Shown here one piece after another: positions 1-64,000 of a stretch of 64,000 nt of DNA; the stretch's first letter is position 1; every line of letters starts with the position of its first letter. This DNA comes from Dehalococcoidia bacterium (GTDB taxonomy: Bacteria > Chloroflexota > Dehalococcoidia > Plut-88900), in contig OY764147.1 in the NCBI GenBank assembly GCA_963668115.1, positions 2,010,061-2,074,060 on the forward strand. The letters are read 5' to 3'. The translations under genes and the position numbers were made by a program. The notes under the pieces are model-generated. The model was given only the letters and a program-made list of their open reading frames with translations, was not told the origin of the DNA and ran no database searches.

Positions 1-342
1 GGCGCTGGATGGGGGGTCGAGGGTTGTGTCCTCCGAGTCCAGGGACTCGGCCGGGCGTACGCTGCGAGACCTCAGGACATCACGGCACCGGTTGGCCGCA
101 ATGGTGAACAGCCAGGACTTGAGGCTGTTGCCCTTGAACCGCTTGATGTTGCGGAATGCCGATATGAAGGCATCCTGGGTTGCATCCTCCGCAGTGGGAG
201 CGTCGCCCAGCATGCGGAGCGCCAGGTTGTACATCGGCCTCTGGTACATATCCACGATCTGGTTGAAGGCGTCGACATCCCCTTCCCGGCTACGCGCTAC
301 GAGGGCCTCCTCCGGCTCCGCTGTCCTTTCCGCGGGCGACAT
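1..342 (-). CDS. ECF-type sigma-70 factor, N-terminal part (gene continues beyond the left edge)
   Basis: Absent from the ORF track because it has no stop inside the window. Minus-strand ATG at 342. My translation is MSPAERTAEPEEALVARSREGDVDAFNQIVDMYQRPMYNLALRMLGDAPTAEDATQDAFISAFRNIKRFKGNSLKSWLFTIAANRCRDVLRSR..., which matches sigma-70 region 2 of ECF sigmas (AEDxxQxxF, WLxxIAxNxxxDxxR). Track ORFs 26..412(+) and 72..278(-) are shadows of it. Confidence 0.8.
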   Translation of the reverse strand, partial: MSPAERTAEPEEALVARSREGDVDAFNQIVDMYQRPMYNLALRMLGDAPTAEDATQDAFISAFRNIKRFKGNSLKSWLFTIAANRCRDVLRSRSVRPAESLDSEDTTLDPPSSA

Positions 343-462
343 TCGGGCAGTATACGATTGCCCGCGTCGCGTCGGCAAAACCGCGCGAGTAGCCCTTCGG
401 CCACGCTACTAATGACGGAAAAGGAGTCGGGTTTGTTCCAAGCACTGCCGCGCGTGTCTGGA

Positions 463-491
463 TTGACAAAAGATGTGCATATGGGTAAAGT
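463..491 (+). promoter_or_regulatory. Candidate sigma70-type promoter upstream of the NYN gene
   Basis: TTGACA (463-468), 17-nt spacer, TAAAGT (486-491), about 65 nt upstream of the start at 555/558. Confidence 0.35.
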
Positions 492-554
492 TTCGGGTAC
501 TTCCTCCCCGTCCGCTGGAAAGTGATCTGATCACTCTCCCCGGGCGGGTGTTTT

Positions 555-1157
555 TTGATGCGCACCATTGTCCTGATTGACGGTCAGAACCTTTATCACT
601 TGGCCCGAGCTGCGTGGGCCGCTGATTCAGACGTTCCATCTTCGCCTTATGCTTGGCCCAGCTATGATGTAGTCAAGCTGGCTCAGGCGTTGGTTGACAG
701 AAATCCCGGACGCACGCTCACCGAGACCCGGTTCTACACCGGCGTTCCCAATCCTGCGACGGGAAAGATGCAGAAATTCTGGCACGCATTCTGGTCCAAC
801 AAGCTCAGAGACATGAGAAACCGCGGCGTTTTCGTCTACCGTGGTAGGATAAACGCTGGCGGGCAGGAGAAGGGAGTAGACGTAAGTCTGGCCCTTGACC
901 TCATTCAGGCGACATACGAAAAACGCTTCGACTGCGCCATCATAGTGGGCAGGGATACGGATTTCGGGCCTGCGGTCCGCATGTCCAAAGAGATTGCCAG
1001 AATGCAGAATCGCAGCCTTGTATTTGAGTCTTCCTACCCAATAAGTTCTGGGAGTTCCTCACGAAGGGGTATCCCAGGTACCCTGTGGGTCCCTATTCTC
1101 AAATCGACCTATGATTCATGCCTCGATTTAACAGACTTTCGACAATCGATTAGGTAA
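555..1157 (+). CDS. NYN-domain (LabA/DUF88-like, PIN-fold) putative RNase
   Basis: 200-aa ORF. QEKGVDVSLALDL and IIVGRDTDFGPAV acidic motifs are typical of NYN/LabA-like proteins. TTG at 555, ATG at 558. Somewhat lower GC than neighbours. Confidence 0.7.
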   Translation: MMRTIVLIDGQNLYHLARAAWAADSDVPSSPYAWPSYDVVKLAQALVDRNPGRTLTETRFYTGVPNPATGKMQKFWHAFWSNKLRDMRNRGVFVYRGRINAGGQEKGVDVSLALDLIQATYEKRFDCAIIVGRDTDFGPAVRMSKEIARMQNRSLVFESSYPISSGSSSRRGIPGTLWVPILKSTYDSCLDLTDFRQSIR

Positions 1158-1175
1158 ACCACTTTCGTCGGCGCT

Positions 1176-1961
1176 CTACCCCCTACCCCCCGCCAGAATC
1201 TCCGCTATGGTCATCCCACCATCCAGGACGAGGTTGGTCCCAGTGACGAAGGCCGACTCGTCGCTGGCGAGATAGAGGGCCGCATATGCGCAGTCCTCGG
1301 GGGTGCCCATGTGGGGATAGGGCTGGCGGGTCTCGAAGTCCTGGACAATGTCTGGTCGAGTCCAGTAGTCCTCGTCGTTCTCCATGCCCACGAACCCGAT
1401 ATCTCCCGGCGAGATGCAGTTCACTCTTATCTTCTGCTTCGCATAGTCCAGAGCGGCCTTCTTGGTGAGCCCGATAATCGCCGCCTTGGACGCGACGTAT
1501 GAACCGGCGCACCGGTGGCTTGCGGTGACCCCCCACATGGATGCGTTGCTGACTATGGAGCCTCCGCCGTTCTTGATCATCTCCGGCACGGCATACTTTA
1601 TGCCCAGGAAAACACTCTTCAGGTTGATCGTAATACAGCGGTCCCAGCTCTCCTCCGACTCGTCGGCGGTCAGGCCCTTGCTCCCGGTGCCCGCGTTGTT
1701 GAAGAGCACGTCCAGCTTGCCGTATGCGGCGACTGTCTCTTCCACAATCCGCTGGACGTCGGCTGCGAGTGAAACGTCGGCTTTGACGAAAATTGCCTCC
1801 CCACCCCCCGCCCGAATCCCTTCTGCAACCCGTTCTCCCGCCTCAACCGTCCTCCCGGAGACCACCACCCTGGCCCCTTCCCTGGCAAACAATTCCGCGG
1901 ACCCCTTCCCTATCCCCGCCGTTGACCCGGTTACTATGGCGACTTTACCCGCAAGCCTCAT
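1176..1961 (-). CDS. Short-chain dehydrogenase/reductase (SDR)
   Basis: TGSTAGIGKG Rossmann motif, NNAG, catalytic YVASKAA (YxxxK), 261 aa. Confidence 0.9.
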   Translation of the reverse strand: MRLAGKVAIVTGSTAGIGKGSAELFAREGARVVVSGRTVEAGERVAEGIRAGGGEAIFVKADVSLAADVQRIVEETVAAYGKLDVLFNNAGTGSKGLTADESEESWDRCITINLKSVFLGIKYAVPEMIKNGGGSIVSNASMWGVTASHRCAGSYVASKAAIIGLTKKAALDYAKQKIRVNCISPGDIGFVGMENDEDYWTRPDIVQDFETRQPYPHMGTPEDCAYAALYLASDESAFVTGTNLVLDGGMTIAEILAGGRG

Positions 1962-2036
1962 GGTGTGCTACCCCCGGAGATTGTGACGGAAACTATAGCT
2001 TTAAAACTTCTTCAGGACTTGTGGAGCCATTCCAAC

Positions 2037-2354
2037 TTAGTCAAACAGACTAAGTTGCCGGATACTGGTATCGGTCGGGCCGTAGAGTTCACGGTGTCGA
2101 TTTACTGATGTAGTCTGCATCGCCTTTTTAAGAGATGGATTGGAGGTAATCACACGAATCACATCTTCAAAACCGTCCTTGCCCAACTTGTGCTCTTGTT
2201 CATGGCAATGTTGGCATCTAATAGTTAGGTTACTTTTATCGTTGTTGTCGTGATCCCAATCAATATGATGTTTATGGATGCCAACGGGTGATCCACAAGC
2301 CATGCAGGGTCCCTTAATTTTCGGCTTGGTTCTTGTCGTTTTACTTAATACCAT
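2037..2354 (-). CDS. Small HNH endonuclease
   Basis: 105 aa. CMACG...HKHHIDWDHDNNDKSNLTIRCQHCHEQEH is CxxC...HH...N...CxxCH, an HNH/zinc-finger signature. The gene and its flanks are clearly AT-richer than the neighbouring SDR genes. Confidence 0.75.
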   Translation of the reverse strand: MVLSKTTRTKPKIKGPCMACGSPVGIHKHHIDWDHDNNDKSNLTIRCQHCHEQEHKLGKDGFEDVIRVITSNPSLKKAMQTTSVNRHRELYGPTDTSIRQLSLFD

Positions 2355-2428
2355 AGAGTTGTCTATGTACTGGTATGGCGCATCAAGTGCATGCCTCTGT
2401 TGGGGTGGGCACGGGGAGGATAGGACTG

Positions 2429-3211
2429 CTACACCACGTCCCTGTACGCCGCCGCCTGCCCACCGTCGATGATCAGGGTCGCTCCTGTCACGAATGCCGA
2501 CTCGTCGGAGGCAAAGTACAGGGCGGCATAAGCCACGTCCATCGGGTGTCCCATACGACGCATCGGCTGTAGCCTCAGGCGTGTCTCTATGGTGTCAGGG
2601 TCCGAGAGCTTGTCCCAGGGGATGTCCACCATTTCGGTGGCGATCGGACCGGGATTGACAGCGTTGACTCGGATATTGTCGGCGGCGTAGACCACCGCCG
2701 CCTTCTTCGTCAGCGCCGTGACTCCACCCTTGGAAGCGTGATAGGAAATATTGGAGGCGGCGCCCGCCTGGCTGTCATTCACGGAGGAGTTGTTGATTAT
2801 AGAACCACCCCCGACCTTGCGCATCTCCGGCACTGCGTACTTGATACCCAGGAACGTTCCCTTCAGGTTGACGTCTATGACTCGGTCCCAGTCCTCCTCT
2901 GACTCCTGGGCTGGGTCGTCCATAAGACCGCTGTCGATGCCCGCGTTGTTGAACAGAACGTCCAGCCTGCCATAGGAACTGACCGCGGCATCTACCACCT
3001 TCTGCACGTCCTCCGCTCTGGATACGTCCGCCTGAACGAATATGGCCTCCCCACCCCGCCCCTTTATCAGATCGACGATCTCCTGCCCCAGCGATTCACG
3101 CCTGCCGCACATCACCACCTTGGCCCCTTCCTCGGCGAACAGTTCCGCCGCCGCCCGACCCATACCCGCAGTAGCTCCAGTCACAATGGCTACTTTTCCT
3201 TCAAGTCTCAT
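2429..3211 (-). CDS. SDR family oxidoreductase (tandem paralog A)
   Basis: TGATAGMGRA, NNAG, YHASKGG. 260 aa. Confidence 0.9.
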   Translation of the reverse strand: MRLEGKVAIVTGATAGMGRAAAELFAEEGAKVVMCGRRESLGQEIVDLIKGRGGEAIFVQADVSRAEDVQKVVDAAVSSYGRLDVLFNNAGIDSGLMDDPAQESEEDWDRVIDVNLKGTFLGIKYAVPEMRKVGGGSIINNSSVNDSQAGAASNISYHASKGGVTALTKKAAVVYAADNIRVNAVNPGPIATEMVDIPWDKLSDPDTIETRLRLQPMRRMGHPMDVAYAALYFASDESAFVTGATLIIDGGQAAAYRDVV

Positions 3212-3236
3212 GTTTTCTCCTGGTTGAATCGCTAGA

Positions 3237-4031
3237 CTAGACCACGTCCCTGTACGCCGCCGACTGCCCGCCGTCTATCAGCAACGTCGCCCCGGTCACG
3301 AATGCCGACTCGTCGCTGGCGAAGTAAAGGGCGGCGTAGGCGACGTCCATGGGGTGGCCCATCCGATTCAGTGGCTGCTTGGTCTTGCGTTCGACGACGA
3401 TGTCGGGGTCGGTGAGTTTGTCCCAGGGGATGTCCACCATCTCCGTGGCTATGGGGCCGGGGTTGACCGCGTTGACCCGGATGTTGTCCGCGGCGTAGGC
3501 CAGAGCGGCCTTCTTGGTCATGGCCGTCACGCCGCCCTTGGATGCATGATAGGAGGACATGGACACCATGTCGGCCTGGACATCGTTTACGGAGGAGTTG
3601 TTGATTATCGACCCACCCCCGGCCTTGCGCATCTCAGGCGCCGCGTACTTGATTCCGAGAAACGTGCCCTTCAGGTTCACGTCGATGATTCGGTCCCAGA
3701 TATCCTCGGGCTCCTTGTCGGGATCTCCCTCTGCATGCTCGTTGATGCCGGCATTGTTGAACAGGACGTCCAGCTTGCCGTAGGCGGTGACCGCGGTGTC
3801 GACTACCCGCTTCACGTCCTCGGCCCGGGCCACGTCTGCCGTGACGAATGTAGCCTCCCCACCTCGCCCCTTTATCAGATCGACGATCTCCTGCCCCAAC
3901 TCCTCCCGTCGCCCGCACATCACCACCTTGGCCCCTTCCTTTGCAAACAGCTCCGCCGCCGCCCGACCCATCCCCGCCGTCGCCCCCGTAACAATCGCGG
4001 CCTTATCTTTGAGCCTCAAAAGTTCCTCCAA
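3237..4031 (-). CDS. SDR family oxidoreductase (tandem paralog B)
   Basis: Same motifs as 2429..3211. Roughly four-fifths identical to it by eye, including identical C-terminal ...MGHPMDVAYAALYFASDESAFVTGATL.IDGGQ.AAYRDVV. Confidence 0.9.
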   Translation of the reverse strand: MEELLRLKDKAAIVTGATAGMGRAAAELFAKEGAKVVMCGRREELGQEIVDLIKGRGGEATFVTADVARAEDVKRVVDTAVTAYGKLDVLFNNAGINEHAEGDPDKEPEDIWDRIIDVNLKGTFLGIKYAAPEMRKAGGGSIINNSSVNDVQADMVSMSSYHASKGGVTAMTKKAALAYAADNIRVNAVNPGPIATEMVDIPWDKLTDPDIVVERKTKQPLNRMGHPMDVAYAALYFASDESAFVTGATLLIDGGQSAAYRDVV

Positions 4032-4088
4032 AGTGTGAGATGAATGTACAGTCGGGAGCGGGGGTTATTGTAGCATGAAGGGCGGACC

Positions 4089-5312
4089 TCACCCCCTCTG
4101 CAGAGTGGCCTTCCTGTCCCTCACGTACAGCATACCCGCCGACACCAGCAGTACCGCTGGCAGAAGCCCATTGATGAACAGGGCCGTCTGAAGGTCTCCC
4201 GTCGCCTCCTGAAGACCCCCGACCAGCAGCGGCCCTACCGCCGAGCCTCCCCAGATCGACGTCTCCATGAAGCTCATACCTATCCCTATCTCCCGAGGTT
4301 TGATGCCCGGGATAAGGAACACCATGATCATCAGCACGGGGAAGTAGGCGAAAGCCAGCCCCTTGAGCACGGCCAGGAACAGGACGAGGGGCGTGGAGGT
4401 GGCGTAGGCCAGGCCGGTAAGGGAGACGACGGAGGCGATCCCGCAAACGGAAAGTACCAGGGTGCGGCGTCTTATCAGGCCGGGGATGGCGTTGACCAGG
4501 AAATCGGTCGGGGCGGCTGCAAAGGTGGTCGCCCCGAGAGCAAGGCCGATGAACCCGCGCTCAAAGCCCAGGTTGTCCTCCGCAAGGGTGGGCCAGAAGT
4601 TCTGGAATCCCGCCTGCGCACCCATGGAAGCGCCCATACCCAATCCCATTATCCAGAGCTGCCTGTAGTTTCGCAGAGCGTTTAAGGGACTGGACGTTTC
4701 GGCTCGGGCCCGAGCCGCGTACTCTTCGGTGACCCTCTCTCCCCCGACTATAAGCCAGACCACGGTGAGTCCCAGCAGGATCATAGACCAGATGAAGAAC
4801 GTCTCCCTCCAGCCACCGGCAAGCTCCTGGAACTGGGGCGTGACAAGGAAGGCCATGCCCATTATCAGGTCGATGCCTGCGAAAGCGAGGCCGTTGGTGA
4901 AGGAGATGCGGTGTCGGGGGATCCACTGCTGGATTAGCAGGGCCCGGGGGGACTGGGTGGAAGTGAAGAACAGGCCCGCGCCCACCCGCCCGACGAACAG
5001 AGCGGCAAGCACCGGCGTCCAACTCTGCAACAGCGCCGAGCCCGTCACCCCCAGGAATAGAAGAGTCACCGTTCGCCACGGCCTGAACCTGGAGGTGACT
5101 AGGTTGACGGGAATGCAGAATATCAGGTTTGCGATCAGAACGGAGGAGCCGAGCCAGCCCTGGGCCAACGGCGAAAGGTTCAGTTCCTCAGATATCTCCG
5201 GAAGCAGTATCCCGATGATGAAAACGATGCTGAGGGAAGTTCCTACGCAAGAAGTCAGGGAGCCTACTACGATCCAGCGTCGGAGTCGGGGGCTTTCAGA
5301 GGTTGTTTGCAA
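4089..5312 (-). CDS. MFS transporter
   Basis: 407 aa, about 12 hydrophobic segments, two-halves architecture typical of the major facilitator superfamily. Substrate unknown. Confidence 0.8.
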   Translation of the reverse strand: MQTTSESPRLRRWIVVGSLTSCVGTSLSIVFIIGILLPEISEELNLSPLAQGWLGSSVLIANLIFCIPVNLVTSRFRPWRTVTLLFLGVTGSALLQSWTPVLAALFVGRVGAGLFFTSTQSPRALLIQQWIPRHRISFTNGLAFAGIDLIMGMAFLVTPQFQELAGGWRETFFIWSMILLGLTVVWLIVGGERVTEEYAARARAETSSPLNALRNYRQLWIMGLGMGASMGAQAGFQNFWPTLAEDNLGFERGFIGLALGATTFAAAPTDFLVNAIPGLIRRRTLVLSVCGIASVVSLTGLAYATSTPLVLFLAVLKGLAFAYFPVLMIMVFLIPGIKPREIGIGMSFMETSIWGGSAVGPLLVGGLQEATGDLQTALFINGLLPAVLLVSAGMLYVRDRKATLQRG

Positions 5313-5570
5313 TCGGACTCGCGTGAAAAGGGGTTGTAAGGACGTCCTGCGTGAAGGCTATTCTTCACCCGACACCCCCCACTGTCAACAACCGCCCCCA
5401 ACCCCTCCCCCCACACTATTTCCCACCGGCCCCCGAGTCGGTTATCATCCCCCCGACAAAACTGGACTACATACCCAACCCGACCGCCGGCTTCCCTTCC
5501 GGCCACGGTTCCTTGCCGGACCCGGAGCGGACACGGGTGCCGGCGGCAATTCCAAAAACGAGGTGATTAA

Positions 5571-6119
5571 ATGCTAGCCAGAATGTTAGGCGCCGCCCGA
5601 CTTGACTCCCACACTTACGAGGACGTCGAAAGGGATAGAGGCGCAACCCTCCAGGCACTGACCATAGTAATAATGGTCACCATCGCCAGCCTGGTTGGCG
5701 AGATGCTTACCGGCCTTCTGAACGGTGAAGAAATCGAATTGGTAAGGTCGGTGGTTGCCGGTGTGATCTTGGGAGTGATCGGCTGGGCCTTGTGGGCTCT
5801 TGTCACCTACATAATCGGAGCCACGATTTGCAAGACGCCCGATACCGAAGCCAACTGGGGACAGCTTGCCCGGTGCACGGGTTTCGCTCAGACCCCGGGG
5901 CTGCTCAATGTACTGTCCTTCATCCCGATTGTGGGAGTCCTAATAGTCTTGGTGGCCTTCGTCTGGAGTGTCGCCGCCATGGTAGTGGGCGTACGACAGG
6001 CTTTGGACTACACCTCGACTCTGCGGGCCTTCTTCGTAGTAGTTGTTTCGGCGATACCCTGGGTAGTCTTGTACGTAATCGTTCTTATAATCACCGGAGG
6101 CGTTCTGGGGTCTGAGTAA
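5571..6119 (+). CDS. Yip1-domain membrane protein
   Basis: 182 aa. The N-terminal soluble segment (...HTYEDVERDRGATLQAL) followed by 4-5 TM helices resembles the Yip1/DUF1282 family. SD GAGGTGA lies upstream of the ATG. Confidence 0.65.
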   Translation: MLARMLGAARLDSHTYEDVERDRGATLQALTIVIMVTIASLVGEMLTGLLNGEEIELVRSVVAGVILGVIGWALWALVTYIIGATICKTPDTEANWGQLARCTGFAQTPGLLNVLSFIPIVGVLIVLVAFVWSVAAMVVGVRQALDYTSTLRAFFVVVVSAIPWVVLYVIVLIITGGVLGSE

Positions 6120-6179
6120 AGGGCCCTCGACTCCGTGCAATGTAAGGAACTCGGTTGGCCTGCCGCAAATCCCGGCTAC

Positions 6180-8171
6180 CTACACCCCTCCCAGCCGGAT
6201 CGTCTGGTCGTACCGTGACCCCCGGGCCCCGACCGCATACCTCGTCTCCAGCCCCAGCACCCGGTATTTGGCCGAAGTGAGACCGACCGCCGGGTCGGTC
6301 ACCTCTATCACGTCGTAGAGCTCCTGGCCGGCGTTGACGGGCGCCGTGATGCTGCCCCGAGGGGTGTGGATCGCCATTCTCCGGGTCTCGGCCGAGGCGC
6401 GCGCGTCGGTCTTCTTACGGGTGTCGAGGCTGGCATCATGGATGTGGACCGGCCTGTCGAACAGCGCCGGAAAATCTGACCAGTCCGACAGATCGCTGGT
6501 ATGCCCCGACCCGAACACGATAGCCCGGCTGTGCCTCGGGACCGGGTCGTAATAGCGGCCCTCCCGGACCCCGTGTCCCGACCCGTATGTATAGGAGACC
6601 TTGTCGGTAGACGAGGGCGTGCGAAGTACAAAACCCCCGCTCGACGCTGTCAGCAGGACGTCCGGCACGTAGGCCATAAGCCGCTCTACTACTATGTCCA
6701 ACGGCTCGGACTCCTCAATTAGGAACTCGGGGCGGTGGTTGTCCAGCAGGTAGTTGGTTGACAGGCTTGCACACTCGTAACCGGCCCGGGCCAGAACATC
6801 CCTCAATATCTGGAAAACGGTGGCCTTGCCCGCGGCCCAGTTGCGCTCCCGACGCGCCTGCTGCCACCCCAGCAGCCCCCAGCCTCCGGTCGCGTGAACG
6901 ACCAGCGTCGATGCCCCTCCTTTCCGACAGTGCTCCAGACCCTCAATCCAGGTCGGCCCGACCGTCGATAGCTGCCTGCCATGCCCGGTCATGTACCCCA
7001 GCTTCACCCTCACCTCCGATCCCTTGGTCAGCAGCCCCAGGTCTCCCTCCCCCGGCCGCGAATAGCGCCCGTCGTCGTTGCGTAGCTCTATTTGCCACCC
7101 GGTAGCTCTCGTCGATTCCTTCCCGGTCACCGAGACAACGTCGTCGCTCAGGTCCAGAGGCGGGGAGCTCAGGGGCGCCGACCACACGCCGTTGGCGGTG
7201 GAGAGCCAGGCCTCGTCTGACGAATGCCCGAAGGCCATGCCGTAGGCGGAATCGAGGTCGAAGGCCGCCGGCTCCCGCCATAGGCCGTCCGAAAACGATG
7301 CCGAAGGCGTGCCAAAGGTGAAGAAGGGCCGGTTATACCCGCCCTTCCCCGATACCCGCTCCGTGAAGAAGAGCCTGTCCACGTCCGGCCGTTCCAGGGA
7401 GGGTGTACGGTATTCCGGGGTCTGGCCGGGCCTCGACTCCGTGACGGCCTTCAGCCCCGACCACGTATTCAACGTCTGCGCAGAACCCTCCCCGAACAAT
7501 GTGGTCCACACCCCGTTCCTGCTGTTCCCTGAGTCGCCACCCGTGACCGCGACGTTCCAGTCGCCGTTGAAGTGGACGGCCACCCCGTCGATGCGGGACA
7601 GGGAGTTGGTCCAGATGCGCGTTGACCCCCAGACGCCGGAGGTGCGCCGGATTGCGTAAAGGCCGTTTCCAATCACGTAGAGCAGAAGGACGGAGCCGTT
7701 AGGGTTGAAGGCCGCGGCCAGGGAGGTCACGGGAGACGACGCAGTGGTCACGGACGCGGGCTGCCCGAAGGTCGTGCCGCTATCGGAACTGCCCCTGACG
7801 TTAAGCGTCTTCCGGTTGGAGGACACCGAGAACAGCAGCACCTCCGACCCGTTCGAACACAGGGCCACCCCGGCGTCCCCGGAAACGGCGCCCAAGGAGA
7901 CCCAACGGGTGAAGTCGGATGTTGGCGAGGGTGTCGCAACCCGCTGGAAATAAAGGTTGTGGCCGTTTGATGGATCGACGCGGGCGCGCACCAGCGAACC
8001 GTCGGCGGGAATGACCAGCGCGTGAGGCCCCTCGGCCTCGGTGCCCGTATGGATGCGCCTGAACCGAAGGCGGGCTATCCCCGCCATCCGGTCCCGTACC
8101 TCCACCCCGACGCACGGCCGGGAGGAGGACGCCTTTTGGGCTTTCAGCAAGGCGTCGGTCAGTATCCGCAT
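6180..8171 (-). CDS. Phage-like structural protein: BNR/sialidase-like N-terminal half plus tail-hub-like C-terminal half
   Basis: 663 aa. Asp-box-like SSDSGTTF and repeated propeller-like segments in the N half. The C half (…YRVLGLETRYAVGARGSRYDQTIRLGGV) recalls phage tail/late-control-D-like proteins by eye only. Its start is 1 nt after the stop of the upstream gene. Confidence 0.45.
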   Translation of the reverse strand: MRILTDALLKAQKASSSRPCVGVEVRDRMAGIARLRFRRIHTGTEAEGPHALVIPADGSLVRARVDPSNGHNLYFQRVATPSPTSDFTRWVSLGAVSGDAGVALCSNGSEVLLFSVSSNRKTLNVRGSSDSGTTFGQPASVTTASSPVTSLAAAFNPNGSVLLLYVIGNGLYAIRRTSGVWGSTRIWTNSLSRIDGVAVHFNGDWNVAVTGGDSGNSRNGVWTTLFGEGSAQTLNTWSGLKAVTESRPGQTPEYRTPSLERPDVDRLFFTERVSGKGGYNRPFFTFGTPSASFSDGLWREPAAFDLDSAYGMAFGHSSDEAWLSTANGVWSAPLSSPPLDLSDDVVSVTGKESTRATGWQIELRNDDGRYSRPGEGDLGLLTKGSEVRVKLGYMTGHGRQLSTVGPTWIEGLEHCRKGGASTLVVHATGGWGLLGWQQARRERNWAAGKATVFQILRDVLARAGYECASLSTNYLLDNHRPEFLIEESEPLDIVVERLMAYVPDVLLTASSGGFVLRTPSSTDKVSYTYGSGHGVREGRYYDPVPRHSRAIVFGSGHTSDLSDWSDFPALFDRPVHIHDASLDTRKKTDARASAETRRMAIHTPRGSITAPVNAGQELYDVIEVTDPAVGLTSAKYRVLGLETRYAVGARGSRYDQTIRLGGV

Positions 8172-8172
8172 T

Positions 8173-8793
8173 CTAATGGCCCCCGACGCCGGTCGCCGGA
8201 CGGCGTAGCTGCCGAGCCCTCAGCCTGCCGCGGGGCCCGTGCCTCGCCAGCGCCCGGTGAAAGACGCTCAACCGCTCCCGACCCCACACCATGTAGTCCC
8301 GCCATACGCTGTCCCCTCCGGCGTTGAGCCGGTTTATGGTGAACCTCGACATGCTGAGCGCGGCATACCCCGACGCCCCCGCCACCAGTACGTCCTCCAG
8401 CGCTTCCGGCACGGTAGAGGCGGTGTAGTCCAGGGAATGGAGCTTGCCGTAGTAGACCGCTGCCTGCTCACCCTCGCCCGGGATCCGGTCCGTGAGCAAA
8501 GTCAGAGTATCTCCCCAGACCCGGAACCCGACGAATGCCGGCGGAGACTGGCCGGCCGGGTACTCGACGGAATCGACGAGCACCAGGCCGGCCAGGGAAG
8601 AGAGGGAGAGGTGCCGCGACCCCGCGGTGACGTTCAGGGTGGCCTTGCTCTCCAGGGGCGCGGCAAGGCTGAGCTCCCTGAGGGCGTGAGAGATGTGCCG
8701 GTCCAGCTCCGCGCTGGCCCAGCGGTATTCGCTGGAGTCCTCGTCGTGGAGGTCGGTGCGGACGCGCGCCCTGATATCGGTGAGTGTTGTCAT
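8173..8793 (-). CDS. Phage-like protein following the capsid gene (possible head-tail adaptor)
   Basis: 206 aa, MTTLTDIRARVRTDLHDEDSSEYRWASAELDRHI... The position directly after the major capsid gene and the N-terminal motif resemble conserved capsid-adjacent phage proteins. Function not established. Confidence 0.4.
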   Translation of the reverse strand: MTTLTDIRARVRTDLHDEDSSEYRWASAELDRHISHALRELSLAAPLESKATLNVTAGSRHLSLSSLAGLVLVDSVEYPAGQSPPAFVGFRVWGDTLTLLTDRIPGEGEQAAVYYGKLHSLDYTASTVPEALEDVLVAGASGYAALSMSRFTINRLNAGGDSVWRDYMVWGRERLSVFHRALARHGPRGRLRARQLRRPATGVGGH

Positions 8794-8826
8794 GGGTGCT
8801 CTCCCTTCCTGCTCCCGGTATCCGGG

Positions 8827-9717
8827 CTAGTTCCGTATTCCCGTGAGCTTGGCCAGCTTGACTGTGCTGAACAGGGCCACGGCCACGTACCACTTCACCC
8901 GGGTCCGGGTGGCATCCTTGGTCTCCAGGCTCCCGACCCGCTCCACCTGTAGGCCCGAGGGCCCCGTCAGCCCCGACACCCCCTCCTCTCCGAACTGCAC
9001 GGCGTGCACCGTCGAGCAGTCCCGGCTGGTCCCCGCCCTCTGGTCGTCGGCCACCCAGTCGCTGATGCCTATGGGGACGCCGTCGTAGAACTGGACCATC
9101 TGGCTGAGCATGTTGCGGTCGGTCTGGAGAAACCCGCTGCCGGAGTCTCGCACTAGGGAATTCATCTTGCGCCTGGTGCGGCGGCTCATGATCAGCATGT
9201 CGGGCTTGCCGGGCTTTACCTTGTCGATCAGCTCGTCCAGCTTGTCCAGGGTCAGGGTCGCTCCGTTGTCGCCCATGCTTACCGTCTGGCCGGCGGGGGT
9301 GAGCTTGTCGATCCCATCGAAGGCCTTGGAGTTGACCTCCGTATCGCCGTTGATGAAAGTGTCGTCGAACTTCTGCTGTACGGCCTTGGCCTTGAGCTCG
9401 ACGACGGCGGCTTCCAGGTCTTGGATGTTGCTGCGGGTCGCCGCCACGTAGTTGTCCACGTCGGCATCGCCGCCCAGGATCTTCAGGGTGGCGGTGACCT
9501 GGGTGAAGGTGGGCGTAGACTCGGCCCAGGCGTCTCCCACGTCGTAGAAGGCTACGGTCGGGGCGGCGTTCTCCCGGTTGTAGGTCAGGGAGTTCCCGAC
9601 TATTTCGATGAAGGGCAGGTGCTGGAGCACCGGGCTTTCGTTGACTATGGTCTCGATTACCCCGGACAGGAGCACGTCGTTGGACAGTTTTGCGGACTCG
9701 GTTAGCGTCAATGCCAT
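8827..9717 (-). CDS. HK97-fold-like phage major capsid protein
   Basis: 296 aa, MALTLTESAKLSNDVLLSGVIETIVNESPVLQHLPFIEIVGNSLTYNRE...LKILGGDADVDNY... I recognise this pattern from phage major capsid proteins that use a separate scaffold. Strong SD AAGGAG upstream. Confidence 0.7.
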   Translation of the reverse strand: MALTLTESAKLSNDVLLSGVIETIVNESPVLQHLPFIEIVGNSLTYNRENAAPTVAFYDVGDAWAESTPTFTQVTATLKILGGDADVDNYVAATRSNIQDLEAAVVELKAKAVQQKFDDTFINGDTEVNSKAFDGIDKLTPAGQTVSMGDNGATLTLDKLDELIDKVKPGKPDMLIMSRRTRRKMNSLVRDSGSGFLQTDRNMLSQMVQFYDGVPIGISDWVADDQRAGTSRDCSTVHAVQFGEEGVSGLTGPSGLQVERVGSLETKDATRTRVKWYVAVALFSTVKLAKLTGIRN

Positions 9718-9751
9718 TGTGTTTTTTCTCCTTGTTTGTCTTGCTTTATGG

Positions 9752-10180
9752 TTAGCTGTTGTTGATGGCGTAAAGGATCTTTTCCCTGGGGCTCAGGCCC
9801 GAGACGTCGGCCGGGCGTCTGACCGGCGCACCCGATGGCACCCGGGTCTCCGGTGACCGGGCCCCGATGCGGGACGCCACCTTCTCGACGATCTTCCTCG
9901 CCGATTCCACGGAGCGGTCCAGCTCCTCGATGGTGCTTCCCTGCACCAGCTCTTCCGGCAGCTCCGGCGCCCCGGCTATCAGGGCGCTGCGGTAGCGGTC
10001 CACGGCCAGTTCGACCTGCTGCTTGATCCCTCTGATCTCCGCGTCCTTCTCGGCAATCAGAAGGTTCAGGCGCTTTATCTCCGGCGACTCCTCCGGGGGT
10101 GATTCCTCGGGTATCGGGTCTTCAACGTAGTCCAATGACGACTCGGGGTCGGGGCCCTGGGATGTAGATTCTTCGGGCAC
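9752..10180 (-). CDS. Putative capsid scaffolding protein
   Basis: 142 aa. Acidic/Pro-rich N-terminus, central coiled-coil-like segment (IKRLNLLIAEKDAEIRGIKQQVELAVDRYRSAL). Lies directly upstream of the capsid gene. GTG start at 10180 preceded by AAGGAG. Confidence 0.5.
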   Translation of the reverse strand: MPEESTSQGPDPESSLDYVEDPIPEESPPEESPEIKRLNLLIAEKDAEIRGIKQQVELAVDRYRSALIAGAPELPEELVQGSTIEELDRSVESARKIVEKVASRIGARSPETRVPSGAPVRRPADVSGLSPREKILYAINNS

Positions 10181-10212
10181 AAACTTCTCCTTGAATGAAC
10201 GTATTTGCTAAC

Positions 10213-10240
10213 AGTATAAAAGTTCTGTGACAGATGTCAA
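10213..10240 (-). promoter_or_regulatory. Canonical sigma70-type promoter of the scaffold-capsid operon
   Basis: Minus strand: TTGACA (10240-10235), 16-nt spacer, TATACT (10218-10213), in a short AT-rich patch about 30 nt upstream of the GTG at 10180. Confidence 0.5.
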
Positions 10241-10261
10241 GAACAAAAGTAACATTATCCC

Positions 10262-10650
10262 TAAACTCCCACCCCCCCACTCACCCCTTCCCATTCCAAT
10301 GCCCCGCGAGGTAAAAGATGTCGAAGATGCGCCTAGGCGTGCGCCTATGGCGTGAATCTACAGCGCAAGCCCACCACTCACCCCCCTCATCCCCACCCAC
10401 CCAATGCCATGTCGTTCCGAACGGCAGTGAGGTCGAAGATGCGCCTCAGGCGTGAATCCGGGGAGGGGCGGTGCAGGTCTCGCAACTCACCTCGATATTC
10501 ACCATCCACCCCGCCCACCCCTCTCCCCCATCAGCCCCACCCACCTTACACCGTCATTCCTGCGGAGGCAGGAATCCATCCCTCCGAAACACTCACCTAC
10601 AACCCCGCCCACTCACGCCTCCCCCTCCAGCCCTTCTAAATTGGACATTT
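10262..10650. repeat. Cluster of mosaic intergenic hairpin repeats (GTCATTCC...GGAATCC family and GTCGAAGATGCGCCT module)
   Basis: Copies at about 10291-10358, 10411-10459 and 10551-10612. The same modules recur in at least 10 other intergenic gaps of this window. Confidence 0.85.
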
Positions 10651-11150
10651 GCACTATCTGAACCCTCGTGCTATACTACCCACCACGGCCACCGACCTCG
10701 TATGTCGGAACCCATCACAGGAAAGGAAAAGGAACAAGGACTCCCGTGAGCCGCACCGGCCTACATAGGCCCCGTCGCACCCGACCGGCATCCCAACGCC
10801 CGGCCCCCGACACGCGCCTCCTCCATTCACCCTTTCCACACCCCAACACCCACAACAAGCGCTGCCCAAAGGCCCAACGCCTAGACCTTCGCAGCGATCA
10901 ATCACTGCCCCGCCCCTCGAATGGAAGGTTCCCGGACAAATCACGGCACGCCCTATCGGAGGGCCGCCAAGTGAGCGCCCCACTCAAGCGGCGCAAGGGT
11001 TTCGCCCCCTCAGGCGACGCTACGGAGCACAGCGTCAAGCTCTTCCCCTGGGCCATAGCGCCCTTCTCGGACTCCCCCGGCGTATACCTCGCCGACCTGT
11101 CCGAGCAGTCGGATACGCTCCGACTCAAAACAATCGCACCATACATGGAC

Positions 11151-11468
11151 TCCACCGTCGTCACCATCGGCAAGCTCCGGTCTACGAACGCCGGTCACGG
11201 GTCTACGCTCCCATCCCCCAGGGTGGTAGAGCACTTCCGGTGGTCGAGACTGCCCCAGAGCGAGAATCTCTCGCGTCTCGTCCACGTCCTCTCGGGAGTA
11301 TGGGGCAAGGATTCCACCGTCGTCACACTCGGAGAACTTCCGACTACGAACGGCGGTCACGGGTCTACGCTCCCATCCCTCAGGGTGGTAGAGCACTTCC
11401 GGTGGTCGAGGCTGCCCCAGAGCGAGAATTTCTCGCGTCTCGTCCACGTCCCCTCGGAAGTATGGGGC
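11151..11468. repeat. Tandem duplication, 2 x 162 nt
   Basis: Unit 1 is 11151-11306 and unit 2 is 11313-11468, period 162 nt, about 90% identical by eye. Each unit contains nested hairpins CGAGAC[..GCGAGA-AUC-UCUCGC..]GUCUCG. Confidence 0.9.
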
Positions 11469-11586
11469 TGTCGCAGAGTCGACGCCGGTGTGGACCGTCC
11501 CCAGGGGCGGACACCCCGCATCGGAACAGGCGTCGCCGACATCCTGCACAAACCGTCCGGGACCTTCCATCCCCACCCTTCCCCCT

Positions 11587-11860
11587 CCGTCATTCCTGCG
11601 GAGGCAGGTCGAAGATGCGCCTATGGCGTGAATCCATCCCTCCGGAACAATCACCTGCAACCCCACAACTCACCCCGTCCCCCTTCCGTCATCCCGCCCC
11701 CGCCCCCCTGGGAAGGACATATCAAAAATGTCGAAGACCCACCTTTGGAGGGCACTGCATTTTTGATATGTCAACTTTTTCTCCGGGAGGTGGGGCTGGG
11801 GTCTCCCCTATCCGTAGGGGCGATCGGCGGGTCGCCCTCCTCCTGCCCCCCACCCCACGC
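11587..11860. repeat. Hairpin-repeat cluster including a 15-bp AT-rich stem hairpin and a GGGCGAYCGGCGGGTCGCCC hairpin
   Basis: GTCATTCC element at 11587-11680. Hairpin GACATATCAAAAATG / CATTTTTGATATGTC at 11716-11772, with a second copy at 48108-48164. GC hairpin at 11806-11852, with a second copy at 27528-27563. Confidence 0.85.
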
Positions 11861-11888
11861 GAAATCCCCAGAAAATCCCTTTAGGCGT

Positions 11889-11942
11889 CGTTCAATCAAA
11901 ACAGCTACGAGTTCAATCAATGTTCAATCAACGTTCAATCAA
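11889..11942. repeat. Four direct GTTCAATCAA repeats, three in exact 11-bp phasing
   Basis: GTTCAATCAA at 11890, 11911, 11922 and 11933, about 45 bp upstream of a TATAAT box (about 11988-11993) preceding the gene at 12023. Confidence 0.85.
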
Positions 11943-12022
11943 ACCGGAGCGTCGTCCCCTGCCCCTCCCAGCCCCCCGCCCCGCCGGTGATATAATCCCG
12001 ACACCCCCCTCTGAAACCAACC

Positions 12023-13821
<1,799 letters not shown>

Positions 13822-13860
13822 TGGCCTCGGCGGCCGGCTCCACAATCGGGAGGCGTGAAC

Positions 13861-14031
13861 ATGAATTGCAGCGTCTGCAGCAAGAAGGTCGAGAGGTGGC
13901 TCCGGCGGGAGTACCACGTCTACTGCATGTCCTGCTACAAGGACGCCCTCAGCCGCGCCGAGGGCCTCTCCACCAACGATAACGAAGAGTGGAACAACCG
14001 TAGGGCCCTGGCTAAGCTGGAAGGGCAGTAG
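13861..14031 (+). CDS. Small zinc-ribbon-like protein (56 aa, below the ORF-track threshold)
   Basis: My translation is MNCSVCSKKVERWLRREYHVYCMSCYKDALSRAEGLSTNDNEEWNNRRALAKLEGQ, with CxxC...CxxC. SD GGGAGG lies 7 nt upstream of the ATG. Confidence 0.45.
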   Translation: MNCSVCSKKVERWLRREYHVYCMSCYKDALSRAEGLSTNDNEEWNNRRALAKLEGQ

Positions 14032-14047
14032 GCCAGGCTGGTGTACC

Positions 14048-14383
14048 TTGACCGAGAACATAAAAGACAGACCGTGGGAATCCGCTCCCATCCCGGAGAC
14101 CTTGCATCTGTACGAATGTGTAAATGTCACCGGTTGGCATGATGAAGCCTATTACTGGGGAAATGAGCTGCACTGGTACGAAGGTGACGAAAAGTATCCC
14201 GCAGCGTGGCTGTGCGATTCTTGTCACTACCACATCTGGAGAGACTACTATGGTTTTGACAGCCCGGAGGTGAAAGGGGTGTTCGACTATTTGAATACAA
14301 CTCCAACTCTGGCAGATGAGATTAAGCGCCGGTTCGGGGAAGGAGTGTGGGAGTGGCAGCAGTCCGGGGCAATGCAGGATTAA
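14048..14383 (+). CDS. Hypothetical Trp/Tyr/His-rich protein
   Basis: 111-aa ORF, TTG start, AT-richer than its neighbours, no recognisable family. Confidence 0.4.
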   Translation: MTENIKDRPWESAPIPETLHLYECVNVTGWHDEAYYWGNELHWYEGDEKYPAAWLCDSCHYHIWRDYYGFDSPEVKGVFDYLNTTPTLADEIKRRFGEGVWEWQQSGAMQD

Positions 14384-14458
14384 GGATTTCGCAACTAGAA
14401 GTACCAGGCTTCGGCAAAGAGTTACGTTCTCGGATAGCCCATCAATCGGAGGAACTGA

Positions 14459-15472
<1,014 letters not shown>

Positions 15473-15479
15473 TTGCTAA

Positions 15480-15572
15480 GGAGTAATCTCCTATCTAAAG
15501 GGCTGAGGGGAGGGGTCCTGTCCCCTCTCCCTTGAGGGGAGAGAGCTAGGGTGAGGGTAATCCGAGGCTCGG
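15480..15572. repeat. Intergenic repeat (TCTCCC-TTGA-GGGAGA hairpin plus GAGAGRGCTRGGGTGAGGGTRA module)
   Basis: The same module occurs at about 27716-27760, 33183-33212 and 43127-43155. Confidence 0.8.
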
Positions 15573-18500
15573 ATGTTGCTTGGCAGCTTGACTTCCGAAG
15601 GTCACCCGAATGAAGAGGGCCAAGCCGCCCCCGACACCCCAAAAGGCATAGCCCTACCCCGCCCCACCCCCGTCACCCTTGCCCTCATAATCATCCTCGT
15701 CTTCGCCCTCGGGCTCAGGCTCTACGGAGTCAACTGGGACGACGACTCTTCATTCTCCCTCCACCCCGACGAACGCTCCGTGGTCTGGACTGCCCAGCAG
15801 CTTTCCCTCGACTCCCTCAAGTCGCCGCTCGACCTGTTCAAGGTCCAGGAGAGCAGCCTCGTGCCCCGGCCCCCCGGCGCAACCTCGGGCCACGGCGTCT
15901 ACGACTACGGGAGCCTCCCCTTCTACCTTCTCGGGGCGGTGGGGTGGATGGCCAATGCCATTCCGGGAGTCGAAGACTCCAACATGTACGACCTGACCAT
16001 CATAGGTCGCGTACTCTCCGCCCTATTCGACACCGGCACCGTATTCGTCGTCTTCCTCATCGGCCGACGCCTCTTCAATCAGCGCGTAGGCCTTCTCGCC
16101 TCCCTCTTCACCGCCTTCGCCGTCCTCCACATCCAGCTGGCCCACTTCTACACCACCGAGGCCATGCTCACCTTCTTCAGCTGCCTCTCCTTCTTCTACG
16201 TCACCCGCCTTGCCGAGGAGGGTCGCAGACGAGATGCCGCCCTGGCAGGGCTCTTCTTCGGGCTGGCCATGGCCTCCAAGTTCAGCGCCGCTCCCATGCT
16301 GGCCGGTTTCGCCGTGGGTGTCGGGCTCCTGGCCCTGCGCAACGGCCCCCGACTCACCACCCTCACCCCCACCCCCGACGCCCTGAAGTCGGCCCTCCGC
16401 AAGCTGGGCATCGCCGCCATATTCGGCTTTCTCGCATTCGCCGTTGCCCAGCCCTACGCCCTCCTCGACCTTCCCTACTACGCCGCCGACGCCTACCAGC
16501 AGAGCCAGATGGTCCGTCGTGTAATCGACTTCCCATACACCCGGCAGTACGACGACAGCCTGCCCTTCGCCTACCACATCTGGCAATTCTCAATATGGGG
16601 CGTCGGGTTGCCGCTGGCGATTCTGATGTGGGCGGGGCTCGGGTTCACGGCGATCAGGGCCGTCCTCAAGCGTACCCGCCCCGACATCCTCCTCCTCGCC
16701 TGGTTCCTGCCCTTCTTCCTGATAACGGGCCTCGCCGAGGTCAAGTTCCTGCGCTATCTGCTCCCCGTCACCCCCTTCCTCGCCATCATGGCCGCCAACC
16801 TCGCCGACAAGACCCTCACCCGACTCCGCACCCTCCAACCCAGCCGTAACTTCCTGTACGGAGGCAGTGCAGCCGCCCTGAGTCTTGTGATCTTCGCCAC
16901 CGTCTTCTACTCCTTCGCCTACGCCAACGTCTACACCGCCCCCCACCCCGCCACCCGCGCCTCGGAATACATACGGGAGAACGTCCCCCCCGGCTCCGTT
17001 CTCGCAATGGAGCACTGGGAGGAGGGCCTTCCCAATCTCCACTCATATCGGCGCATCACCCTCCAACTCTATGACCCAGACGACGCTCCTATCCAGTACA
17101 CAACCCACAACGGATTTACCGTGGTCGGAAGCAAGGCCGAACACCTCGCCGACGCCCTCGCCAATTCGGACTACGTGGTCTTCTTCAGCAACCGGCTATA
17201 CGGCAGCATCCCCACCCTCCCCGACCGCTACCCGCTCAGCACCCGCTACTACAAGCTCCTCTTCGCCGGAGACCTTGGCTTCGAGGTGGACTACTTCGCT
17301 GAGTCCCACCCCAACTTCCTGGGAGTCAGCTTCGTCCACGACACCTTCTCCCGCCCGGGCCTCGAGGCCCCCGCCGCCCTGGGCCCGGGTCGGGTGTCGG
17401 GACTGTCACTAAACCTCGGCCACGCCGACGACTCATTCATCAACTACGAACACCCCACTCCCATCATCCTCAAGAACGTCGGGCGCCTGGACGAGGCCGC
17501 CATCCTCACCCTGCTGGAAACACCCCTTCCCGGCGAGACCATACGCGCCCCCCCAACCCCCGGCATCCCCGAGCGAGGCATGCTCTCCAATGAAAGCGCA
17601 GCCCAGCAGCAGGAAGGCGGCACCTTCTCGGACATCTTCGACCGCACCAGCTTCGCCAACCGGGCCCCGGGGTTGGTCTGGTACATCGCCATCCAGATAA
17701 TCGCCTTTGCCGTCCTGCCCATCGGCCTGTCCCTCTTCCGCCGTCTCCCCGACGGCGGATACCTCCTGTCGAAGGCATTCGGACTGCTCCTCGTCGCCTA
17801 CCTGGCCTGGCTGCTGGCCAGCTTGGGGATACTCGACTTCTCGGCGGGCGGGCTGTGGCTGATGATACTGGCCGTGGCCCTTGTCTCGGGGCTCCTCGTT
17901 TGGAGGGGTGGGGTCGACGTCCTGGACTTCTTCCGACGCCGCTGGAAGCTCATCCTCTTCTGCGAAGCTCTATTCGTCGTGGCCCTGGTCTCCTTCTACG
18001 GGATACGGGCCTGGAGCCCCGACCTCTGGCACCCGTGGCGCGGCGGCGAAAAACCCATGGACTTCGCCTACCTCAACGCCGTCACCCGCTCCACCGAAAT
18101 GCCCCCCTACGACCCCTGGTTCGCCGGCGGTCACCTGAACTACTACTACTTCGGCCAGTTCCAGGTCGCATCCCTGACCAAGCTCACGGGCATCCTGCCT
18201 TCCACGACCTTCAACCTCGCCATTGCCCTGGTCTTTGCCCTGACAGTCGGTGGGGCCTTCAGCCTCGTCTACAACCTCGCGGCAAGCCGGAACGGGGGCG
18301 GCGATCGTGCCCCACCCCCCACCCCCTCGGGGCTCTACTTGGCAGGCATAACCGCCGCCGTGTTCGTCGCCATAATCGGAAACCTGGACGGCATGGTCCA
18401 GCTCGTCCAGGCCGTCTGGCGAGTCACCTTCGGCGGGGGTGAGTTCGGCGTCTTTGACTACTGGCGGAGCAGCCGGGTCATCGACACCTCGTCCCAGGGC

Positions 18501-20066
18501 GGCCTCAACTCCTGTGGAGGCTGTGAGATCACCGAGTTCCCCTTCTTCAGCTTCCTCTACGCCGACCTCCACGCCCACCTCATCGCCTTGCCCTTCGCCA
18601 TCCTCGCTCTCGGCCTAGGTCTGGCCCTAGTCCTTGGCGCCGCCAAGACCTGCTCGACCCGGGCCTGGGCCGCGAGAATTGCCGCCCTTGCCCTGACCGT
18701 CGGGGCCCTCTTCACCATCAACAGTTGGGACTACCCCACCTACCTCCTCCTCTCCCTGGGCATCGTGGCCCTGGCTGCGCTGGCGTTTACGATGGGTCGG
18801 GTCACGGGGCGCACCGTCGTGCTTGCCGGGGCGGGGGGCTTAGGCGTCTGGCTCCTCGGCGTCCTCCTCTTCGCTCCCTTCCACCTGAACTACGAAGGCT
18901 CAGTGGACTTCCCATTCGTCGAATCCAACGAGTTCGCCACGCCCCTTTACCAGTACCTGGCCATCCACGGCATCTTCCTCTTCATCGCTGTCAGCTACCT
19001 TCTCTACCGCCTCTGGCAGGAATTTCCCATCAGGTCCAGCCTCTGGTCCCCGAGGCTCTTCCTCCGGCGCGCCGCCCTACGTGCCCAGTGGCTCTGGCCC
19101 GTGGTCGGCATTGTCATATTGCTTACAGCCCTTGCGGGATTCGGGTATCACACCGCCGCCTTCGCAATTCTCGTCCTGCTTCTGGCAGCCCTGGTCGGCA
19201 TAAAGCTGCTCCTCAAAAGGGAAGAGGGCTCGGGCCCCGAGCTCTTCGCCCTCCTCATGCTCGCCGTGGCCCTCGCACTGGGCATCGGCGTCGAGTCCTT
19301 CAAGGTCAAGCTGGTCGACCCCGGTCGCATGAACACCGTCTTCAAGTTCTACTTCCATGCCTGGACCCTGATGGCCCTTGCCTCCGCCTACTTCGCCTGG
19401 CGGCTCGGTGCCATGGCCGTCCCCCGGCACCTCACCTTCCGCCGAGGCGCTTGGACCGCCGCCCTAGTTCTCCTGATCGTCGCTGGCATGGTCTACCCCG
19501 TCGCCGCCACCCCGGAACGCTCAAAACAGCGCTTCAACGACTCCCCGACCACCATCGACGGCATGGCCTACATGCCCGGCGCCGTCTACTTCGACGACCA
19601 TGACCGAAGCGGCTCCATCGAACCCTCGGAGGTCCTGGAACTGGGCTGGGACTACCACGCTATAATATGGCTGCAGGACAACCTGGAGGGGTCACCAGTG
19701 ATGCTGGAGGGCAACTCGGGGCTGTACACCTGGGGGAGCCGGATTTCCGTGTACACCGGACTCCCGACCGTCGTCGGTTGGGACTGGCACCAGCAGCAGC
19801 AGCGCTGGGAGGATCGGGACCACGTCTCCGCCCGCCGCGCCGACGTCCAGTCCCTCTACACCACAACCGACCTCGATTACACGCGACGCCTCCTCGAAAA
19901 GTACAACGTGCGTTATATCTACATCGGGCAGCTGGAGCGACTCTACTACCCGCAGCCGGGCCTCAACAAGTTCGAGCTAATGGCCCGGGACGGCCTCCTC
20001 GAACCCGTCTACCCCACCCCCGCCTCCCCCAACCCCGAGGTCAAGATCTACCGCGTCCTCTTCTGA
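15573..20066 (+). CDS. Very large polytopic membrane protein, GT39/ArnT-like N-terminal region plus DUF2298-like region
   Basis: 1497 aa, dozens of TM segments. N-terminal ...LRLYGVNWDDD...HPDERSVV... resembles PMT/ArnT-type glycosyltransferases fused to DUF2298. Exact start uncertain. Confidence 0.7.
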   Translation: MLLGSLTSEGHPNEEGQAAPDTPKGIALPRPTPVTLALIIILVFALGLRLYGVNWDDDSSFSLHPDERSVVWTAQQLSLDSLKSPLDLFKVQESSLVPRPPGATSGHGVYDYGSLPFYLLGAVGWMANAIPGVEDSNMYDLTIIGRVLSALFDTGTVFVVFLIGRRLFNQRVGLLASLFTAFAVLHIQLAHFYTTEAMLTFFSCLSFFYVTRLAEEGRRRDAALAGLFFGLAMASKFSAAPMLAGFAVGVGLLALRNGPRLTTLTPTPDALKSALRKLGIAAIFGFLAFAVAQPYALLDLPYYAADAYQQSQMVRRVIDFPYTRQYDDSLPFAYHIWQFSIWGVGLPLAILMWAGLGFTAIRAVLKRTRPDILLLAWFLPFFLITGLAEVKFLRYLLPVTPFLAIMAANLADKTLTRLRTLQPSRNFLYGGSAAALSLVIFATVFYSFAYANVYTAPHPATRASEYIRENVPPGSVLAMEHWEEGLPNLHSYRRITLQLYDPDDAPIQYTTHNGFTVVGSKAEHLADALANSDYVVFFSNRLYGSIPTLPDRYPLSTRYYKLLFAGDLGFEVDYFAESHPNFLGVSFVHDTFSRPGLEAPAALGPGRVSGLSLNLGHADDSFINYEHPTPIILKNVGRLDEAAILTLLETPLPGETIRAPPTPGIPERGMLSNESAAQQQEGGTFSDIFDRTSFANRAPGLVWYIAIQIIAFAVLPIGLSLFRRLPDGGYLLSKAFGLLLVAYLAWLLASLGILDFSAGGLWLMILAVALVSGLLVWRGGVDVLDFFRRRWKLILFCEALFVVALVSFYGIRAWSPDLWHPWRGGEKPMDFAYLNAVTRSTEMPPYDPWFAGGHLNYYYFGQFQVASLTKLTGILPSTTFNLAIALVFALTVGGAFSLVYNLAASRNGGGDRAPPPTPSGLYLAGITAAVFVAIIGNLDGMVQLVQAVWRVTFGGGEFGVFDYWRSSRVIDTSSQGGLNSCGGCEITEFPFFSFLYADLHAHLIALPFAILALGLGLALVLGAAKTCSTRAWAARIAALALTVGALFTINSWDYPTYLLLSLGIVALAALAFTMGRVTGRTVVLAGAGGLGVWLLGVLLFAPFHLNYEGSVDFPFVESNEFATPLYQYLAIHGIFLFIAVSYLLYRLWQEFPIRSSLWSPRLFLRRAALRAQWLWPVVGIVILLTALAGFGYHTAAFAILVLLLAALVGIKLLLKREEGSGPELFALLMLAVALALGIGVESFKVKLVDPGRMNTVFKFYFHAWTLMALASAYFAWRLGAMAVPRHLTFRRGAWTAALVLLIVAGMVYPVAATPERSKQRFNDSPTTIDGMAYMPGAVYFDDHDRSGSIEPSEVLELGWDYHAIIWLQDNLEGSPVMLEGNSGLYTWGSRISVYTGLPTVVGWDWHQQQQRWEDRDHVSARRADVQSLYTTTDLDYTRRLLEKYNVRYIYIGQLERLYYPQPGLNKFELMARDGLLEPVYPTPASPNPEVKIYRVLF

Positions 20067-20163
20067 CCTACCTCCCCCCAAAATTCCCTCTCTCAACCCC
20101 TGTGCTATACTCAAATGTCCGCGTTTAGGCTTAACGCGTCGTCCGCTAGATAGAGGAGAGAAC

Positions 20164-20907
20164 TTGACTAGGATCGACGGCAGGACTGCCGGCCAGCTAC
20201 GGCCCGTCCGGATCACAAAGGGAATCCAGGCCTTCGCCGAAGGCTCCGCGATGATTTCCCAGGGCCGCACCAAGGTGCTCTGCACAGTATCCGTGGAGGA
20301 CCGAGTCCCCTTCTTCCTCAGGGGTCGGGGGCAGGGGTGGATTACCGCAGAGTACGCCATGCTCCCCCGGGCCACACCCGAGCGCACGCCCCGGGAGCAG
20401 TCCAGGGGCCGGCCCAGTGGCAGGAGTATGGAGATCCAGAGGCTCATAGGCCGCTCCCTCCGCTCCGTCACCGACATGACCAAGCTCGGCGAAAGGACCC
20501 TCACCGTCGACTGCGACGTTCTGCAGGCCGACGGCGGTACCCGCATGGCCTCCATAACCGGCGCCTACGTTGCGTTGCTGGACGCTATGGACAAACTGGC
20601 GCTCACGGGCCGTTCTTCCCCTATGGTCTCCGCAGTTGCGGGGCTCAGCGCCGGCATCCGGGGCAGCGAAGTCCTCCTGGACATGTGCTACGAGGAAGAC
20701 TCCTCCGCCAGCGTCGACTTCAACGTTGTAATGACCGACTCGGGCCAGATTATCGAAGTCCAGGGCACCGGCGAGGCCCGTCCCTTCTCCCGAGACGAGA
20801 TGGACTCAATACTGGACTCCGTGTCCGAAGGCCTCAAGCAGCTGTTCGAAGCCCAGAGAGAAGCGGTGGAAAGTCGAGGCAAGGCGCCCGCCGGAGCCCT
20901 TCCGTAA
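20164..20907 (+). CDS. rph: Ribonuclease PH
   Basis: RIDGRTAGQLRPVRIT...GSAMISQGRTKVLCTVS...GWITAEYAMLPRAT. 247 aa. Confidence 0.95.
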   Translation: MTRIDGRTAGQLRPVRITKGIQAFAEGSAMISQGRTKVLCTVSVEDRVPFFLRGRGQGWITAEYAMLPRATPERTPREQSRGRPSGRSMEIQRLIGRSLRSVTDMTKLGERTLTVDCDVLQADGGTRMASITGAYVALLDAMDKLALTGRSSPMVSAVAGLSAGIRGSEVLLDMCYEEDSSASVDFNVVMTDSGQIIEVQGTGEARPFSRDEMDSILDSVSEGLKQLFEAQREAVESRGKAPAGALP

Positions 20908-20971
20908 CCTCCGGACCCCGGCACGTTCGACTCAATGAGCCCCCCATTTGTCATACACCGTTTAGCCTGAT

Positions 20972-21925
20972 ATGAAAGTTCCGGCAATACTCAACCCAGC
21001 TTGGTTAAACAAGCGCGACAAGCTCGGGCAGAGGCGTCGGGACATTATCAAGTCCCTCGCCAAGTCCATAGTCCACGACTTCCTCACCTTCAACGTCCCC
21101 CACATGGCCGCTTCCATCGCCTTCTGGGGGCTCTTCTCCATGTTCCCCATGGTCCTCGCCGTCATCATCATCACCGGCGATTTCCTCTCTTACGACGCCC
21201 TGATAGAGCGGATAGCCACCGCCGTTCCCGTGTCCCAGGACTTCATCACAGAAACCCTCACGGACATCACCAACGACTGGCCTTATACCGGCATAGCCAC
21301 CGCCGTAGGTCTGGTCTGGGCATCCCTGGCTGTGTTTTCCGCCACCCGCAAGGGAGTCAACGCCGCCTGGGCCATTTTCAGGCCGCGCTCCTTTATGCGG
21401 GAGAGGGTCATCGACTTTTGCCTGATGCTCGGGTCCTGGCTCCTCTTCGTGCTGTCCCTGTCCATCACCCCTATCATCGAATTCTCCCGCTCGACTTCGG
21501 GCACGGAAGCCAGTGAGACCTGGGTCGGTACGTGGCTGCTTATCGGTTGGGTCCTTCCCCTGTTGCTGACCTTCGCGGCCTTTTCAACCCTGTACCGCTA
21601 CATCCCCAACACCCGGGTCCATTGGAAGGACGTCTGGCCCGGAGCCGCCATAGCCGCCGTCTCCTTCGAGGTGCTGCGCCACGGCATCGTCTGGTACGTC
21701 GACCAGATCTCCGTTTACAACCTGGTTTACGGTACTGCCGCCACCCTTGTTATCCTCCTGGCTTGGGCCTATTTCTCAGGCGTCATACTACTGTTCGGCG
21801 CGGTCGTGGCATCTCGCATCAACAAGCTCCGACGCCAGAGGAAGCGCCTGGCCGAAGGAAGCGACGCCTCAAGCCAGACGGCTATCGACATGCTGGTCTA
21901 CACCAAGACCGATGACGGCGGCTAG
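20972..21925 (+). CDS. YihY/BrkB-family membrane protein
   Basis: MAASIAFWGLFSMFPMVLAVIII motif plus 6 TM segments. 317 aa. Confidence 0.85.
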   Translation: MKVPAILNPAWLNKRDKLGQRRRDIIKSLAKSIVHDFLTFNVPHMAASIAFWGLFSMFPMVLAVIIITGDFLSYDALIERIATAVPVSQDFITETLTDITNDWPYTGIATAVGLVWASLAVFSATRKGVNAAWAIFRPRSFMRERVIDFCLMLGSWLLFVLSLSITPIIEFSRSTSGTEASETWVGTWLLIGWVLPLLLTFAAFSTLYRYIPNTRVHWKDVWPGAAIAAVSFEVLRHGIVWYVDQISVYNLVYGTAATLVILLAWAYFSGVILLFGAVVASRINKLRRQRKRLAEGSDASSQTAIDMLVYTKTDDGG

Positions 21926-21941
21926 CCCCCTCCATCTGACC

Positions 21942-23006
21942 ATGAGACGTCTTCTGCTCACTGCCCCGGCCCTCGGCCTGCTGCTGTTCATAGCCGCCCT
22001 CGCCTGTATCCCGGACCCCCAGCCTACCCCTCCCCCCACCAGCACCCCTGCCCCGAACCTCACCCCCACCTCCATCCCGGGCCTCCTGTTCTTCGCCGAC
22101 GTGGCGGAGCACGCACTCCCCGCCGTCGTCTCCATCCTCACCGGCCCCGTCGACCTCAGGCAGTTCCTTGACCCCGCCTCCCAGTCCGACTACAGCGGCT
22201 CCGGCGCGATTATCAGCGAGGACGGCCTGATTCTCACCAATAGCCACGTGGTGGAGGGCGCCAACTTCATCTTGGTCACCCTCACCGATGATCGTCATTT
22301 CAGCGCCGAAATAGTCGGCGCTGACCCGACCTCCGACCTAGCCGTCCTGAAAATAGACGCCGATGACCTGCCCACCCTCGGCTTCGGCGACAGCGAGACC
22401 CTCCGCATCGGCGAACCCGTCGTCGCCATCGGCAACGCCTTGGCCCTGGAGGGCGGGCCCACGGTCACCGCGGGCGTCGTGAGTGCCGTGGGCAGGTCCG
22501 TATCCGTCAGCGACGGCGAACTCAGCGACCTCGTCCAGACCGACGCCGCCATAAATCCGGGCAACAGCGGCGGCCCTCTCCTCAACATGAACAGCGAAAT
22601 AGTCGGCATCAACACGGCCATCGACAGGACCCAGCCGGGCATCGGGTTTGCCATGGGCACCACTACCATCAACCGCGTCGTAGAGCAGCTAATCGCCACC
22701 GGCGAGGTGGTGCGGGGCTACCTGGGCGTGACCCTGGCCACCGTCAACCCCGTCATAGCCATGCGGTTTGATCTGGACGTCGAGGAAGGAGTCCTGATTA
22801 CCAACGTCCTCAACGGCACCCCCGCCTCCGACGCCGGCATCGAGCCCCGGGACGTTGCCATCAACTTCAACGGCGAGGTCCTGACCTCCAGCAACGAGTT
22901 CATCCACCTGATCCGCACCAGCCCCATCGGCCAAACCCTCCCCATCACCATAGTCCGCGAAGGCGAAGAACTCACCTTCTCCGTAGTCCTCGCCGTCCGC
23001 CAGTAG
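21942..23006 (+). CDS. HtrA/DegP-like trypsin-type serine protease with PDZ domain, lipobox signal
   Basis: Start chosen at MRRLLLTAPALGLLLFIAALAC (ATG 21942). TNSHVV, DLAVLK and GNSGGPL form the catalytic triad context. C-terminal PDZ-like segment. Confidence 0.9.
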   Translation: MRRLLLTAPALGLLLFIAALACIPDPQPTPPPTSTPAPNLTPTSIPGLLFFADVAEHALPAVVSILTGPVDLRQFLDPASQSDYSGSGAIISEDGLILTNSHVVEGANFILVTLTDDRHFSAEIVGADPTSDLAVLKIDADDLPTLGFGDSETLRIGEPVVAIGNALALEGGPTVTAGVVSAVGRSVSVSDGELSDLVQTDAAINPGNSGGPLLNMNSEIVGINTAIDRTQPGIGFAMGTTTINRVVEQLIATGEVVRGYLGVTLATVNPVIAMRFDLDVEEGVLITNVLNGTPASDAGIEPRDVAINFNGEVLTSSNEFIHLIRTSPIGQTLPITIVREGEELTFSVVLAVRQ

Positions 23007-23069
23007 CCCACCCTTTCTCTTTTCCCGTCACAGTTCGAGCTTCCGTAATTCTTGCACTAATTTGCATAT

Positions 23070-23089
23070 TGGTAACGATAATGTTACCA
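23070..23089. promoter_or_regulatory. Inverted repeat overlapping a -10-like box upstream of the toxin-antitoxin pair (candidate operator)
   Basis: TGGTAAC-GATAAT-GTTACCA, with 7-bp perfect arms, ending 8 nt before the GTG at 23097. Confidence 0.4.
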
Positions 23090-23096
23090 TCATCAA

Positions 23097-23426
23097 GTGA
23101 CCGAGATCAAGGAATACGTTGACCACCGGGGCCGTAGTCCCTTCGGTCGATGGTTCGATGGTCTGAATGCTGCGGCAGCGACTAGAGTTAGAACAGCCCT
23201 TGCACGGATGGAAGCCGGCAATCTATCCAATGTCAGGGGCGTTGGGAGTGGGGTCCAGGAGTTCCGTTTGCACTTCGGGCCGGGCTACAGGGTCTATTTC
23301 GGCAGGGATGGAGATACGTTGATAATCCTGCTAGGCGGCGGGACCAAAGTTCGACAACAAAGAGACATAGAAAACGCCCGCGAGTTTTGGCAAGACTACA
23401 GGCGACGCAAGCAACAGGAGGTATGA
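23097..23426 (+). CDS. Addiction-module killer protein (RelE/HigB-like toxin)
   Basis: 109 aa. ...FRLHFGPGYRVYFGRDGDTLIILLGGGTKVRQQRDIENA... is typical of the putative addiction module killer family. Confidence 0.8.
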   Translation: MTEIKEYVDHRGRSPFGRWFDGLNAAAATRVRTALARMEAGNLSNVRGVGSGVQEFRLHFGPGYRVYFGRDGDTLIILLGGGTKVRQQRDIENAREFWQDYRRRKQQEV

Positions 23427-23429
23427 ATC

Positions 23430-23747
23430 ATGCCCCTCACCCGAGATTTCAAAGAAACCGTCCATGCCCGAGCCCTACGCGACCCAGCCTTCCGAGAGGG
23501 GTTGCTGAAAGAGGGTATCGATCTCTTGCTTGCCGGAGACGTCGACGCAGGCAAGATCGTACTTCGGGACTACATCAACGCGACCATCGGGTTCGAAGAA
23601 TTAGGTTCTCTTACCAACAAGCCATCCAAGAGCCTCATGCGCATGTTCGGGCCGAACGGCAATCCCCAGGCCCGAAACCTCTTCCACGTCATTAGCTGCA
23701 TCCAGCAACACCAGGGCGTCCAGCTTGAAGTGAACGCCGTTCGGTAG
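23430..23747 (+). CDS. Cognate antidote/DNA-binding antitoxin
   Basis: 105 aa, begins 4 nt after the toxin stop. ...DPAFREGLLKEGIDLLLAGDVDAGKIVLRDYINAT... resembles antidote proteins paired with that killer family. Confidence 0.65.
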   Translation: MPLTRDFKETVHARALRDPAFREGLLKEGIDLLLAGDVDAGKIVLRDYINATIGFEELGSLTNKPSKSLMRMFGPNGNPQARNLFHVISCIQQHQGVQLEVNAVR

Positions 23748-23845
23748 GCTGCTATTGCAGGTCGGCCTTAGCGTCATTCCTGTAAGTGTTATCTAACCCC
23801 CTGCTATACTGGGAACAGGCATCTCGCAAGATCGATAGAAATCCC

Positions 23846-24202
23846 ATGGGCACATTCACCTCACCGATAACAATCGCTAACGTCGACGGCTCGCACTCTA
23901 GAGAAATAGAGGCAATCGTCGACACCGGCGCGGCCTACACCACCCTTCCCTCATCCTTGCTCCGAGACATCGGAGTCGAACCTGTCGGCCAGCGCAGGTT
24001 CCTCCTCGCGGATGGACGGCGAATCCACATGGACTACGGTGAAGCCCGAGCAACGATTAACGGCGATAGCGTGACTACCTTGGTAGTTTTTGCCGAAGAC
24101 AACGCACCGTCCCTTCTCGGAGCCTACACCCTTGAAGGCCTCGGCCTCGCCGTCGACCCCGTAGAGCAACGCCTCATCCCCACCACCCTCATCCTCTACT
24201 AG
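23846..24202 (+). CDS. Retropepsin-like (clan AA) aspartic protease
   Basis: IEAIVDTGAAYTTLP contains the D(T/S)GA active-site motif. About 118 aa from the ATG at 23846. Confidence 0.7.
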   Translation: MGTFTSPITIANVDGSHSREIEAIVDTGAAYTTLPSSLLRDIGVEPVGQRRFLLADGRRIHMDYGEARATINGDSVTTLVVFAEDNAPSLLGAYTLEGLGLAVDPVEQRLIPTTLILY

Positions 24203-24213
24203 CCACACACCCT

Positions 24214-27200
24214 CTACCCCACCCTGACTACCCCCAACACCACCTCCCGACCATCCAGCTTGTGCGTCTCCACGAACGCCTCCGCCGGAGGTGCAATCGT
24301 TAGCACCTCCCGTGATAGCGTCTCCTGCTTCACGTACGACTCGTGGGCGGCCAGCGCCTCCGCCGGAGGTCCTTCCCCGACCATGTAACTCACTATCTGG
24401 TCCACCACCTCGAAGCCCGCCGACCTCCGCATCGTCTGCAGCCGGTGCACCAGCTCCCGGGCCATACCCTCCTTGGCCAGATCCTCCGATATGGCCGTCG
24501 GTATCGCTACTACGTAGTCGCCCTCCGCCGCCACCGACACCCCTTCCTTCTCCACCGCCTCCAGGTTCACCTCTTCCGGCTCCAGCGTGAAACCCGACAC
24601 CTTAATGCTTCCGCCAGACTGCACAACCCTTGCCACCTCGCCGGGGTCCATCGCCGACAGCCCCTTCACGATCTTCGGCGTATCCTTCCCGTACTTCGGC
24701 CCGAGCAACGGCGTGTTCGCCGACACCTTGTAGTCGTACACCTCCGCCGCCGACTCAGCGAACTCCAGCGCCTTCACGTTCAGCTCTTCGCTCACCTGGT
24801 CGAAGCTTCGCTGCAAAGCCTCTCTCTCTGCATCCCCCCGCACCACCACCTTCACCGATGCCAACGGCTGCCGCACCTTGATCGCCGCCTTGCTCCGCGC
24901 CGCCCGACCCAGGCTGCTTATCTTCATCGCCAGCCGGGCTTCATCGTTCAGGGCCGGGTCTATCAGCGACTCATCCCCTTCCGGAAACTCGGCTAGGTGG
25001 ACGCTCTCCGGCGCAGAGGCGTCGGCACCCGACACTAGGTTTCGGTACAGCTCTTCCGCGAGGAACGGCGTGAAGGGAGCAATCAGCTTGGACAGGGTGA
25101 CCAGGCAGCCGTAAAGCGTGTCGTACGCCGACTGCTTCTCTTCATCGTTCTCGCTCTTCCAGAACCGGCGCCTGCTCCGGCGCACGTACCAGTTCGACAG
25201 CACGTCCACGAACGCCTCGATCCTGCGCCCCGCGTTCGTCGGGTCGTAGTTGTCCAGCGACTCCGTAACGTCTTTCACCAGCCGGTGCAACTCCGACTCT
25301 ATCCACCGGTCCAGCCCCGACGCCTTCGCTCCGTTACCCGTGCCCTTCGGCTGGTAACCGTCGATGTTGGCGTAGGTCACGAAGAACGAGTAGGTGTTCC
25401 AAAGCGTCAGCATGAACTTGCGGATGGCTTCCTGCACCAGTTCTCCCGAGAACCGGCGAGGGTTGCCCGGCGGCGACGCCGTGTACAGGTACCAGCGCAG
25501 GGCGTCGGCACCCTGCGCATCGAGAACCGACCACGGCTGCACCACGTTCCCCTTGGACTTGCTCATCTTCTCCCCGGCCTCGTCCAGGATGTGGCCCAGG
25601 CAGATTACGTTCCGGTAGCACGGCTCCCCAAACACCAGCGACGACACCGCGTGCAGGCTGTAGAACCACCCCCGAGTCTGGTCGACCGCCTCGCAGATGT
25701 AGTCCGCCGGGAACCGACCGTCCTCCTTCATACCATCGTTCTCGAACGGGTAATGCCACTGCGCAATCGGCATCGCCCCCGAGTCGAACCAGACATCCAT
25801 CACTTCCAGGATCCGGCTCATCGTCCCGCCGCAATCCCCGCACTCGTAGAAGATTTCGTCCACGTATGGCCGGTGAAGGTCCAGGGGCTCGGCGATGCCG
25901 CGCACCTTCTTCTTCTCTCGCAGCTCCTCTATCGACCCTATGCACTCGTACTTCTCACAGGAGTCGCACTGCCAGAAGGGAATCGGGGTCCCCCAGTACC
26001 GCTCCCGGGAGATGGCCCAGTCCTGCACGTTCCGCAGCCACTCCCCGAACCGGCCCCACTTGATGTGGCCCGGGTACCAGTTCACCTTGTCATTGTTGTC
26101 CAGCAGCGTGTCCTTGATCGCCGTCGTGTTGATGTACCAGGAGCTCTTGGCGTAGTACACCAGCGGCGAGCTGCACCGCCAGCAGAACGGATAGGTGTGG
26201 ACGATCTGCGTATGCCTGAACAGCAGCTCCCGGGCCGTCAGGTCGTCGATGATGTCCGCATCGGCGTCCTTCACGAATTTCCCTGCGAAGGGAAAGTTCC
26301 CGATCATCCCTCCCTGCAAGTCAACATGCTGCACGAAGTACAGCTCCGCCGACGCCCCAATCTTGAAGTCGTCCTCTCCGAAGGCCGGTGCTATGTGCAC
26401 GACCCCCGTCCCCTCATCCAGACTCACAAAGTCCCCCCCGACCACGTGGAACGTCGCCGTCTGGCCGGGCTGGTAGCTGGCCCCCCTCTGCACCCGACCC
26501 TCCGCAAACTTCCCGATTCCCGGCACCTTGTACGCCACCGGGTTGTACAGCGCCTTGTATCCCAACCCCACCAGGTCGCTTCCCTTCACCGTCCCAACGG
26601 TCTCGTATCCCGACGGCAGCAGCTTCCCGACCAACGCCTCGGCCATGATCAGCCGCTCCGGGATGGCCCCGTCCGCCTTGTCCTCTACTAGTGCGTAGTC
26701 CGCTTCAGGGTCTATGGCGAGGGCCGTGTTGCCGGGCAGTGTCCAGGGAGTCGTCGTCCAGGCAAGGATGAATGTAGGCAGGTGGGACCCGCCTATCAGC
26801 TTGCGGGCCCCGTTGCTGTAATCGTCATCCTCAAGGTCCACACGGAACTTCACGAATATGGCCACGTCCTTCGTCTGGTCGTTGTACCCTTGGGCCACCT
26901 CGTGGTCGCTGAGCGAGGTCACACACCTCGGGCAGTGCCAGATCGACTTGTATGCCTCGTGGATCAGGCCCCGGTCCCACAGCTGCTTCAGAATCCACCA
27001 CATCGACTCGATGTAAGAGTTCTCGAAGGTGACGTACGGGTCGTTCATGTCGATCCAGAACCCGATGCGGTCGGTCAGGTCTTCCCATTCCTTCACGTAG
27101 CGCATCACGTTCTGCTTGCAGGCGGCGTTGAACTCCCGGATCCCGTGCTCCTCGATCTGCGCCTTCTGCGTAATCCCGAGACTCTTCTCCACCTCAAGCT

Positions 27201-27489
27201 CAACCGGCAATCCGTGGGTGTCCCAGCCCGCCTTTCGGGGCGCGCAATACCCCTTCATCGTCTTGTAGCGGGGCATGATGTCCTTGAACACCCGGGAGAG
27301 GACGTGATGGATGCCGGGGCCCGCGTTGGCCGTCGGCGGCCCTTCGTACATAACGTACAAAGGTCGGTCCCGACGCTCCTCCACCGACCGCGTCGCAATA
27401 TCCCGCTCCTTCCAGAACTCCAACACCCGCGTCTCCAGCTCCGGAAAACTCACCTTGCTCGATACCGGTTCAAACATCTTCTCGCTCAT
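24214..27489 (-). CDS. ileS: Isoleucine--tRNA ligase
   Basis: 1091 aa. HIGH-type motif (PGIHHVLSRV), KMSKSKGN, CP1 editing domain, zinc-binding CxxC pairs. Confidence 0.97.
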   Translation of the reverse strand: MSEKMFEPVSSKVSFPELETRVLEFWKERDIATRSVEERRDRPLYVMYEGPPTANAGPGIHHVLSRVFKDIMPRYKTMKGYCAPRKAGWDTHGLPVELEVEKSLGITQKAQIEEHGIREFNAACKQNVMRYVKEWEDLTDRIGFWIDMNDPYVTFENSYIESMWWILKQLWDRGLIHEAYKSIWHCPRCVTSLSDHEVAQGYNDQTKDVAIFVKFRVDLEDDDYSNGARKLIGGSHLPTFILAWTTTPWTLPGNTALAIDPEADYALVEDKADGAIPERLIMAEALVGKLLPSGYETVGTVKGSDLVGLGYKALYNPVAYKVPGIGKFAEGRVQRGASYQPGQTATFHVVGGDFVSLDEGTGVVHIAPAFGEDDFKIGASAELYFVQHVDLQGGMIGNFPFAGKFVKDADADIIDDLTARELLFRHTQIVHTYPFCWRCSSPLVYYAKSSWYINTTAIKDTLLDNNDKVNWYPGHIKWGRFGEWLRNVQDWAISRERYWGTPIPFWQCDSCEKYECIGSIEELREKKKVRGIAEPLDLHRPYVDEIFYECGDCGGTMSRILEVMDVWFDSGAMPIAQWHYPFENDGMKEDGRFPADYICEAVDQTRGWFYSLHAVSSLVFGEPCYRNVICLGHILDEAGEKMSKSKGNVVQPWSVLDAQGADALRWYLYTASPPGNPRRFSGELVQEAIRKFMLTLWNTYSFFVTYANIDGYQPKGTGNGAKASGLDRWIESELHRLVKDVTESLDNYDPTNAGRRIEAFVDVLSNWYVRRSRRRFWKSENDEEKQSAYDTLYGCLVTLSKLIAPFTPFLAEELYRNLVSGADASAPESVHLAEFPEGDESLIDPALNDEARLAMKISSLGRAARSKAAIKVRQPLASVKVVVRGDAEREALQRSFDQVSEELNVKALEFAESAAEVYDYKVSANTPLLGPKYGKDTPKIVKGLSAMDPGEVARVVQSGGSIKVSGFTLEPEEVNLEAVEKEGVSVAAEGDYVVAIPTAISEDLAKEGMARELVHRLQTMRRSAGFEVVDQIVSYMVGEGPPAEALAAHESYVKQETLSREVLTIAPPAEAFVETHKLDGREVVLGVVRVG

Positions 27490-27509
27490 CTACTTAACCT
27501 GTTTTAAGT

Positions 27510-27775
27510 CAATTCCCGTTCTCTCTTTTACCCGTAGGGGCGACCGGCGGGTCGCCCTCCCCCGGGGTCGAAGGGGGTGTCCTACTCTCTCTCCCTTGAG
27601 GAGACCTTTGTATAAATGTCATTCCGATGCCCCGCGAGGAATCTGGGGTGGGGGCTTCGGCGTCGACGAGGCTATCTAGTCTTCCAATGTGTTCCGGTGC
27701 AGTGAGTTACGCAAAGGTCTCTTGAGGGGAGAGGGCTGGGGTGAGGGTGAAAGATACGCCGTCACCCACACCCCT
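27510..27775. repeat. Hairpin-repeat cluster lying between the T-box terminator and the ileS start codon
   Basis: GGGCGACCGGCGGGTCGCCC hairpin (27528-27563), TCTCC-CTTGA-GGAGA, GTCATTCCGATGCCCCGCGAGGAATC (about 27638-27665), GAGAGGGCTGGGGTGAGGGTGA (about 27729-27752). Confidence 0.85.
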
Positions 27776-27792
27776 CCCACGAGAACCCCATC

Positions 27793-28045
27793 AAAAAACC
27801 CGCCCCCGACCAGGGACGGGTCACGACCCGCGGTACCACCCATTTTGCCCGCCTCACGCGGACCTTCTCGTTAGAGCACGGGCCTATTTTACAAGACCGA
27901 TGCCCTCGCCCCTGTAACGGGGAGCGACTCCGGCCACGCCTACTTCGCCATTATCGGGTTTCGGGTGGCGGCTCGGGAGGGATTTTCGGGGCCGGGCTCC
28001 GGGCCTGCTCTCACCGTGCCAGGCTCGCTGATCGCAGCTTCCTGC
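27793..28045 (-). promoter_or_regulatory. T-box riboswitch leader of ileS with intrinsic terminator
   Basis: Minus strand reads ...GCGAUCAGCGAG...GGUGAGAGC...CGAAGUAGG...AAAAUGGGUGGUACCGCGGGUCGUGACCCGUCCCUGGUCGGGGGCGGGUUUUUU. It has the canonical T-box sequence GGGUGGUACCGCG (27842-27829), an AGAGA-type bulge, an AGUA S-turn, and a terminator hairpin followed by a U6 run (27798-27793). Confidence 0.8.
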
Positions 28046-28092
28046 CCCTACTCGTCTCCGTCTTCGCCTGTATCGTGTTTGCTCTGAGCTTC

Positions 28093-28371
28093 CTAGGACC
28101 CGAACAGCGAGGGAGTCGCCTCCTCGGGCAGTCGAGCCTTTATCGCCTCTTTAATCTCTTCGTTGCTCGGGAACCGGCCCGTCTCCAGCTTGGAGTGGAC
28201 CGTCTCACCGTCGATCCTCACCTCGAACTTGCCCTGCGCGGCGGTGATGATCTTGAAGGTCGCGATGTCGTAGTCGTATTCCCTCATCACCTCTTCCGTC
28301 AGACTGACGGCTTCGGGGAGGTAGTTTCAAAGAGTGCAGTATTCGACCTCGATGTTCAGCTTCTTGGCCAT
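28093..28371 (-). CDS. SelW/Rdx-family selenoprotein (in-frame UGA = Sec at codon 15)
   Basis: SD GAGGUAAGG, ATG at 28371, then MAKKLNIEVEYCTL-UGA(28329..28327)-NYLPEAVSLTEEVMREYDYDIATFKIITAAQGKFEVRIDGETVHSKLETGRFPSNEEIKEAIKARL... The CxxU lies exactly at the Rdx-family redox motif. The track shows only the 65-aa part downstream of the UGA. Confidence 0.8.
28296..28310 (-). promoter_or_regulatory. SECIS-like hairpin downstream of the UGA
   Basis: RNA CCGUCA-GUC-UGACGG starts 16 nt 3' of the UGA. A lower stem CCUC/GAGG flanks it, separated by an internal loop. Confidence 0.5.
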
Positions 28372-28373
28372 CC

Positions 28374-28700
28374 TTACCTCACCCCCTTTCTGTTCATGCC
28401 GGTAACGGCCAGGGCCGTCCTCCAAAAGCGAATGACATTATATCTCACCCGACGCCCCACGTCATTCGACAGGCGATTCCTCACTGCATCACTGACTTCC
28501 CCGGGGCTCGGCACCCGACCCGAAAACACCACCTCTCCATCAATCCTAACCTCAAAACTGCCCTCTTCCCCTGACACAAGCTCGAAGCTGCCGACATCAT
28601 AGTCATGCTCTCTCATCACCTCCTCCATCAACCGCACCGCCTCCCCCCACCCCCCCGACTCCTTGTTATAAGCAACTTGGATTGAAAGTTTATCCGGCAT
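28374..28700 (-). CDS. SelW/Rdx-like paralog lacking the Cys/Sec redox motif
   Basis: IQVAYNKESGGWGEAVRLMEEVMREHDYDVGSFELVSGEEGSFEVRIDGEVVFSGRVPSPGEVSDAVRNRL aligns with the selenoprotein, but CTLU is replaced by NKES. Its stop TAA lies 2 nt before the selenoprotein ATG. Confidence 0.6.
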   Translation of the reverse strand: MPDKLSIQVAYNKESGGWGEAVRLMEEVMREHDYDVGSFELVSGEEGSFEVRIDGEVVFSGRVPSPGEVSDAVRNRLSNDVGRRVRYNVIRFWRTALAVTGMNRKGVR

Positions 28701-28715
28701 TAGCCGCCCAGGCGA

Positions 28716-29150
28716 TCACACAGATATGACGTATAGGAAAGACTTGTCCTTCTCTGCTAACAACCCCTCCATCCCCGCATCCAGCGTCGCCAGTTGGCCC
28801 CCTCGCTGCATTGCCGTAGCCAGCAGAACGGCATCCGTAACTTGACGATACCCGTGGATACGGGCGCCGATTGAATCCGGCAAATCGACTATCGACCAGT
28901 CCATCGGCCAAAAAGAATGTTCTCCCAGCCGCGTCAAGCTTTTCAACGCATCAATGGCATCGAGAGGAGTTACCGTATCCCGTACCACCGTGGGATTGCA
29001 GGAGAGCCGTACAAAACCCGACTCCGTCAGGGCACAAGTCGCCCATCCTTCCCACTGGTGTTCTTTGAACCACGCGTTGGCGGCTGCATGATGCGCGTGA
29101 TTTGACCAGACCAAGGCTAACAGGACGTTCACGTCCAGAAGCGCGGTCAC
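28716..29150 (-). CDS. vapC: VapC-type PIN-domain toxin
   Basis: LLDVNVLLAL (first acidic residue), ...QVTDAVLLATA. 144 aa. 4-nt overlap with the upstream antitoxin. Confidence 0.85.
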   Translation of the reverse strand: MTALLDVNVLLALVWSNHAHHAAANAWFKEHQWEGWATCALTESGFVRLSCNPTVVRDTVTPLDAIDALKSLTRLGEHSFWPMDWSIVDLPDSIGARIHGYRQVTDAVLLATAMQRGGQLATLDAGMEGLLAEKDKSFLYVISV

Positions 29151-29377
29151 GGAAATTCGTCCAGCGCCTTGTACACGTCCTCACTGGTGAATGGTTCGGC
29201 ATTGGGATTTATGGGGAAAAACGGTATGTCATCACGTTTCGCGCTCGTGTTTACCCCATTCCTAAACCCCCGGCGCGCCAGCTCCGACACCGCGCTCCCT
29301 AAGCTACCCCCGTTACGTGCTGCTAACGCCCGCGCTACCGACAGGACATCGTCATCTATGGTTAGTGTTGTCCGCAT
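29147..29377 (-). CDS. vapB: VapB-type antitoxin
   Basis: MRTTLTIDDDVLSVARALAARNGGSLGSAVSELARRGF is a typical VapB N-terminus. Start chosen at ATG 29377 rather than the track start 29413. Confidence 0.75.
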   Translation of the reverse strand: MRTTLTIDDDVLSVARALAARNGGSLGSAVSELARRGFRNGVNTSAKRDDIPFFPINPNAEPFTSEDVYKALDEFP

Positions 29378-29517
29378 GACAACATCATAGCATCGTAACA
29401 TCAACATTGCCAATCAGTGGCTTAGTACCTCCTGGCAGGGAAGCTCATACACTGCATTTGCCCCGTTAATTATCGGGTGAGACAATCAAGAAGTGGGGTC
29501 CATCCGAATAGCAGGGA

Positions 29518-38197: not shown

Positions 38198-38226
38198 TTG
38201 ACTACCCCCGACCCCTTGCATTACAT
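38198..38226 (+). promoter_or_regulatory. Candidate promoter of acs
   Basis: TTGACT (38198-38203), 17 nt, TTACAT (38221-38226). SD GGAGGTG precedes the ATG at 38283. Confidence 0.4.
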
Positions 38227-38282
38227 TTTGGGCCGAGAACCCGCCCGGGCCCCGCGCCCGCGCCGCTCACGGAGGTGGACCC

Positions 38283-40031
<1,749 letters not shown>

Positions 40032-40055
40032 CCACCGAATGTTAGCTTCACAGAC

Positions 40056-40694
40056 TTGGGCAGGCCCCGCCACCCGAGGCCGCCCTTGATCGCCCTCGGC
40101 CTCGACCCCTCGGGCTCCGAGCGCAAGAGGTCGGGCTTGGCCGTGATCGATGAAGACCTCAACGCCGAGTCACGAGTCGTCAAAACCGACGCCGAAATCC
40201 TCCAGGCCATCCACGAAGCGCAACCCGACGTCGTAGCCATCGACTCACCCCTCGCCCTCCCCAAGGGCCGCTGTTGCGCGGATCCTTCTTGCGCCTGTGC
40301 TGTCCACGGCATCGTCCGCTCCGCAGACAGGGCCGTCTCCCGCATGGGCTACCGCCCCTTCTGGACCCTCCTCCCCTCCATGGTCAACCTCACCCTCCGC
40401 TCCATCCGCCTCCGCGAGACCCTGGAGTCGTCCGGCATCAAGGTCATCGAGGTATACCCAGGCGCCGCCCAGGACCGACTCGGCCTTCCGAGAAAGCAGC
40501 GCGGAGAGGACGCCCTGCTACAGGGACTATACGGCCTCGGCATCCGCTTCCCCGAGCCCGACCGCAAACGCGTCCATGATGAACTGGATGCCATAACTGC
40601 CGCCTACGTCGGCCTATGCTGGCTCCAAAACGCCTTCGAGGCCGCAGGCCCCCCCGACGAAATCCAGATTATCCTTCCCCTTGCAGCCCGGTAA
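40056..40694 (+). CDS. Predicted RNase H-fold nuclease (DUF429/COG2410-like)
   Basis: IALGLDPSG...SGLAVID...VVAIDSPLALPKG... resembles DUF429-type proteins. Weak, by eye. Confidence 0.4.
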   Translation: MGRPRHPRPPLIALGLDPSGSERKRSGLAVIDEDLNAESRVVKTDAEILQAIHEAQPDVVAIDSPLALPKGRCCADPSCACAVHGIVRSADRAVSRMGYRPFWTLLPSMVNLTLRSIRLRETLESSGIKVIEVYPGAAQDRLGLPRKQRGEDALLQGLYGLGIRFPEPDRKRVHDELDAITAAYVGLCWLQNAFEAAGPPDEIQIILPLAAR

Positions 40695-40698
40695 CCCC

Positions 40699-41427
40699 AT
40701 GCCAGCCAAGACCGGCCCCCCAGCCCAGTACGTCGAGAGAATGTTTTCCCGTATCGCACGGCGTTACGATTTTCTCAACACGACCATCACCCTGGGAAGG
40801 CATCGGCGCTGGAAGAGGGCGGCAGCCCTCGCGGCGGGCAAAGCCCAGGGCCGGGGCCCGGGCCTCGACATCGCCACCGGCACCGGCGATATCGCATTCA
40901 CCCTCTCAAAACAGCCGAACGTCACTTCCGTCCTGGGCATAGACCTCTCGCGTTCCATGATCGACATAGCCCGACGCAAAGCTTCCGAGAAGTTCCCCGA
41001 CCGCCCCGTCTCATTCCTCCAGGCCGACGCCCTCTCCCTCCCCTTCCCCGACGAGTCCTTCGTCGCCGTAACTTCCGGCTTCGCCCTCCGCAACGTGGAG
41101 AACGTCGAGACCTGCGTCTCGGAGATGGTTCGCGTACTAAGGCCCGGGGGCCGGGTCGCCGTCGTCGACCTCAGCCCCGTCAAAGGCTGGTCGCCCCTCA
41201 ACTTCCTGCTCGAGATCTACGTGCGCCGCTTCATCCCCCTCCTCGGACACCTCATGGCCGGAGACCGCTCCTCCTACTCCTACCTCTCCGAGTCCATAGA
41301 CCGCTTCCCCAACGCCGACGGCCTCGCCGAAATCCTCCGCACCGCCGGCCTCGAAAACGTCGGCTACCGGCGCATGAACATGGGCATCGTAGCACTCCAC
41401 TGGGGCTCCAAACCCAACCTCCCCTGA
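40699..41427 (+). CDS. ubiE: Demethylmenaquinone/ubiquinone methyltransferase
   Basis: VERMFSRIARRYDFLNTTITLGRHRRWKR, SAM motif LDIATGTGDIA. Start taken at ATG 40699, just after the upstream stop. Confidence 0.9.
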   Translation: MPAKTGPPAQYVERMFSRIARRYDFLNTTITLGRHRRWKRAAALAAGKAQGRGPGLDIATGTGDIAFTLSKQPNVTSVLGIDLSRSMIDIARRKASEKFPDRPVSFLQADALSLPFPDESFVAVTSGFALRNVENVETCVSEMVRVLRPGGRVAVVDLSPVKGWSPLNFLLEIYVRRFIPLLGHLMAGDRSSYSYLSESIDRFPNADGLAEILRTAGLENVGYRRMNMGIVALHWGSKPNLP

Positions 41428-41429
41428 CC

Positions 41430-41600
41430 CTTCTCTTCCCCTATCCGTCATTCCGCCCCCCGAGCCGGAATCTATCCCTCACATCCCCCGTCATTCCGGC
41501 CTCCGAGCCGGAATCCATCCCCGGGGCGCGGGCCGCTCATGCTGAGGCTCTCGAAGTATGAGCGGGGCGGGGTCCACGTAATGCCCCATCGTCGCGCCCG
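41430..41600. repeat. Hairpin-repeat cluster
   Basis: Two GTCATTCCG..CGAGCCGGAATC hairpins (about 41447-41475, 41489-41516) and CCGCTCAT-N17-ATGAGCGG (about 41532-41565). Confidence 0.85.
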
Positions 41601-41682
41601 CCCCACCCCCTTCCCCCCACCCGTATAATTCACCACTGCGATTACACGCCGCTAAAGGACATACGGACACCGACACCCGCCC

Positions 41683-42138
41683 ATGATCTCCCAGACCGCC
41701 GTCGAAAAGCTCGAAAAGGAAGCCTTCAGAGGGCCTTTCCTCACCCTTGCCGCCCTTCTCCTCATCATCGCTGGCCTGGCCACCATTGGCCTCGCCTTCT
41801 ACTTCTGGGCCGACCTCTCAGACACCGCCTCCGAGGTCTACTCCGCATCCCTTGAACAACGGCTGGCTGCTCCCGCCGACACCCTCCTGGGCAAGCAGCA
41901 ATCCAGCCTCTCCACCCACGATGAGTGGCTCGGCCTCCTCCCCTGGCAGGGCCTCGCCCTCATTCTGGTGGGTGTCGCCCTCCTCCTCTGGCGCTGGGTC
42001 GCCGCCGTCAGGCTCAGGATGACCGTCTCCGCCCTCATACTTCCCTCCCTCAGGAGCACGGAGTCCCTTGACCCGACCGACCACGAAATCTCCGCCTTTC
42101 AATCCCCACTAGACCCCGACCGTGAAGCCGAGTCCTGA
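41683..42138 (+). CDS. Hypothetical membrane protein
   Basis: 151-aa ORF with two clear TM segments. A TATAAT-like box is at about 41625. Confidence 0.45.
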   Translation: MISQTAVEKLEKEAFRGPFLTLAALLLIIAGLATIGLAFYFWADLSDTASEVYSASLEQRLAAPADTLLGKQQSSLSTHDEWLGLLPWQGLALILVGVALLLWRWVAAVRLRMTVSALILPSLRSTESLDPTDHEISAFQSPLDPDREAES

Positions 42139-42169
42139 GTCCCCTGACCCGCATCACAGAGGAAACCAC

Positions 42170-42898
42170 ATGACCACCCTCGAAAGCGCCGCCGAAGCCA
42201 TCGCCCGACCCGCCGTCGGCTTCACCCGCGCCCAGACCCTCGCCGTCCGATTCTGGGCCCCGCTCCTCTTCATGGGCCTCATCATTACCGCCTCCGCCTT
42301 CATTCTCGGCATCATCAACGGCATGGTCGCCTCCGACTATTTCGCCTTCTCCCTCTCCGAGCGCGAGGCCGCTGCCTCCGGCTCTGAAATCGTAGACAGG
42401 AAGGTGTTTATCGAATCCGTCGGCGCCTGGCTCCCGGAGCTGATGTTCCTCGGGCTCGGGCTGATTGTCGCCAGCATAGTTCAACTCTTCAACATCGTTC
42501 TCGGCAGCCTGCGGGTCTCCGGCGCCACCGTCCAGCAGTCCCTAGGCGTAACCATCATCCTCCCCGGCCCCCCCGTAACCGCCCGACTCTTCCCCCTCTT
42601 CACCGTCGCCGGCCTGGCCATCCTCTTCGTAGCCCTCGTCCTCGCCGTAGTCCAGGGTCTAATCGCCTCCGGCTACTGGGACCACTCCATCGCCACCGAG
42701 CTGAATCCGGCAGCCCCCGGCGACTCCCTACTCTCCACCCGCGGCACCCTGGAGTCCATGGACCGGTGGCTGGAGCCCGTCAAGTTCGCAGGACTGGGGT
42801 TGCTCTTCTCAGGTGTCGGCCTCGCCGCCGCCAGCGTCATCTGGGTCATGCGCTTCCAGAGCCGCCGCCTCCTCGACATCCTCGCCGGCCGACCCTAA
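42170..42898 (+). CDS. Hypothetical polytopic membrane protein
   Basis: Start at ATG 42170 (SD GAGGAA). About 6 TM segments. No family recognised. Confidence 0.45.
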   Translation: MTTLESAAEAIARPAVGFTRAQTLAVRFWAPLLFMGLIITASAFILGIINGMVASDYFAFSLSEREAAASGSEIVDRKVFIESVGAWLPELMFLGLGLIVASIVQLFNIVLGSLRVSGATVQQSLGVTIILPGPPVTARLFPLFTVAGLAILFVALVLAVVQGLIASGYWDHSIATELNPAAPGDSLLSTRGTLESMDRWLEPVKFAGLGLLFSGVGLAAASVIWVMRFQSRRLLDILAGRP

Positions 42899-42899
42899 C

Positions 42900-43158
42900 C
42901 CCCCTCAAAGGGTTCAGGGGATGGGTGTCCCACCCCCTCTCCCTCAACGATTCCTTTGCATAACCGTCATTCCCGACCCCGATCGGGCTGTAAGTGCGCC
43001 TCGGGCGTGAATCCATCCCTTGGGGTGGGGCATTCCGCTCGCCCTGAGCCGAGTCGAAGGGTCTCAAGAGCGGAATGGGTGGGGTGTCCCGCTCCCTCGA
43101 CTCGTAGGTACGCAAAGGTCACTCGACCAGAGAGGGCTGGGGTGAGGGTGATTCCTTC
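42900..43158. repeat. Hairpin-repeat cluster
   Basis: GTCATTCCCGACCCCGATCGGG...GTGAATCC (about 42963-43015), CATTCCGCTC-N27-GAGCGGAATG (43022-43090), GAGAGGGCTGGGGTGAGGGTGA (about 43129-43150). Confidence 0.85.
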
Positions 43159-43160
43159 CC

Positions 43161-43559
43161 CTAAATCACCGCATCCGCATCTATCTCCACCACCATGTCC
43201 GGGTGCACCAGCGCGTCCGTCCCCAGCAGCGTGCACACCGGCTTGATCTCCCCGAACACCTCCCCGTGCGCAGTCCCGACCTCCTCCGCGTGGTTCTGCA
43301 CGTCCACCACGAACACCCGAGTCCTCACCACGTTCTCCAGCGACCCCCCAGCCTGCTCCACGTACCCCTTGATCAGCCCCAGGATGTGTTTCGTCTGCTC
43401 GTAGTAGTCCCCCGGCGCATACACCGACCCGTCCCCCGACGTCGACGCATTCCCCGCTATGAATATGTGGCTGGTCGGGTTATCGACCCTGATCGCCCGG
43501 CAATACCCGAACTTCGCCTCCAACGGCCTTCCGCTCCCTACCTGAGTTCTTTCTCCCAT
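43161..43559 (-). CDS. RidA/YjgF-family protein
   Basis: 132 aa. ...HIFIAGNAS...YEQTKHILGLIKGYVEQAGGSLENVVRTRVFV...VEIDADAVI. Confidence 0.85.
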   Translation of the reverse strand: MGERTQVGSGRPLEAKFGYCRAIRVDNPTSHIFIAGNASTSGDGSVYAPGDYYEQTKHILGLIKGYVEQAGGSLENVVRTRVFVVDVQNHAEEVGTAHGEVFGEIKPVCTLLGTDALVHPDMVVEIDADAVI

Positions 43560-43602
43560 GCTTCTCCTCCTGGTTCCTTCTCGATATCCTTAGACCTCTC
43601 CC

Positions 43603-44553
43603 CTATGGCCTTTCAAAACCCCCTGAGAATATCACCTCCCTGCACGCGTCAAAGGCCAACATCACCATGAGGTCGTCCCTGCTGTCCCCGCCGATAACCT
43701 CCCGATAGACATCCTTCCCTATCTCAGCCTCAATGCAATGCTGCCCCGACACCGGCAGCGCCAACACCAGCCTGCCCATCTCCTCCGGGCCCAGACTCCC
43801 CTCCAGCAGCCTCTCGAAATAGTCCTCGTCTATGATCTCTTCCGGCGCCCGGATGGATATCTCCGACCCGTAGTCGAAATAGCTGACCTCGTAAGGCCTC
43901 CCGCCGCCCTCCGTGCGCACTGAAATTAGCAGGGGAAGCAGTCCCGACCGGCTCACCCACATCTCCACCTCGGGAGTTTCCCGCAGACCGTCCAGCCCCG
44001 ACGTCCTCCTCAACCCCTCCCCTGCGTTGCCCCTTAGATGGTACGCCGACTCACCCTCCACCACCCCGTCCCCGACCATCTCCAGGCCGCCGATGTCCGC
44101 CGCTAGGTCCCCCAAAACGTACGGGAACCTCGAAAGCGCTTCTGCCTCCCCCGACGCGTCTTCCACCGCAATCCACGCCTGGAACCCGGGCGGCAACACG
44201 TACATAGCGTCTCCCATGTAGATGTATTCCAGGCGTGCCCCCTGCCCCTCCCCCGACGGCGCAATGCTCAACACCCGCGCCCTCCCCGGACGCTCCACCT
44301 CCGCCTCGATAGTCAAATCTCCGTCCGACGTTTCGTTCACCACCATCAGCCGGAACGTCGCCGCCGACCCCAGGTTCTCCTCCGCCGAACGCAGTATCGA
44401 AAGCGCATCCGACTCCATAGGCGCTGCCGTAGCCGTCGCAGTAGGAGTTGGACCCTGAGTCCCCGAAGCAGGCGTCGCCGTGACCAACAGCCCCTCACAC
44501 GCGAGACCGGCAAGGAACACGGCAACTAGGATCAGGTAAAGGCCAAGTTTCAT
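43603..44553 (-). CDS. Secreted lipoprotein, LolA/LprG-like fold suspected (paralog 1)
   Basis: Start at MKLGLYLILVAVFLAGLAC (ATG 44553), Thr/Pro linker. The C-terminal ...CIEAEIG..VY.EVI.G... motif is shared with 44701..45735. Confidence 0.5.
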   Translation of the reverse strand: MKLGLYLILVAVFLAGLACEGLLVTATPASGTQGPTPTATATAAPMESDALSILRSAEENLGSAATFRLMVVNETSDGDLTIEAEVERPGRARVLSIAPSGEGQGARLEYIYMGDAMYVLPPGFQAWIAVEDASGEAEALSRFPYVLGDLAADIGGLEMVGDGVVEGESAYHLRGNAGEGLRRTSGLDGLRETPEVEMWVSRSGLLPLLISVRTEGGGRPYEVSYFDYGSEISIRAPEEIIDEDYFERLLEGSLGPEEMGRLVLALPVSGQHCIEAEIGKDVYREVIGGDSRDDLMVMLAFDACREVIFSGGFERP

Positions 44554-44700
44554 ACCCACACGGTAGCACGCCCTCAACCCGACCACTACCCGCCAGGACT
44601 GGGCGACCTCCACCCTCCACCTTGCATCCTTCGCGAATTTCAGTCCTCCACGCAGTATGGAAAGCATGCTCAAGTCCAGGTCTATATATCCTCGGCGGCC

Positions 44701-45735
44701 CTATGGCCCTAATGGAAACTCGTGCTCGCAACCGTAGAAGGCGTATCTTACAAGCATGACCTCATAGCTCTCTCCGGCGATCACTTCACTGTAGACAGCC
44801 GGGCCAATCTCAGCTTCAATGCACTGTTGGAATTGAACGGGAAAGGAACGAACTAAGAATCCTAGCCTCTCGGGGTTGATAGTACCCTCTATAAGCTCTC
44901 CGAAATAGGATAAGTCAATAAACTCTTCGGGCATGGAGATGTCAAAGTCAGCCTCGTAATCGGAATAAGTGAGCGTGACGAGCGTCCGGGAATCGTCATT
45001 GTCTCGTATCTCGATGTGGAGAGGCAGCAGTCCCGTCTGGCTGATCCAAAGGTCGACTTGCGGGTCTACAAGCCTGCCAGCGAAATACGTTGCCCAACCC
45101 ACCTCTTCAGTGGGTTGGCTAGTCAGACGGTATGCGACTGCACCGTCTATCACTTCCTCCGCAAGCCTCTCGAAGGCGGAACCCCCGCCTAGGAGTTCGG
45201 CTAAATCATTGTACGGGAATCCTGGCAACCTTTGATTGGACGATTCATCCAATGCGAGCCATCCCTGCCATAGAACCTCGGGATAAAGGATCCAGTCAGA
45301 CTCTCCTATGGTTATGTGGGCGGTAGTGATGTCCTCTCCGTCCGGGTCGTCCCAGATGTAGTGGACTAGAGATCTGTCAGGAGGGGCAATGTCCGCTGTA
45401 ATCCTCTCGTGTTCTCTGTCAATTATAGTGATGTGGAAGGATGATGCGCCCATGAGGTTTTTCTCGGCGGCGCGGAAGATTGAGAGGGCATCGGGCTGAG
45501 TGGCAGAGGGAGTGTGCGTGGGGGTGGGGATGGGTGTCGACAAGGGAGTAGGCGTAACGATTGGCGCAGGCTTTGGGGTGGGGATGGGTGTGGCCGTAGC
45601 GGCTGGGGTTGCCGTGGGGATAAGAGCAGCGGTCGGGGTGACCTCCTGTACAGAGGTTGCCGTCGGCACCACGTCCTCACACGCCAGCGCGGCAGACACC
45701 AGCCCGACCAGCACTAAGAGCCAAACATACTTCAT
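44701..45735 (-). CDS. Secreted lipoprotein (paralog 2, AT-richer 3' two-thirds)
   Basis: MKYVWLLVLVGLVSAALAC lipobox, long Thr/Pro linker. Same domain order and C-terminal Cys motif as paralog 1. Confidence 0.5.
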   Translation of the reverse strand: MKYVWLLVLVGLVSAALACEDVVPTATSVQEVTPTAALIPTATPAATATPIPTPKPAPIVTPTPLSTPIPTPTHTPSATQPDALSIFRAAEKNLMGASSFHITIIDREHERITADIAPPDRSLVHYIWDDPDGEDITTAHITIGESDWILYPEVLWQGWLALDESSNQRLPGFPYNDLAELLGGGSAFERLAEEVIDGAVAYRLTSQPTEEVGWATYFAGRLVDPQVDLWISQTGLLPLHIEIRDNDDSRTLVTLTYSDYEADFDISMPEEFIDLSYFGELIEGTINPERLGFLVRSFPVQFQQCIEAEIGPAVYSEVIAGESYEVMLVRYAFYGCEHEFPLGP

Positions 45736-45779
45736 CCCCCCACCCTACCACACCCCTCCCCCATTGCTATAATCAACCC

Positions 45780-47975
45780 GTGACCACCGCACAAAACCTT
45801 CTGGAAGGCCTCAACCCGCCCCAGCGCGAAGCCGTCGAGACCGTAGACGGCCCGCTCCTAATCCTTGCCGGGCCGGGCAGCGGCAAGACGCGTGTAATTA
45901 CCCACCGCATCGCCTACCTCATGCAGGTCGTCGGCGTCTACCCCAGCCGCATCATGGCCGTCACCTTCACCAACAAGGCCTCCAGGGAGATGCGGGAGCG
46001 GGTCTTCGACCTCGTCGGCCAGGAAACCGAGCGCCTCACCATGGGCACCTTCCACGCCATCTGCGTCCGTATCCTCCGCATGGACGGCGAGCCCATCGGG
46101 CTCAATCGCAACCTCGTCATCTACGATGAGGACGACAAGACCTCCATCATCAAGGAGGCCATGCAGGACATCAACGTCGACACCCGCAACTTCCCCCCCC
46201 GCACCATCTCCTCCGCCATCTCCGCCAGCAAGAGCCAGATGATCGACGCCGAGTCCCACCGACTCCACGTCCACAGCTACTTCGACGAGGTCGTGGGCCG
46301 GGTCTTCCAGCGCTACCAGGCCATCCTCGAGGGCAACAACGGCGTCGATTTCGACGACCTCCTCCTCAAGGCCGTCCAGCTCTTCGACCGCTCCCCCGAC
46401 ACCCTCGAAAGGTACGCCAACCGCTACCGCTACCTCCTCATCGACGAATTCCAGGACACCAACGTAGTCCAGTACCGCCTCGCCCGCCAGCTCGCCAGCG
46501 CCCACGGCAACATCTGCGTCGTCGGAGACCCCGACCAGTCCATCTACTCCTGGCGCCACGCCGACATCCGCAACATCCTCAGCTTCGAAAAGGACTTTCC
46601 CAAGGCCAAGACGATATTCCTGGAGCAGAACTACCGGTCCACTCAGACTATCCTGGACTCCGCCCACCACGTCATTGCAGGCAATCGCCAGCGCAAGGAG
46701 AAGAGCCTCTGGACCGACAAGGGCCTCGGCGTCCCCATCACCATGTCCGAGGCCTACAACGAGCAGGACGAGGCTCAGACCGTCGCCCGGGAAGTCGAAC
46801 GCCTCCAGCGCGACGACAATTACGCCCCCGGCGACATCGCCGTCATGTACCGCACCAACGCCCAGTCCCGAGTCCTCGAAGAGTCCTTCATGCGCTACGG
46901 TATCCCCTACCGGCTGGTCGGCGGCACCCGGTTCTACGAGCGCCGCGAGGTTAAGGACGTAGTCGCCTACCTCCGTCTCGTCCATAACCCCTACGACACC
47001 GTCAGCCTCCGCCGCATCATCAACGTCCCCAAGCGCGGCATCGGCCAGAAGACCGTCGACGGCCTGTTCATGTGGGCCGAGCAGCTTGCCATGCCCCCCT
47101 ACACCGCCCTCCAACTCCTCGCCAACCCCCCCGACACCGGAGTCCCCGAGCCCCCCTTCGGCCCCGCCCCCCGGCGCACCCTGACCGCCTTCCTCCACAT
47201 GCTCAACGGCCTGCTGGAGGACGGCAAGAGTGTGGAGGTCACCCAGCTTATAAGCATGGTCGCGGAGCGCTCCGGCTACCGGGACGCCCTCCTGGAGTCC
47301 GAGGACCGCGGCGAGGACCGATGGGAAAACGTAATGGAGCTCCGCTCCGTCGCCTCCGAGTACCTGGGCATGGAACCCGACGAAGCCCTCACCGCCCTCC
47401 TCGACGGCGTTGCCCTCGTCTCTGACACCGACGATATCGACGCACGAGCGAATGCAGTCACCCTCATCACCCTGCACCAGGCCAAGGGCCTCGAATACCC
47501 GGCAGTCTTCCTCGTCGGCATGGAGGAGGGCCTGCTCCCCCACCGCCGCTCCATCGACGACCCCGATCAGATGGAAGAGGAACGCCGCCTCTGCTACGTG
47601 GGAATGACCCGGGCCAAGGAGCGCCTCTATCTCGTCAGGGCCTTCCGGCGCAACATGATGGGCTCCAGCAACGTCAACCCGCCCTCCCGCTTCCTCGAGG
47701 CCATACCCCGGGGCCTGACCGCCAGCTTCTCCCAGAACCCCAAAGGCTACCAGGCCCGCGCCGACGACCTCTGGTGGTCGCCCCCCAAACCGAAGCCCAA
47801 ACGGGCCGCCCTCTTCTCCGCCGGCGACCGCGTCCGCCACAACGCCTTCGGCGAAGGCATAGTAGTATCCTGCACCGAATCCGGGGAAGACCACCTCGTC
47901 ACCGTAGCCTTCAAAGGCGCCCACGGCATCAAGAAACTCCTCCTGAGCTACGCCCCCCTGGAAAAACTCACCTAA
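45780..47975 (+). CDS. uvrD: UvrD/PcrA-type ATP-dependent DNA helicase
   Basis: LLEGLNPPQREAV...LILAGPGSGKTRV (Walker A), DEFQDTN, VGDPDQSIYSWR, ...TLHQAKGLE... Start taken at GTG 45780. The upstream part of the track ORF is a Pro/Thr-rich artefact. Confidence 0.93.
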   Translation: MTTAQNLLEGLNPPQREAVETVDGPLLILAGPGSGKTRVITHRIAYLMQVVGVYPSRIMAVTFTNKASREMRERVFDLVGQETERLTMGTFHAICVRILRMDGEPIGLNRNLVIYDEDDKTSIIKEAMQDINVDTRNFPPRTISSAISASKSQMIDAESHRLHVHSYFDEVVGRVFQRYQAILEGNNGVDFDDLLLKAVQLFDRSPDTLERYANRYRYLLIDEFQDTNVVQYRLARQLASAHGNICVVGDPDQSIYSWRHADIRNILSFEKDFPKAKTIFLEQNYRSTQTILDSAHHVIAGNRQRKEKSLWTDKGLGVPITMSEAYNEQDEAQTVAREVERLQRDDNYAPGDIAVMYRTNAQSRVLEESFMRYGIPYRLVGGTRFYERREVKDVVAYLRLVHNPYDTVSLRRIINVPKRGIGQKTVDGLFMWAEQLAMPPYTALQLLANPPDTGVPEPPFGPAPRRTLTAFLHMLNGLLEDGKSVEVTQLISMVAERSGYRDALLESEDRGEDRWENVMELRSVASEYLGMEPDEALTALLDGVALVSDTDDIDARANAVTLITLHQAKGLEYPAVFLVGMEEGLLPHRRSIDDPDQMEEERRLCYVGMTRAKERLYLVRAFRRNMMGSSNVNPPSRFLEAIPRGLTASFSQNPKGYQARADDLWWSPPKPKPKRAALFSAGDRVRHNAFGEGIVVSCTESGEDHLVTVAFKGAHGIKKLLLSYAPLEKLT

Positions 47976-47977
47976 CC

Positions 47978-48215
47978 CCCACCCCATCGTCATTCCCAAC
48001 CCCGATCTGGAATCCATCCTCTGGGGTGGGGCATTCCGCTCGCCCTGAGCGGAGTCGAAGGGTCTCAAGAGCGGAATGGGTGGGGTGTCCCCTCCCCCCT
48101 TGATAAAGACATATCAAAAATGTCGAAGATCCGCCTTTGGAGGGCACTGCATTTTTGATATGTCAATAAAACAGGGCGGGCGGGTGGGCACCGCTTACTC
48201 CCGCGGGGTGTGGGG
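47978..48215. repeat. Hairpin-repeat cluster
   Basis: GTCATTCCCAACCCCGATCTGGAATCC, CATTCCGCTC-N27-GAGCGGAATG (48022-48092), and the 15-bp AT-stem hairpin at 48108-48164. Confidence 0.85.
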
Positions 48216-48217
48216 CA

Positions 48218-48661
48218 CTACCCCACCACCGAAATCCCATCCCCCACCGCAATATCCCCACCCCTCGCCACCCGAGTCAGCATCCCCCGACGCCCCTCCA
48301 GCTCCTCCCTCAGCCCCGGCCTCACCGCATCCATCCGCTCGCACGGGTTGCAAAGCTCCGTCACCTCCAGCTCCACCTCCGCCCCGATTCGCACCCTCTG
48401 CCCCGGCGCCAGCGAGTAGATGTCCATCCCTTCCGTCGTGATGTTCTCCCGCACCGTCCCCGGGTTCAGGCCCAGCAGGTCGATCGTCTCCTTGTCCATC
48501 ATCAGCACCTGCCGCTTCGCCCGGTTCATCCCCCGCTTCACCGCGTACCTGTCTCCCTCGATGCCCAGGTCCTCGATCACATGGGCCCTGTCCCGAGACT
48601 CCATCTCCCCGAAGTGACTCTTCGAAACACTGATTGCATGTACCTGAGGCCCGCTAGCCAT
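48218..48661 (-). CDS. MOSC-domain protein
   Basis: ...IEGDRYA...RQVLMMDKETIDLL...NITTEGMDI...ELCNPCERMD... (conserved Cys). Start at ATG 48661 (MASGPQVH). Confidence 0.8.
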   Translation of the reverse strand: MASGPQVHAISVSKSHFGEMESRDRAHVIEDLGIEGDRYAVKRGMNRAKRQVLMMDKETIDLLGLNPGTVRENITTEGMDIYSLAPGQRVRIGAEVELEVTELCNPCERMDAVRPGLREELEGRRGMLTRVARGGDIAVGDGISVVG

Positions 48662-48736
48662 ATTCTCGCCCTCCCTGCCCGTTTGAATTGCCCCCCATTC
48701 TAGGTTTCCCAAAGCTCAGTGTCCAACCAAAGCGGT

Positions 48737-48823
48737 CACCCCCAATTCGAGGACCGACTGCGAATGAACTGTACGCAATACGTGTAAAACTTGGAAACGT
48801 CCACCCCCAATTCGAGGACCGAC
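48737..48823 (-). repeat. Two 22-nt direct repeats flanking a 43-nt AT-rich spacer, immediately 3' of tnpB
   Basis: Minus-strand GTCGGTCCTCGAATTGGGGGTG at 48823-48802 and 48758-48737. The spacer 48801-48759 is about 42% GC. Confidence 0.9.
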
Positions 48824-48832
48824 CGCAGGATT

Positions 48833-50362
48833 TCATTCCCCGGCCCTTCCTGAAAGAACGGAAAATTCCACCCCCGCACAGGGGTTTCCCCTCGCGGTTT
48901 CACCCTTTTCCCTGGAACGGGATCGCCCTCCCTTGGAGCGTGGTGTTCTCGGCGCTCCGGCCCTAACGGGCGCGGAAGTTTGTTTTGCGGCGCCAGCCGG
49001 CGTCGTTTCAGCCGGCCCGAGGGCCAGAAGCCCCCGGCGCAGTATGTTCCTGGCAGCGTTCACGTCCGCGTGGTCGCGGTGCCCGCACTCCACGCACCTG
49101 AACTCCGCTTGTTTCTTCCTGTTGTCCGGGCTGACCGATCCGCACCTGTTGCAGGCCTGGCTCGTGTGTCGGGGATCGACCCGCACAAACCGGATACCGG
49201 CCCTTTCAGCCTTGTACTCCAGCTGCGTCAGTGTCGCCCCCCAGCCCCGCTCCAGTATAGATCTGTTCAGCCTTCGCTTCGCCGAGACGTTCTTTCCGGG
49301 CGCCTCCTCCGTACCCCGCGCCGACCGTATCATGTTCGGTATATCCAGGTCCTCTACGGCTATGAAATCGTGACCGCTGTTGACAATCTCGTTGGTTATC
49401 CGGTGAATCCAGTTCCTCTGCGATAGCCGCTCCCTTTCGCAGACTCTCCCATATTCGGCGCGCGTCTTGGCGTAGTTGCGTCCCGCCCCCTCTGACCACA
49501 CCAGCTTCGCCTTCCCGCTGCCCGTCGGCCTGTAGTGCGCCCTCCCGTTACTGACCGCCGACTTCATTTGTCGGGCCATCCTCCGGCTCAACCGGCGTTT
49601 GCGCGCCTGAGTGCCGTCGTCCGTACGCGGGGGCGCGGGAATCTCCACTAGCCCGTCCGACGTTGCGATGGTGTTCGCCACCCCCACGTCAAGACCTACG
49701 GGCGATTTCGGCTCGCATGGCATCATCTCCAGTTGCCGGGGCTCCGCGGGTTGATGCTCGTATGCCATCGAAGCCATTACCCTTACCGGTGTCCGCGTTA
49801 TGCGGATGACCTTGGGCTGACCATCGGGGAGCGGGCGGCTCGGCGGTCGAAAGTGCAACGGCGGCAAACCCTTTATCTTGATTGCCCCGCCGCCCTTTTC
49901 ATTCAGCTTCAGATTGTTCCCATCCCCCGTGTATATGTCCAGCGTGCGGAACCGGTTGCGGGACTTGAATCGGGGCCGTCCGCCCCTCATTCCGTCCTGC
50001 TTCCGTTGCCGGAACCGCTTGTACGCTTCATTTGCCCTGTTCAGCGTGCCCGCGGACGTACCCGCATGCATCCGTCGGTCCTGGGCCTCATAGGCAGGGT
50101 CGTCCTCGCGGATGCCCGTCACCTCCCTCGCCTGCGAGGCCAAGGTCACCGCAGCTGGCACCGGAAACCGTCGCTCAACGAACTCCTCCGATGCGCCTCC
50201 GTTGATTGCCGCAAAGCGCAATGCCGCGTACTTCCCCGCCGCAAACCGCTCTTCCAGAGCCGCGTTGTACAGCCGCCTGTTTAGCTCCAACGCCTCGTCC
50301 AGCCGCCGGTGCCCCGCCCTGCTCAGCCGCAGCGTAACCTGCCTCGTGTCTCCCATGCCCAT
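48833..50362 (-). CDS. tnpB: TnpB (IS200/IS605-family OrfB, RuvC-like RNA-guided nuclease family)
   Basis: RPRFKS..., GLDVGV (RuvC-I Asp), FIAVEDLDI (RuvC-II Glu), HTSQACNRCG...FRCVECGHRDHADVNAARNI (zinc ribbon plus RuvC-III Asp). Start at ATG 50362 or 50356. The long basic C-terminal tail probably overlaps the omega-RNA region. Confidence 0.88.
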   Translation of the reverse strand: MGMGDTRQVTLRLSRAGHRRLDEALELNRRLYNAALEERFAAGKYAALRFAAINGGASEEFVERRFPVPAAVTLASQAREVTGIREDDPAYEAQDRRMHAGTSAGTLNRANEAYKRFRQRKQDGMRGGRPRFKSRNRFRTLDIYTGDGNNLKLNEKGGGAIKIKGLPPLHFRPPSRPLPDGQPKVIRITRTPVRVMASMAYEHQPAEPRQLEMMPCEPKSPVGLDVGVANTIATSDGLVEIPAPPRTDDGTQARKRRLSRRMARQMKSAVSNGRAHYRPTGSGKAKLVWSEGAGRNYAKTRAEYGRVCERERLSQRNWIHRITNEIVNSGHDFIAVEDLDIPNMIRSARGTEEAPGKNVSAKRRLNRSILERGWGATLTQLEYKAERAGIRFVRVDPRHTSQACNRCGSVSPDNRKKQAEFRCVECGHRDHADVNAARNILRRGLLALGPAETTPAGAAKQTSAPVRAGAPRTPRSKGGRSRSREKGETARGNPCAGVEFSVLSGRAGE

Positions 50363-50389
50363 GCAAAAATCATAGCACACCCCCAATCC

Positions 50390-50700
50390 TCTTCCCTCCT
50401 GTCATTCCGATGCCCCGCGAGGAATCTCAAGCGCAAGCCTACCGCCGCCCGTCCCTCCTGGCCACCCACTCTTTGCCGTCATTCCTGCGGAGGCAGGAAT
50501 CCATCCCTCCTGAACAACCACCTATATCCTAGCAATCCATCCCTTCCCCGGTGTGGGGATTCCGTTCGCCCTGAGTTTGTCGAAGGGTCGCTAGAACGGA
50601 ATGGGGGCGGCCCACGCCTCTCCAACCCCCCACCCCCCTAACCCGCCATTCCCGAGTAGTCGGGAATCCATCCCCGGCGGAGCAGGGTGGGGCGGCATCC
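50390..50700. repeat. Hairpin-repeat cluster
   Basis: GTCATTCCGATGCCCCGCGAGGAATC (about 50402-50428), the 50476-50545 element, ATTCCGTTC-N27-GAACGGAAT (50551-50610), CGCCATTCCCGAGTAGTCGGGAATCC (50644-50675). Confidence 0.85.
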
Positions 50701-50745
50701 CCCCACCCCCAAAAAATTCCCCCCCCAAACTGCGTCTTTTACCTA

Positions 50746-50773
50746 TTGACTTCTCTGATTTACATTCTACACT
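50746..50773 (+). promoter_or_regulatory. Canonical sigma70-type promoter in an AT-rich patch
   Basis: TTGACT (50746-50751), 16 nt, TACACT (50768-50773). Followed by the direct repeat TTTAGACCYGAT x2 (50778-50802) abutting the ATG at 50801. Confidence 0.5.
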
Positions 50774-50800
50774 AACGTTTAGACCTGATATTTAGACCCG

Positions 50801-51934
50801 ATGTATACACCCAAACATCACAACAATCCACTGTCAAAACACCGACGCCCCTCTCCCGGGGCGCCTGCTCAAGAGGCGGTTGGTCTCCCCATGCCCGACT
50901 CCCTCGCGGATGCCCGCGGTCGCAGACCGCGGAAGACTTCCCGTACCCAGGCTACCTACCAGGGTACGGATGCCTGCGGCACTGCGCCGCGGAAGAACCC
51001 CCGCTCCACCGTACCCGGTGTTGAAGCGGATGCCCGCGGCACTGCGCCGCGGATGACTTCCCGCTCCGCCTTACCGGGCGTTGTAGCGGATGCCCGCGGC
51101 ACTGCGCCGCGGAAGAATCCCCGCTCCACCGTACCCGGTGTTGCAGCGGATGCCTGCGGCATTGCGCCGCGGAAGACTCCCCGCCCCGTCGGGCGCGGTA
51201 GAAGGCCCAGGGGTCGCCGCCCCAACCGTCGCCGCTCCCTGTCCCACGTTCGCCCCTCCCTGCCCCGCCTGTCACCCGACAGTACCGGCATAGACGGCGA
51301 AATAGCCCTCCTCCGCTCCCTGACCAACCGCCTCTTGAGCACGCGCCCCCTCGACTACACCCAGGTAAACCGCTGCCTCCGACTCATCATCCGTGCCTTC
51401 TCCGCCCAGGCCAAGGCCCCCAAACAGCTCACCGACCAAGAACAGATCGACAACCTCATCAAAAAGGTCTTCCAGGACAACGTGAAGAATGGAGACTTGA
51501 ACTTCCGGGACCTCGTCCCCGTCCGCATGGCCCGGCCCGGCGACAAGTGGTGGCCATGGAGAATGCTCCTCCCCCTGAGGGACCGCTGGCGCTACGGCCT
51601 CATAGACCCCGACGAACCCTGGCCCCACGAAGAAAACGAAAAGCTCGCCGAGGCCCAGGAATTGGAAAGAATCGTCTCCGAAGCCTACCTCAAACTCGAC
51701 GAACTATTCCATGATGACGACCCCGATGACGAAGACGACGACTATGACCCAGACCCGGATGACGACGAGGACCCACCCCTATACGACCCGCCCTATGACG
51801 ATGACGACCCCTCCCCCGTAGGGGTGCCCCTCGTGGGTACCCTGACCGCCACCCGCGCCGATACCGGCCCGCCACCCGACTGGCCCGACCCCAACCCCCC
51901 GCCCCGCATCGCCCGAGGCCGCCCCCCTCCCTGA
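50801..51934 (+). CDS. Hypothetical protein: basic 20-aa tandem repeats, helical core, poly-acidic/Pro tail (N-terminal extent doubtful)
   Basis: The region 51290-51934 looks coding (…IALLRSLTNRLLSTRPLDYTQVNRCLRLIIRAF…DDDPDDEDDDYDPDPDDDEDPP…). The only canonical in-frame start is ATG 50801, which places the 5 x 60-nt repeat array inside the ORF. Confidence 0.4.
   Translation: MYTPKHHNNPLSKHRRPSPGAPAQEAVGLPMPDSLADARGRRPRKTSRTQATYQGTDACGTAPRKNPRSTVPGVEADARGTAPRMTSRSALPGVVADARGTAPRKNPRSTVPGVAADACGIAPRKTPRPVGRGRRPRGRRPNRRRSLSHVRPSLPRLSPDSTGIDGEIALLRSLTNRLLSTRPLDYTQVNRCLRLIIRAFSAQAKAPKQLTDQEQIDNLIKKVFQDNVKNGDLNFRDLVPVRMARPGDKWWPWRMLLPLRDRWRYGLIDPDEPWPHEENEKLAEAQELERIVSEAYLKLDELFHDDDPDDEDDDYDPDPDDDEDPPLYDPPYDDDDPSPVGVPLVGTLTATRADTGPPPDWPDPNPPPRIARGRPPP
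50906..51205 (+). repeat. Tandem array, 5 units of exactly 60 nt
   Basis: Units start at GCGGATGCC at 50906, 50966, 51026, 51086 and 51146. The first 35 nt or so are conserved (hairpin CCGCGGC-ACUGC-GCCGCGG). The last 25 nt or so vary but keep a hairpin. Confidence 0.9.
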
Positions 51935-51986
51935 CCCCAACAACCCGCACCCAAAAACCGAATAACCGGAATAACCCTCCCCGCCC

Positions 51987-53117
51987 CTACGCCCCGTTTA
52001 TCGGCGGCGTCCCGTTCCCCTCCCCTCCCGACACCTCGTGCGGGTACACCAGCTTCCTCACCGGGTAGTTGATCTCTATCCCTTCCTCCCCGAACCGCCT
52101 GTGAATCCCCCGGATTATCTGGTCCTTGATCGCATACTGGTCCACGAACCCCTTCACCTTGAATATCACCATGAAGTCTATGTTCGAATCCCCGAAGTTG
52201 CTGAACCGCACCGCCGGCGTATAGCTCATGTCCGCCCTGTCCGTCCGGCTCAGCACCTCGTTCGCCACCTCCAGCGCCACGTCGTTCACGTGCTGAAGGT
52301 CGCTCTCGTAGCTCACCCCGCCCGTCACCAGCGCAAACACCGATGGGTCCGGCCCCTGGTAGTTCGTCACCACCGACTCCGACAGCTTCCCGTTCGGGAT
52401 GATCATCAGGTTGTTCCAGAAGGTCCGTATCTTCGTCGTCCTCCACCCCACGTGCTCCACCCACCCCGACGCCCCGCTGTCCATCTCTATGTAGTCCCCC
52501 ACCCCTATGCCGCTCTCCGTTACCGTGTATGTCCCTGCTACGAAGTTCGAAAGGGTCGGCTGCACCGCCAGAGCCACCGCCAACCCACCGATGCCCAGCC
52601 CCGCAATCAGGGGGCTCACGTTCAGCCCCTGCGATTGCAGTACCAGCATCACCGTCAGGCCGTATATCAGCACGCCCGACACCCTCTGCACCAGGGGGAG
52701 CACCCTGTCGTCCCACGTCGTGGCCGTCCTTCCCGCAATCTCCTTCCCGTACCACCCGATCAGCGCATCCACCACGCGCTTGATCATGTACCCGACCGCC
52801 AGTATCAGCGCCGAAAGCAGGCCCCTGTCTATCGTCTCCTGGTGGACGTCCAGGTATGTGGTGGAGGTCAGCCCCGTATACGGCCCGAAGACCAGCATGA
52901 TCAGGAACACCGGCCGGCCCACCGCATCGACCAGCAGGTCGTCCAGGGACATGTGCGTCTTCCCCGTCAACCTCCTCACCACCTTGTTGACTATGAAATA
53001 CGCTATGAATGCCGCCACTATGAAGCCCGCCAGGTACGCTCCCCCGAACGCCGCCTCCCACCACGCCGACCCCACGGCGAAATCGGGCAGCAGGTGGGTC
53101 GTCTCATGTTCCGTCAT
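51987..53117 (-). CDS. MscS-family mechanosensitive channel
   Basis: 376 aa. TM helices followed by ...PLIAGLGIGGLAVALAVQPTLSNFVAG...GDYIEM..., the MscS signature. Confidence 0.9.
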   Translation of the reverse strand: MTEHETTHLLPDFAVGSAWWEAAFGGAYLAGFIVAAFIAYFIVNKVVRRLTGKTHMSLDDLLVDAVGRPVFLIMLVFGPYTGLTSTTYLDVHQETIDRGLLSALILAVGYMIKRVVDALIGWYGKEIAGRTATTWDDRVLPLVQRVSGVLIYGLTVMLVLQSQGLNVSPLIAGLGIGGLAVALAVQPTLSNFVAGTYTVTESGIGVGDYIEMDSGASGWVEHVGWRTTKIRTFWNNLMIIPNGKLSESVVTNYQGPDPSVFALVTGGVSYESDLQHVNDVALEVANEVLSRTDRADMSYTPAVRFSNFGDSNIDFMVIFKVKGFVDQYAIKDQIIRGIHRRFGEEGIEINYPVRKLVYPHEVSGGEGNGTPPINGA

Positions 53118-53276
53118 CTCTCTCCGCCTTGTGCCTTGAAAGTCCTTGGCCGTTGCAGGCCATTATACTTAGCCGCAGGCCGGGGACGCGGCCTTTGCCT
53201 GCCCCCGTTCCGTTCTCGATGCCGTAACGTTAGAATAGGGGTCGCATCGCACCAAAAGCGTCTTTCGGAGGACTTC

Positions 53277-53795
53277 ATGGCCGGACCCACCCAGGACATG
53301 GGACTCGTCAACACCTTCACACCCGAGGCCCTCGGCGAGCCCGGCAAGCGCACCTTCCGCCTCATGGTCGGTTCGGAGCTTGGAACGGCGGTCATCTGGC
53401 TCGAAAAGGAGCAGCTCCTCGAACTGGGCCTCCACCTGAAGAGGGCCGTCGGCGTGATGGAGGAGATCGAGGAGCCCGAGCTTCCCACTCCCTCGTACCC
53501 GGCGGTCGAAGACCCGGACTTTCAGTTCAAGCTCGGAAAGCAGGCCGTCGAGTTCGACGAGCAGGACGGCCTGTTCCGCTTCTGGAACTACGACGTTGAG
53601 GTCGAGGAGGATGTCGCCTCCCTCGTTTTCGAGGCCACCATACCCCAGGTAGTGGACTTCGCCGAGGAAAGCCTCAGGGTTTGCTCCTCCGGCAGGCCCA
53701 TCTGCCCCCTCTGCCACGAGCCCATCAACCCCGACGGCCATTTCTGCTCCCGCTCCAACGGCCACCCCGTCAACGCTGCCGAAAGGCTCCAGTAG
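53277..53795 (+). CDS. DUF3090-family protein
   Basis: Real start at ATG 53277 (MAGPTQDMGLVNTFTPEALGEPGKRTFRL...). C-terminal ...GRPICPLCHEPINPDGHFCSRSNGH is the hallmark of DUF3090/TIGR03847 as I recall it. The rest of track ORF 52038..53795 is antisense shadow of MscS. Confidence 0.8.
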   Translation: MAGPTQDMGLVNTFTPEALGEPGKRTFRLMVGSELGTAVIWLEKEQLLELGLHLKRAVGVMEEIEEPELPTPSYPAVEDPDFQFKLGKQAVEFDEQDGLFRFWNYDVEVEEDVASLVFEATIPQVVDFAEESLRVCSSGRPICPLCHEPINPDGHFCSRSNGHPVNAAERLQ

Positions 53796-53796
53796 C

Positions 53797-54567
53797 ATGG
53801 CGCCGGAGGACGAGGGGACGAATCACCCCGTTCAGCCGAGCATCGACCCCTCCCGCCACCCCCACATCTGCCGCGACCTCTCCCGGGCCGCGGCGGACAG
53901 GTGCGACCAGGTCCTGAGAGGCTCCAACTATACCTTCCTCGTCGCCCTCTCCCTCGACGGCAAGCCCTTCGACTACGGCATCTACAAGCCCCGCCGCGGC
54001 GAGAACCCCCTCTGGGACTTCCCCATCGGCACCCTCTACAAGAGGGAGGTCGCCGCCTACCTCCTCAGCGAGGCCCTCGGCTGGCACTTCATCCCCCCAA
54101 CCGTCGTCTGGGACGGCCCCTACGGCGAAGGCTCCCTCCAGCTCTTCATCCGCGACGCCCACAAGACCCACTACTTCGACCTCCGGGACACCCACCCCGA
54201 GGAGGTCAAGCGCATCGCCGTCTTCGACCTCCTCGTCAACAACACCGACAGGAAGGGCGGCCACTGCATCAAGGACCCCGGCGGCAAGGTCTGGGGTATC
54301 GACCACGGCCTCACCTTCAGCATCGACCCCAAGCTCCGCACCGTCATCTGGGACTTCGGCGGCGAGAAGATAGACCGGGATTGCCTCGACTCCGTGGCCC
54401 GTGAACTCGCCCGCTTCCACACCCCCAAGGGTCTCGCCCGCCGCCTGACCGGCCTCCTGGACGAAGAAGAGATAGACTGGCTGGCTATGAGGATGCAGGA
54501 CGTACTCCGAGAGCCCGTATTGCCCGTGCTGAGGAGCCGGTGGGAGGTCCCGTGGCCCCTGGTCTGA
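53797..54567 (+). CDS. SCO1664-family protein (PI3/PI4-kinase-like fold)
   Basis: ...YKPRRGENPLWDFP...NNTDRKGGHCI...GIDHGLTF... are kinase-like catalytic and DxG-like motifs. Begins 2 nt after the DUF3090 stop. Confidence 0.75.
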   Translation: MAPEDEGTNHPVQPSIDPSRHPHICRDLSRAAADRCDQVLRGSNYTFLVALSLDGKPFDYGIYKPRRGENPLWDFPIGTLYKREVAAYLLSEALGWHFIPPTVVWDGPYGEGSLQLFIRDAHKTHYFDLRDTHPEEVKRIAVFDLLVNNTDRKGGHCIKDPGGKVWGIDHGLTFSIDPKLRTVIWDFGGEKIDRDCLDSVARELARFHTPKGLARRLTGLLDEEEIDWLAMRMQDVLREPVLPVLRSRWEVPWPLV

Positions 54568-54580
54568 GCGCTTCCCCGGC

Positions 54581-55489
54581 CTAGTCGTTCCCCCCGAACA
54601 CGCCCTTCACCTTCTCGATGAAAGTCTCATGCCGTGCGAACTTCGCCAGGTACTGCACCAGCTCTTCGTTGCCCGCCATTATGGGGGAGTGCCAGTTTCT
54701 CAGTCGTGGCCCACTCCCTTTACCGTCAACCGAGGACGTCCGAAAGGTGGAAAACTCCTTCCACTGTTTCCGCTCCCTTTCGTACGTCAGCACCGAGCCT
54801 CCGGCCTCCTTCACCAGCACGATCCCGGCCGCCACGTCCCATATCCGCGGCGCCGTAAACACCGAGTACTGGAACACGCCGCTGGAAGTCAGGGCCATCT
54901 CGTACGCCAGGCTCCCCGGCCCCCGCCCCTCCCCGACCGGCGCGCTCGGGCCGGCGTTCTTCGTGTACATCAACCTGAAGTCCCGGTGGAATATGGCCAG
55001 TTGGCCGGGCTGGGGCGCAGGGTTCTGCTTCACCGCCATCGGTACGTCGTCCTTGAATGCCCCTTGCCCCTTGCAGGCGTGAAACAGCGCCCCATCGGGC
55101 TTTGCCGGCCAGGGCGTCCATATGCACCCGACCTCCGGGACTCCGTTGTGAAGCACCCCTATGGAGACCGCGTAGATCGGCAGGCCGTTGATGTAGTTGA
55201 GCGTGCCGTCCAGGGGGTCCAGCACCCAGATGAACTCCGACTCCTCGGTCTGCTCGTCCGTGCCCTCTTCACCCAGAATCCCGTGTCCCGGGAACCGTCG
55301 ACCGATCTCCGCCTTCAGGTAGGCCTCGCTCTCCTTGTCCGCCTCGGATACCAGGTCGGACTTGCTGCCCGCCTTCCCCTCCACCCCTCCCACGTTTCCG
55401 AAGTGACTCTCCAGTATCCGTGAGGCGCCTCGGGCCATCTCTATGGCCCCGGCCAGCACGTCCGACAGCGAAACGTCTTCCCGTTCCAT
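54581..55489 (-). CDS. Inositol monophosphatase/CysQ-family phosphatase
   Basis: ...WVLDPLDGTLNYINGLP... (DPxDGT metal motif), ...WDVAAG... 302 aa. Confidence 0.9.
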   Translation of the reverse strand: MEREDVSLSDVLAGAIEMARGASRILESHFGNVGGVEGKAGSKSDLVSEADKESEAYLKAEIGRRFPGHGILGEEGTDEQTEESEFIWVLDPLDGTLNYINGLPIYAVSIGVLHNGVPEVGCIWTPWPAKPDGALFHACKGQGAFKDDVPMAVKQNPAPQPGQLAIFHRDFRLMYTKNAGPSAPVGEGRGPGSLAYEMALTSSGVFQYSVFTAPRIWDVAAGIVLVKEAGGSVLTYERERKQWKEFSTFRTSSVDGKGSGPRLRNWHSPIMAGNEELVQYLAKFARHETFIEKVKGVFGGND

Positions 55490-56001
55490 CAGTCCCTGGC
55501 GGGAACCTCCGACTCGATGCTGTTGCCCAGCAGGATGTCTCTCAGCAGTTCTATGGCGGCATTGGACGCCGACTCACGGTTCTCCACCCTGCCCCCCGAG
55601 AAGTGCCTCTCCACGCACACGTCGATTTCATCACCCGCTACCGCCACGAAGAACAGGCCCACCGGTTTAGTCCTCGTGCCGCCCGTCGGGCCCATGACCC
55701 CCGTGGCCGCAACGGCGAGGTCCGTCCCTATCAGGCGTCGTGCGCCCTTGGCCATCTCCCGCGCCGTCACGGGAGACACCGACCCCTCCATTACCATCAC
55801 GCCCTTCGGCACGCCGAGTACCCCTTCCTTGACCTGGTTGGCATAGGCCAGCACGCCTCCCAGGAAGTACCTGGAGCTCCCCGACACACTGGTCAGCTTC
55901 GATGCTATCAGCCCCGAGGTGCAAGCCTCCGCCACCGAGACCGTCAACCTCCGCTCCTTCAGCGCCTCCGCAACCTGCTCAACTACCGAATGTTCTTCCA
56001 T
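55489..56001 (-). CDS. CinA C-terminal-domain / nicotinamide-nucleotide amidohydrolase (PncC-like)
   Basis: ...LTVSVAEACTSGLIASKLTSVSGSSRYFLGGVLAYANQVK... 170 aa. Stop overlaps the next start. Confidence 0.9.
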   Translation of the reverse strand: MEEHSVVEQVAEALKERRLTVSVAEACTSGLIASKLTSVSGSSRYFLGGVLAYANQVKEGVLGVPKGVMVMEGSVSPVTAREMAKGARRLIGTDLAVAATGVMGPTGGTRTKPVGLFFVAVAGDEIDVCVERHFSGGRVENRESASNAAIELLRDILLGNSIESEVPARD

Positions 56002-56010
56002 GCTATCGCC

Positions 56011-56622
56011 CTACGAACCCACTTCCACGCTGACATCCGTCGGGTTGCCGCTATTTGTAGCGTTCTGGTCCTGCGGGCACGCCGACACGCACACCCAGCA
56101 GTCCATCTCCGCCCTGAGCAGCACATAGTCGCCGGGCTTGGTCTGCGGCGCGGCCACGCCCATCCGACCGTCGGGAAACACCGGGAAATTCGTGAACAGG
56201 TTGACCGGCTGCGGAATCTCCACACCCGGCGCCCCTATCGCCTCCATCTCCTTCTGCAGGTTCTCCTCGCAGCTTGCGTGCCACCCCTCCACCCCCAGCT
56301 CCCGGTAGCGGCTCGGGTTGCAGGCGGCAAACAGCAGGTCGTGGATGCCGGGACTGTGGTCTTCCACGAGGGTAATGATGGGCCTGCGCTCCTGCGTGTA
56401 GAACGCCTCCCCCTCTATCGGGAACAGCCTCTCGATGGAGGGTCGGGTGTGGTGCGCGCTCAGGTACTCCTTGACGTTATCGACGTTGAACGCAAACAGG
56501 TCGACCGCCTGGCCGCCCCGCAGGTCGATCACCTTGATCATCTCCCCCCGGGACACCCTGAACGCCTTCCCTTCACGAGCAGGTACGTGATAGTCCAACC
56601 GCTTATTCGCCAGTTCCGTCAT
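56011..56622 (-). CDS. DUF1989 (urea-carboxylase-associated) family protein
   Basis: ...VPAREGKAFRVSRGEMIKVIDLRGGQAVDLFAFN...DLLFAACN...YVLLRAEMD... 203 aa. Confidence 0.8.
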   Translation of the reverse strand: MTELANKRLDYHVPAREGKAFRVSRGEMIKVIDLRGGQAVDLFAFNVDNVKEYLSAHHTRPSIERLFPIEGEAFYTQERRPIITLVEDHSPGIHDLLFAACNPSRYRELGVEGWHASCEENLQKEMEAIGAPGVEIPQPVNLFTNFPVFPDGRMGVAAPQTKPGDYVLLRAEMDCWVCVSACPQDQNATNSGNPTDVSVEVGS

Positions 56623-56780
56623 CCCTATTCCTCCACTGGAAGCATGTGCATCTCACCGGACAGTTTAAGGGTAGCAGACTCCGCATGCACCCCCTTGTGA
56701 GTGATGCGCGCCTTGGGTACACTCATATTGTGCCGTTTCACATCCGTGACCAACATTCAGTACGGCGGACACCCACCAGA

Positions 56781-57014
56781 ATGGACACCCTTGAGAAATT
56801 CGCTGTAGCTGACAATTGGGACGCCGGTCACATGGGCTGCGGCGAAGTCATCATCCTGCTCAGGCAGCGCATGCAGCCCCTCGCACCGGGCCAGGTTTTC
56901 AAGCTCACCACCTATGACTTGGGCGCCCATGAAGACATCCCCGCCTGGTGCCGGCTCACCGAACGCCGCCTCCTGAAATCCGACCACCCCCACTACTGGA
57001 TCGAACAGAAATAG
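56781..57014 (+). CDS. TusA-like small sulfur-carrier-fold protein with variant C-G-x-V motif
   Basis: Start at ATG 56781. DAGHMGCGEVIILLRQRM aligns with TusA LDxxGLxCPxP (Cys kept, prolines lost). ...YDLGAHEDIPAWCRLT... is like the TusA C-terminal region. Confidence 0.55.
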   Translation: MDTLEKFAVADNWDAGHMGCGEVIILLRQRMQPLAPGQVFKLTTYDLGAHEDIPAWCRLTERRLLKSDHPHYWIEQK

Positions 57015-57031
57015 TTTCCTAAGGAGCCGAT

Positions 57032-57394
57032 ATGCCCGGAAAATTTTGCGTTAGCCTTACCCATGCCAAAGACAACTCCGATAAGGCCACCGTGGCCTTC
57101 GTCATAGCCAACGCCGCCCTCGGGTCTGAAAAAGACACCCTGGTATTCCTGAGTACCGAGGGCGTGCGCCTTTCCCAGAAGGGCTACGCCGACGACATCC
57201 ACGAGGACGGATTCCTCCCTCTCAAGGAGCTCATGGATAACTTCGCCGCAGTTGGCGGCAACATTTTCGTATGCGCCCCTTGCTTCAAGAAACGCGGCCT
57301 CGATGAGAACAACCTCGTGGACGGAGCGACCATAGTAGGCGGTGCAAAGTTGGTGGAGTTCCTCTCCGACGGCAGCCCCTCCGTCTCCTATTGA
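57032..57394 (+). CDS. DsrE/DsrF-like family protein
   Basis: 120 aa. ...KATVAFVIANAAL...LVFLSTEGVRL...NIFVCAPCFKKRGL... fits the DsrE-like (COG2044-type) pattern with conserved Cys. Confidence 0.7.
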   Translation: MPGKFCVSLTHAKDNSDKATVAFVIANAALGSEKDTLVFLSTEGVRLSQKGYADDIHEDGFLPLKELMDNFAAVGGNIFVCAPCFKKRGLDENNLVDGATIVGGAKLVEFLSDGSPSVSY

Positions 57395-57415
57395 TAGCTG
57401 CCGAGTGAGGCCCCT

Positions 57416-58936
57416 TTGGACCCCGTAGAACGCCACCCCTACACCCCCGATGTCAGCTTTGACGGCGGAGACCTCGACTGCGGCGGCGGTCTCCTGCTCC
57501 TGATCCGCCGCCACATTGACCCCATGGAACGCGGTGGCCTACTCGAAATCCTTTCCACCGACTCCACCGTCGAGATAGAGCTCCCCGCCTGGTGCCGGAT
57601 GACCAGCAACGAAATGGTCTCCTGGACCAGGGTCAACGGCCAGCGCAGCTTCCTCGTGAGCAAGGGTCCGTTCTCGGAAAGCCGGTCCGCAACTGCTGTG
57701 CAAGCCGTCCCGTCCATCGGCGAACAGCTTAGGGTGGAAGTGACCATACCCGACTCCCTCCCCCCGCCCTCACCCGCCCCGAAGATTGCTCCCTTGTCCG
57801 TCATGGGCATCGGCAGCTGGCCCCGGCCCCGCTGGATGCTCCAGGCCGTCCATGACCGGCTCGAGGGTCGGCTGGATGAGGAAGAATTCCAGGCCACCGC
57901 CGACGACGCAGTTCGCCTTTCCATCGACGCCCAGGTCCGTGCAGGCGTGGACGTGGTCACCGACGGAGAACAGCGTCGGGACAGCTACGCCAGCTTTGTC
58001 GGGGGGCTCCTCGACAACTGCCAGCTTATCCCCCTGACCGACCTCACCGCAATGGTCGACGACCCCGAGAAATTCGAAAAGGAGCTTCGCGCCCTAGACG
58101 TACCCGCGGGCGAAGTCCGCCACCCCGTCGTCTACGGCAAGCTGGGCAGAAGCAAGCCCCTAGCCCTCCACGAACTTGAATGCGCCCGCCAGTGCACCGA
58201 TAGGCCCGTGAAAGTCGCTCTCCCGGGGCCCTACCTGCTGACTCGCACCATGTGGCTTGACTGCCTCACCGACCTCCCCTACCAGACCCGCGAAGACCTC
58301 GCCCAGGATGTCGTCCGCATCCTCCGCGAAGAGCTGCACTTCCTCCTAGCCTCCGGCGCAGCCCTCGTCCAGTTCGACGAACCCGTCCTTACCGAGGTCG
58401 TGTTCGGCGGCGCCACCGGCAACCGCACCTTCATGTGCGGGGCACTGAGCGAAAAGCTCCCCCCCGACGCCGAACTTGACTTCGCCACCAACCTCCTCAA
58501 CGAGGTTGTCCGTGATCTCCCACCCGACCGCCTCGGCCTCCACATCTGCCGCGGCAACTGGACCCGTGACGAGTCGGCGGCACTGTCGGGGGACTACAGG
58601 CCTTTGTTGGACCTGCTCAAGAGCGTAAATGTCGGGACACTCTTCTTGGAGCTGTCCACCCCTCGGGCTGGTGAAGCCTCAATCCTCGGTTCTCTGCCAG
58701 AGGACAAGCGCATCGGCATAGGCGTCGTCAACCAGAAACTCGACGCTATAGAAACCCCCGAGGCTATTCGCGCAAGTGTAGATCTGGGCACAAACCTCTT
58801 CGGCAAGGAGCGCCTCCTCCTCACCCCCGACTGCGGTTTCGCTACCTTCGCCGACAACCCCGTTGCCTCCGCAAAGACCGCCGAGGCCAAGCTACACTCC
58901 ATAGTTCAGGCCAGGGACCTGGTCGCCACCTCATGA
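57416..58936 (+). CDS. Fusion of a TusA-like domain and a MetE-like (cobalamin-independent methionine synthase C-terminal, Zn-dependent) domain
   Basis: N-terminal FDGGDLDCGGGLLLLIRRHI...ELPAWCRMT (TusA-like). C-terminal GSWPRP, VVTDGEQRRDSY, VQFDEPV, LHICRGNW (HxC), ...LEL..., LTPDCGF (Cys) give the MetE Zn-ligand pattern. TTG start. Confidence 0.75.
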   Translation: MDPVERHPYTPDVSFDGGDLDCGGGLLLLIRRHIDPMERGGLLEILSTDSTVEIELPAWCRMTSNEMVSWTRVNGQRSFLVSKGPFSESRSATAVQAVPSIGEQLRVEVTIPDSLPPPSPAPKIAPLSVMGIGSWPRPRWMLQAVHDRLEGRLDEEEFQATADDAVRLSIDAQVRAGVDVVTDGEQRRDSYASFVGGLLDNCQLIPLTDLTAMVDDPEKFEKELRALDVPAGEVRHPVVYGKLGRSKPLALHELECARQCTDRPVKVALPGPYLLTRTMWLDCLTDLPYQTREDLAQDVVRILREELHFLLASGAALVQFDEPVLTEVVFGGATGNRTFMCGALSEKLPPDAELDFATNLLNEVVRDLPPDRLGLHICRGNWTRDESAALSGDYRPLLDLLKSVNVGTLFLELSTPRAGEASILGSLPEDKRIGIGVVNQKLDAIETPEAIRASVDLGTNLFGKERLLLTPDCGFATFADNPVASAKTAEAKLHSIVQARDLVATS

Positions 58937-59634
58937 CCGGCCCGTCAGGCCCTCCCCCCGCGAACGACGAACAAATCCAGGTTCAGGGGTACCAGGGGTT
59001 CCGAGCCCCGGAGGGCCACTCCGGTCAGGGCACCCTCATCAACACTTCACGGGGCAACATCTTCAGCCTCTTCCACCCGACCCAGACCATGGATGCCGCC
59101 GTCGTTTGGGTCTGGGGGGCCAGGGGTGGTGTAACGGGCCCCGCCGACGGCATGTTCGTCCGCCTCGCCGAAAAACTGGCCGCCGAAGGCATTGCCTCTC
59201 TCCGCCTCGACTACCGTTTGCCCAACGACCTCTATGAATGCGTTCTGGATACGCTGGCTGGGGTTACCTTGCTGCTGGGAGTCGGGTTCAAGAGGGTGGC
59301 GCTAGTCGGGCACTCCTTCGGCGGGGCCGTTGTAATAGCCGCTGCGCCATATAACGACAAGGTGGTTGCCGTCGCCGGCCTGTCAAGCCAGAGCGCCGGT
59401 GCCCAACGCGTCGCCGATGTTGCCCCCCGACCCCTCCTCCTCGTCCACGGCGCCGACGACGCCATAATCCCCGTCCGCGCCTCCCAGTTCATCTACGACC
59501 TTGCCCAGCAACCCAAAGAACTCCGCTACTTCGAGGGCGCAGGCCACGGCTTAACCGAATGCCGTGAAGAGCTTGATGAACTTCTATTCGGTTGGCTCAA
59601 GGATAAGCTGGCGCCGCCTGTTCAGGAATCCTGA
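58933..59634 (+). CDS. Alpha/beta hydrolase (dienelactone-hydrolase-like)
   Basis: VALVGHSFGGA nucleophile elbow, ...LLLVHGADDAIIP..., ...GAGHG. ATGA overlap with the upstream gene. Confidence 0.7.
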   Translation: MTGPSGPPPANDEQIQVQGYQGFRAPEGHSGQGTLINTSRGNIFSLFHPTQTMDAAVVWVWGARGGVTGPADGMFVRLAEKLAAEGIASLRLDYRLPNDLYECVLDTLAGVTLLLGVGFKRVALVGHSFGGAVVIAAAPYNDKVVAVAGLSSQSAGAQRVADVAPRPLLLVHGADDAIIPVRASQFIYDLAQQPKELRYFEGAGHGLTECREELDELLFGWLKDKLAPPVQES

Positions 59635-60869
59635 TTACAAACATCCAGTGCCGTGACAGCCATCACCTTGGCGGCGGTCACCATGTCGCTGATGCGGATG
59701 TAGTGGTCGGGCTCGTCTACGGCAGCGTCCCAATTGCCCCCGGGCCCGTACAGGACACACGGGATCCCGGCCTGCCACAGGTGCGTAGTGTCGTTCCCCG
59801 AGTAGGAGTTCGGCAGCTTGCTCCCGACATGCGCCAGCTCTCCACCCGTCACCGCCCTGTACCCCCGACCCACCGCCTTCACTATCTCCTCGTCCGTGGG
59901 CATGTCCATCGGCTCCATGATGGTGCGGAGGACGCGGTATTCGGGATCGGGCGGCATCTCCAGCTCGTACTCGAAGTCGGGGTCCGACGCCTTGATCCCG
60001 TCCAGCGCCCGACGCACTTCCTCCAGCACCCCCGCCGACGTCTGGCCCGGCACCATCCGGCCATCCACTAACGCCGTGCAGAAGTCAGGCACAAAATTCG
60101 GCCCGTTGATAACGTGGTTCCTGCCTTGCCCCCCGATTATGGCGCCCACGTGTAGCCGGGGCAGCGAAGGTAGGGCAGGAAAGTGAGTGTGCGTAAGCTC
60201 CAGCCCGTTGATCGCCTCAATGGCCTTCGACATCTTCTGGATGGCGTTGATCCCCGTCTCTTTCTGGCTGATGTGCCGGGACCTGCCCAGGACGTGGACC
60301 GCGATCTCCAGCCAACCGGCGTGGACGGTGAGGACGGTGTCCGCGTCGTTGGGCTCTGCAACTATCGCCATGTCGGGCCGGTACCCGTGCTCCAGCGCAT
60401 ACTCCGTCCCGACTCCCCCCTGCAGCTCCCCCACTACGCACGCCACCTGTATATCACCCTTGTGAGCCGCCTTCGAACGACGTATCGCCTCTGCTGCCGC
60501 TATTATCGATGCCACTCCACCCTTCATGTTGTAGATTCCAGCGCCGTACAGCCGGTCGCCTTCCACGCTCGAAGTCCAGGGGTCTCGCTTCCAGCCCATG
60601 GATAGCGGGTCCTGGTCGATGTGCCCGTTCAGCATCAGCGTCTTCCCGCCACCCGACCCTCTCAGAGTCGCTATCACCTGGTATCGCCCAGGATCGACCT
60701 CCTGCAAATCTACCTCGTACCCCCACCGCCGGAAATTCGATGCGAGAAACAAGGCTATCTGCGACTCCTCGGTCTTGAAGCTCGGTATGTCGATCAGCTT
60801 CCTCGCGAAGGAGACTAGCCAGTCCTCCTTCACCCGGTTTGTTACTCTTTCCAAGGTTTGAGTAGCCAT
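59622..60869 (-). CDS. M20-family metallopeptidase/deacylase (tandem paralog 3)
   Basis: Start at MATQTLERV (ATG 60869). ...IPSFKTEE..., LMLNGHIDQDPL, ACVVGELQGGVG. Confidence 0.9.
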   Translation of the reverse strand: MATQTLERVTNRVKEDWLVSFARKLIDIPSFKTEESQIALFLASNFRRWGYEVDLQEVDPGRYQVIATLRGSGGGKTLMLNGHIDQDPLSMGWKRDPWTSSVEGDRLYGAGIYNMKGGVASIIAAAEAIRRSKAAHKGDIQVACVVGELQGGVGTEYALEHGYRPDMAIVAEPNDADTVLTVHAGWLEIAVHVLGRSRHISQKETGINAIQKMSKAIEAINGLELTHTHFPALPSLPRLHVGAIIGGQGRNHVINGPNFVPDFCTALVDGRMVPGQTSAGVLEEVRRALDGIKASDPDFEYELEMPPDPEYRVLRTIMEPMDMPTDEEIVKAVGRGYRAVTGGELAHVGSKLPNSYSGNDTTHLWQAGIPCVLYGPGGNWDAAVDEPDHYIRISDMVTAAKVMAVTALDVCNQDS

Positions 60870-60883
60870 AATCAGTCTCCCGG

Positions 60884-62128
60884 CTATGCGGACAGGTTGC
60901 AGACCTCCAAGGCCGTCAGAGCGTGCGTCTTCGCGCACTCGACCATCTCGCTGACGTAGACGAAGGTGTCCGGCACGTCATCGAAGGTGCGGTCGCCGCC
61001 CGGGCCGTTGAGAACGCAGGGGATGCCGGCTTTCCAGAGGTGACATGTGTCGTTCCCAGCGTAGGACCGGGGAAGTATCGCCCCGACGTTGTCCGGCGGC
61101 GAGCCCGTGTGCCCTTCCATTGCCCGGGCCACCGCCCCGACTATGTACTCGTCTCTCGGGATGTCAACGGGGTCCATGGTCACCGCCACACCCTTATACC
61201 TCGCAGGGGGCGGTATCTCGATCTCCCACCTCAGATCCCGGTCCTCGGCGCTCAGGGCCTCCAGGACCTTCCTCACGTCCTCTTCCACGCTCTCCTCAGT
61301 TTGTCCCGGCACCATGCGCACGTCCCAGATGGAGGTGCAGAAGTCGCTGACGTAGTTGGGGCCCTTCAGGTCGTGTTCCCGCCCCCGCCCCCCGATTATC
61401 GCCCCGCAGTTGATGCGCGGCAGACCGGGCAGTTCCGAGTGTGGTGTGTGCCTCAGTTCCACCTTATCCACAGCATTGATCACCTTCATCATCTTGGCTA
61501 TGGCGTCGATGCCTTTCTCTCGGACGGTGATGTGCGTCGAATATCCAAGTGTGTTGATGGCCATGCCTATGACCCCTGCGTGGGTGGTCATGATGGTCCG
61601 TGATCCGAAGGGCTCGGCGACTATCGCCATGTCCGCCGTGACGCCGCTTTCCAGGGCATGCACCGTCCCCACCCCTCCCTGCAACTCCCCCACAACACAC
61701 GCCACTACGATATCCCCCTTCAACTCCACCCCCGACTTCCGTATCGCCTCCGCCGCAGATATCATCGACGCCACGCCGCCCTTCATGTTGAAGGCGCCGC
61801 CCCCGTATAGCCGGTCCCCCTCCCAGCTGGGCGTCCAGGGGTCTCGGGCCCAGCCCATGGCCAGTGGGTCGATGTCAATGTGACCGTTCAGCATCAGGCT
61901 CTTACCACCGCCCGACCCCTTCAGCGTCGCTATAGTCTGGTACCGACCTGGCTCCACCTCCTGAAGATCAACCTCGTACCCCCGACGCCGGAAGTAGCCA
62001 GCCAGGTACCGGGCAACCTTCTGCTCCTCCGTCTTGAAGCTCGGGATCCGCAGCAGGCTGCTACACAGGTCTACGACCTCCCGGTCCCTGATCTTGGAGA
62101 GGACTTTCTGCTTTGCGCTTGCATCCAT
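60884..62128 (-). CDS. M20-family metallopeptidase/deacylase (tandem paralog 2)
   Basis: Start at MDASAKQKV (ATG 62128). Same motifs (LMLNGHIDIDPLAMGW, ACVVGELQGGVGT). Confidence 0.9.
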   Translation of the reverse strand: MDASAKQKVLSKIRDREVVDLCSSLLRIPSFKTEEQKVARYLAGYFRRRGYEVDLQEVEPGRYQTIATLKGSGGGKSLMLNGHIDIDPLAMGWARDPWTPSWEGDRLYGGGAFNMKGGVASMISAAEAIRKSGVELKGDIVVACVVGELQGGVGTVHALESGVTADMAIVAEPFGSRTIMTTHAGVIGMAINTLGYSTHITVREKGIDAIAKMMKVINAVDKVELRHTPHSELPGLPRINCGAIIGGRGREHDLKGPNYVSDFCTSIWDVRMVPGQTEESVEEDVRKVLEALSAEDRDLRWEIEIPPPARYKGVAVTMDPVDIPRDEYIVGAVARAMEGHTGSPPDNVGAILPRSYAGNDTCHLWKAGIPCVLNGPGGDRTFDDVPDTFVYVSEMVECAKTHALTALEVCNLSA

Positions 62129-62153
62129 CGAATTGCCTCTTCTGTACCTCGTC

Positions 62154-63404
62154 CTACTTCTCCTGGTTGCACCAGTCCAGCGCCGCCATCGCATACGTCT
62201 TCGCCAGCTGCACCATGCTCGGCACTACGACGTAGGAGTCCGGCTCTCCCTTCTGGTCCCGACCGTTCTCCGCCCCCATCAGGCACACAGGGATGCCCGC
62301 CTCCCAGATGTGGCAGCTGTCGTTGCCTGCGTACGACTGCGTCAGAATAGCCCCGACCTTGTCCGGTGCCCTACCCGACACCCTCCTGTACGCCTTCTCC
62401 AGGTTCTGCACTATCACGTTGTCCTTCGGCACGTCCAGCGGGTTCATGAACTCGGTCATTACCTTGTACTCGGGCGGAACGGGCGTCACGATTTCGTACT
62501 CGAAGTTCGGGTCCTCTTCCTTGAACTTGCTCATGACCCGGTCCAGGTCGGCCTTCACCGTGACGTGGGACTGGCCGGGGACGATCCGGGCATCGACTAT
62601 CACCGTGCAGTAGTCGCAGGTGAAATTTGGCCCCTTCAGGTCGTGGTTCCTACCCCGACCACCGATTATCGTCCCGCAGATGATCCTGGGGAGATCTGGC
62701 AGGTCGGGTCTGTGATCGTAGGTAAAGTCCACGTTCTTGATTGCGGGAATCGCCTTGGTCATCATCTCCAGCGCATCGACGGCTAGGTGAGACCGGCTCA
62801 CGTGCTGTGAGAGGCCAATGGTGCTGATAGCCAGCTCTACCACCCCGGCGTGGGTTGTCATGATGTTGTCACCGTCACCCGTGGGCTCCGCCACATAAGC
62901 CCCATCCGTCCTAAGCCCCTGTTTCAGCGCATATACCGTCCCGACACCCCCCTGCAGCTCGCCAACCACGCACGCCACCACCAGGTCGCCCTTCATCGGG
63001 GCCTTGGCTTTCCGGATCGCTTCGGCGGCGGTGATGATGGCGGTCACACCGCCCTTCATGTTGTTGACGCCCGCTCCGTAGAGCCGGTCGCCTTCCCAGC
63101 TTGGCGTGAACGGCTCCCGGACCCAGCCCATGGCCAGCGGGTCGATGTCGATGTGGCCATTCAGCATCAGGCTCTTCCCCCCACCCGACCCCTTCAACGT
63201 CGCTATCGTCTGGTACCGACCCGGCTCAACCTCTTGCAGATCAACCTCATAGCCTCGGCGCTGGAAGAATCGAGCCAGGAACCGGGCGACCTTCTGTTCC
63301 TCGGTCTTGAAGCTGGGGATGGATATCAGGTCGCTGGCCAGTTTGACGGTCTGCTCGGTCTTGATCTGGCGCAGCACGCGCTCCTCAACGGCATGGTCAA
63401 CCAT
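62154..63404 (-). CDS. M20-family metallopeptidase/deacylase (tandem paralog 1)
   Basis: 416 aa, same motifs. A TATACT box on the minus strand (63478-63473) is a candidate operon promoter. Confidence 0.9.
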   Translation of the reverse strand: MVDHAVEERVLRQIKTEQTVKLASDLISIPSFKTEEQKVARFLARFFQRRGYEVDLQEVEPGRYQTIATLKGSGGGKSLMLNGHIDIDPLAMGWVREPFTPSWEGDRLYGAGVNNMKGGVTAIITAAEAIRKAKAPMKGDLVVACVVGELQGGVGTVYALKQGLRTDGAYVAEPTGDGDNIMTTHAGVVELAISTIGLSQHVSRSHLAVDALEMMTKAIPAIKNVDFTYDHRPDLPDLPRIICGTIIGGRGRNHDLKGPNFTCDYCTVIVDARIVPGQSHVTVKADLDRVMSKFKEEDPNFEYEIVTPVPPEYKVMTEFMNPLDVPKDNVIVQNLEKAYRRVSGRAPDKVGAILTQSYAGNDSCHIWEAGIPVCLMGAENGRDQKGEPDSYVVVPSMVQLAKTYAMAALDWCNQEK

Positions 63405-63525
63405 TGCTACCTCCCGAGACGGGTGAATTCATGTTCAGAAAGACCTTAACGCCTCTCCTTAAGGCCGCCGTGAGTATAGTCTCTCCCCCCGATCTTTAAC
63501 AAGACGAACCAGCGGATGCCACCTC

Positions 63526-63897
63526 CTACCGGTTGCTCGTCCCCTCAGTCCCGTCTATCTCCACCGCCTCCCGGATTATCCGCCCGACATCTGGGTTATC
63601 TAGCTCACCTGCACCCCTGATCTTCACGTGCCTCATCCGCTTCCCCGTCCCCTCGATCAATCCCTCCGGGTTCGGCAGCAGGGCCCCTTGCCACAACCCC
63701 AACGTCACGTACCTGTCCCCCTGGGAGGCAATGTAGAAAATCCTCAACTTCTTCTCGAAACAGGGATTGCCCCACTTGATCGACTCCCGTAACCCAGGCT
63801 CAGCATCCAGGAACATCCGCCGCAGCTCTACGGCCAAGGGCCTGAGCCTGAGCTCGACGCCCTGCAGCCAATCATCGAATGTTTTATTCGCAAGCAT
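63526..63897 (-). CDS. DUF1801 (YdhG-like) domain protein
   Basis: ...LRESIKWGNPCFEKK... 123 aa. Confidence 0.75.
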   Translation of the reverse strand: MLANKTFDDWLQGVELRLRPLAVELRRMFLDAEPGLRESIKWGNPCFEKKLRIFYIASQGDRYVTLGLWQGALLPNPEGLIEGTGKRMRHVKIRGAGELDNPDVGRIIREAVEIDGTEGTSNR

Positions 63898-63914
63898 GGC
63901 AGTCGCCCCGCGAC

Positions 63915-64000
63915 TTATTTGTCCTCGGGCGCCAGCGTCAATAGGAACTGCAACACAAGGTTCGCCGCCAACAGCGAGGTTATCTCCGAGGTGTCATAGG
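63915..64000 (-). CDS. C-terminal end of an unidentified gene continuing beyond the right edge
   Basis: Minus-strand reading frame ...YDTSEITSLLAANLVLQFLLTLAPEDK-TAA (stop at 63917-63915). Too short to assign. Confidence 0.35.
   Translation of the reverse strand, partial: YDTSEITSLLAANLVLQFLLTLAPEDK

What the first reader, a model, noticed from the sequence alone, without database searches (positions are those of the whole stretch)
6180..10240. Orphan scaffold / capsid / adaptor-like / BNR-tail-like operon under a housekeeping-type promoter
Four tightly packed minus-strand genes with gaps of 34, 33 and 1 nt, each preceded by a strong SD where checked. They encode a coiled-coil scaffold-like protein, an HK97-fold-like major capsid protein, a capsid-adjacent 206-aa protein, and a 663-aa protein combining a BNR/Asp-box propeller-like half with a tail-hub-like half. 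No portal, terminase, protease, integrase, tail tube or lysis gene is in the window. The cluster is bounded by a Yip1 gene on one side and 1.7 kb of repeat-filled non-coding DNA on the other. GC content matches the host. The operon is driven by a near-consensus TTGACA-N16-TATACT promoter in an AT-rich patch rather than by a phage late-promoter context. Possible explanations are a decayed prophage remnant, a helper-dependent satellite, or a domesticated capsid (GTA-like or encapsulin-like compartment with a glycan-binding appendage).
Basis: partly seen in the sequence, partly recalled or inferred. Interest (0 to 1): 0.7.

Follow-up and report, generated by a model that had tools for sequence, protein, structure and literature searches.

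The report
Domesticated phage-particle genes in Dehalococcoidia
These four genes are the intact, strongly conserved structural half of a phage-derived particle system that many Dehalococcoidia chromosomes inherit without any other virus genes, so it is probably a new gene-transfer-agent-like element rather than a dead prophage.

Summary
Four minus-strand ORFs with 34/33/1-nt gaps encode a scaffold-like protein, an epsilon15-gp7/HK97-type capsid protein, an SU10-type adaptor, and a 663-aa protein that fuses a beta-propeller to a gp27/Mu-gp44-type tail hub. A near-consensus promoter precedes them.

"Orphan" is wrong.
- The "non-coding" spacer holds a decayed large-terminase fragment (10845-11666).
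- A portal is encoded elsewhere on the same 3,012,175-bp contig.
- By synteny with a relative, the TerL–HTH–portal module lies about 2-6 kb beyond the window's left edge.

The gene set occurs in hundreds of Chloroflexota (mostly Dehalococcoidia) species genomes.
- It sits at clade-conserved chromosomal positions, without integrase, replication or lysis genes nearby.
- In one genome the two modules are about 696 kb apart.
- All four genes are under purifying selection; capsid dN/dS is about 0.06, lower than enolase.
- The promoter is conserved across eight genomes.
- Unlinked portal and capsid proteins co-diverge (Mantel r = 0.91).

Best reading: the structural half of a domesticated, GTA-like particle system. 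DNA transfer itself is inferred, not shown. I found no published description of it.

The parts
10213..10240 (-). Sigma-70-type promoter of the operon: TTGACA, 16-nt spacer, TATACT
   Evidence: It scores 11 of 12 in the consensus scan. The -35 CTTGAC, the -10 TAT[AT][CA]T, a CAAATC box and the AAGGAG SD are conserved in 8 genomes, while the rest of the intergenic DNA cannot be aligned.
9752..10180 (-). Scaffold-like protein (142 aa, GTG start; acidic N-terminus, helical)
   Evidence: ORF. HMM support is weak: phrog_233 head scaffolding, E 0.003. It lies directly upstream of the capsid gene in 89 loci (cluster c2). dN/dS is 0.24-0.32.
8827..9717 (-). Major capsid protein (296 aa), epsilon15 gp7 / HK97 family
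   Evidence: NF045672 at 205 bits, phrog_212 1.5e-73, PF05065 and TIGR01554, all above cut-offs. More than 6000 homologues; the best 120 are 73-94% identical and 295-296 aa long. dN/dS is 0.06-0.07.
8173..8793 (-). Head-to-tail adaptor (206 aa), SU10-adaptor family
   Evidence: PF24175 at 34.7 bits, cut-off 27; phrog_399 2e-10. It follows the capsid gene in 117 loci. dN/dS is 0.12-0.17.
6180..8171 (-). Tail hub protein (663 aa): N-terminal beta-propeller (about aa 37-335, Asp-box at aa 128) fused to a gp27/Mu gp44/protein-D-type hub (about aa 336-663)
   Evidence: AF2 model with pLDDT 91.7 and pTM 0.87. Foldseek against PDB: 7b5h_AJ 1.6e-16, 3d37, 3cdd, 1wru; lectins and pseudaminidase match the propeller. 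BFVD matches are 'protein D / 43 kDa tail protein'. Both domains have dN/dS of 0.11-0.22.
10845..11666 (+). Decayed fragment of a large-terminase gene (nuclease-domain part, about aa 166-412 of TerL), with an internal 162-nt tandem duplication (11144-11305 / 11306-11467)
   Evidence: tblastn with TerL proteins from related loci gives E down to 1.6e-20. L164 TerL gives 3e-20, and blastn shows 76% identity over 180 nt. The ATPase domain is missing, and GC3 is non-coding-like (0.68).

Best explanation
The operon is the structural half of a chromosomally fixed, phage-derived particle system of Dehalococcoidia. This half encodes the scaffold, the HK97-type capsid protein, the portal adaptor and a trimeric tail hub carrying a glycan-binding-type propeller.

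The packaging half comprises a small c13 protein, the large terminase, a zinc-ribbon/HTH protein and the portal. It is a separate transcription unit. In this lineage it lies about 8 kb beyond the hub gene, just off the window's left edge. In other lineages it is directly adjacent or hundreds of kb away.

Proposed mechanism, inferred from homology:
1. Host RNA polymerase transcribes the operon from a conserved sigma-70-type promoter.
2. Scaffold and capsid protein assemble on the portal.
3. Terminase fills the head with DNA.
4. The adaptor and the hub close the portal, forming a stub, podovirus-like tail.
5. The hub's propeller binds a surface glycan on a recipient cell.

The system has no replication, integration or lysis module. 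It is inherited with the chromosome under purifying selection. It therefore most likely works like a gene transfer agent, although DNA transfer has not been shown.
For: Gene identities.

Distribution.
- 590 matching stretches were found in species-representative genomes. The best 80 are all Dehalococcoidia/Chloroflexota, many on closed 2-3.4 Mb chromosomes.
- The order capsid-adaptor-hub is near-universal.

Inheritance.
- Chromosomal neighbours are shared within clades and differ between clades.
- dS between syntenic genomes is 0.3-1.3, similar to the flanking host genes.

No autonomous-virus genes.
- No integrase, replication or lysis genes lie within 10 kb of either module. Flanks are host genes.
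- The window has no tRNA.

Selection (dN/dS).
- Capsid 0.06-0.07, adaptor 0.12-0.17, hub 0.15-0.16, scaffold 0.24-0.32.
- For comparison, enolase is 0.16-0.17.
- Portal 0.08-0.11 and TerL about 0.35, with invariant catalytic motifs.
- The window branch shows no relaxation compared with L006.

Same-genome portal.
- P0243 lies on a contig of 3,012,175 bp, the same length as the contig carrying the window's own capsid and hub proteins.
- Window 1-8126 is colinear with L164, where portal and TerL lie beyond the ECF sigma gene.

Split arrangement: the modules are about 696 kb apart in L013's genome.

Co-divergence: unlinked capsid and portal proteins co-diverge, Mantel r = 0.91, 0 of 2000 permutations.

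Promoter: conserved across 8 genomes.
Against: - No particles, packaged DNA or transfer have been observed. The function is inferred.
- The window genome's portal (P0243) lacks about 60 conserved N-terminal residues as annotated and carries an in-frame repeat insertion of about 40 aa. It may be damaged.
- No portal on the contigs of the two closest relatives (L004, L005) appeared among the best 120 portal hits.
- The window's clade lacks the small c5, c8 and c9 proteins that accompany the hub in other clades.
- No lysis or release gene was identified.
- Between clades, the different neighbourhoods could also reflect ancient mobility.
- Vertical descent across the whole class was not tested against a species tree.
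Confidence: 0.62

Rival explanations
1. The system makes phage-like particles that serve a purpose other than gene transfer. One option is PBSX-like killer or defence particles. Another is release of capsids as decoys. The genes are domesticated, but DNA delivery to kin is not the selected function.
For: The conservation and selection evidence is the same as for the main explanation. The hub with a lectin-like propeller would fit any cell-binding particle. Nothing here distinguishes transfer from killing.
Against: An intact terminase with invariant ATPase and nuclease motifs argues that DNA packaging is selected. No toxin or lysis cargo gene is linked to the system.
Confidence: 0.15
2. It is a mobile, helper-dependent satellite or defective prophage that spreads horizontally among Dehalococcoidia and borrows the missing functions from a helper phage.
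For: Neighbourhoods differ between clades. IMG/VR lists 295 short contigs with the capsid gene as viral. The genes between capsid and adaptor vary, as in phage mosaics.
Against: No integrase, att repeat or tRNA target was found. The position is conserved among species with dS of 0.3-1.3. The modules are separated by host genes and by up to ~696 kb, which rules out excision as a unit. The flanks of the 'viral' contigs are cellular genes. The nearest cultured phage capsid protein is only 43.5% identical.
Confidence: 0.1
3. It is a plain decaying prophage remnant with no current function.
For: There is a terminase pseudogene fragment in the spacer. The same-genome portal is truncated and carries an insertion. 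The small tail proteins are absent from this clade.
Against: All four ORFs are intact and match their orthologues in length. dN/dS is 0.06-0.32, with the capsid protein more conserved than enolase. The promoter and SD are conserved. The window branch shows no excess of changes.
Confidence: 0.05
4. The four-gene cassette has acquired a portal-independent role. An example would be an encapsulin-like or surface-displayed capsid shell with a glycan-binding appendage.
For: The cassette persists under selection in genomes where the portal is not adjacent, and possibly where it is damaged. In group D loci, capsid and adaptor persist without an adjacent hub.
Against: Adaptor and hub have no known docking site other than a portal. 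Portal and capsid co-diverge even when unlinked. No cargo-type gene is linked. The portal is itself under strong purifying selection.
Confidence: 0.06

Closest known systems
Gene transfer agents (RcGTA of Rhodobacter capsulatus and relatives; BaGTA, VSH-1, Dd1, VTA)
   Same: - It consists only of phage head, packaging and tail genes.
- It is inherited with the chromosome and is under purifying selection.
- The genes are dispersed over more than one locus.
- A host-type promoter drives the structural operon.
- The capsid gene has the highest GC3 in its neighbourhood (0.89). This is reminiscent of the selection for translational efficiency reported for GTA genes (PMC9765227, abstract only).
   Different: - It is unrelated in sequence. 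The capsid protein is of the epsilon15 gp7 type.
- It has a stub tail (adaptor plus gp27-like hub) with no tube, tape measure or terminator genes.
- The host phylum is different (Chloroflexota).
- The gene set is very small, 8 genes in this clade.
- No transfer, random packaging or regulation has been shown.
Structural modules of epsilon15-, SU10- and Ab18-type tailed phages
   Same: - The capsid protein belongs to the same HMM families (NF045672, PF20911, PF17236).
- The adaptor is in the SU10 adaptor family.
- In the contiguous versions the gene order is terminase-portal-scaffold-capsid-adaptor-tail.
   Different: - The best cultured-phage capsid match is only 43.5% identical.
- Those phages carry full tails, lysis, replication and early genes.
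- Here these genes are absent and the flanks are host genes.
Capsid-forming PICIs and other phage satellites
   Same: It is a small chromosomal gene set encoding capsid, scaffold, portal, adaptor and terminase functions without a full phage genome.
   Different: - It has no integrase, att sites or replication module.
- It is not excisable as a unit, because the modules are split by host genes.
- Its position is conserved within clades.
- It encodes its own tail hub.
PBSX-type defective prophages (phage-like killer particles)
   Same: It is a chromosomally fixed phage-derived particle gene set that cannot propagate itself.
   Different: PBSX is a contiguous ~28-kb myovirus-like cluster with lysis and regulatory genes. 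This system has 8-12 genes, is podovirus-like and is split.
Encapsulins
   Same: Both use an HK97-fold shell protein encoded in a cellular genome outside a virus.
   Different: Encapsulins lack scaffold, portal, terminase, adaptor and hub, and are linked to cargo enzymes. This system has all of the former and none of the latter.

Membership tests
HK97-fold major capsid proteins (epsilon15 gp7 subfamily) | Sequence match to curated family models above their cut-offs | tested here: met
   NF045672 at 205.3 bits (cut-off 75), PF05065 at 47.4 (24.2), PF20911 at 35.1 (27), TIGR01554 at 40.6 (27.5), phrog_212 1.5e-73.
HK97-fold major capsid proteins (epsilon15 gp7 subfamily) | HK97 fold in a structural model | tested here: inconclusive
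   AF2 on the 12-sequence alignment gave pLDDT 34 and pTM 0.19, so the model is unusable. Only a long spine-like helix at aa 87-122 is suggestive.
SU10-type head-to-tail adaptor (PF24175) | Match above the Pfam gathering score, and a position after the capsid gene | tested here: met
   34.7 bits against a cut-off of 27, covering aa 2-145. It follows the capsid gene in 117 loci. The PDB sequence search gave only a weak hit, 7wmp adaptor gp12, E 0.15.
gp27 / Mu gp44 / protein D / VgrG-type tail or baseplate hub | Hub fold over the whole hub domain in a confident model | tested here: met
   The model has pLDDT 91.7. Foldseek E is 1e-16 to 1e-13 with probability 1.0. TM normalised to the target is 0.62-0.75 for 3d37, 3cdd, 1wru, 9rku and 8fqc. 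BFVD hits are named protein D / 43 kDa tail protein.
BNR/Asp-box beta-propeller (sialidase-like) | Repeated Asp-box motifs on propeller blades; a BNR profile match | tested here: inconclusive
   The propeller fold matches lectins and pseudaminidase at E about 1e-9, but with high rmsd. Only one canonical Asp-box (SSDSGTTF, aa 128) is present. There is no Pfam BNR hit.
Gene transfer agent | Phage-like structural and packaging genes without replication, lysogeny or autonomous-virus modules | tested here: met
   Only host genes lie within 10 kb of either module in the loci inspected. Nothing else phage-like was found among the window ORFs that were spot-checked, which was not an exhaustive scan.
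Gene transfer agent | Vertical inheritance with purifying selection | tested here: met
   Synteny is conserved within clades. dN/dS is 0.06-0.35 for seven of the eight genes and 0.4-0.75 for c13, with dS comparable to host genes. Capsid and portal co-diverge. Congruence with a species tree was not tested.
Gene transfer agent | Particles package largely random host DNA, too little to carry their own gene set, and deliver it to recipient cells | not testable with these tools
   This needs virome or long-read capsid DNA mapping and transfer assays.
Phage satellite (PICI / cf-PICI) | Integrase, att sites and a replication module; excision as one unit | tested here: not met
   No integrase or tRNA was found. 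The modules are separated by host genes and by up to ~696 kb.
Decaying prophage remnant | Disabling mutations and relaxed selection in the retained genes | tested here: not met
   All four genes are intact, full-length and under purifying selection. Only the terminase fragment in the spacer is decayed.
Encapsulin nanocompartment | Shell protein with linked cargo and no portal or packaging machinery | tested here: not met
   Portal, terminase, adaptor and hub are co-inherited. No cargo-type neighbour is conserved.

The most novel reading that the evidence does not exclude
This is an independently domesticated gene transfer agent family, and the first in Chloroflexota. It would be class-wide in Dehalococcoidia, podovirus-like and built from about 8-12 genes. 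Those genes have been scattered over the chromosome while still co-evolving. It could be a major route of DNA exchange in a lineage that is almost uncultured and often lacks a peptidoglycan wall (that wall statement is from general knowledge and was not tested here).
Probability: 0.4. Interest if true: 0.85.

Novelty: new variant of a known kind. Interest (0 to 1): 0.72.

Why it matters
Only a handful of independent GTA families are known, and none in Chloroflexota. Dehalococcoidia are abundant in subsurface, soil and marine habitats and are important in dehalogenation.

A conserved, minimal, split particle system in this class would offer three things:
- a testable mechanism for horizontal gene flow in these organisms;
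- a new case of virus domestication in which packaging and structural modules have drifted apart yet co-evolve;
- a very small gene set (8 genes in this clade) for building a DNA-filled capsid with a receptor-binding stub tail.

It also warns that virus-detection pipelines label these chromosomal loci as viral contigs.

Tried and rejected
- AF2 of the capsid protein on alignment A1 failed (pLDDT 34). No fold search was run on that model.
- PDB sequence searches were uninformative. TerL gave no hit. The adaptor gave a weak hit only. The capsid profile hit only designed 'Pizza' propellers over 28 residues, which is spurious.
- The contig look-up found no record for the window's own capsid protein or for portal P0243. 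The DNA left of the window therefore could not be read, and the portal's position there rests on synteny plus the matching contig length.
- NYN genes near three loci looked like a possible linked component. They occur in only 4 of 166 loci, so this was rejected.
- The c13-like hit at 51287-51415 is a short helical segment in an unrelated repeat protein. It is not part of the system.
- The Dehalococcoides IME1 preprint concerns a different, filamentous-type element.
- Six literature searches found nothing describing this gene set.
- No Rfam family or tRNA was found in the window.
Full report
**Observation**

The four minus-strand ORFs exist as described. They are 9752-10180 (142 aa, GTG start), 8827-9717 (296 aa), 8173-8793 (206 aa) and 6180-8171 (663 aa), with gaps of 34, 33 and 1 nt.

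AAGGAG Shine-Dalgarno sites precede the first two genes. GGAAGGGAG precedes the third, and the fourth is stop/start-coupled.

TTGACA-N16-TATACT at 10240..10213 scores 11 of 12 and is the best site in the region. GC is 0.63-0.68, like the rest of the window.

**Gene identities**

- **Capsid.** The 296-aa protein is an epsilon15-gp7/HK97-family major capsid protein. Support comes from NF045672 at 205 bits, phrog_212 at 1.5e-73, PF05065 and TIGR01554, all above their cut-offs.
- **Adaptor.** The 206-aa protein passes the SU10 adaptor model, at 34.7 bits against a cut-off of 27.
- **Scaffold.** The 142-aa protein has only weak scaffold support (phrog_233, E 0.003). It does occupy the scaffold position in 89 loci.
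- **Hub.** The 663-aa protein has no HMM hit. An AF2 model built on 36 homologues is confident, with pLDDT 91.7 and pTM 0.87.
  - Its C-terminal half matches gp27/Mu gp44/VgrG/eCIS hubs at E about 1e-16. It also matches phage 'protein D / 43 kDa tail protein'.
  - Its N-terminal half is a beta-propeller resembling lectins and a pseudaminidase.
  - It carries one canonical Asp-box at aa 128.

**The operon is not orphan**

I clustered all ORFs from 163 related loci. Clustering shows a recurrent order:
- c13 (about 121 aa);
- TerL (about 463 aa);
- a zinc-ribbon/HTH protein (about 114 aa);
- portal (about 440-465 aa; PF05133 5.8e-14, phrog_64 7e-28);
- scaffold, then capsid;
- variable genes;
- adaptor;
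- sometimes small proteins c8 and c9;
- hub;
- c5 (70 aa).

TerL proteins from these loci hit the window's 'non-coding' spacer at 10845-11666 (+) with E down to 1.6e-20. The hit covers roughly aa 166-412 of TerL. The 162-nt tandem repeat found lies inside it. The spacer therefore holds a decayed terminase fragment, flanked by MITE-like repeats.

No portal is in the window.

In the relative L006, the portal module lies about 8 kb beyond the hub gene. In between are anti-sigma, ECF sigma, NYN, three SDR genes, MFS and Yip1. Window 1-8126 is colinear with that stretch at 74-82% nucleotide identity, and the window starts inside the sigma gene. By inference, portal, HTH, TerL and c13 lie about 2.2-6.3 kb left of window position 1, on the opposite strand to the operon.

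**Distribution and inheritance**

- The species-representative genome collection holds 590 matching stretches. The best 80 are all Dehalococcoidia/Chloroflexota, many on closed 2-3.4 Mb chromosomes, at 71-94% capsid identity.
- The order capsid-adaptor-hub is near-universal.
- Several groups of species share the same chromosomal neighbours, while the groups differ from one another.
- The flanks are host genes. No integrase, replication or lysis gene lies within 10 kb of either module.
- The 295 'viral' IMG/VR contigs are short, and where I inspected them they are also flanked by cellular genes.
- In L013's genome, the portal/TerL module and the capsid cassette are about 696 kb apart.
- In nine genomes the hub is not next to the adaptor, and in L063 neither adaptor nor hub is adjacent.
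- The nearest cultured phage capsid protein is only 43.5% identical.

**Selection**

Against the syntenic relatives L004-L006, dS is about 0.3-1.1. The table gives dN/dS values.

| Gene | dN/dS |
|---|---|
| Capsid | 0.06-0.07 |
| Adaptor | 0.12-0.17 |
| Hub | 0.15-0.16 |
| Scaffold | 0.24-0.32 |
| Enolase (host) | 0.16-0.17 |
| MFS / SDR (host) | 0.07-0.09 |

- The capsid protein is 94% identical where enolase is 88.6% identical.
- Both hub domains are constrained.
- Lineage-specific changes on the window branch match those of L006, which has an intact packaging module.
- Portal dN/dS is 0.08-0.11 and TerL about 0.35. The TerL motifs RQGGKNE, LLLE[VI]DESQD and GHDD are invariant.
- Across 41 genomes, capsid and portal identities correlate with Mantel r = 0.91 (0 of 2000 permutations). 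This set includes genomes where the two genes are unlinked.
- The -35, -10 and SD elements are conserved in eight genomes inside otherwise unalignable intergenic DNA.

**Interpretation**

- A decaying remnant is contradicted by the selection data.
- A satellite or prophage that excises as a unit is contradicted by the split, host-interrupted layout and the absence of an integrase.
- An encapsulin-like role is unlikely given the co-inherited portal, terminase, adaptor and hub.

The best-supported reading is a domesticated, GTA-like particle system with a stub tail, of which the window shows the structural half.

- **Shown:** the gene identities, the conservation, the selection, the split architecture and the co-divergence.
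- **Inferred:** particle assembly, DNA packaging, glycan binding by the propeller, and any gene transfer.

**Caveats**

- P0243 lacks about 60 conserved N-terminal residues and carries an in-frame repeat insertion.
- Portals on the L004 and L005 contigs were not among the top hits.
- This clade lacks c5, c8 and c9.
- No release mechanism was identified.
- Congruence with a species tree was not tested.
- The origin of the terminase fragment is unexplained. It lies on the same strand as the intact module and is far more diverged than an orthologue would be.

**Novelty**

Six literature searches found no description of this element. The one Dehalococcoides virus preprint retrieved concerns an unrelated filamentous-type element.

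I rate this a new variant of a known kind. It appears to be an independent GTA-like domestication in a new phylum, with a new architecture.

Noticed in passing
window 10300-10640, 11568-11700; exact core at 10553, 34353, 50478: A dispersed MITE-like repeat with core GTCATTCCTGCGGAGGCAGGAATCCA; 3 matches against 0 expected. Its translation ('VIPAEAGIHP...') also appears in-frame inside this genome's portal protein P0243 and at the C-terminus of the HTH protein in L164. This suggests the repeat inserts into genes of the system.
   Followed up: partly
window 11144-11467: A perfect-register 162-nt tandem duplication (90% identity) inside the terminase pseudogene fragment. The fragment lies on the same strand as the presumed intact TerL and is only 36-53% identical to TerL proteins, so its origin is unclear. 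It could be an old paralogue, a second element or imported DNA.
   Followed up: partly
window 7-378 (-) and L164 12155-13868; L007-L009, L052: An ECF sigma / zf-HC2 anti-sigma pair sits between the packaging and structural modules in both the window clade and its sister clade, despite an inversion between them. It may be a regulator of the system or a coincidence.
   Followed up: no
related loci, e.g. L014 10919-12113, L150 992-3160, L087 2585-3688: Other clades carry variable genes between capsid and adaptor (clusters c6, c7, c36, c43, c55, c83, c166). Some are 500-aa fibre-like proteins. A conserved 70-aa protein (c5) follows the hub, and its sequence recurs as the N-terminus of c55. None of these is present in the window clade.
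   Followed up: partly
TerL of related loci (e.g. L164 7846-9240): The terminase Walker A motif is invariantly RQGGKNE. It has Asn where Ser/Thr is usual after the Lys.
   Followed up: no
window 50801-51934 (+): A 377-aa ORF with tandem peptide repeats (DARGTAPRKNPRSTVPGV...) and an acidic tail. It contains a short helical segment similar to the c13 protein of the packaging module (E about 1e-6) and has no Pfam hit.
   Followed up: partly
window 48833-50386 (-): A TnpB / IS605 OrfB-type gene (Cas12f1-like TNB domain 1e-23), next to a copy of the MITE-like repeat at 50478.
   Followed up: no
window 1176-4031 (-): Three tandem short-chain dehydrogenase paralogues. A small HNH-like ORF (2037-2354) lies between the first and second. 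Relatives carry three or four copies without it.
   Followed up: no
window 23097-23747 (+) and 28716-29150 (-): By eye these look like toxin-antitoxin genes: an addiction-module killer/antidote pair and a PIN-domain protein. They were not checked with HMMs.
   Followed up: no
window 29000-31000: A low-GC patch (0.53 against about 0.62) containing a leucine-rich-repeat protein gene (29518-30660).
   Followed up: no

What the first reader, a model, noticed from the sequence alone, without database searches (positions are those of the whole stretch)
28093..28376. Selenoprotein hidden by an in-frame UGA: SelW/Rdx-like CTLU motif with SECIS-like hairpin
The ORF track reports only a 65-aa ORF (28093..28290). 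Reading upstream in the same frame gives SD GAGGUAAGG, ATG 28371, then MAKKLNIEVEYCTL-UGA-NYLPEAVSLTEEV. The UGA (28329-28327) falls exactly on the second redox position of the CxxC/CxxU motif that follows the first beta-strand in Rdx-family (SelW/SelT/SelH-like) proteins. The rest (FEVRIDGETVHSKLETGRFPSNEEIKEAI) is a typical family sequence. Sixteen nt downstream of the UGA lies a hairpin CCGUCA-GUC-UGACGG (28310-28296), with a lower CCUC/GAGG stem, at the distance expected for a bacterial SECIS. Standard gene callers would truncate or miss this gene.
Basis: partly seen in the sequence, partly recalled or inferred. Interest (0 to 1): 0.68.

Follow-up and report, generated by a model that had tools for sequence, protein, structure and literature searches.

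The report
Unannotated SelW-like selenoprotein gene
This is a real but ordinary member of a long-known bacterial selenoprotein family (SelW-like), whose UGA codon is read as selenocysteine; gene callers cut it to a 64-65 residue fragment.

Summary
On the minus strand, ATG 28371 opens a 92-codon frame ending at TAG 28095-28093, with one in-frame TGA at 28329-28327.

With U read as C, the protein matches Pfam Rdx over the whole profile (73.3 bits). It also matches NCBIfam CXXU_selWTH (68.6 bits, cut-off 34.2). The 65-aa ORF covers only the C-terminal two thirds.

The TGA aligns with the second Cys of CxxC in solved bacterial Rdx proteins. It is TGA in 102 of 102 informative orthologous loci from at least five phyla.

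A 6-bp hairpin with a G-U-N loop starts 16 nt after the UGA and meets all four published bacterial SECIS constraints. It is 94% paired across 69 distinct sequences, with compensatory changes. It shows no synonymous variation where the flanking codons vary freely.

The host is a Dehalococcoidia bacterium, a class already reported to include very selenoprotein-rich genomes.

Not shown: selA, selB, selD and tRNA-Sec in this genome. None lies in the 64 kb, and the rest of the genome could not be read.

This is a new member of a known kind, so interest is low. By-products: a decaying Sec-less tandem paralog, the gene's own promoter, and an ileS T-box leader directly downstream.

The parts
28437..28465 (-). 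Sigma-70-type promoter-like site of the selenoprotein gene: -35 ATGACG (28465-28460), 17-nt spacer, -10 TATAAT (28442-28437)
   Evidence: The scan gives 10 of 12 matches, with 0.4 sites expected in shuffles. The TATAAT is kept in all 14 Dehalococcoidia-group loci aligned, including those without the upstream paralog. Function is inferred, not shown.
28377..28386 (-). Shine-Dalgarno-like GGGGGUGAGG, 5 nt before the ATG
   Evidence: Read directly from the sequence. A purine-rich stretch is kept in the orthologs.
28093..28371 (-). Full coding sequence of the SelW-like (Rdx family) selenoprotein: 92 codons including Sec15, stop TAG 28095-28093
   Evidence: Translation. Pfam PF10262 73.3 bits over profile 1-73/74. 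TIGR02174 68.6 bits against a cut-off of 34.2. PDB 2fa8 E 5e-11. In the 13 codons before the UGA, mismatches by codon position are 24/5/42.
28327..28338 (-). CxxU redox motif: TGC ACT CTT TGA (Cys12-Thr-Leu-Sec15)
   Evidence: Aligns with CTQC of Atu0228 (2fa8) and SAV_2001 (3dex). In the model of ortholog P0002 the motif lies between strand 1 and helix 1.
28327..28329 (-). Sec-encoding UGA
   Evidence: TGA in 102 of 102 informative orthologous loci from genomes and metagenomes. The only other row, L101, is a cut contig where the motif search mis-anchored.
28296..28310 (-). SECIS core: 6-bp upper stem CCGUCA/UGACGG with apical loop GUC, stem starting 16 nt and loop 22 nt after the UGA
   Evidence: MFE -7.8 kcal/mol alone and -13.4 kcal/mol with the lower stem. 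94% of cells paired in 69 distinct sequences, with three pairs showing compensatory changes; slid controls give 22-46%. Loop G26 is invariant and U27 nearly so. No synonymous change in these codons.
28288..28323 (-). Extended SECIS including the lower stem UACCUC/GAGGUG, specific to the Dehalococcoidia group
   Evidence: Predicted in the MFE and centroid structures. Only 53% paired across phyla.
28374..28700 (-). Tandem Rdx paralog without Cys or Sec (108 aa). Its last ~95 nt overlap the promoter and 5' UTR of the selenoprotein gene. It is context, not part of the recoding device.
   Evidence: Pfam Rdx 25.7 bits. The Sec-equivalent codon is TCG; relatives have TCA, TTA or TTG. Absent in L002, L005 and L008-L010.

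Best explanation
The gene at 28371..28093 (minus strand) encodes a 92-residue SelW-like protein of the Rdx family, a small protein with a thioredoxin-like fold. Its active site is Cys12-x-x-Sec15.

Proposed mechanism:
1. Transcription starts from the gene's own promoter (-10 at 28442-28437). Inferred.
2. Translation starts at ATG 28371. Inferred from conservation.
3. When the ribosome reaches UGA 28329-28327, the hairpin 16 nt downstream is bound by the elongation factor SelB carrying Sec-tRNA(Sec). The hairpin has a 6-bp stem and a G-U-C loop. Selenocysteine is inserted instead of terminating. This step follows the established bacterial mechanism.
4. The product is presumed to cycle between a selenolate/thiol pair and a selenenylsulfide, acting as a thiol-dependent oxidoreductase. 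Its physiological substrate is unknown, as it is for the whole family.

Shown here: the reading frame, family membership, conservation of the UGA and of the coding segment before it, and an RNA-level constraint on the hairpin.

Inferred: decoding as Sec, the promoter, and the redox chemistry.
For: - Family: the full-length frame matches Rdx PF10262 at 73.3 bits over profile 1-73/74. The 65-aa ORF scores 42.5 bits over 27-73 only. TIGR02174 CXXU_selWTH scores 68.6 against a cut-off of 34.2.
- Motif: the UGA aligns to the second Cys of CTQC in 2fa8 and 3dex.
- Conservation of the codon: TGA in 21/21 genome loci from Dehalococcoidia, Acidobacteria, Eisenbacteria, Planctomycetota and Alphaproteobacteria, and 102/102 overall. 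The search patterns did not include the Sec position.
- Segment before the UGA: it evolves as coding sequence. Mismatches by codon position are 24/5/42, and the ATG and purine-rich stretch are kept.
- SECIS model: it meets the four constraints of the consensus model quoted in PMC13188914. The loop is 3 nt, the upper stem is 6 bp, G is followed by U at loop positions 1-2, the spacing is 22 nt, and the MFE is -13.4 kcal/mol.
- Helix conservation: 94% paired, 43 double-sided cells against 9.3 in shuffles, slid controls 22-46%.
- RNA-level constraint: synonymous variation in 0/6 hairpin codons, against 12/13 and 28/29 flanking codons.
- Genetic code: TGA is an ordinary stop here, ending 6 of 29 long ORFs.
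- Fold: the model of ortholog P0002 reads strand-helix-strand-strand-strand-helix. Its best PDB fold matches are SelW-related proteins 2fa8, 2obk, 2ojl, 2oka, 3dex and 2p0g, then mouse SelW.
- Lineage: Dehalococcoidia MAGs are listed among the ten most selenoprotein-rich bacteria, with 46 and 49 genes (PMC13326102).
Against: - No selA, selB, selD or tRNA-Sec lies in the 64-kb window or in the 20-kb loci of the related Dehalococcoidia chromosomes. The rest of the genome could not be read, and the window's own contig is not on record.
- No second selenoprotein gene was found in the window.
- Fold energy is unremarkable in a longer context (z = -0.78).
- Part of the hairpin's conservation could come from the conserved peptide A-V-S-L-T. 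The absence of synonymous change and the compensatory pairs argue against that being the whole cause.
- There is no experimental evidence of selenium incorporation.
Confidence: 0.93

Rival explanations
1. The UGA is a true stop. The real gene is the 64/65-aa ORF starting at GTG 28290 or ATG 28287, and the upstream 14 codons are untranslated leader or a separate mini-ORF.
For: Gene callers made this call for about 20 orthologs. A GAGG lies just before the internal GUG/AUG.
Against: - The short product lacks strand 1, the redox motif and the start of helix 1, covering Rdx profile 27-73 only.
- The 13 codons before the UGA show a coding substitution pattern with a conserved ATG and purine-rich stretch.
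- The UGA and a SECIS-type hairpin are conserved across phyla.
- The GAGG is 0-2 nt from the internal starts, which is too close for a usual ribosome-binding site.
Confidence: 0.03
2. The UGA is read as a standard amino acid: Trp or Gly through an alternative genetic code, or Cys or Trp by near-cognate read-through.
For: One public ortholog (P0002) is recorded with W at this position.
Against: - The DNA of P0002 has TGA, and its locus does not translate to the record under table 11, so the W comes from the caller's choice of code.
- TGA ends 6 of 29 long ORFs in the window, and the long genes are intact under table 11.
- A plain reassignment would not need a conserved hairpin at a fixed distance.
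Confidence: 0.02
3. The gene is a pseudogene inactivated by a nonsense mutation.
For: An in-frame stop sits 14 codons into a conserved domain. The neighbouring paralog is visibly decaying.
Against: - The same codon is TGA in 102/102 loci.
- Both flanks are under purifying selection in about 14 Dehalococcoidia-group sequences.
- A nonsense allele would not be shared across phyla.
Confidence: 0.01

Closest known systems
Bacterial SelW-like selenoproteins (Pfam Rdx PF10262, formerly pfam05169; NCBIfam TIGR02174 CXXU_selWTH)
   Same: - Size, CxxU motif after the first strand, profile match above the cut-offs, and a SECIS hairpin just after the UGA.
[quoted passage not shown]
- It was also the most abundant in the GOS samples: 427 genes, with 56 Cys homologs (PMC2398784).
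- It has few or no Cys homologs in Sec-using organisms (PMC1794560). This fits 102/102 TGA here.
   Different: Nothing essential differs. This member comes from a Dehalococcoidia genome and belongs to a subfamily marked by the motif SKLETGRFP. It scores below the cut-off of the Campylobacter-type equivalog NF041051 (79.5 against 88).
Cys-form bacterial Rdx proteins with solved structures: Atu0228 (2fa8), SAV_2001 (3dex), 2obk, 2oka, 2ojl, 2p0g
   Same: Sequence match E 5e-11 to 1e-5 over residues 4-84. They are the best fold matches for the ortholog model, with target TM-scores of 0.65-0.70. The redox motif is in the same place.
   Different: They carry CxxC, not CxxU, and have no SECIS. They lack the SKLETGRFP motif. 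Identity is 23-30%.
Mammalian selenoprotein W (mouse SelW, 2npb)
   Same: Same fold and same CxxU position.
   Different: The relation is distant (E 0.009). Eukaryotic SelW uses a 3'-UTR SECIS and SBP2/eEFSec rather than a hairpin in the coding region bound by SelB.
Bacterial SECIS consensus model (bSECISearch model, as summarised in PMC13188914)
   Same: Loop of 3 nt (allowed 3-9), upper stem of 6 bp (allowed 4-16), G then U at the first loop positions, 22 nt between the UGA and the loop (allowed 16-37), MFE -13.4 kcal/mol (limit -7.5).
   Different: None of the constraints is violated. SelB binding was not tested.

Membership tests
Rdx / SelW-like family (PF10262, TIGR02174) | Profile match above the curated cut-off over the full domain | tested here: met
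   PF10262 73.3 bits (cut-off 22.6), profile 1-73/74. TIGR02174 68.6 bits (cut-off 34.2), profile 1-73/74.
Rdx / SelW-like family (PF10262, TIGR02174) | CxxC or CxxU motif directly after the first beta-strand | tested here: met
   C12-T-L-U15 aligns with CTQC of 2fa8 and 3dex. In the model of ortholog P0002 the motif lies between strand 24-32 and helix 38-51.
Rdx / SelW-like family (PF10262, TIGR02174) | Thioredoxin-like fold: strand-helix-strand-strand-strand-helix | tested here: met
Core pLDDT is 76-83 and the element order is E-H-E-E-E-H. The top 21 PDB fold matches are all SelW-related proteins.
NF041051 SelTWH_Campy (equivalog) | Score at or above the curated cut-off of 88 bits | tested here: not met
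   79.5 bits. It is not filed under this equivalog.
Bacterial selenoprotein gene (Sec-UGA plus bSECIS) | In-frame UGA aligned with a redox Cys of homologs and conserved among orthologs | tested here: met
   Aligned to Cys in the PDB homologs. TGA in 102/102 loci.
Bacterial selenoprotein gene (Sec-UGA plus bSECIS) | Hairpin meeting the bSECIS model: loop 3-9 nt, upper stem 4-16 bp, G in loop position 1 or 2, 16-37 nt from the UGA, MFE of -7.5 kcal/mol or lower | tested here: met
   Loop 3 nt (GUC), stem 6 bp, G then U at the first loop positions, spacing 22 nt, MFE -13.4 kcal/mol (criteria from PMC13188914).
Bacterial selenoprotein gene (Sec-UGA plus bSECIS) | selA, selB, selD and tRNA-Sec present in the same genome | not testable with these tools
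   None in the window or in the related 20-kb loci. Indirect support only: Dehalococcoidia MAGs carry 46-49 selenoprotein genes in BSepDB.
Bacterial selenoprotein gene (Sec-UGA plus bSECIS) | Selenium found in the protein | not testable with these tools
   Needs 75Se labelling or mass spectrometry.

The most novel reading that the evidence does not exclude
The most novel reading not excluded concerns function, not identity. This SKLETGRFP subfamily of SelW-like proteins may be tied to selenium handling itself rather than to general redox buffering.

In one soil clade the gene sits 40-170 nt upstream of a Sec-containing selD, and the subfamily is Sec-only in 102/102 loci.

A second, weaker novel reading: the Sec-less tandem paralog, whose 3' end reads through the selenoprotein gene's promoter and leader, may be a retained redox-dead partner or regulator rather than a decaying duplicate.
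Probability: 0.1. Interest if true: 0.5.

Novelty: new member of a known kind. Interest (0 to 1): 0.2.

Why it matters
The value is practical. The gene is mis-called as a 64-66 aa fragment in about 20 public orthologs, and once as a Trp-containing protein under the wrong genetic code. Annotation of these Dehalococcoidia genomes therefore under-counts selenoproteins.

It adds a clean, well-conserved SECIS alignment for one SelW-like subfamily: 69 distinct sequences, invariant loop G, three covarying pairs. It also indicates that this lineage depends on selenium.

It does not change what is known about Sec decoding or about the family, whose cellular function remains unknown.

Tried and rejected
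- **Sec machinery.** I fetched E. coli SelA, SelB and SelD from NC_000913.3 and ran tblastn against the window and all 103 other loci held (612 kb). There was no hit in the window. In Dehalococcoidia loci the only hit was an AIR-synthase-family protein in L004. It scores below the cut-offs for thiL, hypE and selD alike and has no Cys or Sec before its GK motif, so I did not count it as SelD.
- **tRNA-Sec.** ARAGORN found none in the window or in the 21 genome loci.
- **The window's own contig.** Looking up its IleRS found nothing on record, so I could not walk along the genome.
- **A large protein search with SelD.** I did not run it. The top rows would be relatives of the query, not of this lineage, so the cost was not justified.
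- **A second selenoprotein in the window.** Two screens were run. One looked for TGA conserved across related loci with coding-type substitutions on both sides. The other scored codon usage on both flanks. Only 28329 stands. The hit at 22297 (-) has the GC pattern of an antisense frame of the plus-strand gene, and 59385 (-) lies antisense to a plus-strand ORF.
- **Rfam.** No family reached its gathering score anywhere in the window.
It is not conserved outside the Dehalococcoidia group.
- **Terminator-like hairpin 27822-27797.** It belongs to the ileS T-box leader, not to this gene.

Full report
**1. Observation**

The minus strand of 27900-28560 was read. The ORF list reports only 28093..28290 (65 aa, GTG start). 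Translating 28371..28093 gives a 92-codon frame with a single internal stop:

MAKKLNIEVEYCTL*NYLPEAVSLTEEVMREYDYDIATFKIITAAQGKFEVRIDGETVHSKLETGRFPSNEEIKEAIKARLPEEATPSLFGS*

The stop is TGA at 28329-28327. A purine-rich GGGGGTGAGG ends 5 nt before ATG 28371.

The hairpin CCGUCA-GUC-UGACGG is at 28310-28296, starting 16 nt after the UGA. It has a lower stem UACCUC/GAGGUG.

**2. Family**

With U written as C, the protein matches Pfam Rdx (PF10262) at 73.3 bits over profile positions 1-73 of 74. The 65-aa ORF reaches only 42.5 bits over positions 27-73. NCBIfam TIGR02174 (CXXU_selWTH) gives 68.6 bits against a cut-off of 34.2. The Campylobacter-type equivalog NF041051 gives 79.5 bits, below its cut-off of 88.

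Against solved structures, the best sequence matches are bacterial SelW-related proteins:

| Entry | Protein | E-value |
|---|---|---|
| 2fa8 | Atu0228 | 5e-11 |
| 3dex | SAV_2001 | 1.3e-9 |
| 2obk, 2p0g, 2oka, 2ojl | SelW-related proteins | 5e-7 to 1e-5 |
| 2npb | mouse SelW | 0.009 |

In the printed alignments the UGA position falls on the second Cys of their CTQC motif.

I therefore modelled ortholog P0002, which is 77% identical (alignment).
- The core has pLDDT 76-83, and the element order is strand-helix-strand-strand-strand-helix. The motif lies between the first strand and the first helix.
- The 21 best fold matches in the PDB are all SelW-related proteins. MIEN1, mouse SelW and thioredoxins follow.

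**3. Is the UGA decoded?**

*Orthologous loci.* A scan of one genome per species returned 21 loci. The search patterns were MREYDYDI and [FH]SKLETGRF, which do not touch the Sec position.
- Ten loci are from Dehalococcoidia or Chloroflexota MAGs (72-99% protein identity).
- Eleven are from Acidobacteria, Eisenbacteria, Planctomycetota and Alphaproteobacteria.
- All 21 have TGA at the CxxU position.

A metagenome scan added 80 loci. Two more loci came from the P0002 look-up. In total, 102 of 102 informative loci have TGA. The one exception, L101, is a cut contig where my motif search mis-anchored. No Cys form of this subfamily turned up.

*Public protein calls.* The public protein set holds the orthologs almost only as 64-66 aa fragments beginning MREYDYD. 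One record (P0002) shows W at the position. Its DNA has TGA, and the locus does not translate to the record under table 11, so that W comes from a caller using another code.

*Genetic code.* TGA is an ordinary stop in this genome: 6 of 29 long ORFs with coding-type composition end in TGA.

*Segment before the UGA.* In 14 sequences of the Dehalococcoidia group, the 13 codons between the ATG and the UGA differ mostly at third positions. Mismatches by codon position are 24/5/42. Amino-acid changes are conservative, such as I/V/L and L/M, and the ATG is kept. This segment is therefore translated in this frame.

**4. SECIS**

The consensus model for bacterial SECIS elements is summarised in PMC13188914. 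The element here meets all four constraints:

| Constraint | Model | Here |
|---|---|---|
| Apical loop | 3-9 nt | 3 nt (GUC) |
| Upper stem | 4-16 bp | 6 bp |
| UGA to loop | 16-37 nt | 22 nt |
| MFE | -7.5 kcal/mol or lower | -13.4 kcal/mol |

*Covariation.* I made a gap-free alignment of 69 distinct sequences from the UGA to +45 and counted the 6-bp helix (columns 20-25 with 29-34).
- 94% of cells are paired, against 82.8% in shuffles and 22-46% when the partner is slid.
- 43 cells carry changes on both sides, against 9.3 in shuffles.
- Three pairs covary: C-G/G-C, G-C/C-G/A-U and U-A/C-G/U-G.
- Loop G26 is invariant and U27 is nearly so.

*Lower stem.* It is paired in only 53% of cells across phyla, so it is a local feature of the Dehalococcoidia group.

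*Synonymous sites.* Within that group, synonymous variation is seen in 12 of 13 codons before the UGA and in 28 of 29 codons from +12 to +40. It is seen in 0 of 6 codons forming the hairpin, and in neither of the two codons right after the UGA. This is a constraint on the RNA, not on the protein.

Fold energy alone is not convincing in a longer context (z = -0.78). The case rests on the comparative evidence.

**5. Organism and machinery**

The window (62% G+C) is 80-94% identical in DNA to closed or nearly closed Dehalococcoidia MAG chromosomes, such as OZ220734.1, CBDBLV010000005.1 and OZ241876.1. Gene order is the same. Its own contig is not on record.

I found no tRNA-Sec. I also found no SelA, SelB or SelD in the window or in the related 20-kb loci.

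Two pieces of indirect support exist.
- BSepDB lists two Dehalococcoidia MAGs, with 49 and 46 selenoprotein genes, among the ten most selenoprotein-rich bacteria (PMC13326102). One of them carries the same kind of isolate label as the relatives found here.
- A UGA with a coding segment before it and a constrained hairpin after it would not persist in about ten species of this group unless it were decoded.

**6. Surroundings**

*Promoter.* A promoter-like site (ATGACG, 17 nt, TATAAT; 28465-28437, 10 of 12 matches) lies about 65 nt before the ATG. Its TATAAT is kept in all 14 aligned loci.

*Upstream paralog.* The gene immediately upstream (28700..28374) is a tandem Rdx paralog without Cys or Sec.
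- Its Sec-equivalent codon is TCG here and TCA, TTA or TTG in relatives. Each is one base from TGA.
- The Cys-equivalent codon is AAC, GAC or GGC, and still TGC in L007.
- Non-synonymous changes equal or outnumber synonymous ones in most species pairs.
- It is missing in L002, L005 and L008-L010.
- Its conserved tail (RYNV...MNRKGVR) is the translation of the selenoprotein gene's promoter and leader. That DNA is conserved even where the paralog is gone.

I read it as a decaying duplicate.

*T-box leader.* Twenty nucleotides after the selenoprotein stop codon, a T-box leader begins (28073..27809). It scores 85.7 bits in Rfam RF00230, just under the gathering score of 93, with E 6e-19. It ends in the terminator-like hairpin 27822-27797 and precedes ileS.

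*Other neighbours.* Upstream lie a VapC toxin gene with a small partner, a leucine-rich-repeat protein and a ResA/TlpA-like oxidoreductase.

**7. What is known**

- SelW-like proteins with CxxU were described in bacteria two decades ago.
- They were also the most abundant in the GOS samples, with 427 genes (PMC2398784).
- They have few or no Cys homologs in Sec-using organisms (PMC1794560).
- Their function is still stated as unclear.

**8. Verdict**

It is an unannotated member of a well-known family, in a lineage already known to be rich in selenoproteins. Confidence that it is a Sec-decoded SelW-like gene is 0.93. It is a new member of a known kind, with interest 0.2. The open item is the direct demonstration of the Sec machinery in this genome.

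Noticed in passing
window 27809-28073 (-), with terminator-like hairpin 27797-27822: A T-box leader (Rfam RF00230, 85.7 bits, just under the gathering score of 93, E 6e-19). It starts 20 nt after the selenoprotein stop and precedes ileS (27489..24214). It is conserved in L001-L010. No terminator separates it from the selenoprotein gene, so read-through transcription into the ileS leader is possible.
   Followed up: partly
window 28374-28700 (-): A tandem Rdx paralog without Cys or Sec. Its Sec-equivalent codon is TCG (TCA, TTA or TTG in relatives), one base from TGA. Constraint is relaxed, and it is deleted in L002, L005 and L008-L010. Its conserved C-terminal tail is the translation of the next gene's promoter and 5' UTR.
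   Followed up: partly
L027, L030, L064, L077, L095 (40-170 nt downstream of the SelW-like gene); L016 17021-17974: In one soil-metagenome clade the SelW-like gene is directly followed by selD. That selD itself has an in-frame TGA at the catalytic position (CAG-U-AGK against E. coli GAG-C-GCK). This hints at a functional link between this subfamily and selenophosphate synthesis.
   Followed up: partly
window 28372-28436 (-): The roughly 60-nt leader between the -10 box and the ATG is conserved at the DNA level. It contains a short GC-rich hairpin (ACGGCC..GGCCGT here, GGGC..GCCC in L004-L006). No Rfam match was found.
   Followed up: no
window 28716-29150 (-) and 29147-29413 (-): A VapC-family PIN toxin (TIGR00028, 120.8 bits) with an 88-aa upstream partner that overlaps it by 4 nt. 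This is a VapBC-type toxin-antitoxin pair. The partner has no NCBIfam match.
   Followed up: partly
window 29518-30660 (+) and 30713-31309 (+): A leucine-rich-repeat protein with a signal-like N-terminus, followed by a ResA/TlpA-like thiol-disulfide oxidoreductase (WCNFC motif, Cys form).
   Followed up: no
L004 15103-16119 (-): An AIR-synthase-family protein that scores below the cut-offs for thiL, hypE and selD alike (110, 107 and 92 bits). It has no Cys or Sec before its GK motif. Its identity is unclear, and it was not counted as SelD.
   Followed up: partly
public protein records P0002 and P0027 (orthologs): P0002 records the Sec codon as Trp because the caller used another genetic code. 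P0027 reads past the UGA region in a shifted frame (its residues 9-42), probably because of an assembly indel.
   Followed up: partly

What the first reader, a model, noticed from the sequence alone, without database searches (positions are those of the whole stretch)
48737..48990. TnpB 3' flank with a duplicated 22-nt end motif around an AT-rich 43-nt spacer (mini-array-like)
Downstream of an apparently intact TnpB (all three RuvC acidic residues and the zinc ribbon present), the minus strand reads ...CUGCG-GTCGGTCCTCGAATTGGGGGTG-[43 nt, about 42% GC versus about 63% locally]-GTCGGTCCTCGAATTGGGGGTG-ACCGC... In TnpB elements the omega-RNA scaffold ends at the right IS end and the guide is whatever follows. 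A second identical end motif one guide-length away is a repeat-spacer-repeat layout. It could be a solo right-end remnant from nested insertion. It could also be the sort of intermediate proposed between TnpB omega-RNAs and type V CRISPR arrays. The core ATTGGGGGTG also occurs at the 5' flank of tnpB (50387-50378), and there is no tnpA in the window.
Basis: partly seen in the sequence, partly recalled or inferred. Interest (0 to 1): 0.62.

Follow-up and report, generated by a model that had tools for sequence, protein, structure and literature searches.

The report
Decayed mini CRISPR array behind TnpB-like nuclease
The duplicated 22-base motif is the remains of a tiny three-repeat CRISPR array belonging to a transposon-derived (TnpB-like) RNA-guided nuclease, a known kind of miniature type V CRISPR system, here reduced to what looks like one usable guide.

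Summary
GTCGGTCCTCGAATTGGGGGTG occurs twice, 43 nt apart, and nowhere else in the 3.0-Mb genome. It is not an insertion-sequence end. The gene is single-copy, and the genome has no Y1 TnpA and no Cas1. All 13 closest relatives fetched (36-76% identity) carry repeat-spacer units right after the gene: 12 have arrays of 2-28 repeats and one has a single repeat. None of 54 more distant TnpB loci with enough 3' flank does.

The true repeat is 31 nt (22-mer + GACGTTTCC) and the spacer is 34 nt. A third, diverged repeat (R0) lies upstream inside the ORF tail. The last repeat (R2) is degenerate or truncated where the locus meets ancestral DNA.

Covariation across 13 loci supports a tracr-like scaffold encoded in the ORF's 3' end. 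A hairpin loop forms a pseudoknot with the repeat tail, and an anti-repeat pairs with the repeat centre. Only R1 keeps the pseudoknot strand intact, so there is one credible guide. No target for it was found.

The protein folds like ISDra2 TnpB and has a disordered C-terminal tail over the scaffold, as in Cas12n.

Verdict: a new, decayed member of a known kind (TranC / type V-U / Cas12n-like). No RNA data were obtainable.

The parts
48833..50356 (-). Effector gene. It encodes a TnpB-like RNA-guided nuclease of 507 aa from ATG 50356 (alternative ATG at 50362; the mechanical ORF starts at TTG 50386). The stop is TGA 48835..48833. The folded part is residues 1-448 (50356..49013); residues 449-507 are predicted disordered.
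   Evidence: Pfam OrfB_IS605 + Cas12f1-like_TNB. NCBIfam guided_TnpB is above its cut-off. The family start M(S)GDTRQVTL and invariant D/E/D and zinc-ribbon Cys come. AF2 gives pLDDT 85.3 with the tail below 50. Foldseek's best hit is ISDra2 TnpB, TM 0.76-0.80.
50368..50376 (-). Extended -10 promoter-like box TGCTATGAT, 5 nt before the first possible ATG (50362) and 11 nt before the family-consensus ATG (50356). A leaderless or near-leaderless mRNA is possible.
   Evidence: Read directly. The same TGCTATGATTTTTGCATGG is conserved before the 76%-identical gene in L024. It was noted independently in earlier finding e1-4818971.
48934..49048 (-). Tracr-like scaffold RNA region, overlapping the part of the ORF that encodes the end of the fold and the disordered tail.
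   Evidence: Nucleotide-level conservation in 5-8 relatives. RNAalifold predicts 45 pairs, 19 of them with compensatory changes.
48994..49018 (-). Pseudoknot hairpin GGGCCGGC-TGAAACGAC-GCCGGCTG. Its loop (49010..49002) carries GAAACG, complementary to the repeat tail CGTTTC.
   Evidence: The loop x tail helix is 91% paired over 13 loci, with compensatory changes at 4 of 7 pairs (one pair is seen as AU, GC, UA, CG and GU). 0 of 500 shuffles reach it, and slid registers pair at 45% or less. An unbiased scan finds this site as the best or co-best partner.
48934..48943 (-). Anti-repeat CCACGCTCCA, directly after the conserved GAGAACA motif. It pairs with the repeat centre TTGGGGGTGG.
   Evidence: RNAalifold found this helix unprompted. 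In the fixed-frame count it is 83% paired, with 7 of 10 pairs showing compensatory changes.
48860..48888 (-). R0, a diverged first repeat (GAAACCCCTGTGCGGGGGTGGAATTTTCC) lying inside the ORF tail. It keeps 14 of the last 16 bases of R1, but its pseudoknot strand pairs at only 4 of 6 positions.
   Evidence: It aligns in register with the first repeat of every relative. The repeat finder family D2 is 88% identical. Its distance from the anti-repeat (66 nt) matches L024's first repeat (64 nt).
48824..48859 (-). S0, a 36-nt spacer-like segment between R0 and R1. It holds the stop codon of the ORF.
   Evidence: Its position follows. It has no other copy in the genome.
48793..48823 (-). R1, the intact 31-nt repeat GTCGGTCCTCGAATTGGGGGTGGACGTTTCC. 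The pseudoknot strand pairs at 6 of 6 positions and the anti-repeat at 8 of 10.
   Evidence: Its 5' GTCGG and 3' GTGGACGTTTC are identical to the repeat of the 76% relative L024.
48759..48792 (-). S1, the single credible spacer or guide: AAGTTTTACACGTATTGCGTACAGTTCATTCGCA (34 nt, 38% G+C).
   Evidence: It lies between R1 and R2. It is unique in the genome. No protospacer was found in phages, plasmids, IMG/VR or 400 genomes of the class.
48730..48758 (-). R2, the terminal repeat. The first 22 nt (48758..48737) are identical to R1. The next 7 nt (ACCGCTT) are degenerate or foreign, and no intact pseudoknot strand remains.
   Evidence: Homology with same-genus genomes that lack the cassette starts at about 48729.
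48697..48729 (-). Ancestral host DNA: the promoter (TGGACA-17-TAGAAT) of the downstream MOSC-domain gene. It marks the end of the cassette.
   Evidence: Conserved in G004, G006 and G008, which lack the cassette. Promoter scan; MOSC domain.
50378..50387 (-). 5'-flank copy of ATTGGGGGTG. This is a chance match inside a G-rich, repeat-laden upstream region and is not part of the system.
   Evidence: 10 copies in the genome against about 7 expected. The region 50500..50376 belongs to an interspersed repeat with about 50 copies.

Best explanation
The locus is a stand-alone, transposon-derived type V CRISPR module. It consists of a TnpB-like nuclease gene, a tracr-like scaffold RNA encoded in the gene's own 3' end, and a decayed three-unit CRISPR array (R0-S0-R1-S1-R2). 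Shown by comparison: the array association is a trait of the clade, and two long-range RNA helices link the scaffold to the repeat. In one, a hairpin loop forms a pseudoknot with the 6-7 nt repeat tail next to the guide. In the other, an anti-repeat pairs with the 10 nt before that tail. Inferred: the gene's transcript, or a transcript running through the array, yields the scaffold and a crRNA made of the 3' ~18 nt of R1 plus spacer S1. The two RNAs pair, the nuclease binds them as TnpB binds its omega-RNA, and the complex cuts double-stranded DNA that matches S1 next to a still unknown 5' PAM. That would give immunity against one AT-rich foreign element. Only R1 has a fully complementary pseudoknot strand; R0 has lost 2 of 6 pairs and R2 has lost its tail. 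The genome has no Cas1. The array is therefore frozen and shrinking, and the system now works, if at all, as a single-guide nuclease.
For: All 13 closest relatives fetched have repeat units starting within about 25-160 nt of the gene end. 12 carry arrays (L024 5 repeats, L025 13, L026 2, L030 10, L031 3-4, L111 3, L112 5, L113 4, L114 28, L115 13 or more, L116 2, L117 5) and L027 carries 1. None of 54 more distant TnpB loci with at least 400 nt of 3' flank has an array. All array loci fall in one clade with 100/97 support. Covariation: 16 of 24 pairs show compensatory changes, 84% of cells are paired against 45% or less in slid registers, and 0 of 500 shuffles reach this. The nearest array-less relative, L034, has the same parts fused into one omega-RNA: anti-repeat CCGCG, loop, CGCGG, tail ACGATTC, with the matching loop GAATCG. 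This topology is the pseudoknot solved in the ISDra2 omega-RNA (PMC10097598) and in the Cas12n sgRNA (PMC12216341). The catalytic D/E/D and the zinc ribbon are intact. The fold is closest to ISDra2 TnpB. The disordered tail, residues 449-507, is encoded exactly by the scaffold region. The gene is single-copy, with no TnpA and no Cas1. S1 is 38% G+C in a 60% genome.
Against: Expression, processing and RNA ends are therefore inferred. No protospacer was found for S1 or for 76 spacers of relatives, so the target class and PAM are unknown and an immune function is assumed by analogy. For 5 of the 13 loci I placed the anti-repeat using the motif plus complementarity, which inflates that helix's score somewhat. 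The array is tiny and partly decayed, so the locus could be non-functional. No Cas1 source was identified for the large arrays of relatives.
Confidence: 0.8

Rival explanations
1. The locus is a relic. Its identity is as above (a TnpB-derived CRISPR module), but it is no longer functional. The array collapsed after the loss of any spacer-acquisition machinery, and the remaining spacer and nuclease are drifting towards loss.
For: Only one of three repeats is intact. There is no Cas1 and no other array in the genome. The stop codon found in relative L024 is lost, so the ORF reads on through R0 and S0. The locus lies at a rearrangement breakpoint amid interspersed repeats. Eight other genomes of the genus lack the gene.
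Against: The 507-aa ORF is open and all catalytic and zinc-binding residues are intact. R1's pseudoknot strand is perfectly complementary to the loop, and the promoter box is conserved with L024. R1 and R2 are 22/22 identical, which argues for recent homogenisation or selection.
Confidence: 0.25
2. The 22-mers are two copies of an IS200/IS605-type transposon right end. R2 would be the true right end, whose omega-RNA reads into the flank as its guide. R1 plus the 43 nt would be a remnant carried along from an earlier insertion site or a nested insertion.
For: The foreign DNA ends within about 8 nt of R2, where a transposon right end would lie. The nearest array-less relatives (L032, L034) still have a single omega-RNA-type 3' end. 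In frame, the R2 tail could still form 4 Watson-Crick pairs and 1 G-U pair out of 6 with the loop (my reading).
Against: The element is single-copy in the genome, absent from 11 related genomes, and there is no TnpA. There is no clean empty site: the relatives' upstream gene lies 192 kb away. Relatives have arrays of up to 28 repeats with uniform 32-nt spacers, which serial insertion does not explain. R2 lacks one G of the anti-repeat pairing and has a central mismatch in the pseudoknot strand. A third repeat, R0, lies upstream at array spacing.
Confidence: 0.06
3. The array belongs to another CRISPR type, for example an orphan type I-E-like array with 29-nt repeats and 32-nt spacers, and merely happens to lie next to a TnpB gene.
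For: The relatives' arrays have the 29/32-nt format that I recall as typical of type I-E. L113's repeat folds into a stable hairpin (z = -2.7).
Against: The adjacency is kept in 13 loci in unrelated gene neighbourhoods. The repeats co-vary with sequences inside the nuclease ORF. Most repeats do not self-fold. No Rfam CRISPR-DR family matches. No other cas genes lie near any locus.
Confidence: 0.02

Closest known systems
TranC (transposon-CRISPR intermediate) systems: Jin et al., Cell 2025, as cited in PMC13565253 and bioRxiv 10.64898/2026.03.27.714800
   Same: A TnpB-sized, TnpB-folded nuclease nested among ordinary TnpBs. A CRISPR array lies directly downstream and there are no other cas genes. 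The guide RNA is interpretable as an omega-RNA split into a tracr-like part and a repeat-derived part. The short arrays match the reported medians of 4-5 repeats.
   Different: Sequence and fold similarity to the one solved TranC (LaTranC) is weaker than to ISDra2 TnpB. The repeats are 28-31 nt against the reported 32-38 nt. I could not compare with the published clade representatives, so which TranC clade this is, if any, remains unknown.
Cas12n (type V-U4 / V-N; RdCas12n, PDB 9J09; PMC12216341)
   Same: A disordered, probably dispensable C-terminal tail whose coding DNA holds the tracrRNA. A pseudoknotted guide scaffold. A downstream array without adaptation genes. PADLOC's Cas12u4 profile is the best full-length match (179 bits).
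   Different: The profile score against RdCas12n (183 bits, residues 130-510 only) merely ties with ISDra2 TnpB. No Cas12n structure appears among the 50 best fold matches, while TnpB leads. The hosts are Chloroflexota rather than Actinomycetota. The A-rich PAM could not be tested.
ISDra2 TnpB with its omega-RNA (PDB 8H1J/8EXA; PMC10097598)
   Same: Best structural match (TM 0.76-0.80). The scaffold overlaps the 3' end of the gene. The pseudoknot forms between guide-adjacent bases and a distal 5' segment.
   Different: This locus is not in a transposon: there is no TnpA, it is single-copy, and it has no recognisable ends. The guide-adjacent segment is repeated and separated by spacers, rather than being followed by flanking DNA.
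Type V-U candidate subtypes V-U6 to V-U45 (PMC10691335) and V-U2/C2c8
   Same: TnpB-like effectors with a downstream CRISPR array and no Cas1, Cas2 or Cas4. They are described as about 50 independent recruitments of TnpB.
   Different: The NCBIfam C2c8 model scores only 103 bits against a cut-off of 350. Assignment to a numbered V-U group was not possible with the data at hand.

Membership tests
CRISPR array | Direct repeats of constant length separated by unique spacers of similar length | tested here: met
   R0, R1 and R2 sit at a 67/65-nt period with unrelated 36- and 34-nt spacers. Relatives have 2-28 repeats at a 61-67-nt period.
Type V CRISPR-Cas (Cas12/TnpB-derived effector) | A single effector with a split RuvC domain and a TNB/zinc-ribbon insert next to the array | tested here: met
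   Pfam, NCBIfam and PADLOC hits. D/E/D and CCCC are invariant. The fold matches TnpB and Cas12f.
TranC (transposon-CRISPR intermediate) | The protein is phylogenetically nested among TnpBs and keeps a TnpB-like architecture | tested here: met
   Tree: the array clade sits inside array-less TnpB relatives, and its nearest neighbours L032-L034 lack arrays. The best fold match is ISDra2 TnpB.
TranC (transposon-CRISPR intermediate) | The guide is made of separate tracr-like and repeat-derived RNAs that together recreate the omega-RNA | tested here: inconclusive
   Covariation supports the scaffold-repeat pairings, and relative L034 shows the fused ancestral form.
TranC (transposon-CRISPR intermediate) | Membership of a published TranC clade | not testable with these tools
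   Reference sequences of the clades are not available here. LaTranC is only a distant match (E = 3e-9; about 100 bits).
Cas12n (V-U4 / V-N) | A disordered C-terminal tail with the tracrRNA overlapping the ORF | tested here: met
   pLDDT is below 50 for residues 449-507, which are encoded by 49012..48836. That stretch holds the pseudoknot hairpin and the anti-repeat.
Cas12n (V-U4 / V-N) | Sequence or structure membership, with REC/WED expanded relative to TnpB | tested here: inconclusive
   PADLOC's best hit is Cas12u4, but Cas12f is nearly equal. The PDB profile search ties with TnpB. No Cas12n appears in the top 50 Foldseek hits.
Cas12n (V-U4 / V-N) | A-rich 5'-AAN PAM | not testable with these tools
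   No protospacer was found.
IS200/IS605-type TnpB insertion sequence | A mobile element: several copies, or a TnpA partner present in cis or in trans | tested here: not met
   One copy in the genome. No Y1 transposase in the genome. The neighbours are MOSC, UvrD and unknown proteins.
IS200/IS605-type TnpB insertion sequence | Defined ends with an empty site in related genomes | tested here: not met
   The right boundary is found at about 48729, but the relatives' upstream gene lies 192 kb away, so there is no simple empty site.
Type I-E CRISPR array | Palindromic hairpin repeat processed by Cas6e, with cas1, cas2, cas3 and Cascade genes present | tested here: not met
   Most repeats do not fold better than shuffles. 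There is no Rfam CRISPR-DR match, no Cas1 in this genome and no cas genes near any relative's locus.

The most novel reading that the evidence does not exclude
This Chloroflexota clade may be an independent, so far undescribed TnpB-to-CRISPR transition in which living relatives preserve every stage. L032 and L034 have a fused omega-RNA hairpin. Other relatives have a split anti-repeat and repeat with 1, 2, 3, 5, 13 and 28 repeats. The window's locus would then show the reverse path: an array collapsing back to a single-guide, omega-RNA-like state. In that state the degenerate terminal repeat abuts host DNA and could even supply a flank-derived, homing-type guide.
Probability: 0.3. Interest if true: 0.6.

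Novelty: new member of a known kind. Interest (0 to 1): 0.42.

Why it matters
TnpB-derived miniature CRISPR effectors interest people for two reasons. They bear on how CRISPR systems arose from transposons, and they make compact genome editors. This locus adds a roughly 450-aa (structured part) TnpB-fold nuclease from uncultured Dehalococcoidia-type bacteria. Its guide-RNA architecture can be read from covariation alone: the pseudoknot loop, the anti-repeat and the repeat tail. Its relatives range from a single omega-RNA to a 28-repeat array. Together these form a natural series for testing the 'RNA splitting' model and for designing a single-guide RNA. The window's own copy is a minimal, decaying example. 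The kind of system is already described in the literature, so the finding refines knowledge rather than overturning it.

Tried and rejected
(1) I searched the genome for other copies of the element, to define an IS end. There are none; only the upstream REP-like repeat is multi-copy.

(2) An Rfam scan of the locus and of the relatives' arrays found no omega-RNA or CRISPR-DR family.

(3) I looked for protospacers. S1 was searched against its own genome, phages, plasmids, IMG/VR seeds and 400 genomes of the class. 76 spacers from relatives were searched against phages, and four seeds against IMG/VR. Nothing turned up beyond 17-nt chance matches.

(4) I looked for a long classical anti-repeat elsewhere in each locus with RNAduplex. 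That gave only GC-rich noise with no positional consistency.

(5) An empty-site reconstruction from same-genus genomes defined the right boundary only. The left side is rearranged.

(6) I looked for a Cas1 source for the relatives' arrays. The only Cas1 found (G402) belongs to an unrelated system with a 1065-aa effector and 36-nt repeats. The records carrying the largest arrays are not held.

(7) My impression that the repeats are type I-E-like could not be substantiated.

(9) The 5'-flank ATTGGGGGTG is rejected as a chance match.
Full report
**Observation**

On the minus strand, GTCGGTCCTCGAATTGGGGGTG lies at 48823..48802 and 48758..48737. With up to three mismatches allowed, these are the only two copies in the window; none is expected in shuffles. 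They are also the only two in the whole 3.0-Mb single-contig genome. The ORF upstream (48833..50386, minus strand) carries the OrfB_IS605 and Cas12f1-like TNB domains and passes the NCBIfam 'guided_TnpB' cut-off.

**Not an insertion sequence**

- A 1.85-kb query covering the gene and both flanks finds one full copy in the genome. The roughly 50 other hits all fall in the first 125 bases of the query (window 50500..50376), which is an interspersed REP-like repeat.
- The protein has no homologue at E<=1e-20 in the 11 other genomes of the family, 8 of them from the same genus.
- No Y1 transposase exists in the genome.
- The neighbouring genes encode a MOSC-domain protein, UvrD and two unknown proteins.

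**What the relatives show**

The closest homologue (P0003, 76% identity) is followed, 27 nt after its stop, by five 29-nt repeats GTCGGCCCCGTGCGCGTGTGGACGTTTCG with spacers of 32-38 nt. That repeat starts with GTCGG and ends with GTGGACGTTTC(G). In the window, the first 22-mer starts with GTCGG and is followed by GACGTTTCC. The true repeat is therefore 31 nt and the true spacer 34 nt (48792..48759).

Repeat units sit at the same place in every close relative fetched:

| Locus | Repeats |
|---|---|
| L025 | 13 |
| L026 | 2 |
| L030 | 10 |
| L031 | 3-4 |
| L111 | 3 |
| L112 | 5 |
| L113 | 4 |
| L114 | 28 (27 spacers of 32 nt) |
| L115 | 13 or more |
| L116 | 2 |
| L117 | 5 |
| L027 | 1 (single repeat) |

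None of 54 more distant TnpB loci with at least 400 nt of 3' flank has an array. In a maximum-likelihood tree of 72 proteins, all 14 array or solo-repeat loci lie in one clade with 100/97 support. That clade otherwise holds only three array-less loci, and a single origin is not excluded. No locus has other cas genes nearby.

**A third repeat**

I aligned the gene-end/array junction of five loci. The window's GAAACCCCTGTGCGGGGGTGGAATTTTCC (about 48888..48860) falls in register with the first repeat of each relative. It shares 14 of 16 bases with the 3' part of R1 (family D2). It also lies 66 nt from the anti-repeat, against 64 nt in L024. The array is therefore R0 - S0 (36 nt) - R1 - S1 (34 nt) - R2. 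In the window, the stop codon seen in L024 is lost, so the ORF runs on through R0 and S0.

**The far end**

Same-genus genomes without the cassette share the downstream DNA up to window ~48729. This is the promoter (T)GGTTGGACAC-N17-TAGAAT of the MOSC gene. Only 7 nt (ACCGCTT) separate the second 22-mer from ancestral DNA, so R2 is degenerate or truncated. In those relatives the gene upstream of this promoter lies 192 kb away in this genome. The cassette therefore borders a rearrangement and not a clean insertion site.

**RNA architecture**

The DNA encoding the last ~60 residues is conserved at nucleotide level among the relatives. Comparative analysis finds three helices.

1. A hairpin at window 49018..48994, with compensatory changes in 5 of 7 pairs.
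2. A pseudoknot between the hairpin loop (49010..49002, TGAAACGAC) and the repeat's last bases (CGTTTC). The two sides change together across loci: GAAACG/CGTTTC, GAACCAT/ATGGTTC, GAACCC/GGGTTC, GAATCG/CGATTC, GAAACT/AGTTTC and GACAGC/GCTGTC. The helix is 91% paired. One pair is seen as AU, GC, UA, CG and GU.
3. An anti-repeat at 48943..48934, just after a conserved GAGA(A)CA motif, pairing with the 10 repeat bases before the tail. It is 83% paired, with 7 of 10 pairs compensatory. RNAalifold found this helix unprompted.

Overall, 16 of 24 pairs show double changes, 0 of 500 shuffles reach the observed values, and slid registers give 45% pairing or less. An unbiased scan picked the same loop as the best or co-best partner of the tail.

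Two caveats apply. The fixed-frame alignment is a concatenation that I built. For five loci I placed the anti-repeat using the motif plus complementarity.

The topology matches the solved ISDra2 omega-RNA, where guide-adjacent nucleotides pair with a distal 5' segment (PMC10097598). It also matches the Cas12n sgRNA (PMC12216341).

The nearest array-less relative, L034, has all these parts fused in one RNA: loop GAATCG; anti-repeat CCGCG, a 6-nt loop, CGCGG; tail ACGATTC; then AT-rich DNA. The array clade looks like that omega-RNA with the anti-repeat and repeat pulled apart (25-133 nt) and the repeat-plus-guide unit multiplied. This is the 'functional RNA splitting' route described for TranC systems (cited in PMC13565253 and bioRxiv 10.64898/2026.03.27.714800).

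**State of the window's array**

| Repeat | Pseudoknot strand | Anti-repeat pairing |
|---|---|---|
| R1 | 6/6 | 8/10 |
| R0 | 4/6 | 7/10 |
| R2 | no intact strand | most of the segment kept |

S1 is thus the only credible guide. It is 38% G+C in a 60% genome. It has no second copy in the genome. It has no convincing match in phages, plasmids, IMG/VR or 400 genomes of the class. The genome has no Cas1 and no other CRISPR array, so the array cannot grow here.

**The protein**

From the family start (ATG 50356) the protein is 507 aa. RuvC D/E/D and the CCCC zinc ribbon are invariant in the clade. AlphaFold2 with a 60-sequence alignment gives pLDDT 85.3 and pTM 0.78. Residues 449-507 are disordered; they are encoded by 49012..48836, which is the scaffold, R0 and S0.

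- **Fold matches (Foldseek against the PDB):** ISDra2 TnpB ranks first (TM 0.76-0.80 on the target), then ISFba1 TnpB (0.69), Cas12f (~0.6) and LaTranC (0.60).
- **Sequence profiles:** they do not separate the candidates. PADLOC gives Cas12u4 (= Cas12n) 179 bits over the full length, Cas12f 174 and Cas12u2 138. The PDB profile search gives RdCas12n 183 bits against ISDra2 TnpB 183. NCBIfam C2c8 scores 103 bits against a cut-off of 350.
- **Shared with Cas12n:** a disordered tail overlapping the tracrRNA is the published hallmark of Cas12n (PMC12216341).

**Classification and novelty**

The literature already holds about 50 independent TnpB-to-Cas12 recruitments, most with a downstream array and no adaptation genes (PMC10691335). 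It also describes the TranC intermediates. This locus fits that kind: it works like a TranC or Cas12n-type system. I cannot assign it to a named clade. It is a new, decayed member of a known kind.

**What remains inferred**

Expression, RNA processing, the target, the PAM and current activity are all inferred.

**Rivals**

- **Relic (about 0.25):** same identity, but the locus no longer functions.
- **IS right-end duplicate (about 0.06):** R2 plus flank would act as an omega-RNA guide.
- **Chance neighbour (about 0.02):** an orphan array of another CRISPR type.

The 5'-flank ATTGGGGGTG is a chance match.

Noticed in passing
window 50376-50700 (and about 50 other places in the genome): An interspersed REP-like repeat of roughly 100 nt (GGATGGATTCCTGCCTCCGCAGGAATGAC...) fills the region upstream of the nuclease gene. 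A similar motif also lies upstream of the 76% relative in L024.
   Followed up: partly
window 50801-51934: A 377-aa ORF with no Pfam hit and internal 60-nt tandem units belongs to a multi-copy element. There are at least 8 copies at 77-89% identity in this genome and many more in the same-genus genomes. One copy also sits next to the displaced upstream gene 192 kb away, so recombination between copies may have caused the rearrangement.
   Followed up: partly
window ~48729 versus G000 2,251,049-2,252,380: A synteny break. In G004, G006 and G008 the MOSC gene's promoter is directly preceded by a gene ending ...GMGEG*. In this genome that gene lies 192 kb away.
   Followed up: partly
L025 4951-5072; L115 ~3470-3840: Spacers are duplicated within arrays of relatives: one spacer twice in L025, and a block of three spacers repeated in L115. 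These arrays also change by recombination, not only by spacer acquisition.
   Followed up: no
L027 2611-2991, L028 371-751, L112 2090-2470, L116 421-777: A PaREP1-family (HEPN-like) gene lies just upstream of the nuclease gene in several relatives, including one from a different subclade. An earlier follow-up (e1-4416820) judged such a neighbour to be accidental, but the recurrence may deserve another look.
   Followed up: no
L116 (23.8-kb contig, name suffix _c): A relative with a two-repeat mini-array sits beside an HTH_17/excisionase-like gene and a tyrosine integrase, so this family may sometimes travel on integrative elements.
   Followed up: no
L034 ~3830-3960: Downstream of the single omega-RNA of this array-less relative there is a fragment that looks like the N-terminal coding part of another TnpB gene (translating to ...KLKGLPLLRFKD...VEIRISRRP). 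It may be a remnant of a second copy.
   Followed up: no
L143 (G402:C149) 6171-11232: The genome carrying the single-repeat relative L027 also has an unrelated CRISPR locus. It has a 1065-aa effector ORF, cas1, cas2 and a 4-repeat array of 36-nt repeats (ATTTTAGCCGATGGGAGAACGGGGGCCAACCGCAAC).
   Followed up: partly
window 50356-50376: The extended -10 box TGCTATGAT ends 5 nt before the first possible ATG (50362) and 11 nt before the family-consensus ATG (50356). The nuclease mRNA may be leaderless. The same arrangement is conserved in L024.
   Followed up: partly

What the first reader, a model, noticed from the sequence alone, without database searches (positions are those of the whole stretch)
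56781..58936. TusA-like / DsrE-like / TusA-MetE-fusion gene cluster: a sulfur relay wired to a Zn-dependent MetE-fold transferase
Three co-directional, closely spaced genes. The first is a 77-aa TusA-fold-like protein whose carrier Cys is kept but in a variant G-C-G-E-V context instead of C-P-x-P. The second is a DsrE/DsrF-like protein with the VCAPC cysteine pair. The third is a 506-aa protein with a second variant TusA-like domain (DLDCGGG) fused to a complete short MetE-type domain retaining the Zn ligand pattern (LHICRGNW ... E ... LTPDCGF). TusA and DsrE proteins pass persulfide sulfur, and MetE-fold enzymes activate a thiol on Zn for alkyl transfer. I do not know of a characterised physical fusion of the two. 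It suggests methylation or alkylation of a carrier-bound (per)sulfide, or sulfur delivery for homocysteine/methionine-type chemistry. An alpha/beta hydrolase overlaps the 3' end (ATGA).
Basis: partly seen in the sequence, partly recalled or inferred. Interest (0 to 1): 0.65.

Follow-up and report, generated by a model that had tools for sequence, protein, structure and literature searches.

The report
Sulfur-relay operon with TusA-fused MetE-core enzyme
Three co-transcribed genes encode two small cysteine-based sulfur-carrier proteins and a zinc enzyme of the methionine-synthase fold with a third carrier domain fused to it; the module is widespread and highly conserved, I found no paper on it, and its chemistry is still unknown.

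Summary
Window 56781-58936 (+) holds a TusA-like gene (77 aa), a DsrE gene (120 aa, VCAPC) and a 506-aa fusion of a TusA-fold domain to a folate-domain-less "core" MetE-type enzyme. TusA plus DsrE plus fusion occurs in 70 of 83 related loci and DsrE plus fusion in 78, across about 10 phyla, with otherwise unrelated flanks. The overlapping alpha/beta hydrolase is not part of it.

In 137 fusion proteins these residues are invariant: carrier Cys22, the homocysteine-binding triad (S134, E185, D321), the Zn ligands (H376, C378, E412, C473), and a Cys on a flexible loop (F-M-C341-G).

Three standalone sister clades keep the same core. They pair it with other small cysteine proteins: OsmC-like plus or minus rhodanese, a YedF-type DsrE domain, or OsmC-like plus a PhnD-like protein.

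Some loci embed an HtxB-like (phosphite/hypophosphite-type) ABC importer in the operon. Others lie next to metX/metY/metW or to selA.

My best reading is a new family of homocysteine-binding Zn alkyl-transferases coupled to a cysteine (S or Se) relay. No paper in the searched library describes it. The exact reaction is not established.

The parts
56781..57014 (+). TusA-like carrier protein (77 aa; the start could lie upstream, since the ORF is open to 56646). Cys20 (GCGEV) and Cys57 (PAWCRLT) are its conserved cysteines.
   Evidence: Pfam TusA 26.9 bits. Aligns to E. coli TusA with Cys on Cys19. Cys20 and Cys57 are 100% conserved in 65 distinct orthologues. Present upstream of DsrE in 70 of 83 loci.
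57032..57394 (+). DsrE-family protein (120 aa) with an invariant C81-A-P-C84 pair. Distantly DsrE3A-like.
   Evidence: PF02635 54.8 bits. Best solved relative is 3MC3 = SSO1125, which Liu 2014 (PMC4175335) names DsrE3A. C81 and C84 are 100% conserved in 75 orthologues. Median identity across phyla is 77.5%, higher than the enzyme's 66%.
57416..57670 (+). N-terminal TusA-fold domain of the fusion (residues 1-85). Cys22 in FDGGxLDCGxG; Cys60 in PAWCR.
   Evidence: Profile hit to E. coli TusA at 1.2e-7, and 25/25 members hit PF01206. AF2 pLDDT 93; Foldseek TusA 3LVJ_C TM 0.86. Cys22 is present in 137/137 and Cys60 in 122/137. Paralogous to the upstream TusA gene.
57671..57796 (+). Linker (residues 86-127). 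Residues 93-103 are disordered. The Pro-rich C-terminal part is predicted to pack on the barrel.
   Evidence: AF2: pLDDT below 50 for residues 93-103, and about 95 for residues 110-130.
57797..58936 (+). Core MetE-type (beta/alpha)8 catalytic domain (residues 128-506). Homocysteine triad S134, E185, D321. Zn ligands H376, C378, E412, C473. Clade-specific R379, C202, C283 and loop F339-M340-C341-G342 (Cys341 codon at 58436-58438).
   Evidence: PF01717 93.9 bits. Closest structure is MesD 3RPD (E 1.5e-21; Foldseek TM 0.81). All listed residues are invariant or at least 99% conserved in 137 sequences. The loop has low pLDDT of 55-71. There is no N-terminal MetE barrel, and all NCBIfam methionine-synthase models score far below their cut-offs.

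Best explanation
The three genes are one functional module: a dedicated cysteine relay coupled to a new family of "core" (folate-domain-less) MetE-type zinc enzymes.

Shown here:
- The enzyme keeps the Zn site and the three residues that hold the amino-acid end of homocysteine or methionine.
- It has no folate-binding barrel.
- It carries a fused TusA domain with an invariant Cys22.
- It has an invariant Cys341 on a loop predicted to be flexible, just after the DEP strand.
- It is almost always encoded with a DsrE protein carrying an invariant CxxC (78 of 83 loci) and usually with a two-Cys TusA (70 of 83).
- Related standalone clades swap these partners for other small cysteine proteins.

Inferred mechanism, to which I commit. 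Homocysteine sits as a Zn-thiolate, as in MetE and MesD. The group it reacts with is not folate- or corrinoid-bound. It is held on a chalcogen (S, possibly Se) attached to a relay cysteine (Cys341 or Cys22), for example a methyl-disulfide or methyl-selenenylsulfide. Alkyl transfer to homocysteine gives methionine and leaves a persulfide or perselenide on the protein. That species is passed along fused TusA, then TusA, then DsrE(CxxC), and is either used or reduced. The relay therefore delivers the donor and carries away the leaving group.

The direction of transfer, the identity of the transferred group, and the choice between S and Se are not established.
For: Unit and conservation. DsrE plus fusion occurs in 78 of 83 loci and TusA in 70, with short gaps and unrelated flanks.

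Active site. S134, E185, D321 and H376, C378, E412, C473 are invariant in 137 fusions and in clades B to D. They correspond to MesD S22/E73/D188 and MetE H641/C643/E665/C726 (Price 2021, PMC7857596).

Core type. There is no Meth_synt_1 barrel. The best structural match is MesD.

Relay cysteines. Cys22 is 100% conserved, TusA C20 and C57 are 100%, and DsrE C81xxC84 is 100%. The F-M-C341 loop is shared only by clades A, B and D. All three have OsmC-like, rhodanese, TusA or DsrE partners. It is absent from relatives without such neighbours.

Partner swapping. OsmC-like is adjacent in 72 of 82 clade-B loci and rhodanese in 40 of 82. Clade C has a YedF-type DsrE with CGIC. Clade D has OsmC-like plus a PhnD-like protein.

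Sulfane loading and reduction. In Paracoccus a cysteine desulfurase lies divergently upstream and trxB lies downstream.

Methionine context. metY-metX-metW-PNP lies next to DsrE-fusion in 6 Binatia loci. metNIQ lies next to clade C.
Against: - No methyl donor or donor-making enzyme is identified anywhere in the neighbourhoods.
- Thiolates normally attack the sulfur, not the methyl carbon, of a methyl-disulfide, so the proposed step has no precedent.
- No SAM or cobalamin riboswitch precedes the cassette in the window or in 29 related loci, 10 of them fusion-clade. In clade C the S-box sits only in front of metNIQ.
- Clade C lacks Cys341.
- In Proteobacteria the operon embeds an HtxB-like importer whose known relatives bind hypophosphite or phosphite. 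This model does not explain that.
- I could not test whether the host genomes also carry MetE or MetH.
Confidence: 0.35

Rival explanations
1. The Zn site activates the carrier-bound persulfide (on Cys22, Cys341 or TusA) as the nucleophile. It alkylates or methylates that persulfide, giving a methyl-disulfide or methanethiol.
For: The carrier is physically fused to a Zn-thiolate alkyl-transferase fold. Cys22 and Cys341 are invariant. Persulfides are strong nucleophiles (general chemistry).
Against: The homocysteine amino- and carboxyl-binding triad is invariant. That is hard to explain if a protein Cys occupies the Zn site. No methyl-donor module is present.
Confidence: 0.1
2. Thiol-forming route. 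The relay delivers sulfane sulfur (or Se) to make homocysteine or selenohomocysteine. Either the persulfide attacks an activated C4 amino acid (O-acetyl- or O-phospho-homoserine) held by the triad, or the domain reductively releases homocysteine from a carrier-S-S-homocysteine made by MetY. DsrE(CxxC), OsmC and TrxB supply the two electrons.
For: metX, metY and metW lie next to the cassette in Binatia. A Cys_Met_Meta_PP gene lies nearby in Reyranella. Cysteine desulfurase and trxB flank it in Paracoccus. Both carriers have two conserved cysteines, as expected for dithiol-disulfide exchange. A carrier-protein route to homocysteine is known in Wolinella (HcyS/MetY; from my own knowledge).
Against: No MetE-fold enzyme is known to form a C-S bond at C-gamma. 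PLP enzymes do this step. Where MetY is present the step would be redundant.
Confidence: 0.15
3. A selenium-trafficking module. The Cys relay (a split YedF analogue) handles selenite or organoselenium. The MetE-like enzyme acts on a Se compound, for example by demethylating Se-methyl species onto homocysteine, or by working on selenohomocysteine or selenomethionine. The product feeds perselenide towards SelD and SelA.
For: A bona fide selA (445 bits to 8UZW) plus trxB lie directly downstream in Paracoccus. A selA-selB operon lies 3 kb away in beta-proteobacterial L078. The clade-C partner passes NCBIfam's cut-off for the selenium-metabolism protein YedF. The embedded SBP belongs to the PhnD/HtxB family, which takes small pyramidal or tetrahedral oxyanions. 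Selenolates are far better leaving groups than thiolates (general chemistry).
Against: Only 2 lineages out of about 87 loci show sel genes. No Sec codon replaces any conserved Cys. The YedF-selenium link is itself a comparative-genomics prediction. I did not check whether most host lineages use selenium.
Confidence: 0.15
4. An oxyanion-processing system. In the six-gene proteobacterial operon the fusion sits where ptxD sits in ptxABCDE. The module would then oxidise or thiolate the imported anion (phosphite or hypophosphite, or an isostere such as bisulfite) using sulfane sulfur or disulfides.
For: The SBP is 44-46% identical to HtxB. It has exactly the "HtxB-like" pocket (S128, H158, F/Y176, with the W52 cap and the R178/D206 pair kept) that Adams 2019 (PMC6629693) predicted to bind phosphite. 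The gene order is SBP-permease-ATPase-fusion-LysR. This arrangement occurs in alpha- and beta-Proteobacteria, Rokubacteria and Methylomirabilota. Clade D also has a PhnD-like partner.
Against: Only about 9 of about 87 fusion-clade loci carry the transporter, and the window does not. The homocysteine triad has no role in this model. No Pho-type or P-related neighbours were seen.
Confidence: 0.1
5. An ordinary cofactor-independent methionine synthase. The partners only protect, reduce or metallate its oxidation-sensitive Zn-thiolate site, and the donor is a common metabolite.
For: Public annotations call it a methionine synthase. OsmC, AhpD-like (CMD) and Fur/PerR-like neighbours suggest redox stress. 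MetE is known to be oxidation-sensitive (from my own knowledge).
Against: The folate barrel is absent. The characterised core MetE enzymes cannot use methyl-THF (PMC7857596). A covalently fused carrier with an invariant Cys, and the very high conservation of DsrE, argue for a catalytic role.
Confidence: 0.1

Closest known systems
MesD (core methionine synthase of aerobic bacteria; PDB 3RPD; Price et al. 2021)
   Same: A single (beta/alpha)8 MetE-type barrel without the folate domain. The same Zn ligands and the same Ser/Glu/Asp homocysteine triad. It is the best sequence and structure match. Like MesD, the enzyme depends on an unusual partner encoded next to it.
   Different: Only about 23% identical. 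NCBIfam PRK09121 scores 105.8 against a cut-off of 392. The conserved partners are TusA and DsrE, and no other neighbour family is conserved (I did not search specifically for MesX/DUF1852). It has a fused TusA domain, a Cys-bearing loop insertion and an HxCRGNW motif.
MetE (cobalamin-independent methionine synthase, EC 2.1.1.14)
   Same: The catalytic-barrel fold, the Zn site and the homocysteine-binding residues.
   Different: It lacks the whole N-terminal barrel. In the alignments a different segment replaces the stretch that, from my own knowledge of MetE, carries the pterin-stacking Trp. TIGR01371 scores 61.9 against a cut-off of 929.95.
TusA (E. coli sulfur carrier) and YeeD/TsuB
   Same: The beta-alpha-beta-alpha-beta-beta fold, with the active Cys at the N-terminus of helix 1 and a second Cys in the (G/A)(F/W)C motif.
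   Different: The CPxP motif is replaced by CG(E/x)(V/G). Pfam scores sit around the cut-off. One copy is fused to an enzyme.
DsrE3A-TusA thiosulfonate relay of Metallosphaera and Sulfolobus (Liu et al. 2014)
   Same: A DsrE3A-like protein is encoded next to TusA. The first Cys aligns with the DsrE active-site Cys. A second nearby Cys is present.
   Different: The spacing is C-x2-C rather than C-x7-C. There are no hdr or lipoamide genes. The link is to a MetE-type enzyme in non-sulfur-oxidising lineages.
YedF (SirA/TusA domain plus DsrE-like domain; predicted selenium metabolism protein)
   Same: The TusA plus DsrE-like(CxxC) combination. The clade-C partner is a YedF-type DsrE domain above NCBIfam's cut-off.
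   Different: In the window the two domains are separate genes. The DsrE gives no NCBIfam hit, with E-values up to 0.01 allowed.
ptxABCDE / htxBCDE reduced-phosphorus uptake operons
   Same: An HtxB-like SBP, a PhnE-type permease, a PhnC-type ATPase and a LysR regulator are found in the proteobacterial version of the operon.
   Different: There is no PtxD or HtxA. The TusA/DsrE/fusion genes take their place. The transporter is absent from the window.

Membership tests
TusA family (PF01206) | Two-layer beta-alpha-beta-alpha-beta-beta fold | tested here: met
   AF2 secondary structure is E-H-E-H-E-E. Foldseek gives TM 0.86 and rmsd 1.7 A to E. coli TusA.
TusA family (PF01206) | Profile match at or above Pfam's gathering score | tested here: inconclusive
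   The window's two copies score 26.9 and 23.4 bits against a cut-off of 28.6. However, 25/25 N-domains match at E up to 0.01 (best 3.7e-11), and a family profile hits E. coli TusA at 1.2e-7.
TusA family (PF01206) | Conserved carrier Cys at the start of helix 1, classically in a CPxP motif | tested here: inconclusive
   The Cys is aligned and invariant. The motif is CGEV or CGxG, not CPxP.
TusA family (PF01206) | Carries persulfide sulfur | not testable with these tools
   Needs mass spectrometry of loaded protein.
DsrE/DsrF family (PF02635) | Profile match above the gathering score, and Cys at the DsrE active-site position | tested here: met
   54.8 bits against 22.7. C81 aligns with the active-site Cys column of SSO1125/DsrE3A and is invariant.
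DsrE3A subgroup | Cys-X7-Cys motif and linkage to hdr or dihydrolipoamide dehydrogenase genes | tested here: not met
   The motif is C-x2-C. None of the conserved neighbour families that were annotated is hdr- or lipoamide-related.
MetE (EC 2.1.1.14, TIGR01371) | Two (beta/alpha)8 barrels, the N-terminal one binding methyl-THF-polyglutamate | tested here: not met
   Only one barrel is present. Meth_synt_1 gives no real match. TIGR01371 scores 61.9 against 929.95.
MetE (EC 2.1.1.14, TIGR01371) | His-Cys-Glu-Cys zinc site and Ser/Glu/Asp homocysteine site | tested here: met
   H376, C378, E412, C473 and S134, E185, D321 are invariant.
Core methionine synthases MesA-MesD | Membership of one of the four families, using NCBIfam's methionine-synthase models as the nearest available proxies | tested here: not met
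   PRK04326 scores 144 against 406, PRK09121 105.8 against 392, and PRK00957 83 against 258. Identity to MesD 3RPD is about 23%. I did not compare directly with MesA, MesB or MesC reference sequences.
Core methionine synthases MesA-MesD | Partner that supplies methyl groups (corrinoid protein or MesX) | tested here: inconclusive
   The only conserved neighbours are TusA and DsrE. Not every rare neighbour ORF was annotated, so an occasional MesX or corrinoid-protein gene cannot be excluded.
Core methionine synthases MesA-MesD | Makes methionine from homocysteine in vivo | not testable with these tools
   Needs complementation of a metE metH mutant or an enzyme assay.
Epoxyalkane:CoM transferase (MetE-fold) | Uses coenzyme M as the Zn-bound thiol; linked to alkene monooxygenase and CoM biosynthesis genes | not tested
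   No reference sequence was at hand. XcbA is adjacent in 9 sister-clade loci and XcbB in 5; XcbC was identified in one of them, L086. None is adjacent to the fusion clade.

The most novel reading that the evidence does not exclude
The module is a "methyl-chalcogen salvage" or otherwise unprecedented Zn/cysteine-relay enzyme. A small anion or methylated S/Se species is captured on relay cysteines. Candidates are a seleninate, selenite, a sulfinate or a phosphite-like ion brought in by the HtxB-like transporter. The MetE-core domain then transfers its alkyl group to homocysteine. The remaining persulfide or perselenide is handed to TusA and DsrE for assimilation, for example towards SelD and SelA. 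This would be a cofactor-free methionine synthesis that uses a protein-bound chalcogen as leaving group, and a new entry point of S or Se into metabolism.
Probability: 0.12. Interest if true: 0.9.

Novelty: new variant of a known kind. Interest (0 to 1): 0.7.

Why it matters
Core MetE-type enzymes are an open problem. For the aerobic MesD family the methyl source is still unknown, and only four families have been described. This work adds a large fifth group with four clades and thousands of sequences, found in soil, freshwater, sponge-associated and Firmicutes-like metagenome lineages. Its obligatory partners are cysteine-based carriers rather than corrinoid proteins.

It also gives TusA and DsrE proteins a role outside tRNA thiolation and dissimilatory sulfur oxidation. 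It offers testable links to selenium handling (selA, YedF-type partner). It also links to an HtxB-like importer subfamily whose ligand and purpose are unknown.

Nitrospirillum sp. BR 11164 and Paracoccus versutus / P. ferrooxidans are cultured strains that carry the module, and a Reyranella sp. assembly carries it too, so the question can be tested directly.

Tried and rejected
- Riboswitches. Rfam at gathering threshold gave nothing before the cassette in the window or in 29 related loci. Permissive scans of the two upstream regions also gave nothing. The only SAM riboswitch found controls metNIQ downstream of the clade-C gene.
- Literature. Six full-text searches combining TusA, DsrE, MetE, core methionine synthase, rhodanese, homocysteine and MesX found no paper on this architecture. 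Price 2021 does not mention it.
- Source names. The eight clusters I looked up by exact sequence carry no name. Where a name exists in other searches it is the generic MetE name.
- ORF clustering. My first neighbour clustering was contaminated by long antisense "shadow" ORFs in this high-GC DNA. I redid it keeping all ORFs and reading GC by codon position.
- Hydrolase, DUF1989, CinA, IMPase and M20 neighbours. They occur in only 3 of 83 loci, so I rejected them as parts.
- Selenocysteine recoding of the conserved Cys. None was found.
- Promoter and terminator scan. Uninformative.
- Sequencing runs. Only DNA-type runs of the same organism turned up; I did not pursue expression.
I could not measure the Cys22-Zn or Cys341-Zn distance, because model coordinates are not returned. 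As a result the two Paracoccus-specific genes (a 168-aa membrane CxxC protein and a 522-aa periplasmic protein) remain unannotated.
Full report
1. WHAT IS THERE

On the + strand, window 56781-58936 carries three closely spaced ORFs.
- A 77-aa TusA-like protein at 56781-57014. The ORF stays open back to a GTG at 56646.
- A 120-aa DsrE protein at 57032-57394.
- A 506-aa protein at 57416-58936, with a TTG start.

The gaps are 17 and 21 nt, and a consensus AAGGAG precedes the DsrE gene. A 233-aa alpha/beta hydrolase starts at 58933 in an ATGA overlap. Upstream on the other strand lie DUF1989, CinA and an inositol monophosphatase. Downstream lie three paralogous M20 peptidases.

Pfam gives DsrE 54.8 bits (cut-off 22.7), Meth_synt_2 93.9 bits (cut-off 21), and TusA 26.9 and 23.4 bits (cut-off 28.6). 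The window is about 62% G+C with a steady negative GC skew. The closest genomes are uncultured Dehalococcoidia at 92% protein identity.

2. ARE THE N-TERMINAL UNITS REALLY TusA?

Yes.
- The 77-aa protein aligns to E. coli TusA with its Cys on Cys19.
- A profile of 25 N-terminal domains of the fusion hits E. coli TusA over its full length at E = 1.2e-7, again Cys on Cys19. All 25 members hit PF01206.
- An AlphaFold model of the isolated domain (pLDDT 93) has the beta-alpha-beta-alpha-beta-beta order. Its best PDB matches are TusA in the IscS-TusA complex (TM 0.86, rmsd 1.7 A) and then YeeD.
- The free TusA and the fused domain are paralogues that share a PAWCR(L/M)T motif.

3. THE ENZYME DOMAIN

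The full-length model is confident (pLDDT 87.5, pTM 0.85). It shows a TusA domain, a partly disordered linker, and a single (beta/alpha)8 barrel. The best sequence and fold match is MesD from Shewanella (3RPD; E 1.5e-21; TM 0.81), followed by the C-terminal barrels of MetE. There is no second barrel. All NCBIfam methionine-synthase models score far below their cut-offs: PRK04326 144 against 406, PRK09121 106 against 392, and TIGR01371 62 against 930.

In an alignment of 137 fusion proteins (47-92% identical to the window protein) the following are invariant.
- S134, E185 and D321. These align with MesD S22/E73/D188 and MetE S433/E484/D599, which bind the carboxyl and amino groups of homocysteine or methionine (PMC7857596).
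- H376, C378, E412 and C473, the Zn ligands.
- R379.
- Cys22 of the TusA domain.
- C283.
- The F339-M340-C341-G342 motif.

C202 is 99% conserved and C60 is 89% conserved. The FMC motif lies in a low-confidence loop (pLDDT 55-71). It follows the DEP strand directly, in a segment about 20 residues longer than in MesD. From barrel topology it should lie over the active site, which is an inference.

4. THE CASSETTE IS A CONSERVED, MOBILE UNIT

The family has thousands of 90%-identity clusters but only a few 50%-identity clusters. A scan of one genome per species returned 80 loci. About 31 are Chloroflexota. The rest include Burkholderiales and other Betaproteobacteria, Binatia, Planctomycetota, Acidobacteriota, Latescibacterota, Rokubacteria, Methylomirabilota, Verrucomicrobiota, Actinomycetota and the cultured Nitrospirillum sp. 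BR 11164.

DsrE lies directly upstream of the fusion in 78 of 83 loci and a separate TusA in 70. Median gaps are 30 and 37 nt. The five loci without a DsrE hit are all contigs that end just upstream of the fusion. The flanks differ between lineages. The hydrolase and the other window neighbours recur only in the 3 closest genomes.

Across phyla DsrE is more conserved than the enzyme (median 77.5% against 66%). TusA C20 and C57 and DsrE C81-x-x-C84 are invariant. The best solved relative of this DsrE is SSO1125, a DsrE3A. DsrE3A is the type that carries thiosulfonate to TusA in Metallosphaera.

5. SISTER CLADES SHOW THAT THE PARTNER PRINCIPLE IS GENERAL

Standalone proteins of about 390 aa at 32-47% identity exist.
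- Clade B (P0152-like, 45% identity). An OsmC-like gene is adjacent in 72 of 82 metagenome loci, and a two-domain rhodanese in 40. XcbA is adjacent in 9 of these loci and XcbB/ComA in 5; a near-cut-off XcbC was identified in one locus, L086. All three are coenzyme M biosynthesis genes.
- Clade C (P0181/P0425, Firmicutes-like). The gene is preceded by a 113-aa DsrE-type protein with CGIC. That protein passes NCBIfam's cut-off for the C-terminal domain of the selenium-metabolism protein YedF. The gene is followed by metNIQ with its own SAM riboswitch.
- Clade D (P0478, Tissierellia). The gene lies between a cytoplasmic PhnD-like protein and an OsmC-like protein.
- More distant relatives (P0162, P0193, P0196) have no such neighbours.

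All clades keep the triad, the Zn ligands and R379. The FMC loop Cys is present in clades A, B and D. C202 and C283 are specific to the fusion clade.

The constant feature is therefore a homocysteine-type Zn site plus a small reactive-cysteine protein (DsrE-CxxC or OsmC-like), often with a sulfurtransferase (TusA or rhodanese).

6. INFORMATIVE NEIGHBOURHOODS OF THE FUSION CLADE

(a) Six Binatia loci place DsrE-fusion divergently next to metY, metX, metW and a PNP-family gene.

(b) A PhnC/PhnE-type ABC importer is embedded in the operon, or lies immediately upstream, in these loci: five Burkholderiales, Nitrospirillum, Reyranella, a Rokubacterium and a Methylomirabilota MAG. In Nitrospirillum it comes with a TonB receptor and a LysR regulator. 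In Methylomirabilota it comes with a luciferase-like monooxygenase.

Its binding protein is 44-46% identical to the hypophosphite-binding HtxB (E 2.7e-75). In all seven full-length copies it has exactly the pocket of the "HtxB-like" subfamily: the W52 cap, S128, H158, F/Y176 and the R178/D206 pair. Adams et al. 2019 predicted that subfamily to bind phosphite. The order SBP-permease-ATPase-fusion-LysR mimics ptxABC-ptxD-ptxE (from my own knowledge of the ptx operon).

(c) In Paracoccus ferrooxidans and P. versutus the gene order is as follows. A cysteine desulfurase lies divergently upstream. Then come TusA, DsrE, a 168-aa membrane protein with CxxC, a 522-aa periplasmic protein, the fusion, a bona fide selA (445 bits to 8UZW) and trxB.

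(d) A beta-proteobacterial MAG has selA-selB 3 kb downstream.

(e) A Fur-family regulator is divergent in three Dehalococcoidia loci. Sulfatases flank the cassette in Latescibacterota and some others.

(f) No riboswitch precedes the cassette in any locus scanned.

7. INTERPRETATION

Shown: the module, its domain identities, the intact Zn and homocysteine site, the absence of a folate domain, the invariant relay cysteines, the partner swapping and the neighbourhoods.

Inferred: the three proteins form a relay ending at Cys22 and Cys341 above a Zn-bound homocysteine, and the reaction is an alkyl or chalcogen transfer between homocysteine and a group held on a relay cysteine.

I commit, at about 0.35, to a methionine-synthase-type reaction whose donor is chalcogen-linked. 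The relay would receive the resulting persulfide or perselenide. I prefer this for three reasons.
- It explains why sulfane-sulfur acceptors accompany a methyl-transferase fold that has no cofactor module.
- It explains why a cysteine desulfurase, TrxB and selA can be neighbours.
- It explains why methionine genes are neighbours.

It has no chemical precedent, and no donor-forming enzyme has been identified.

8. NOVELTY

I found no description of this architecture, of its sister clades' partner sets, or of the link between HtxB-like transporters and these genes in the library searched. Public annotations call the enzyme a MetE-type methyltransferase or a hypothetical protein.

It is best filed as a new variant, a fifth group, of core MetE-type enzymes. 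It is not a member of MetE, and by the NCBIfam proxy models it does not fall in MesA-D. There is a real chance that the chemistry is new.

Noticed in passing
window 58933-59634 (+): An alpha/beta hydrolase (Hydrolase_4/DLH-type) overlaps the stop of the fusion gene by ATGA. It is conserved only in the 3 closest genomes, so it is a local addition and not part of the module.
   Followed up: yes
window 59622-63404 (-): Three tandem paralogous M20/ArgE-DapE-type peptidase genes (438, 436 and 416 aa), with overlapping or abutting ends.
   Followed up: partly
window 48833-50386 (-): A TnpB/IS605 OrfB-type protein (Cas12f1-like TNB domain plus OrfB_IS605). This is a mobile-element nuclease gene about 6 kb upstream of the cassette.
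   Followed up: no
window 53259-54567 (+) and 54581-56622 (-): A DUF3090 gene plus a PI3/PI4-kinase-like (SCO1664-type) gene pair. Then, on the other strand, inositol monophosphatase, CinA/PncC-like and DUF1989 (urea-amidolyase-associated / TMAO-demethylase-like) genes.
   Followed up: no
L079 3495-5987; L174 5220-9004; L036, L040, L047, L064, L038, L061: An HtxB-like (hypophosphite/phosphite-type) ABC importer sits inside or next to the TusA-DsrE-fusion operon. All SBPs share the pocket W52, S128, H158, F/Y176, R178, D206 of the "HtxB-like" subfamily, whose ligand has never been measured.
   Followed up: partly
L175 4705-12919 (Paracoccus ferrooxidans pFER4); L078 5060-7953: A bona fide selA (plus trxB, and a divergent cysteine desulfurase) lies directly beside the cassette in Paracoccus. 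A selA-selB operon lies 3 kb away in a beta-proteobacterial MAG. Two Paracoccus-specific genes are inserted in the operon (a 168-aa membrane CxxC protein and a 522-aa periplasmic protein), and I could not assign them a function.
   Followed up: partly
L086 3614-10171; L092, L098, L099: In some sister-clade loci the rhodanese/MetE-like/OsmC trio is followed by xcbA and comA/xcbB, and in L086 also by an XcbC-like lyase. These are bacterial coenzyme M biosynthesis genes. No XcbD or XcbE was seen in the part of L086 that I annotated.
   Followed up: partly
L168 7338-7431; L169 6216-6309; L170 1890-1983: A SAM-I riboswitch (80 bits) lies between the clade-C MetE-like gene and metNIQ. It controls the transporter, not the DsrE/MetE-like pair.
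   Followed up: yes
P0147 (503 aa fusion homologue); P0151 and P0167: P0147 keeps Cys22 but has lost the Zn His and one Zn Cys (L--CLGP, TTDAGF). It is a possibly non-catalytic paralogue. P0151 and P0167 look frameshifted.
   Followed up: no
window 1-64000: GC skew is negative in every 2-kb bin (cumulative -5.3), so the whole window lies on one replichore arm.
   Followed up: no
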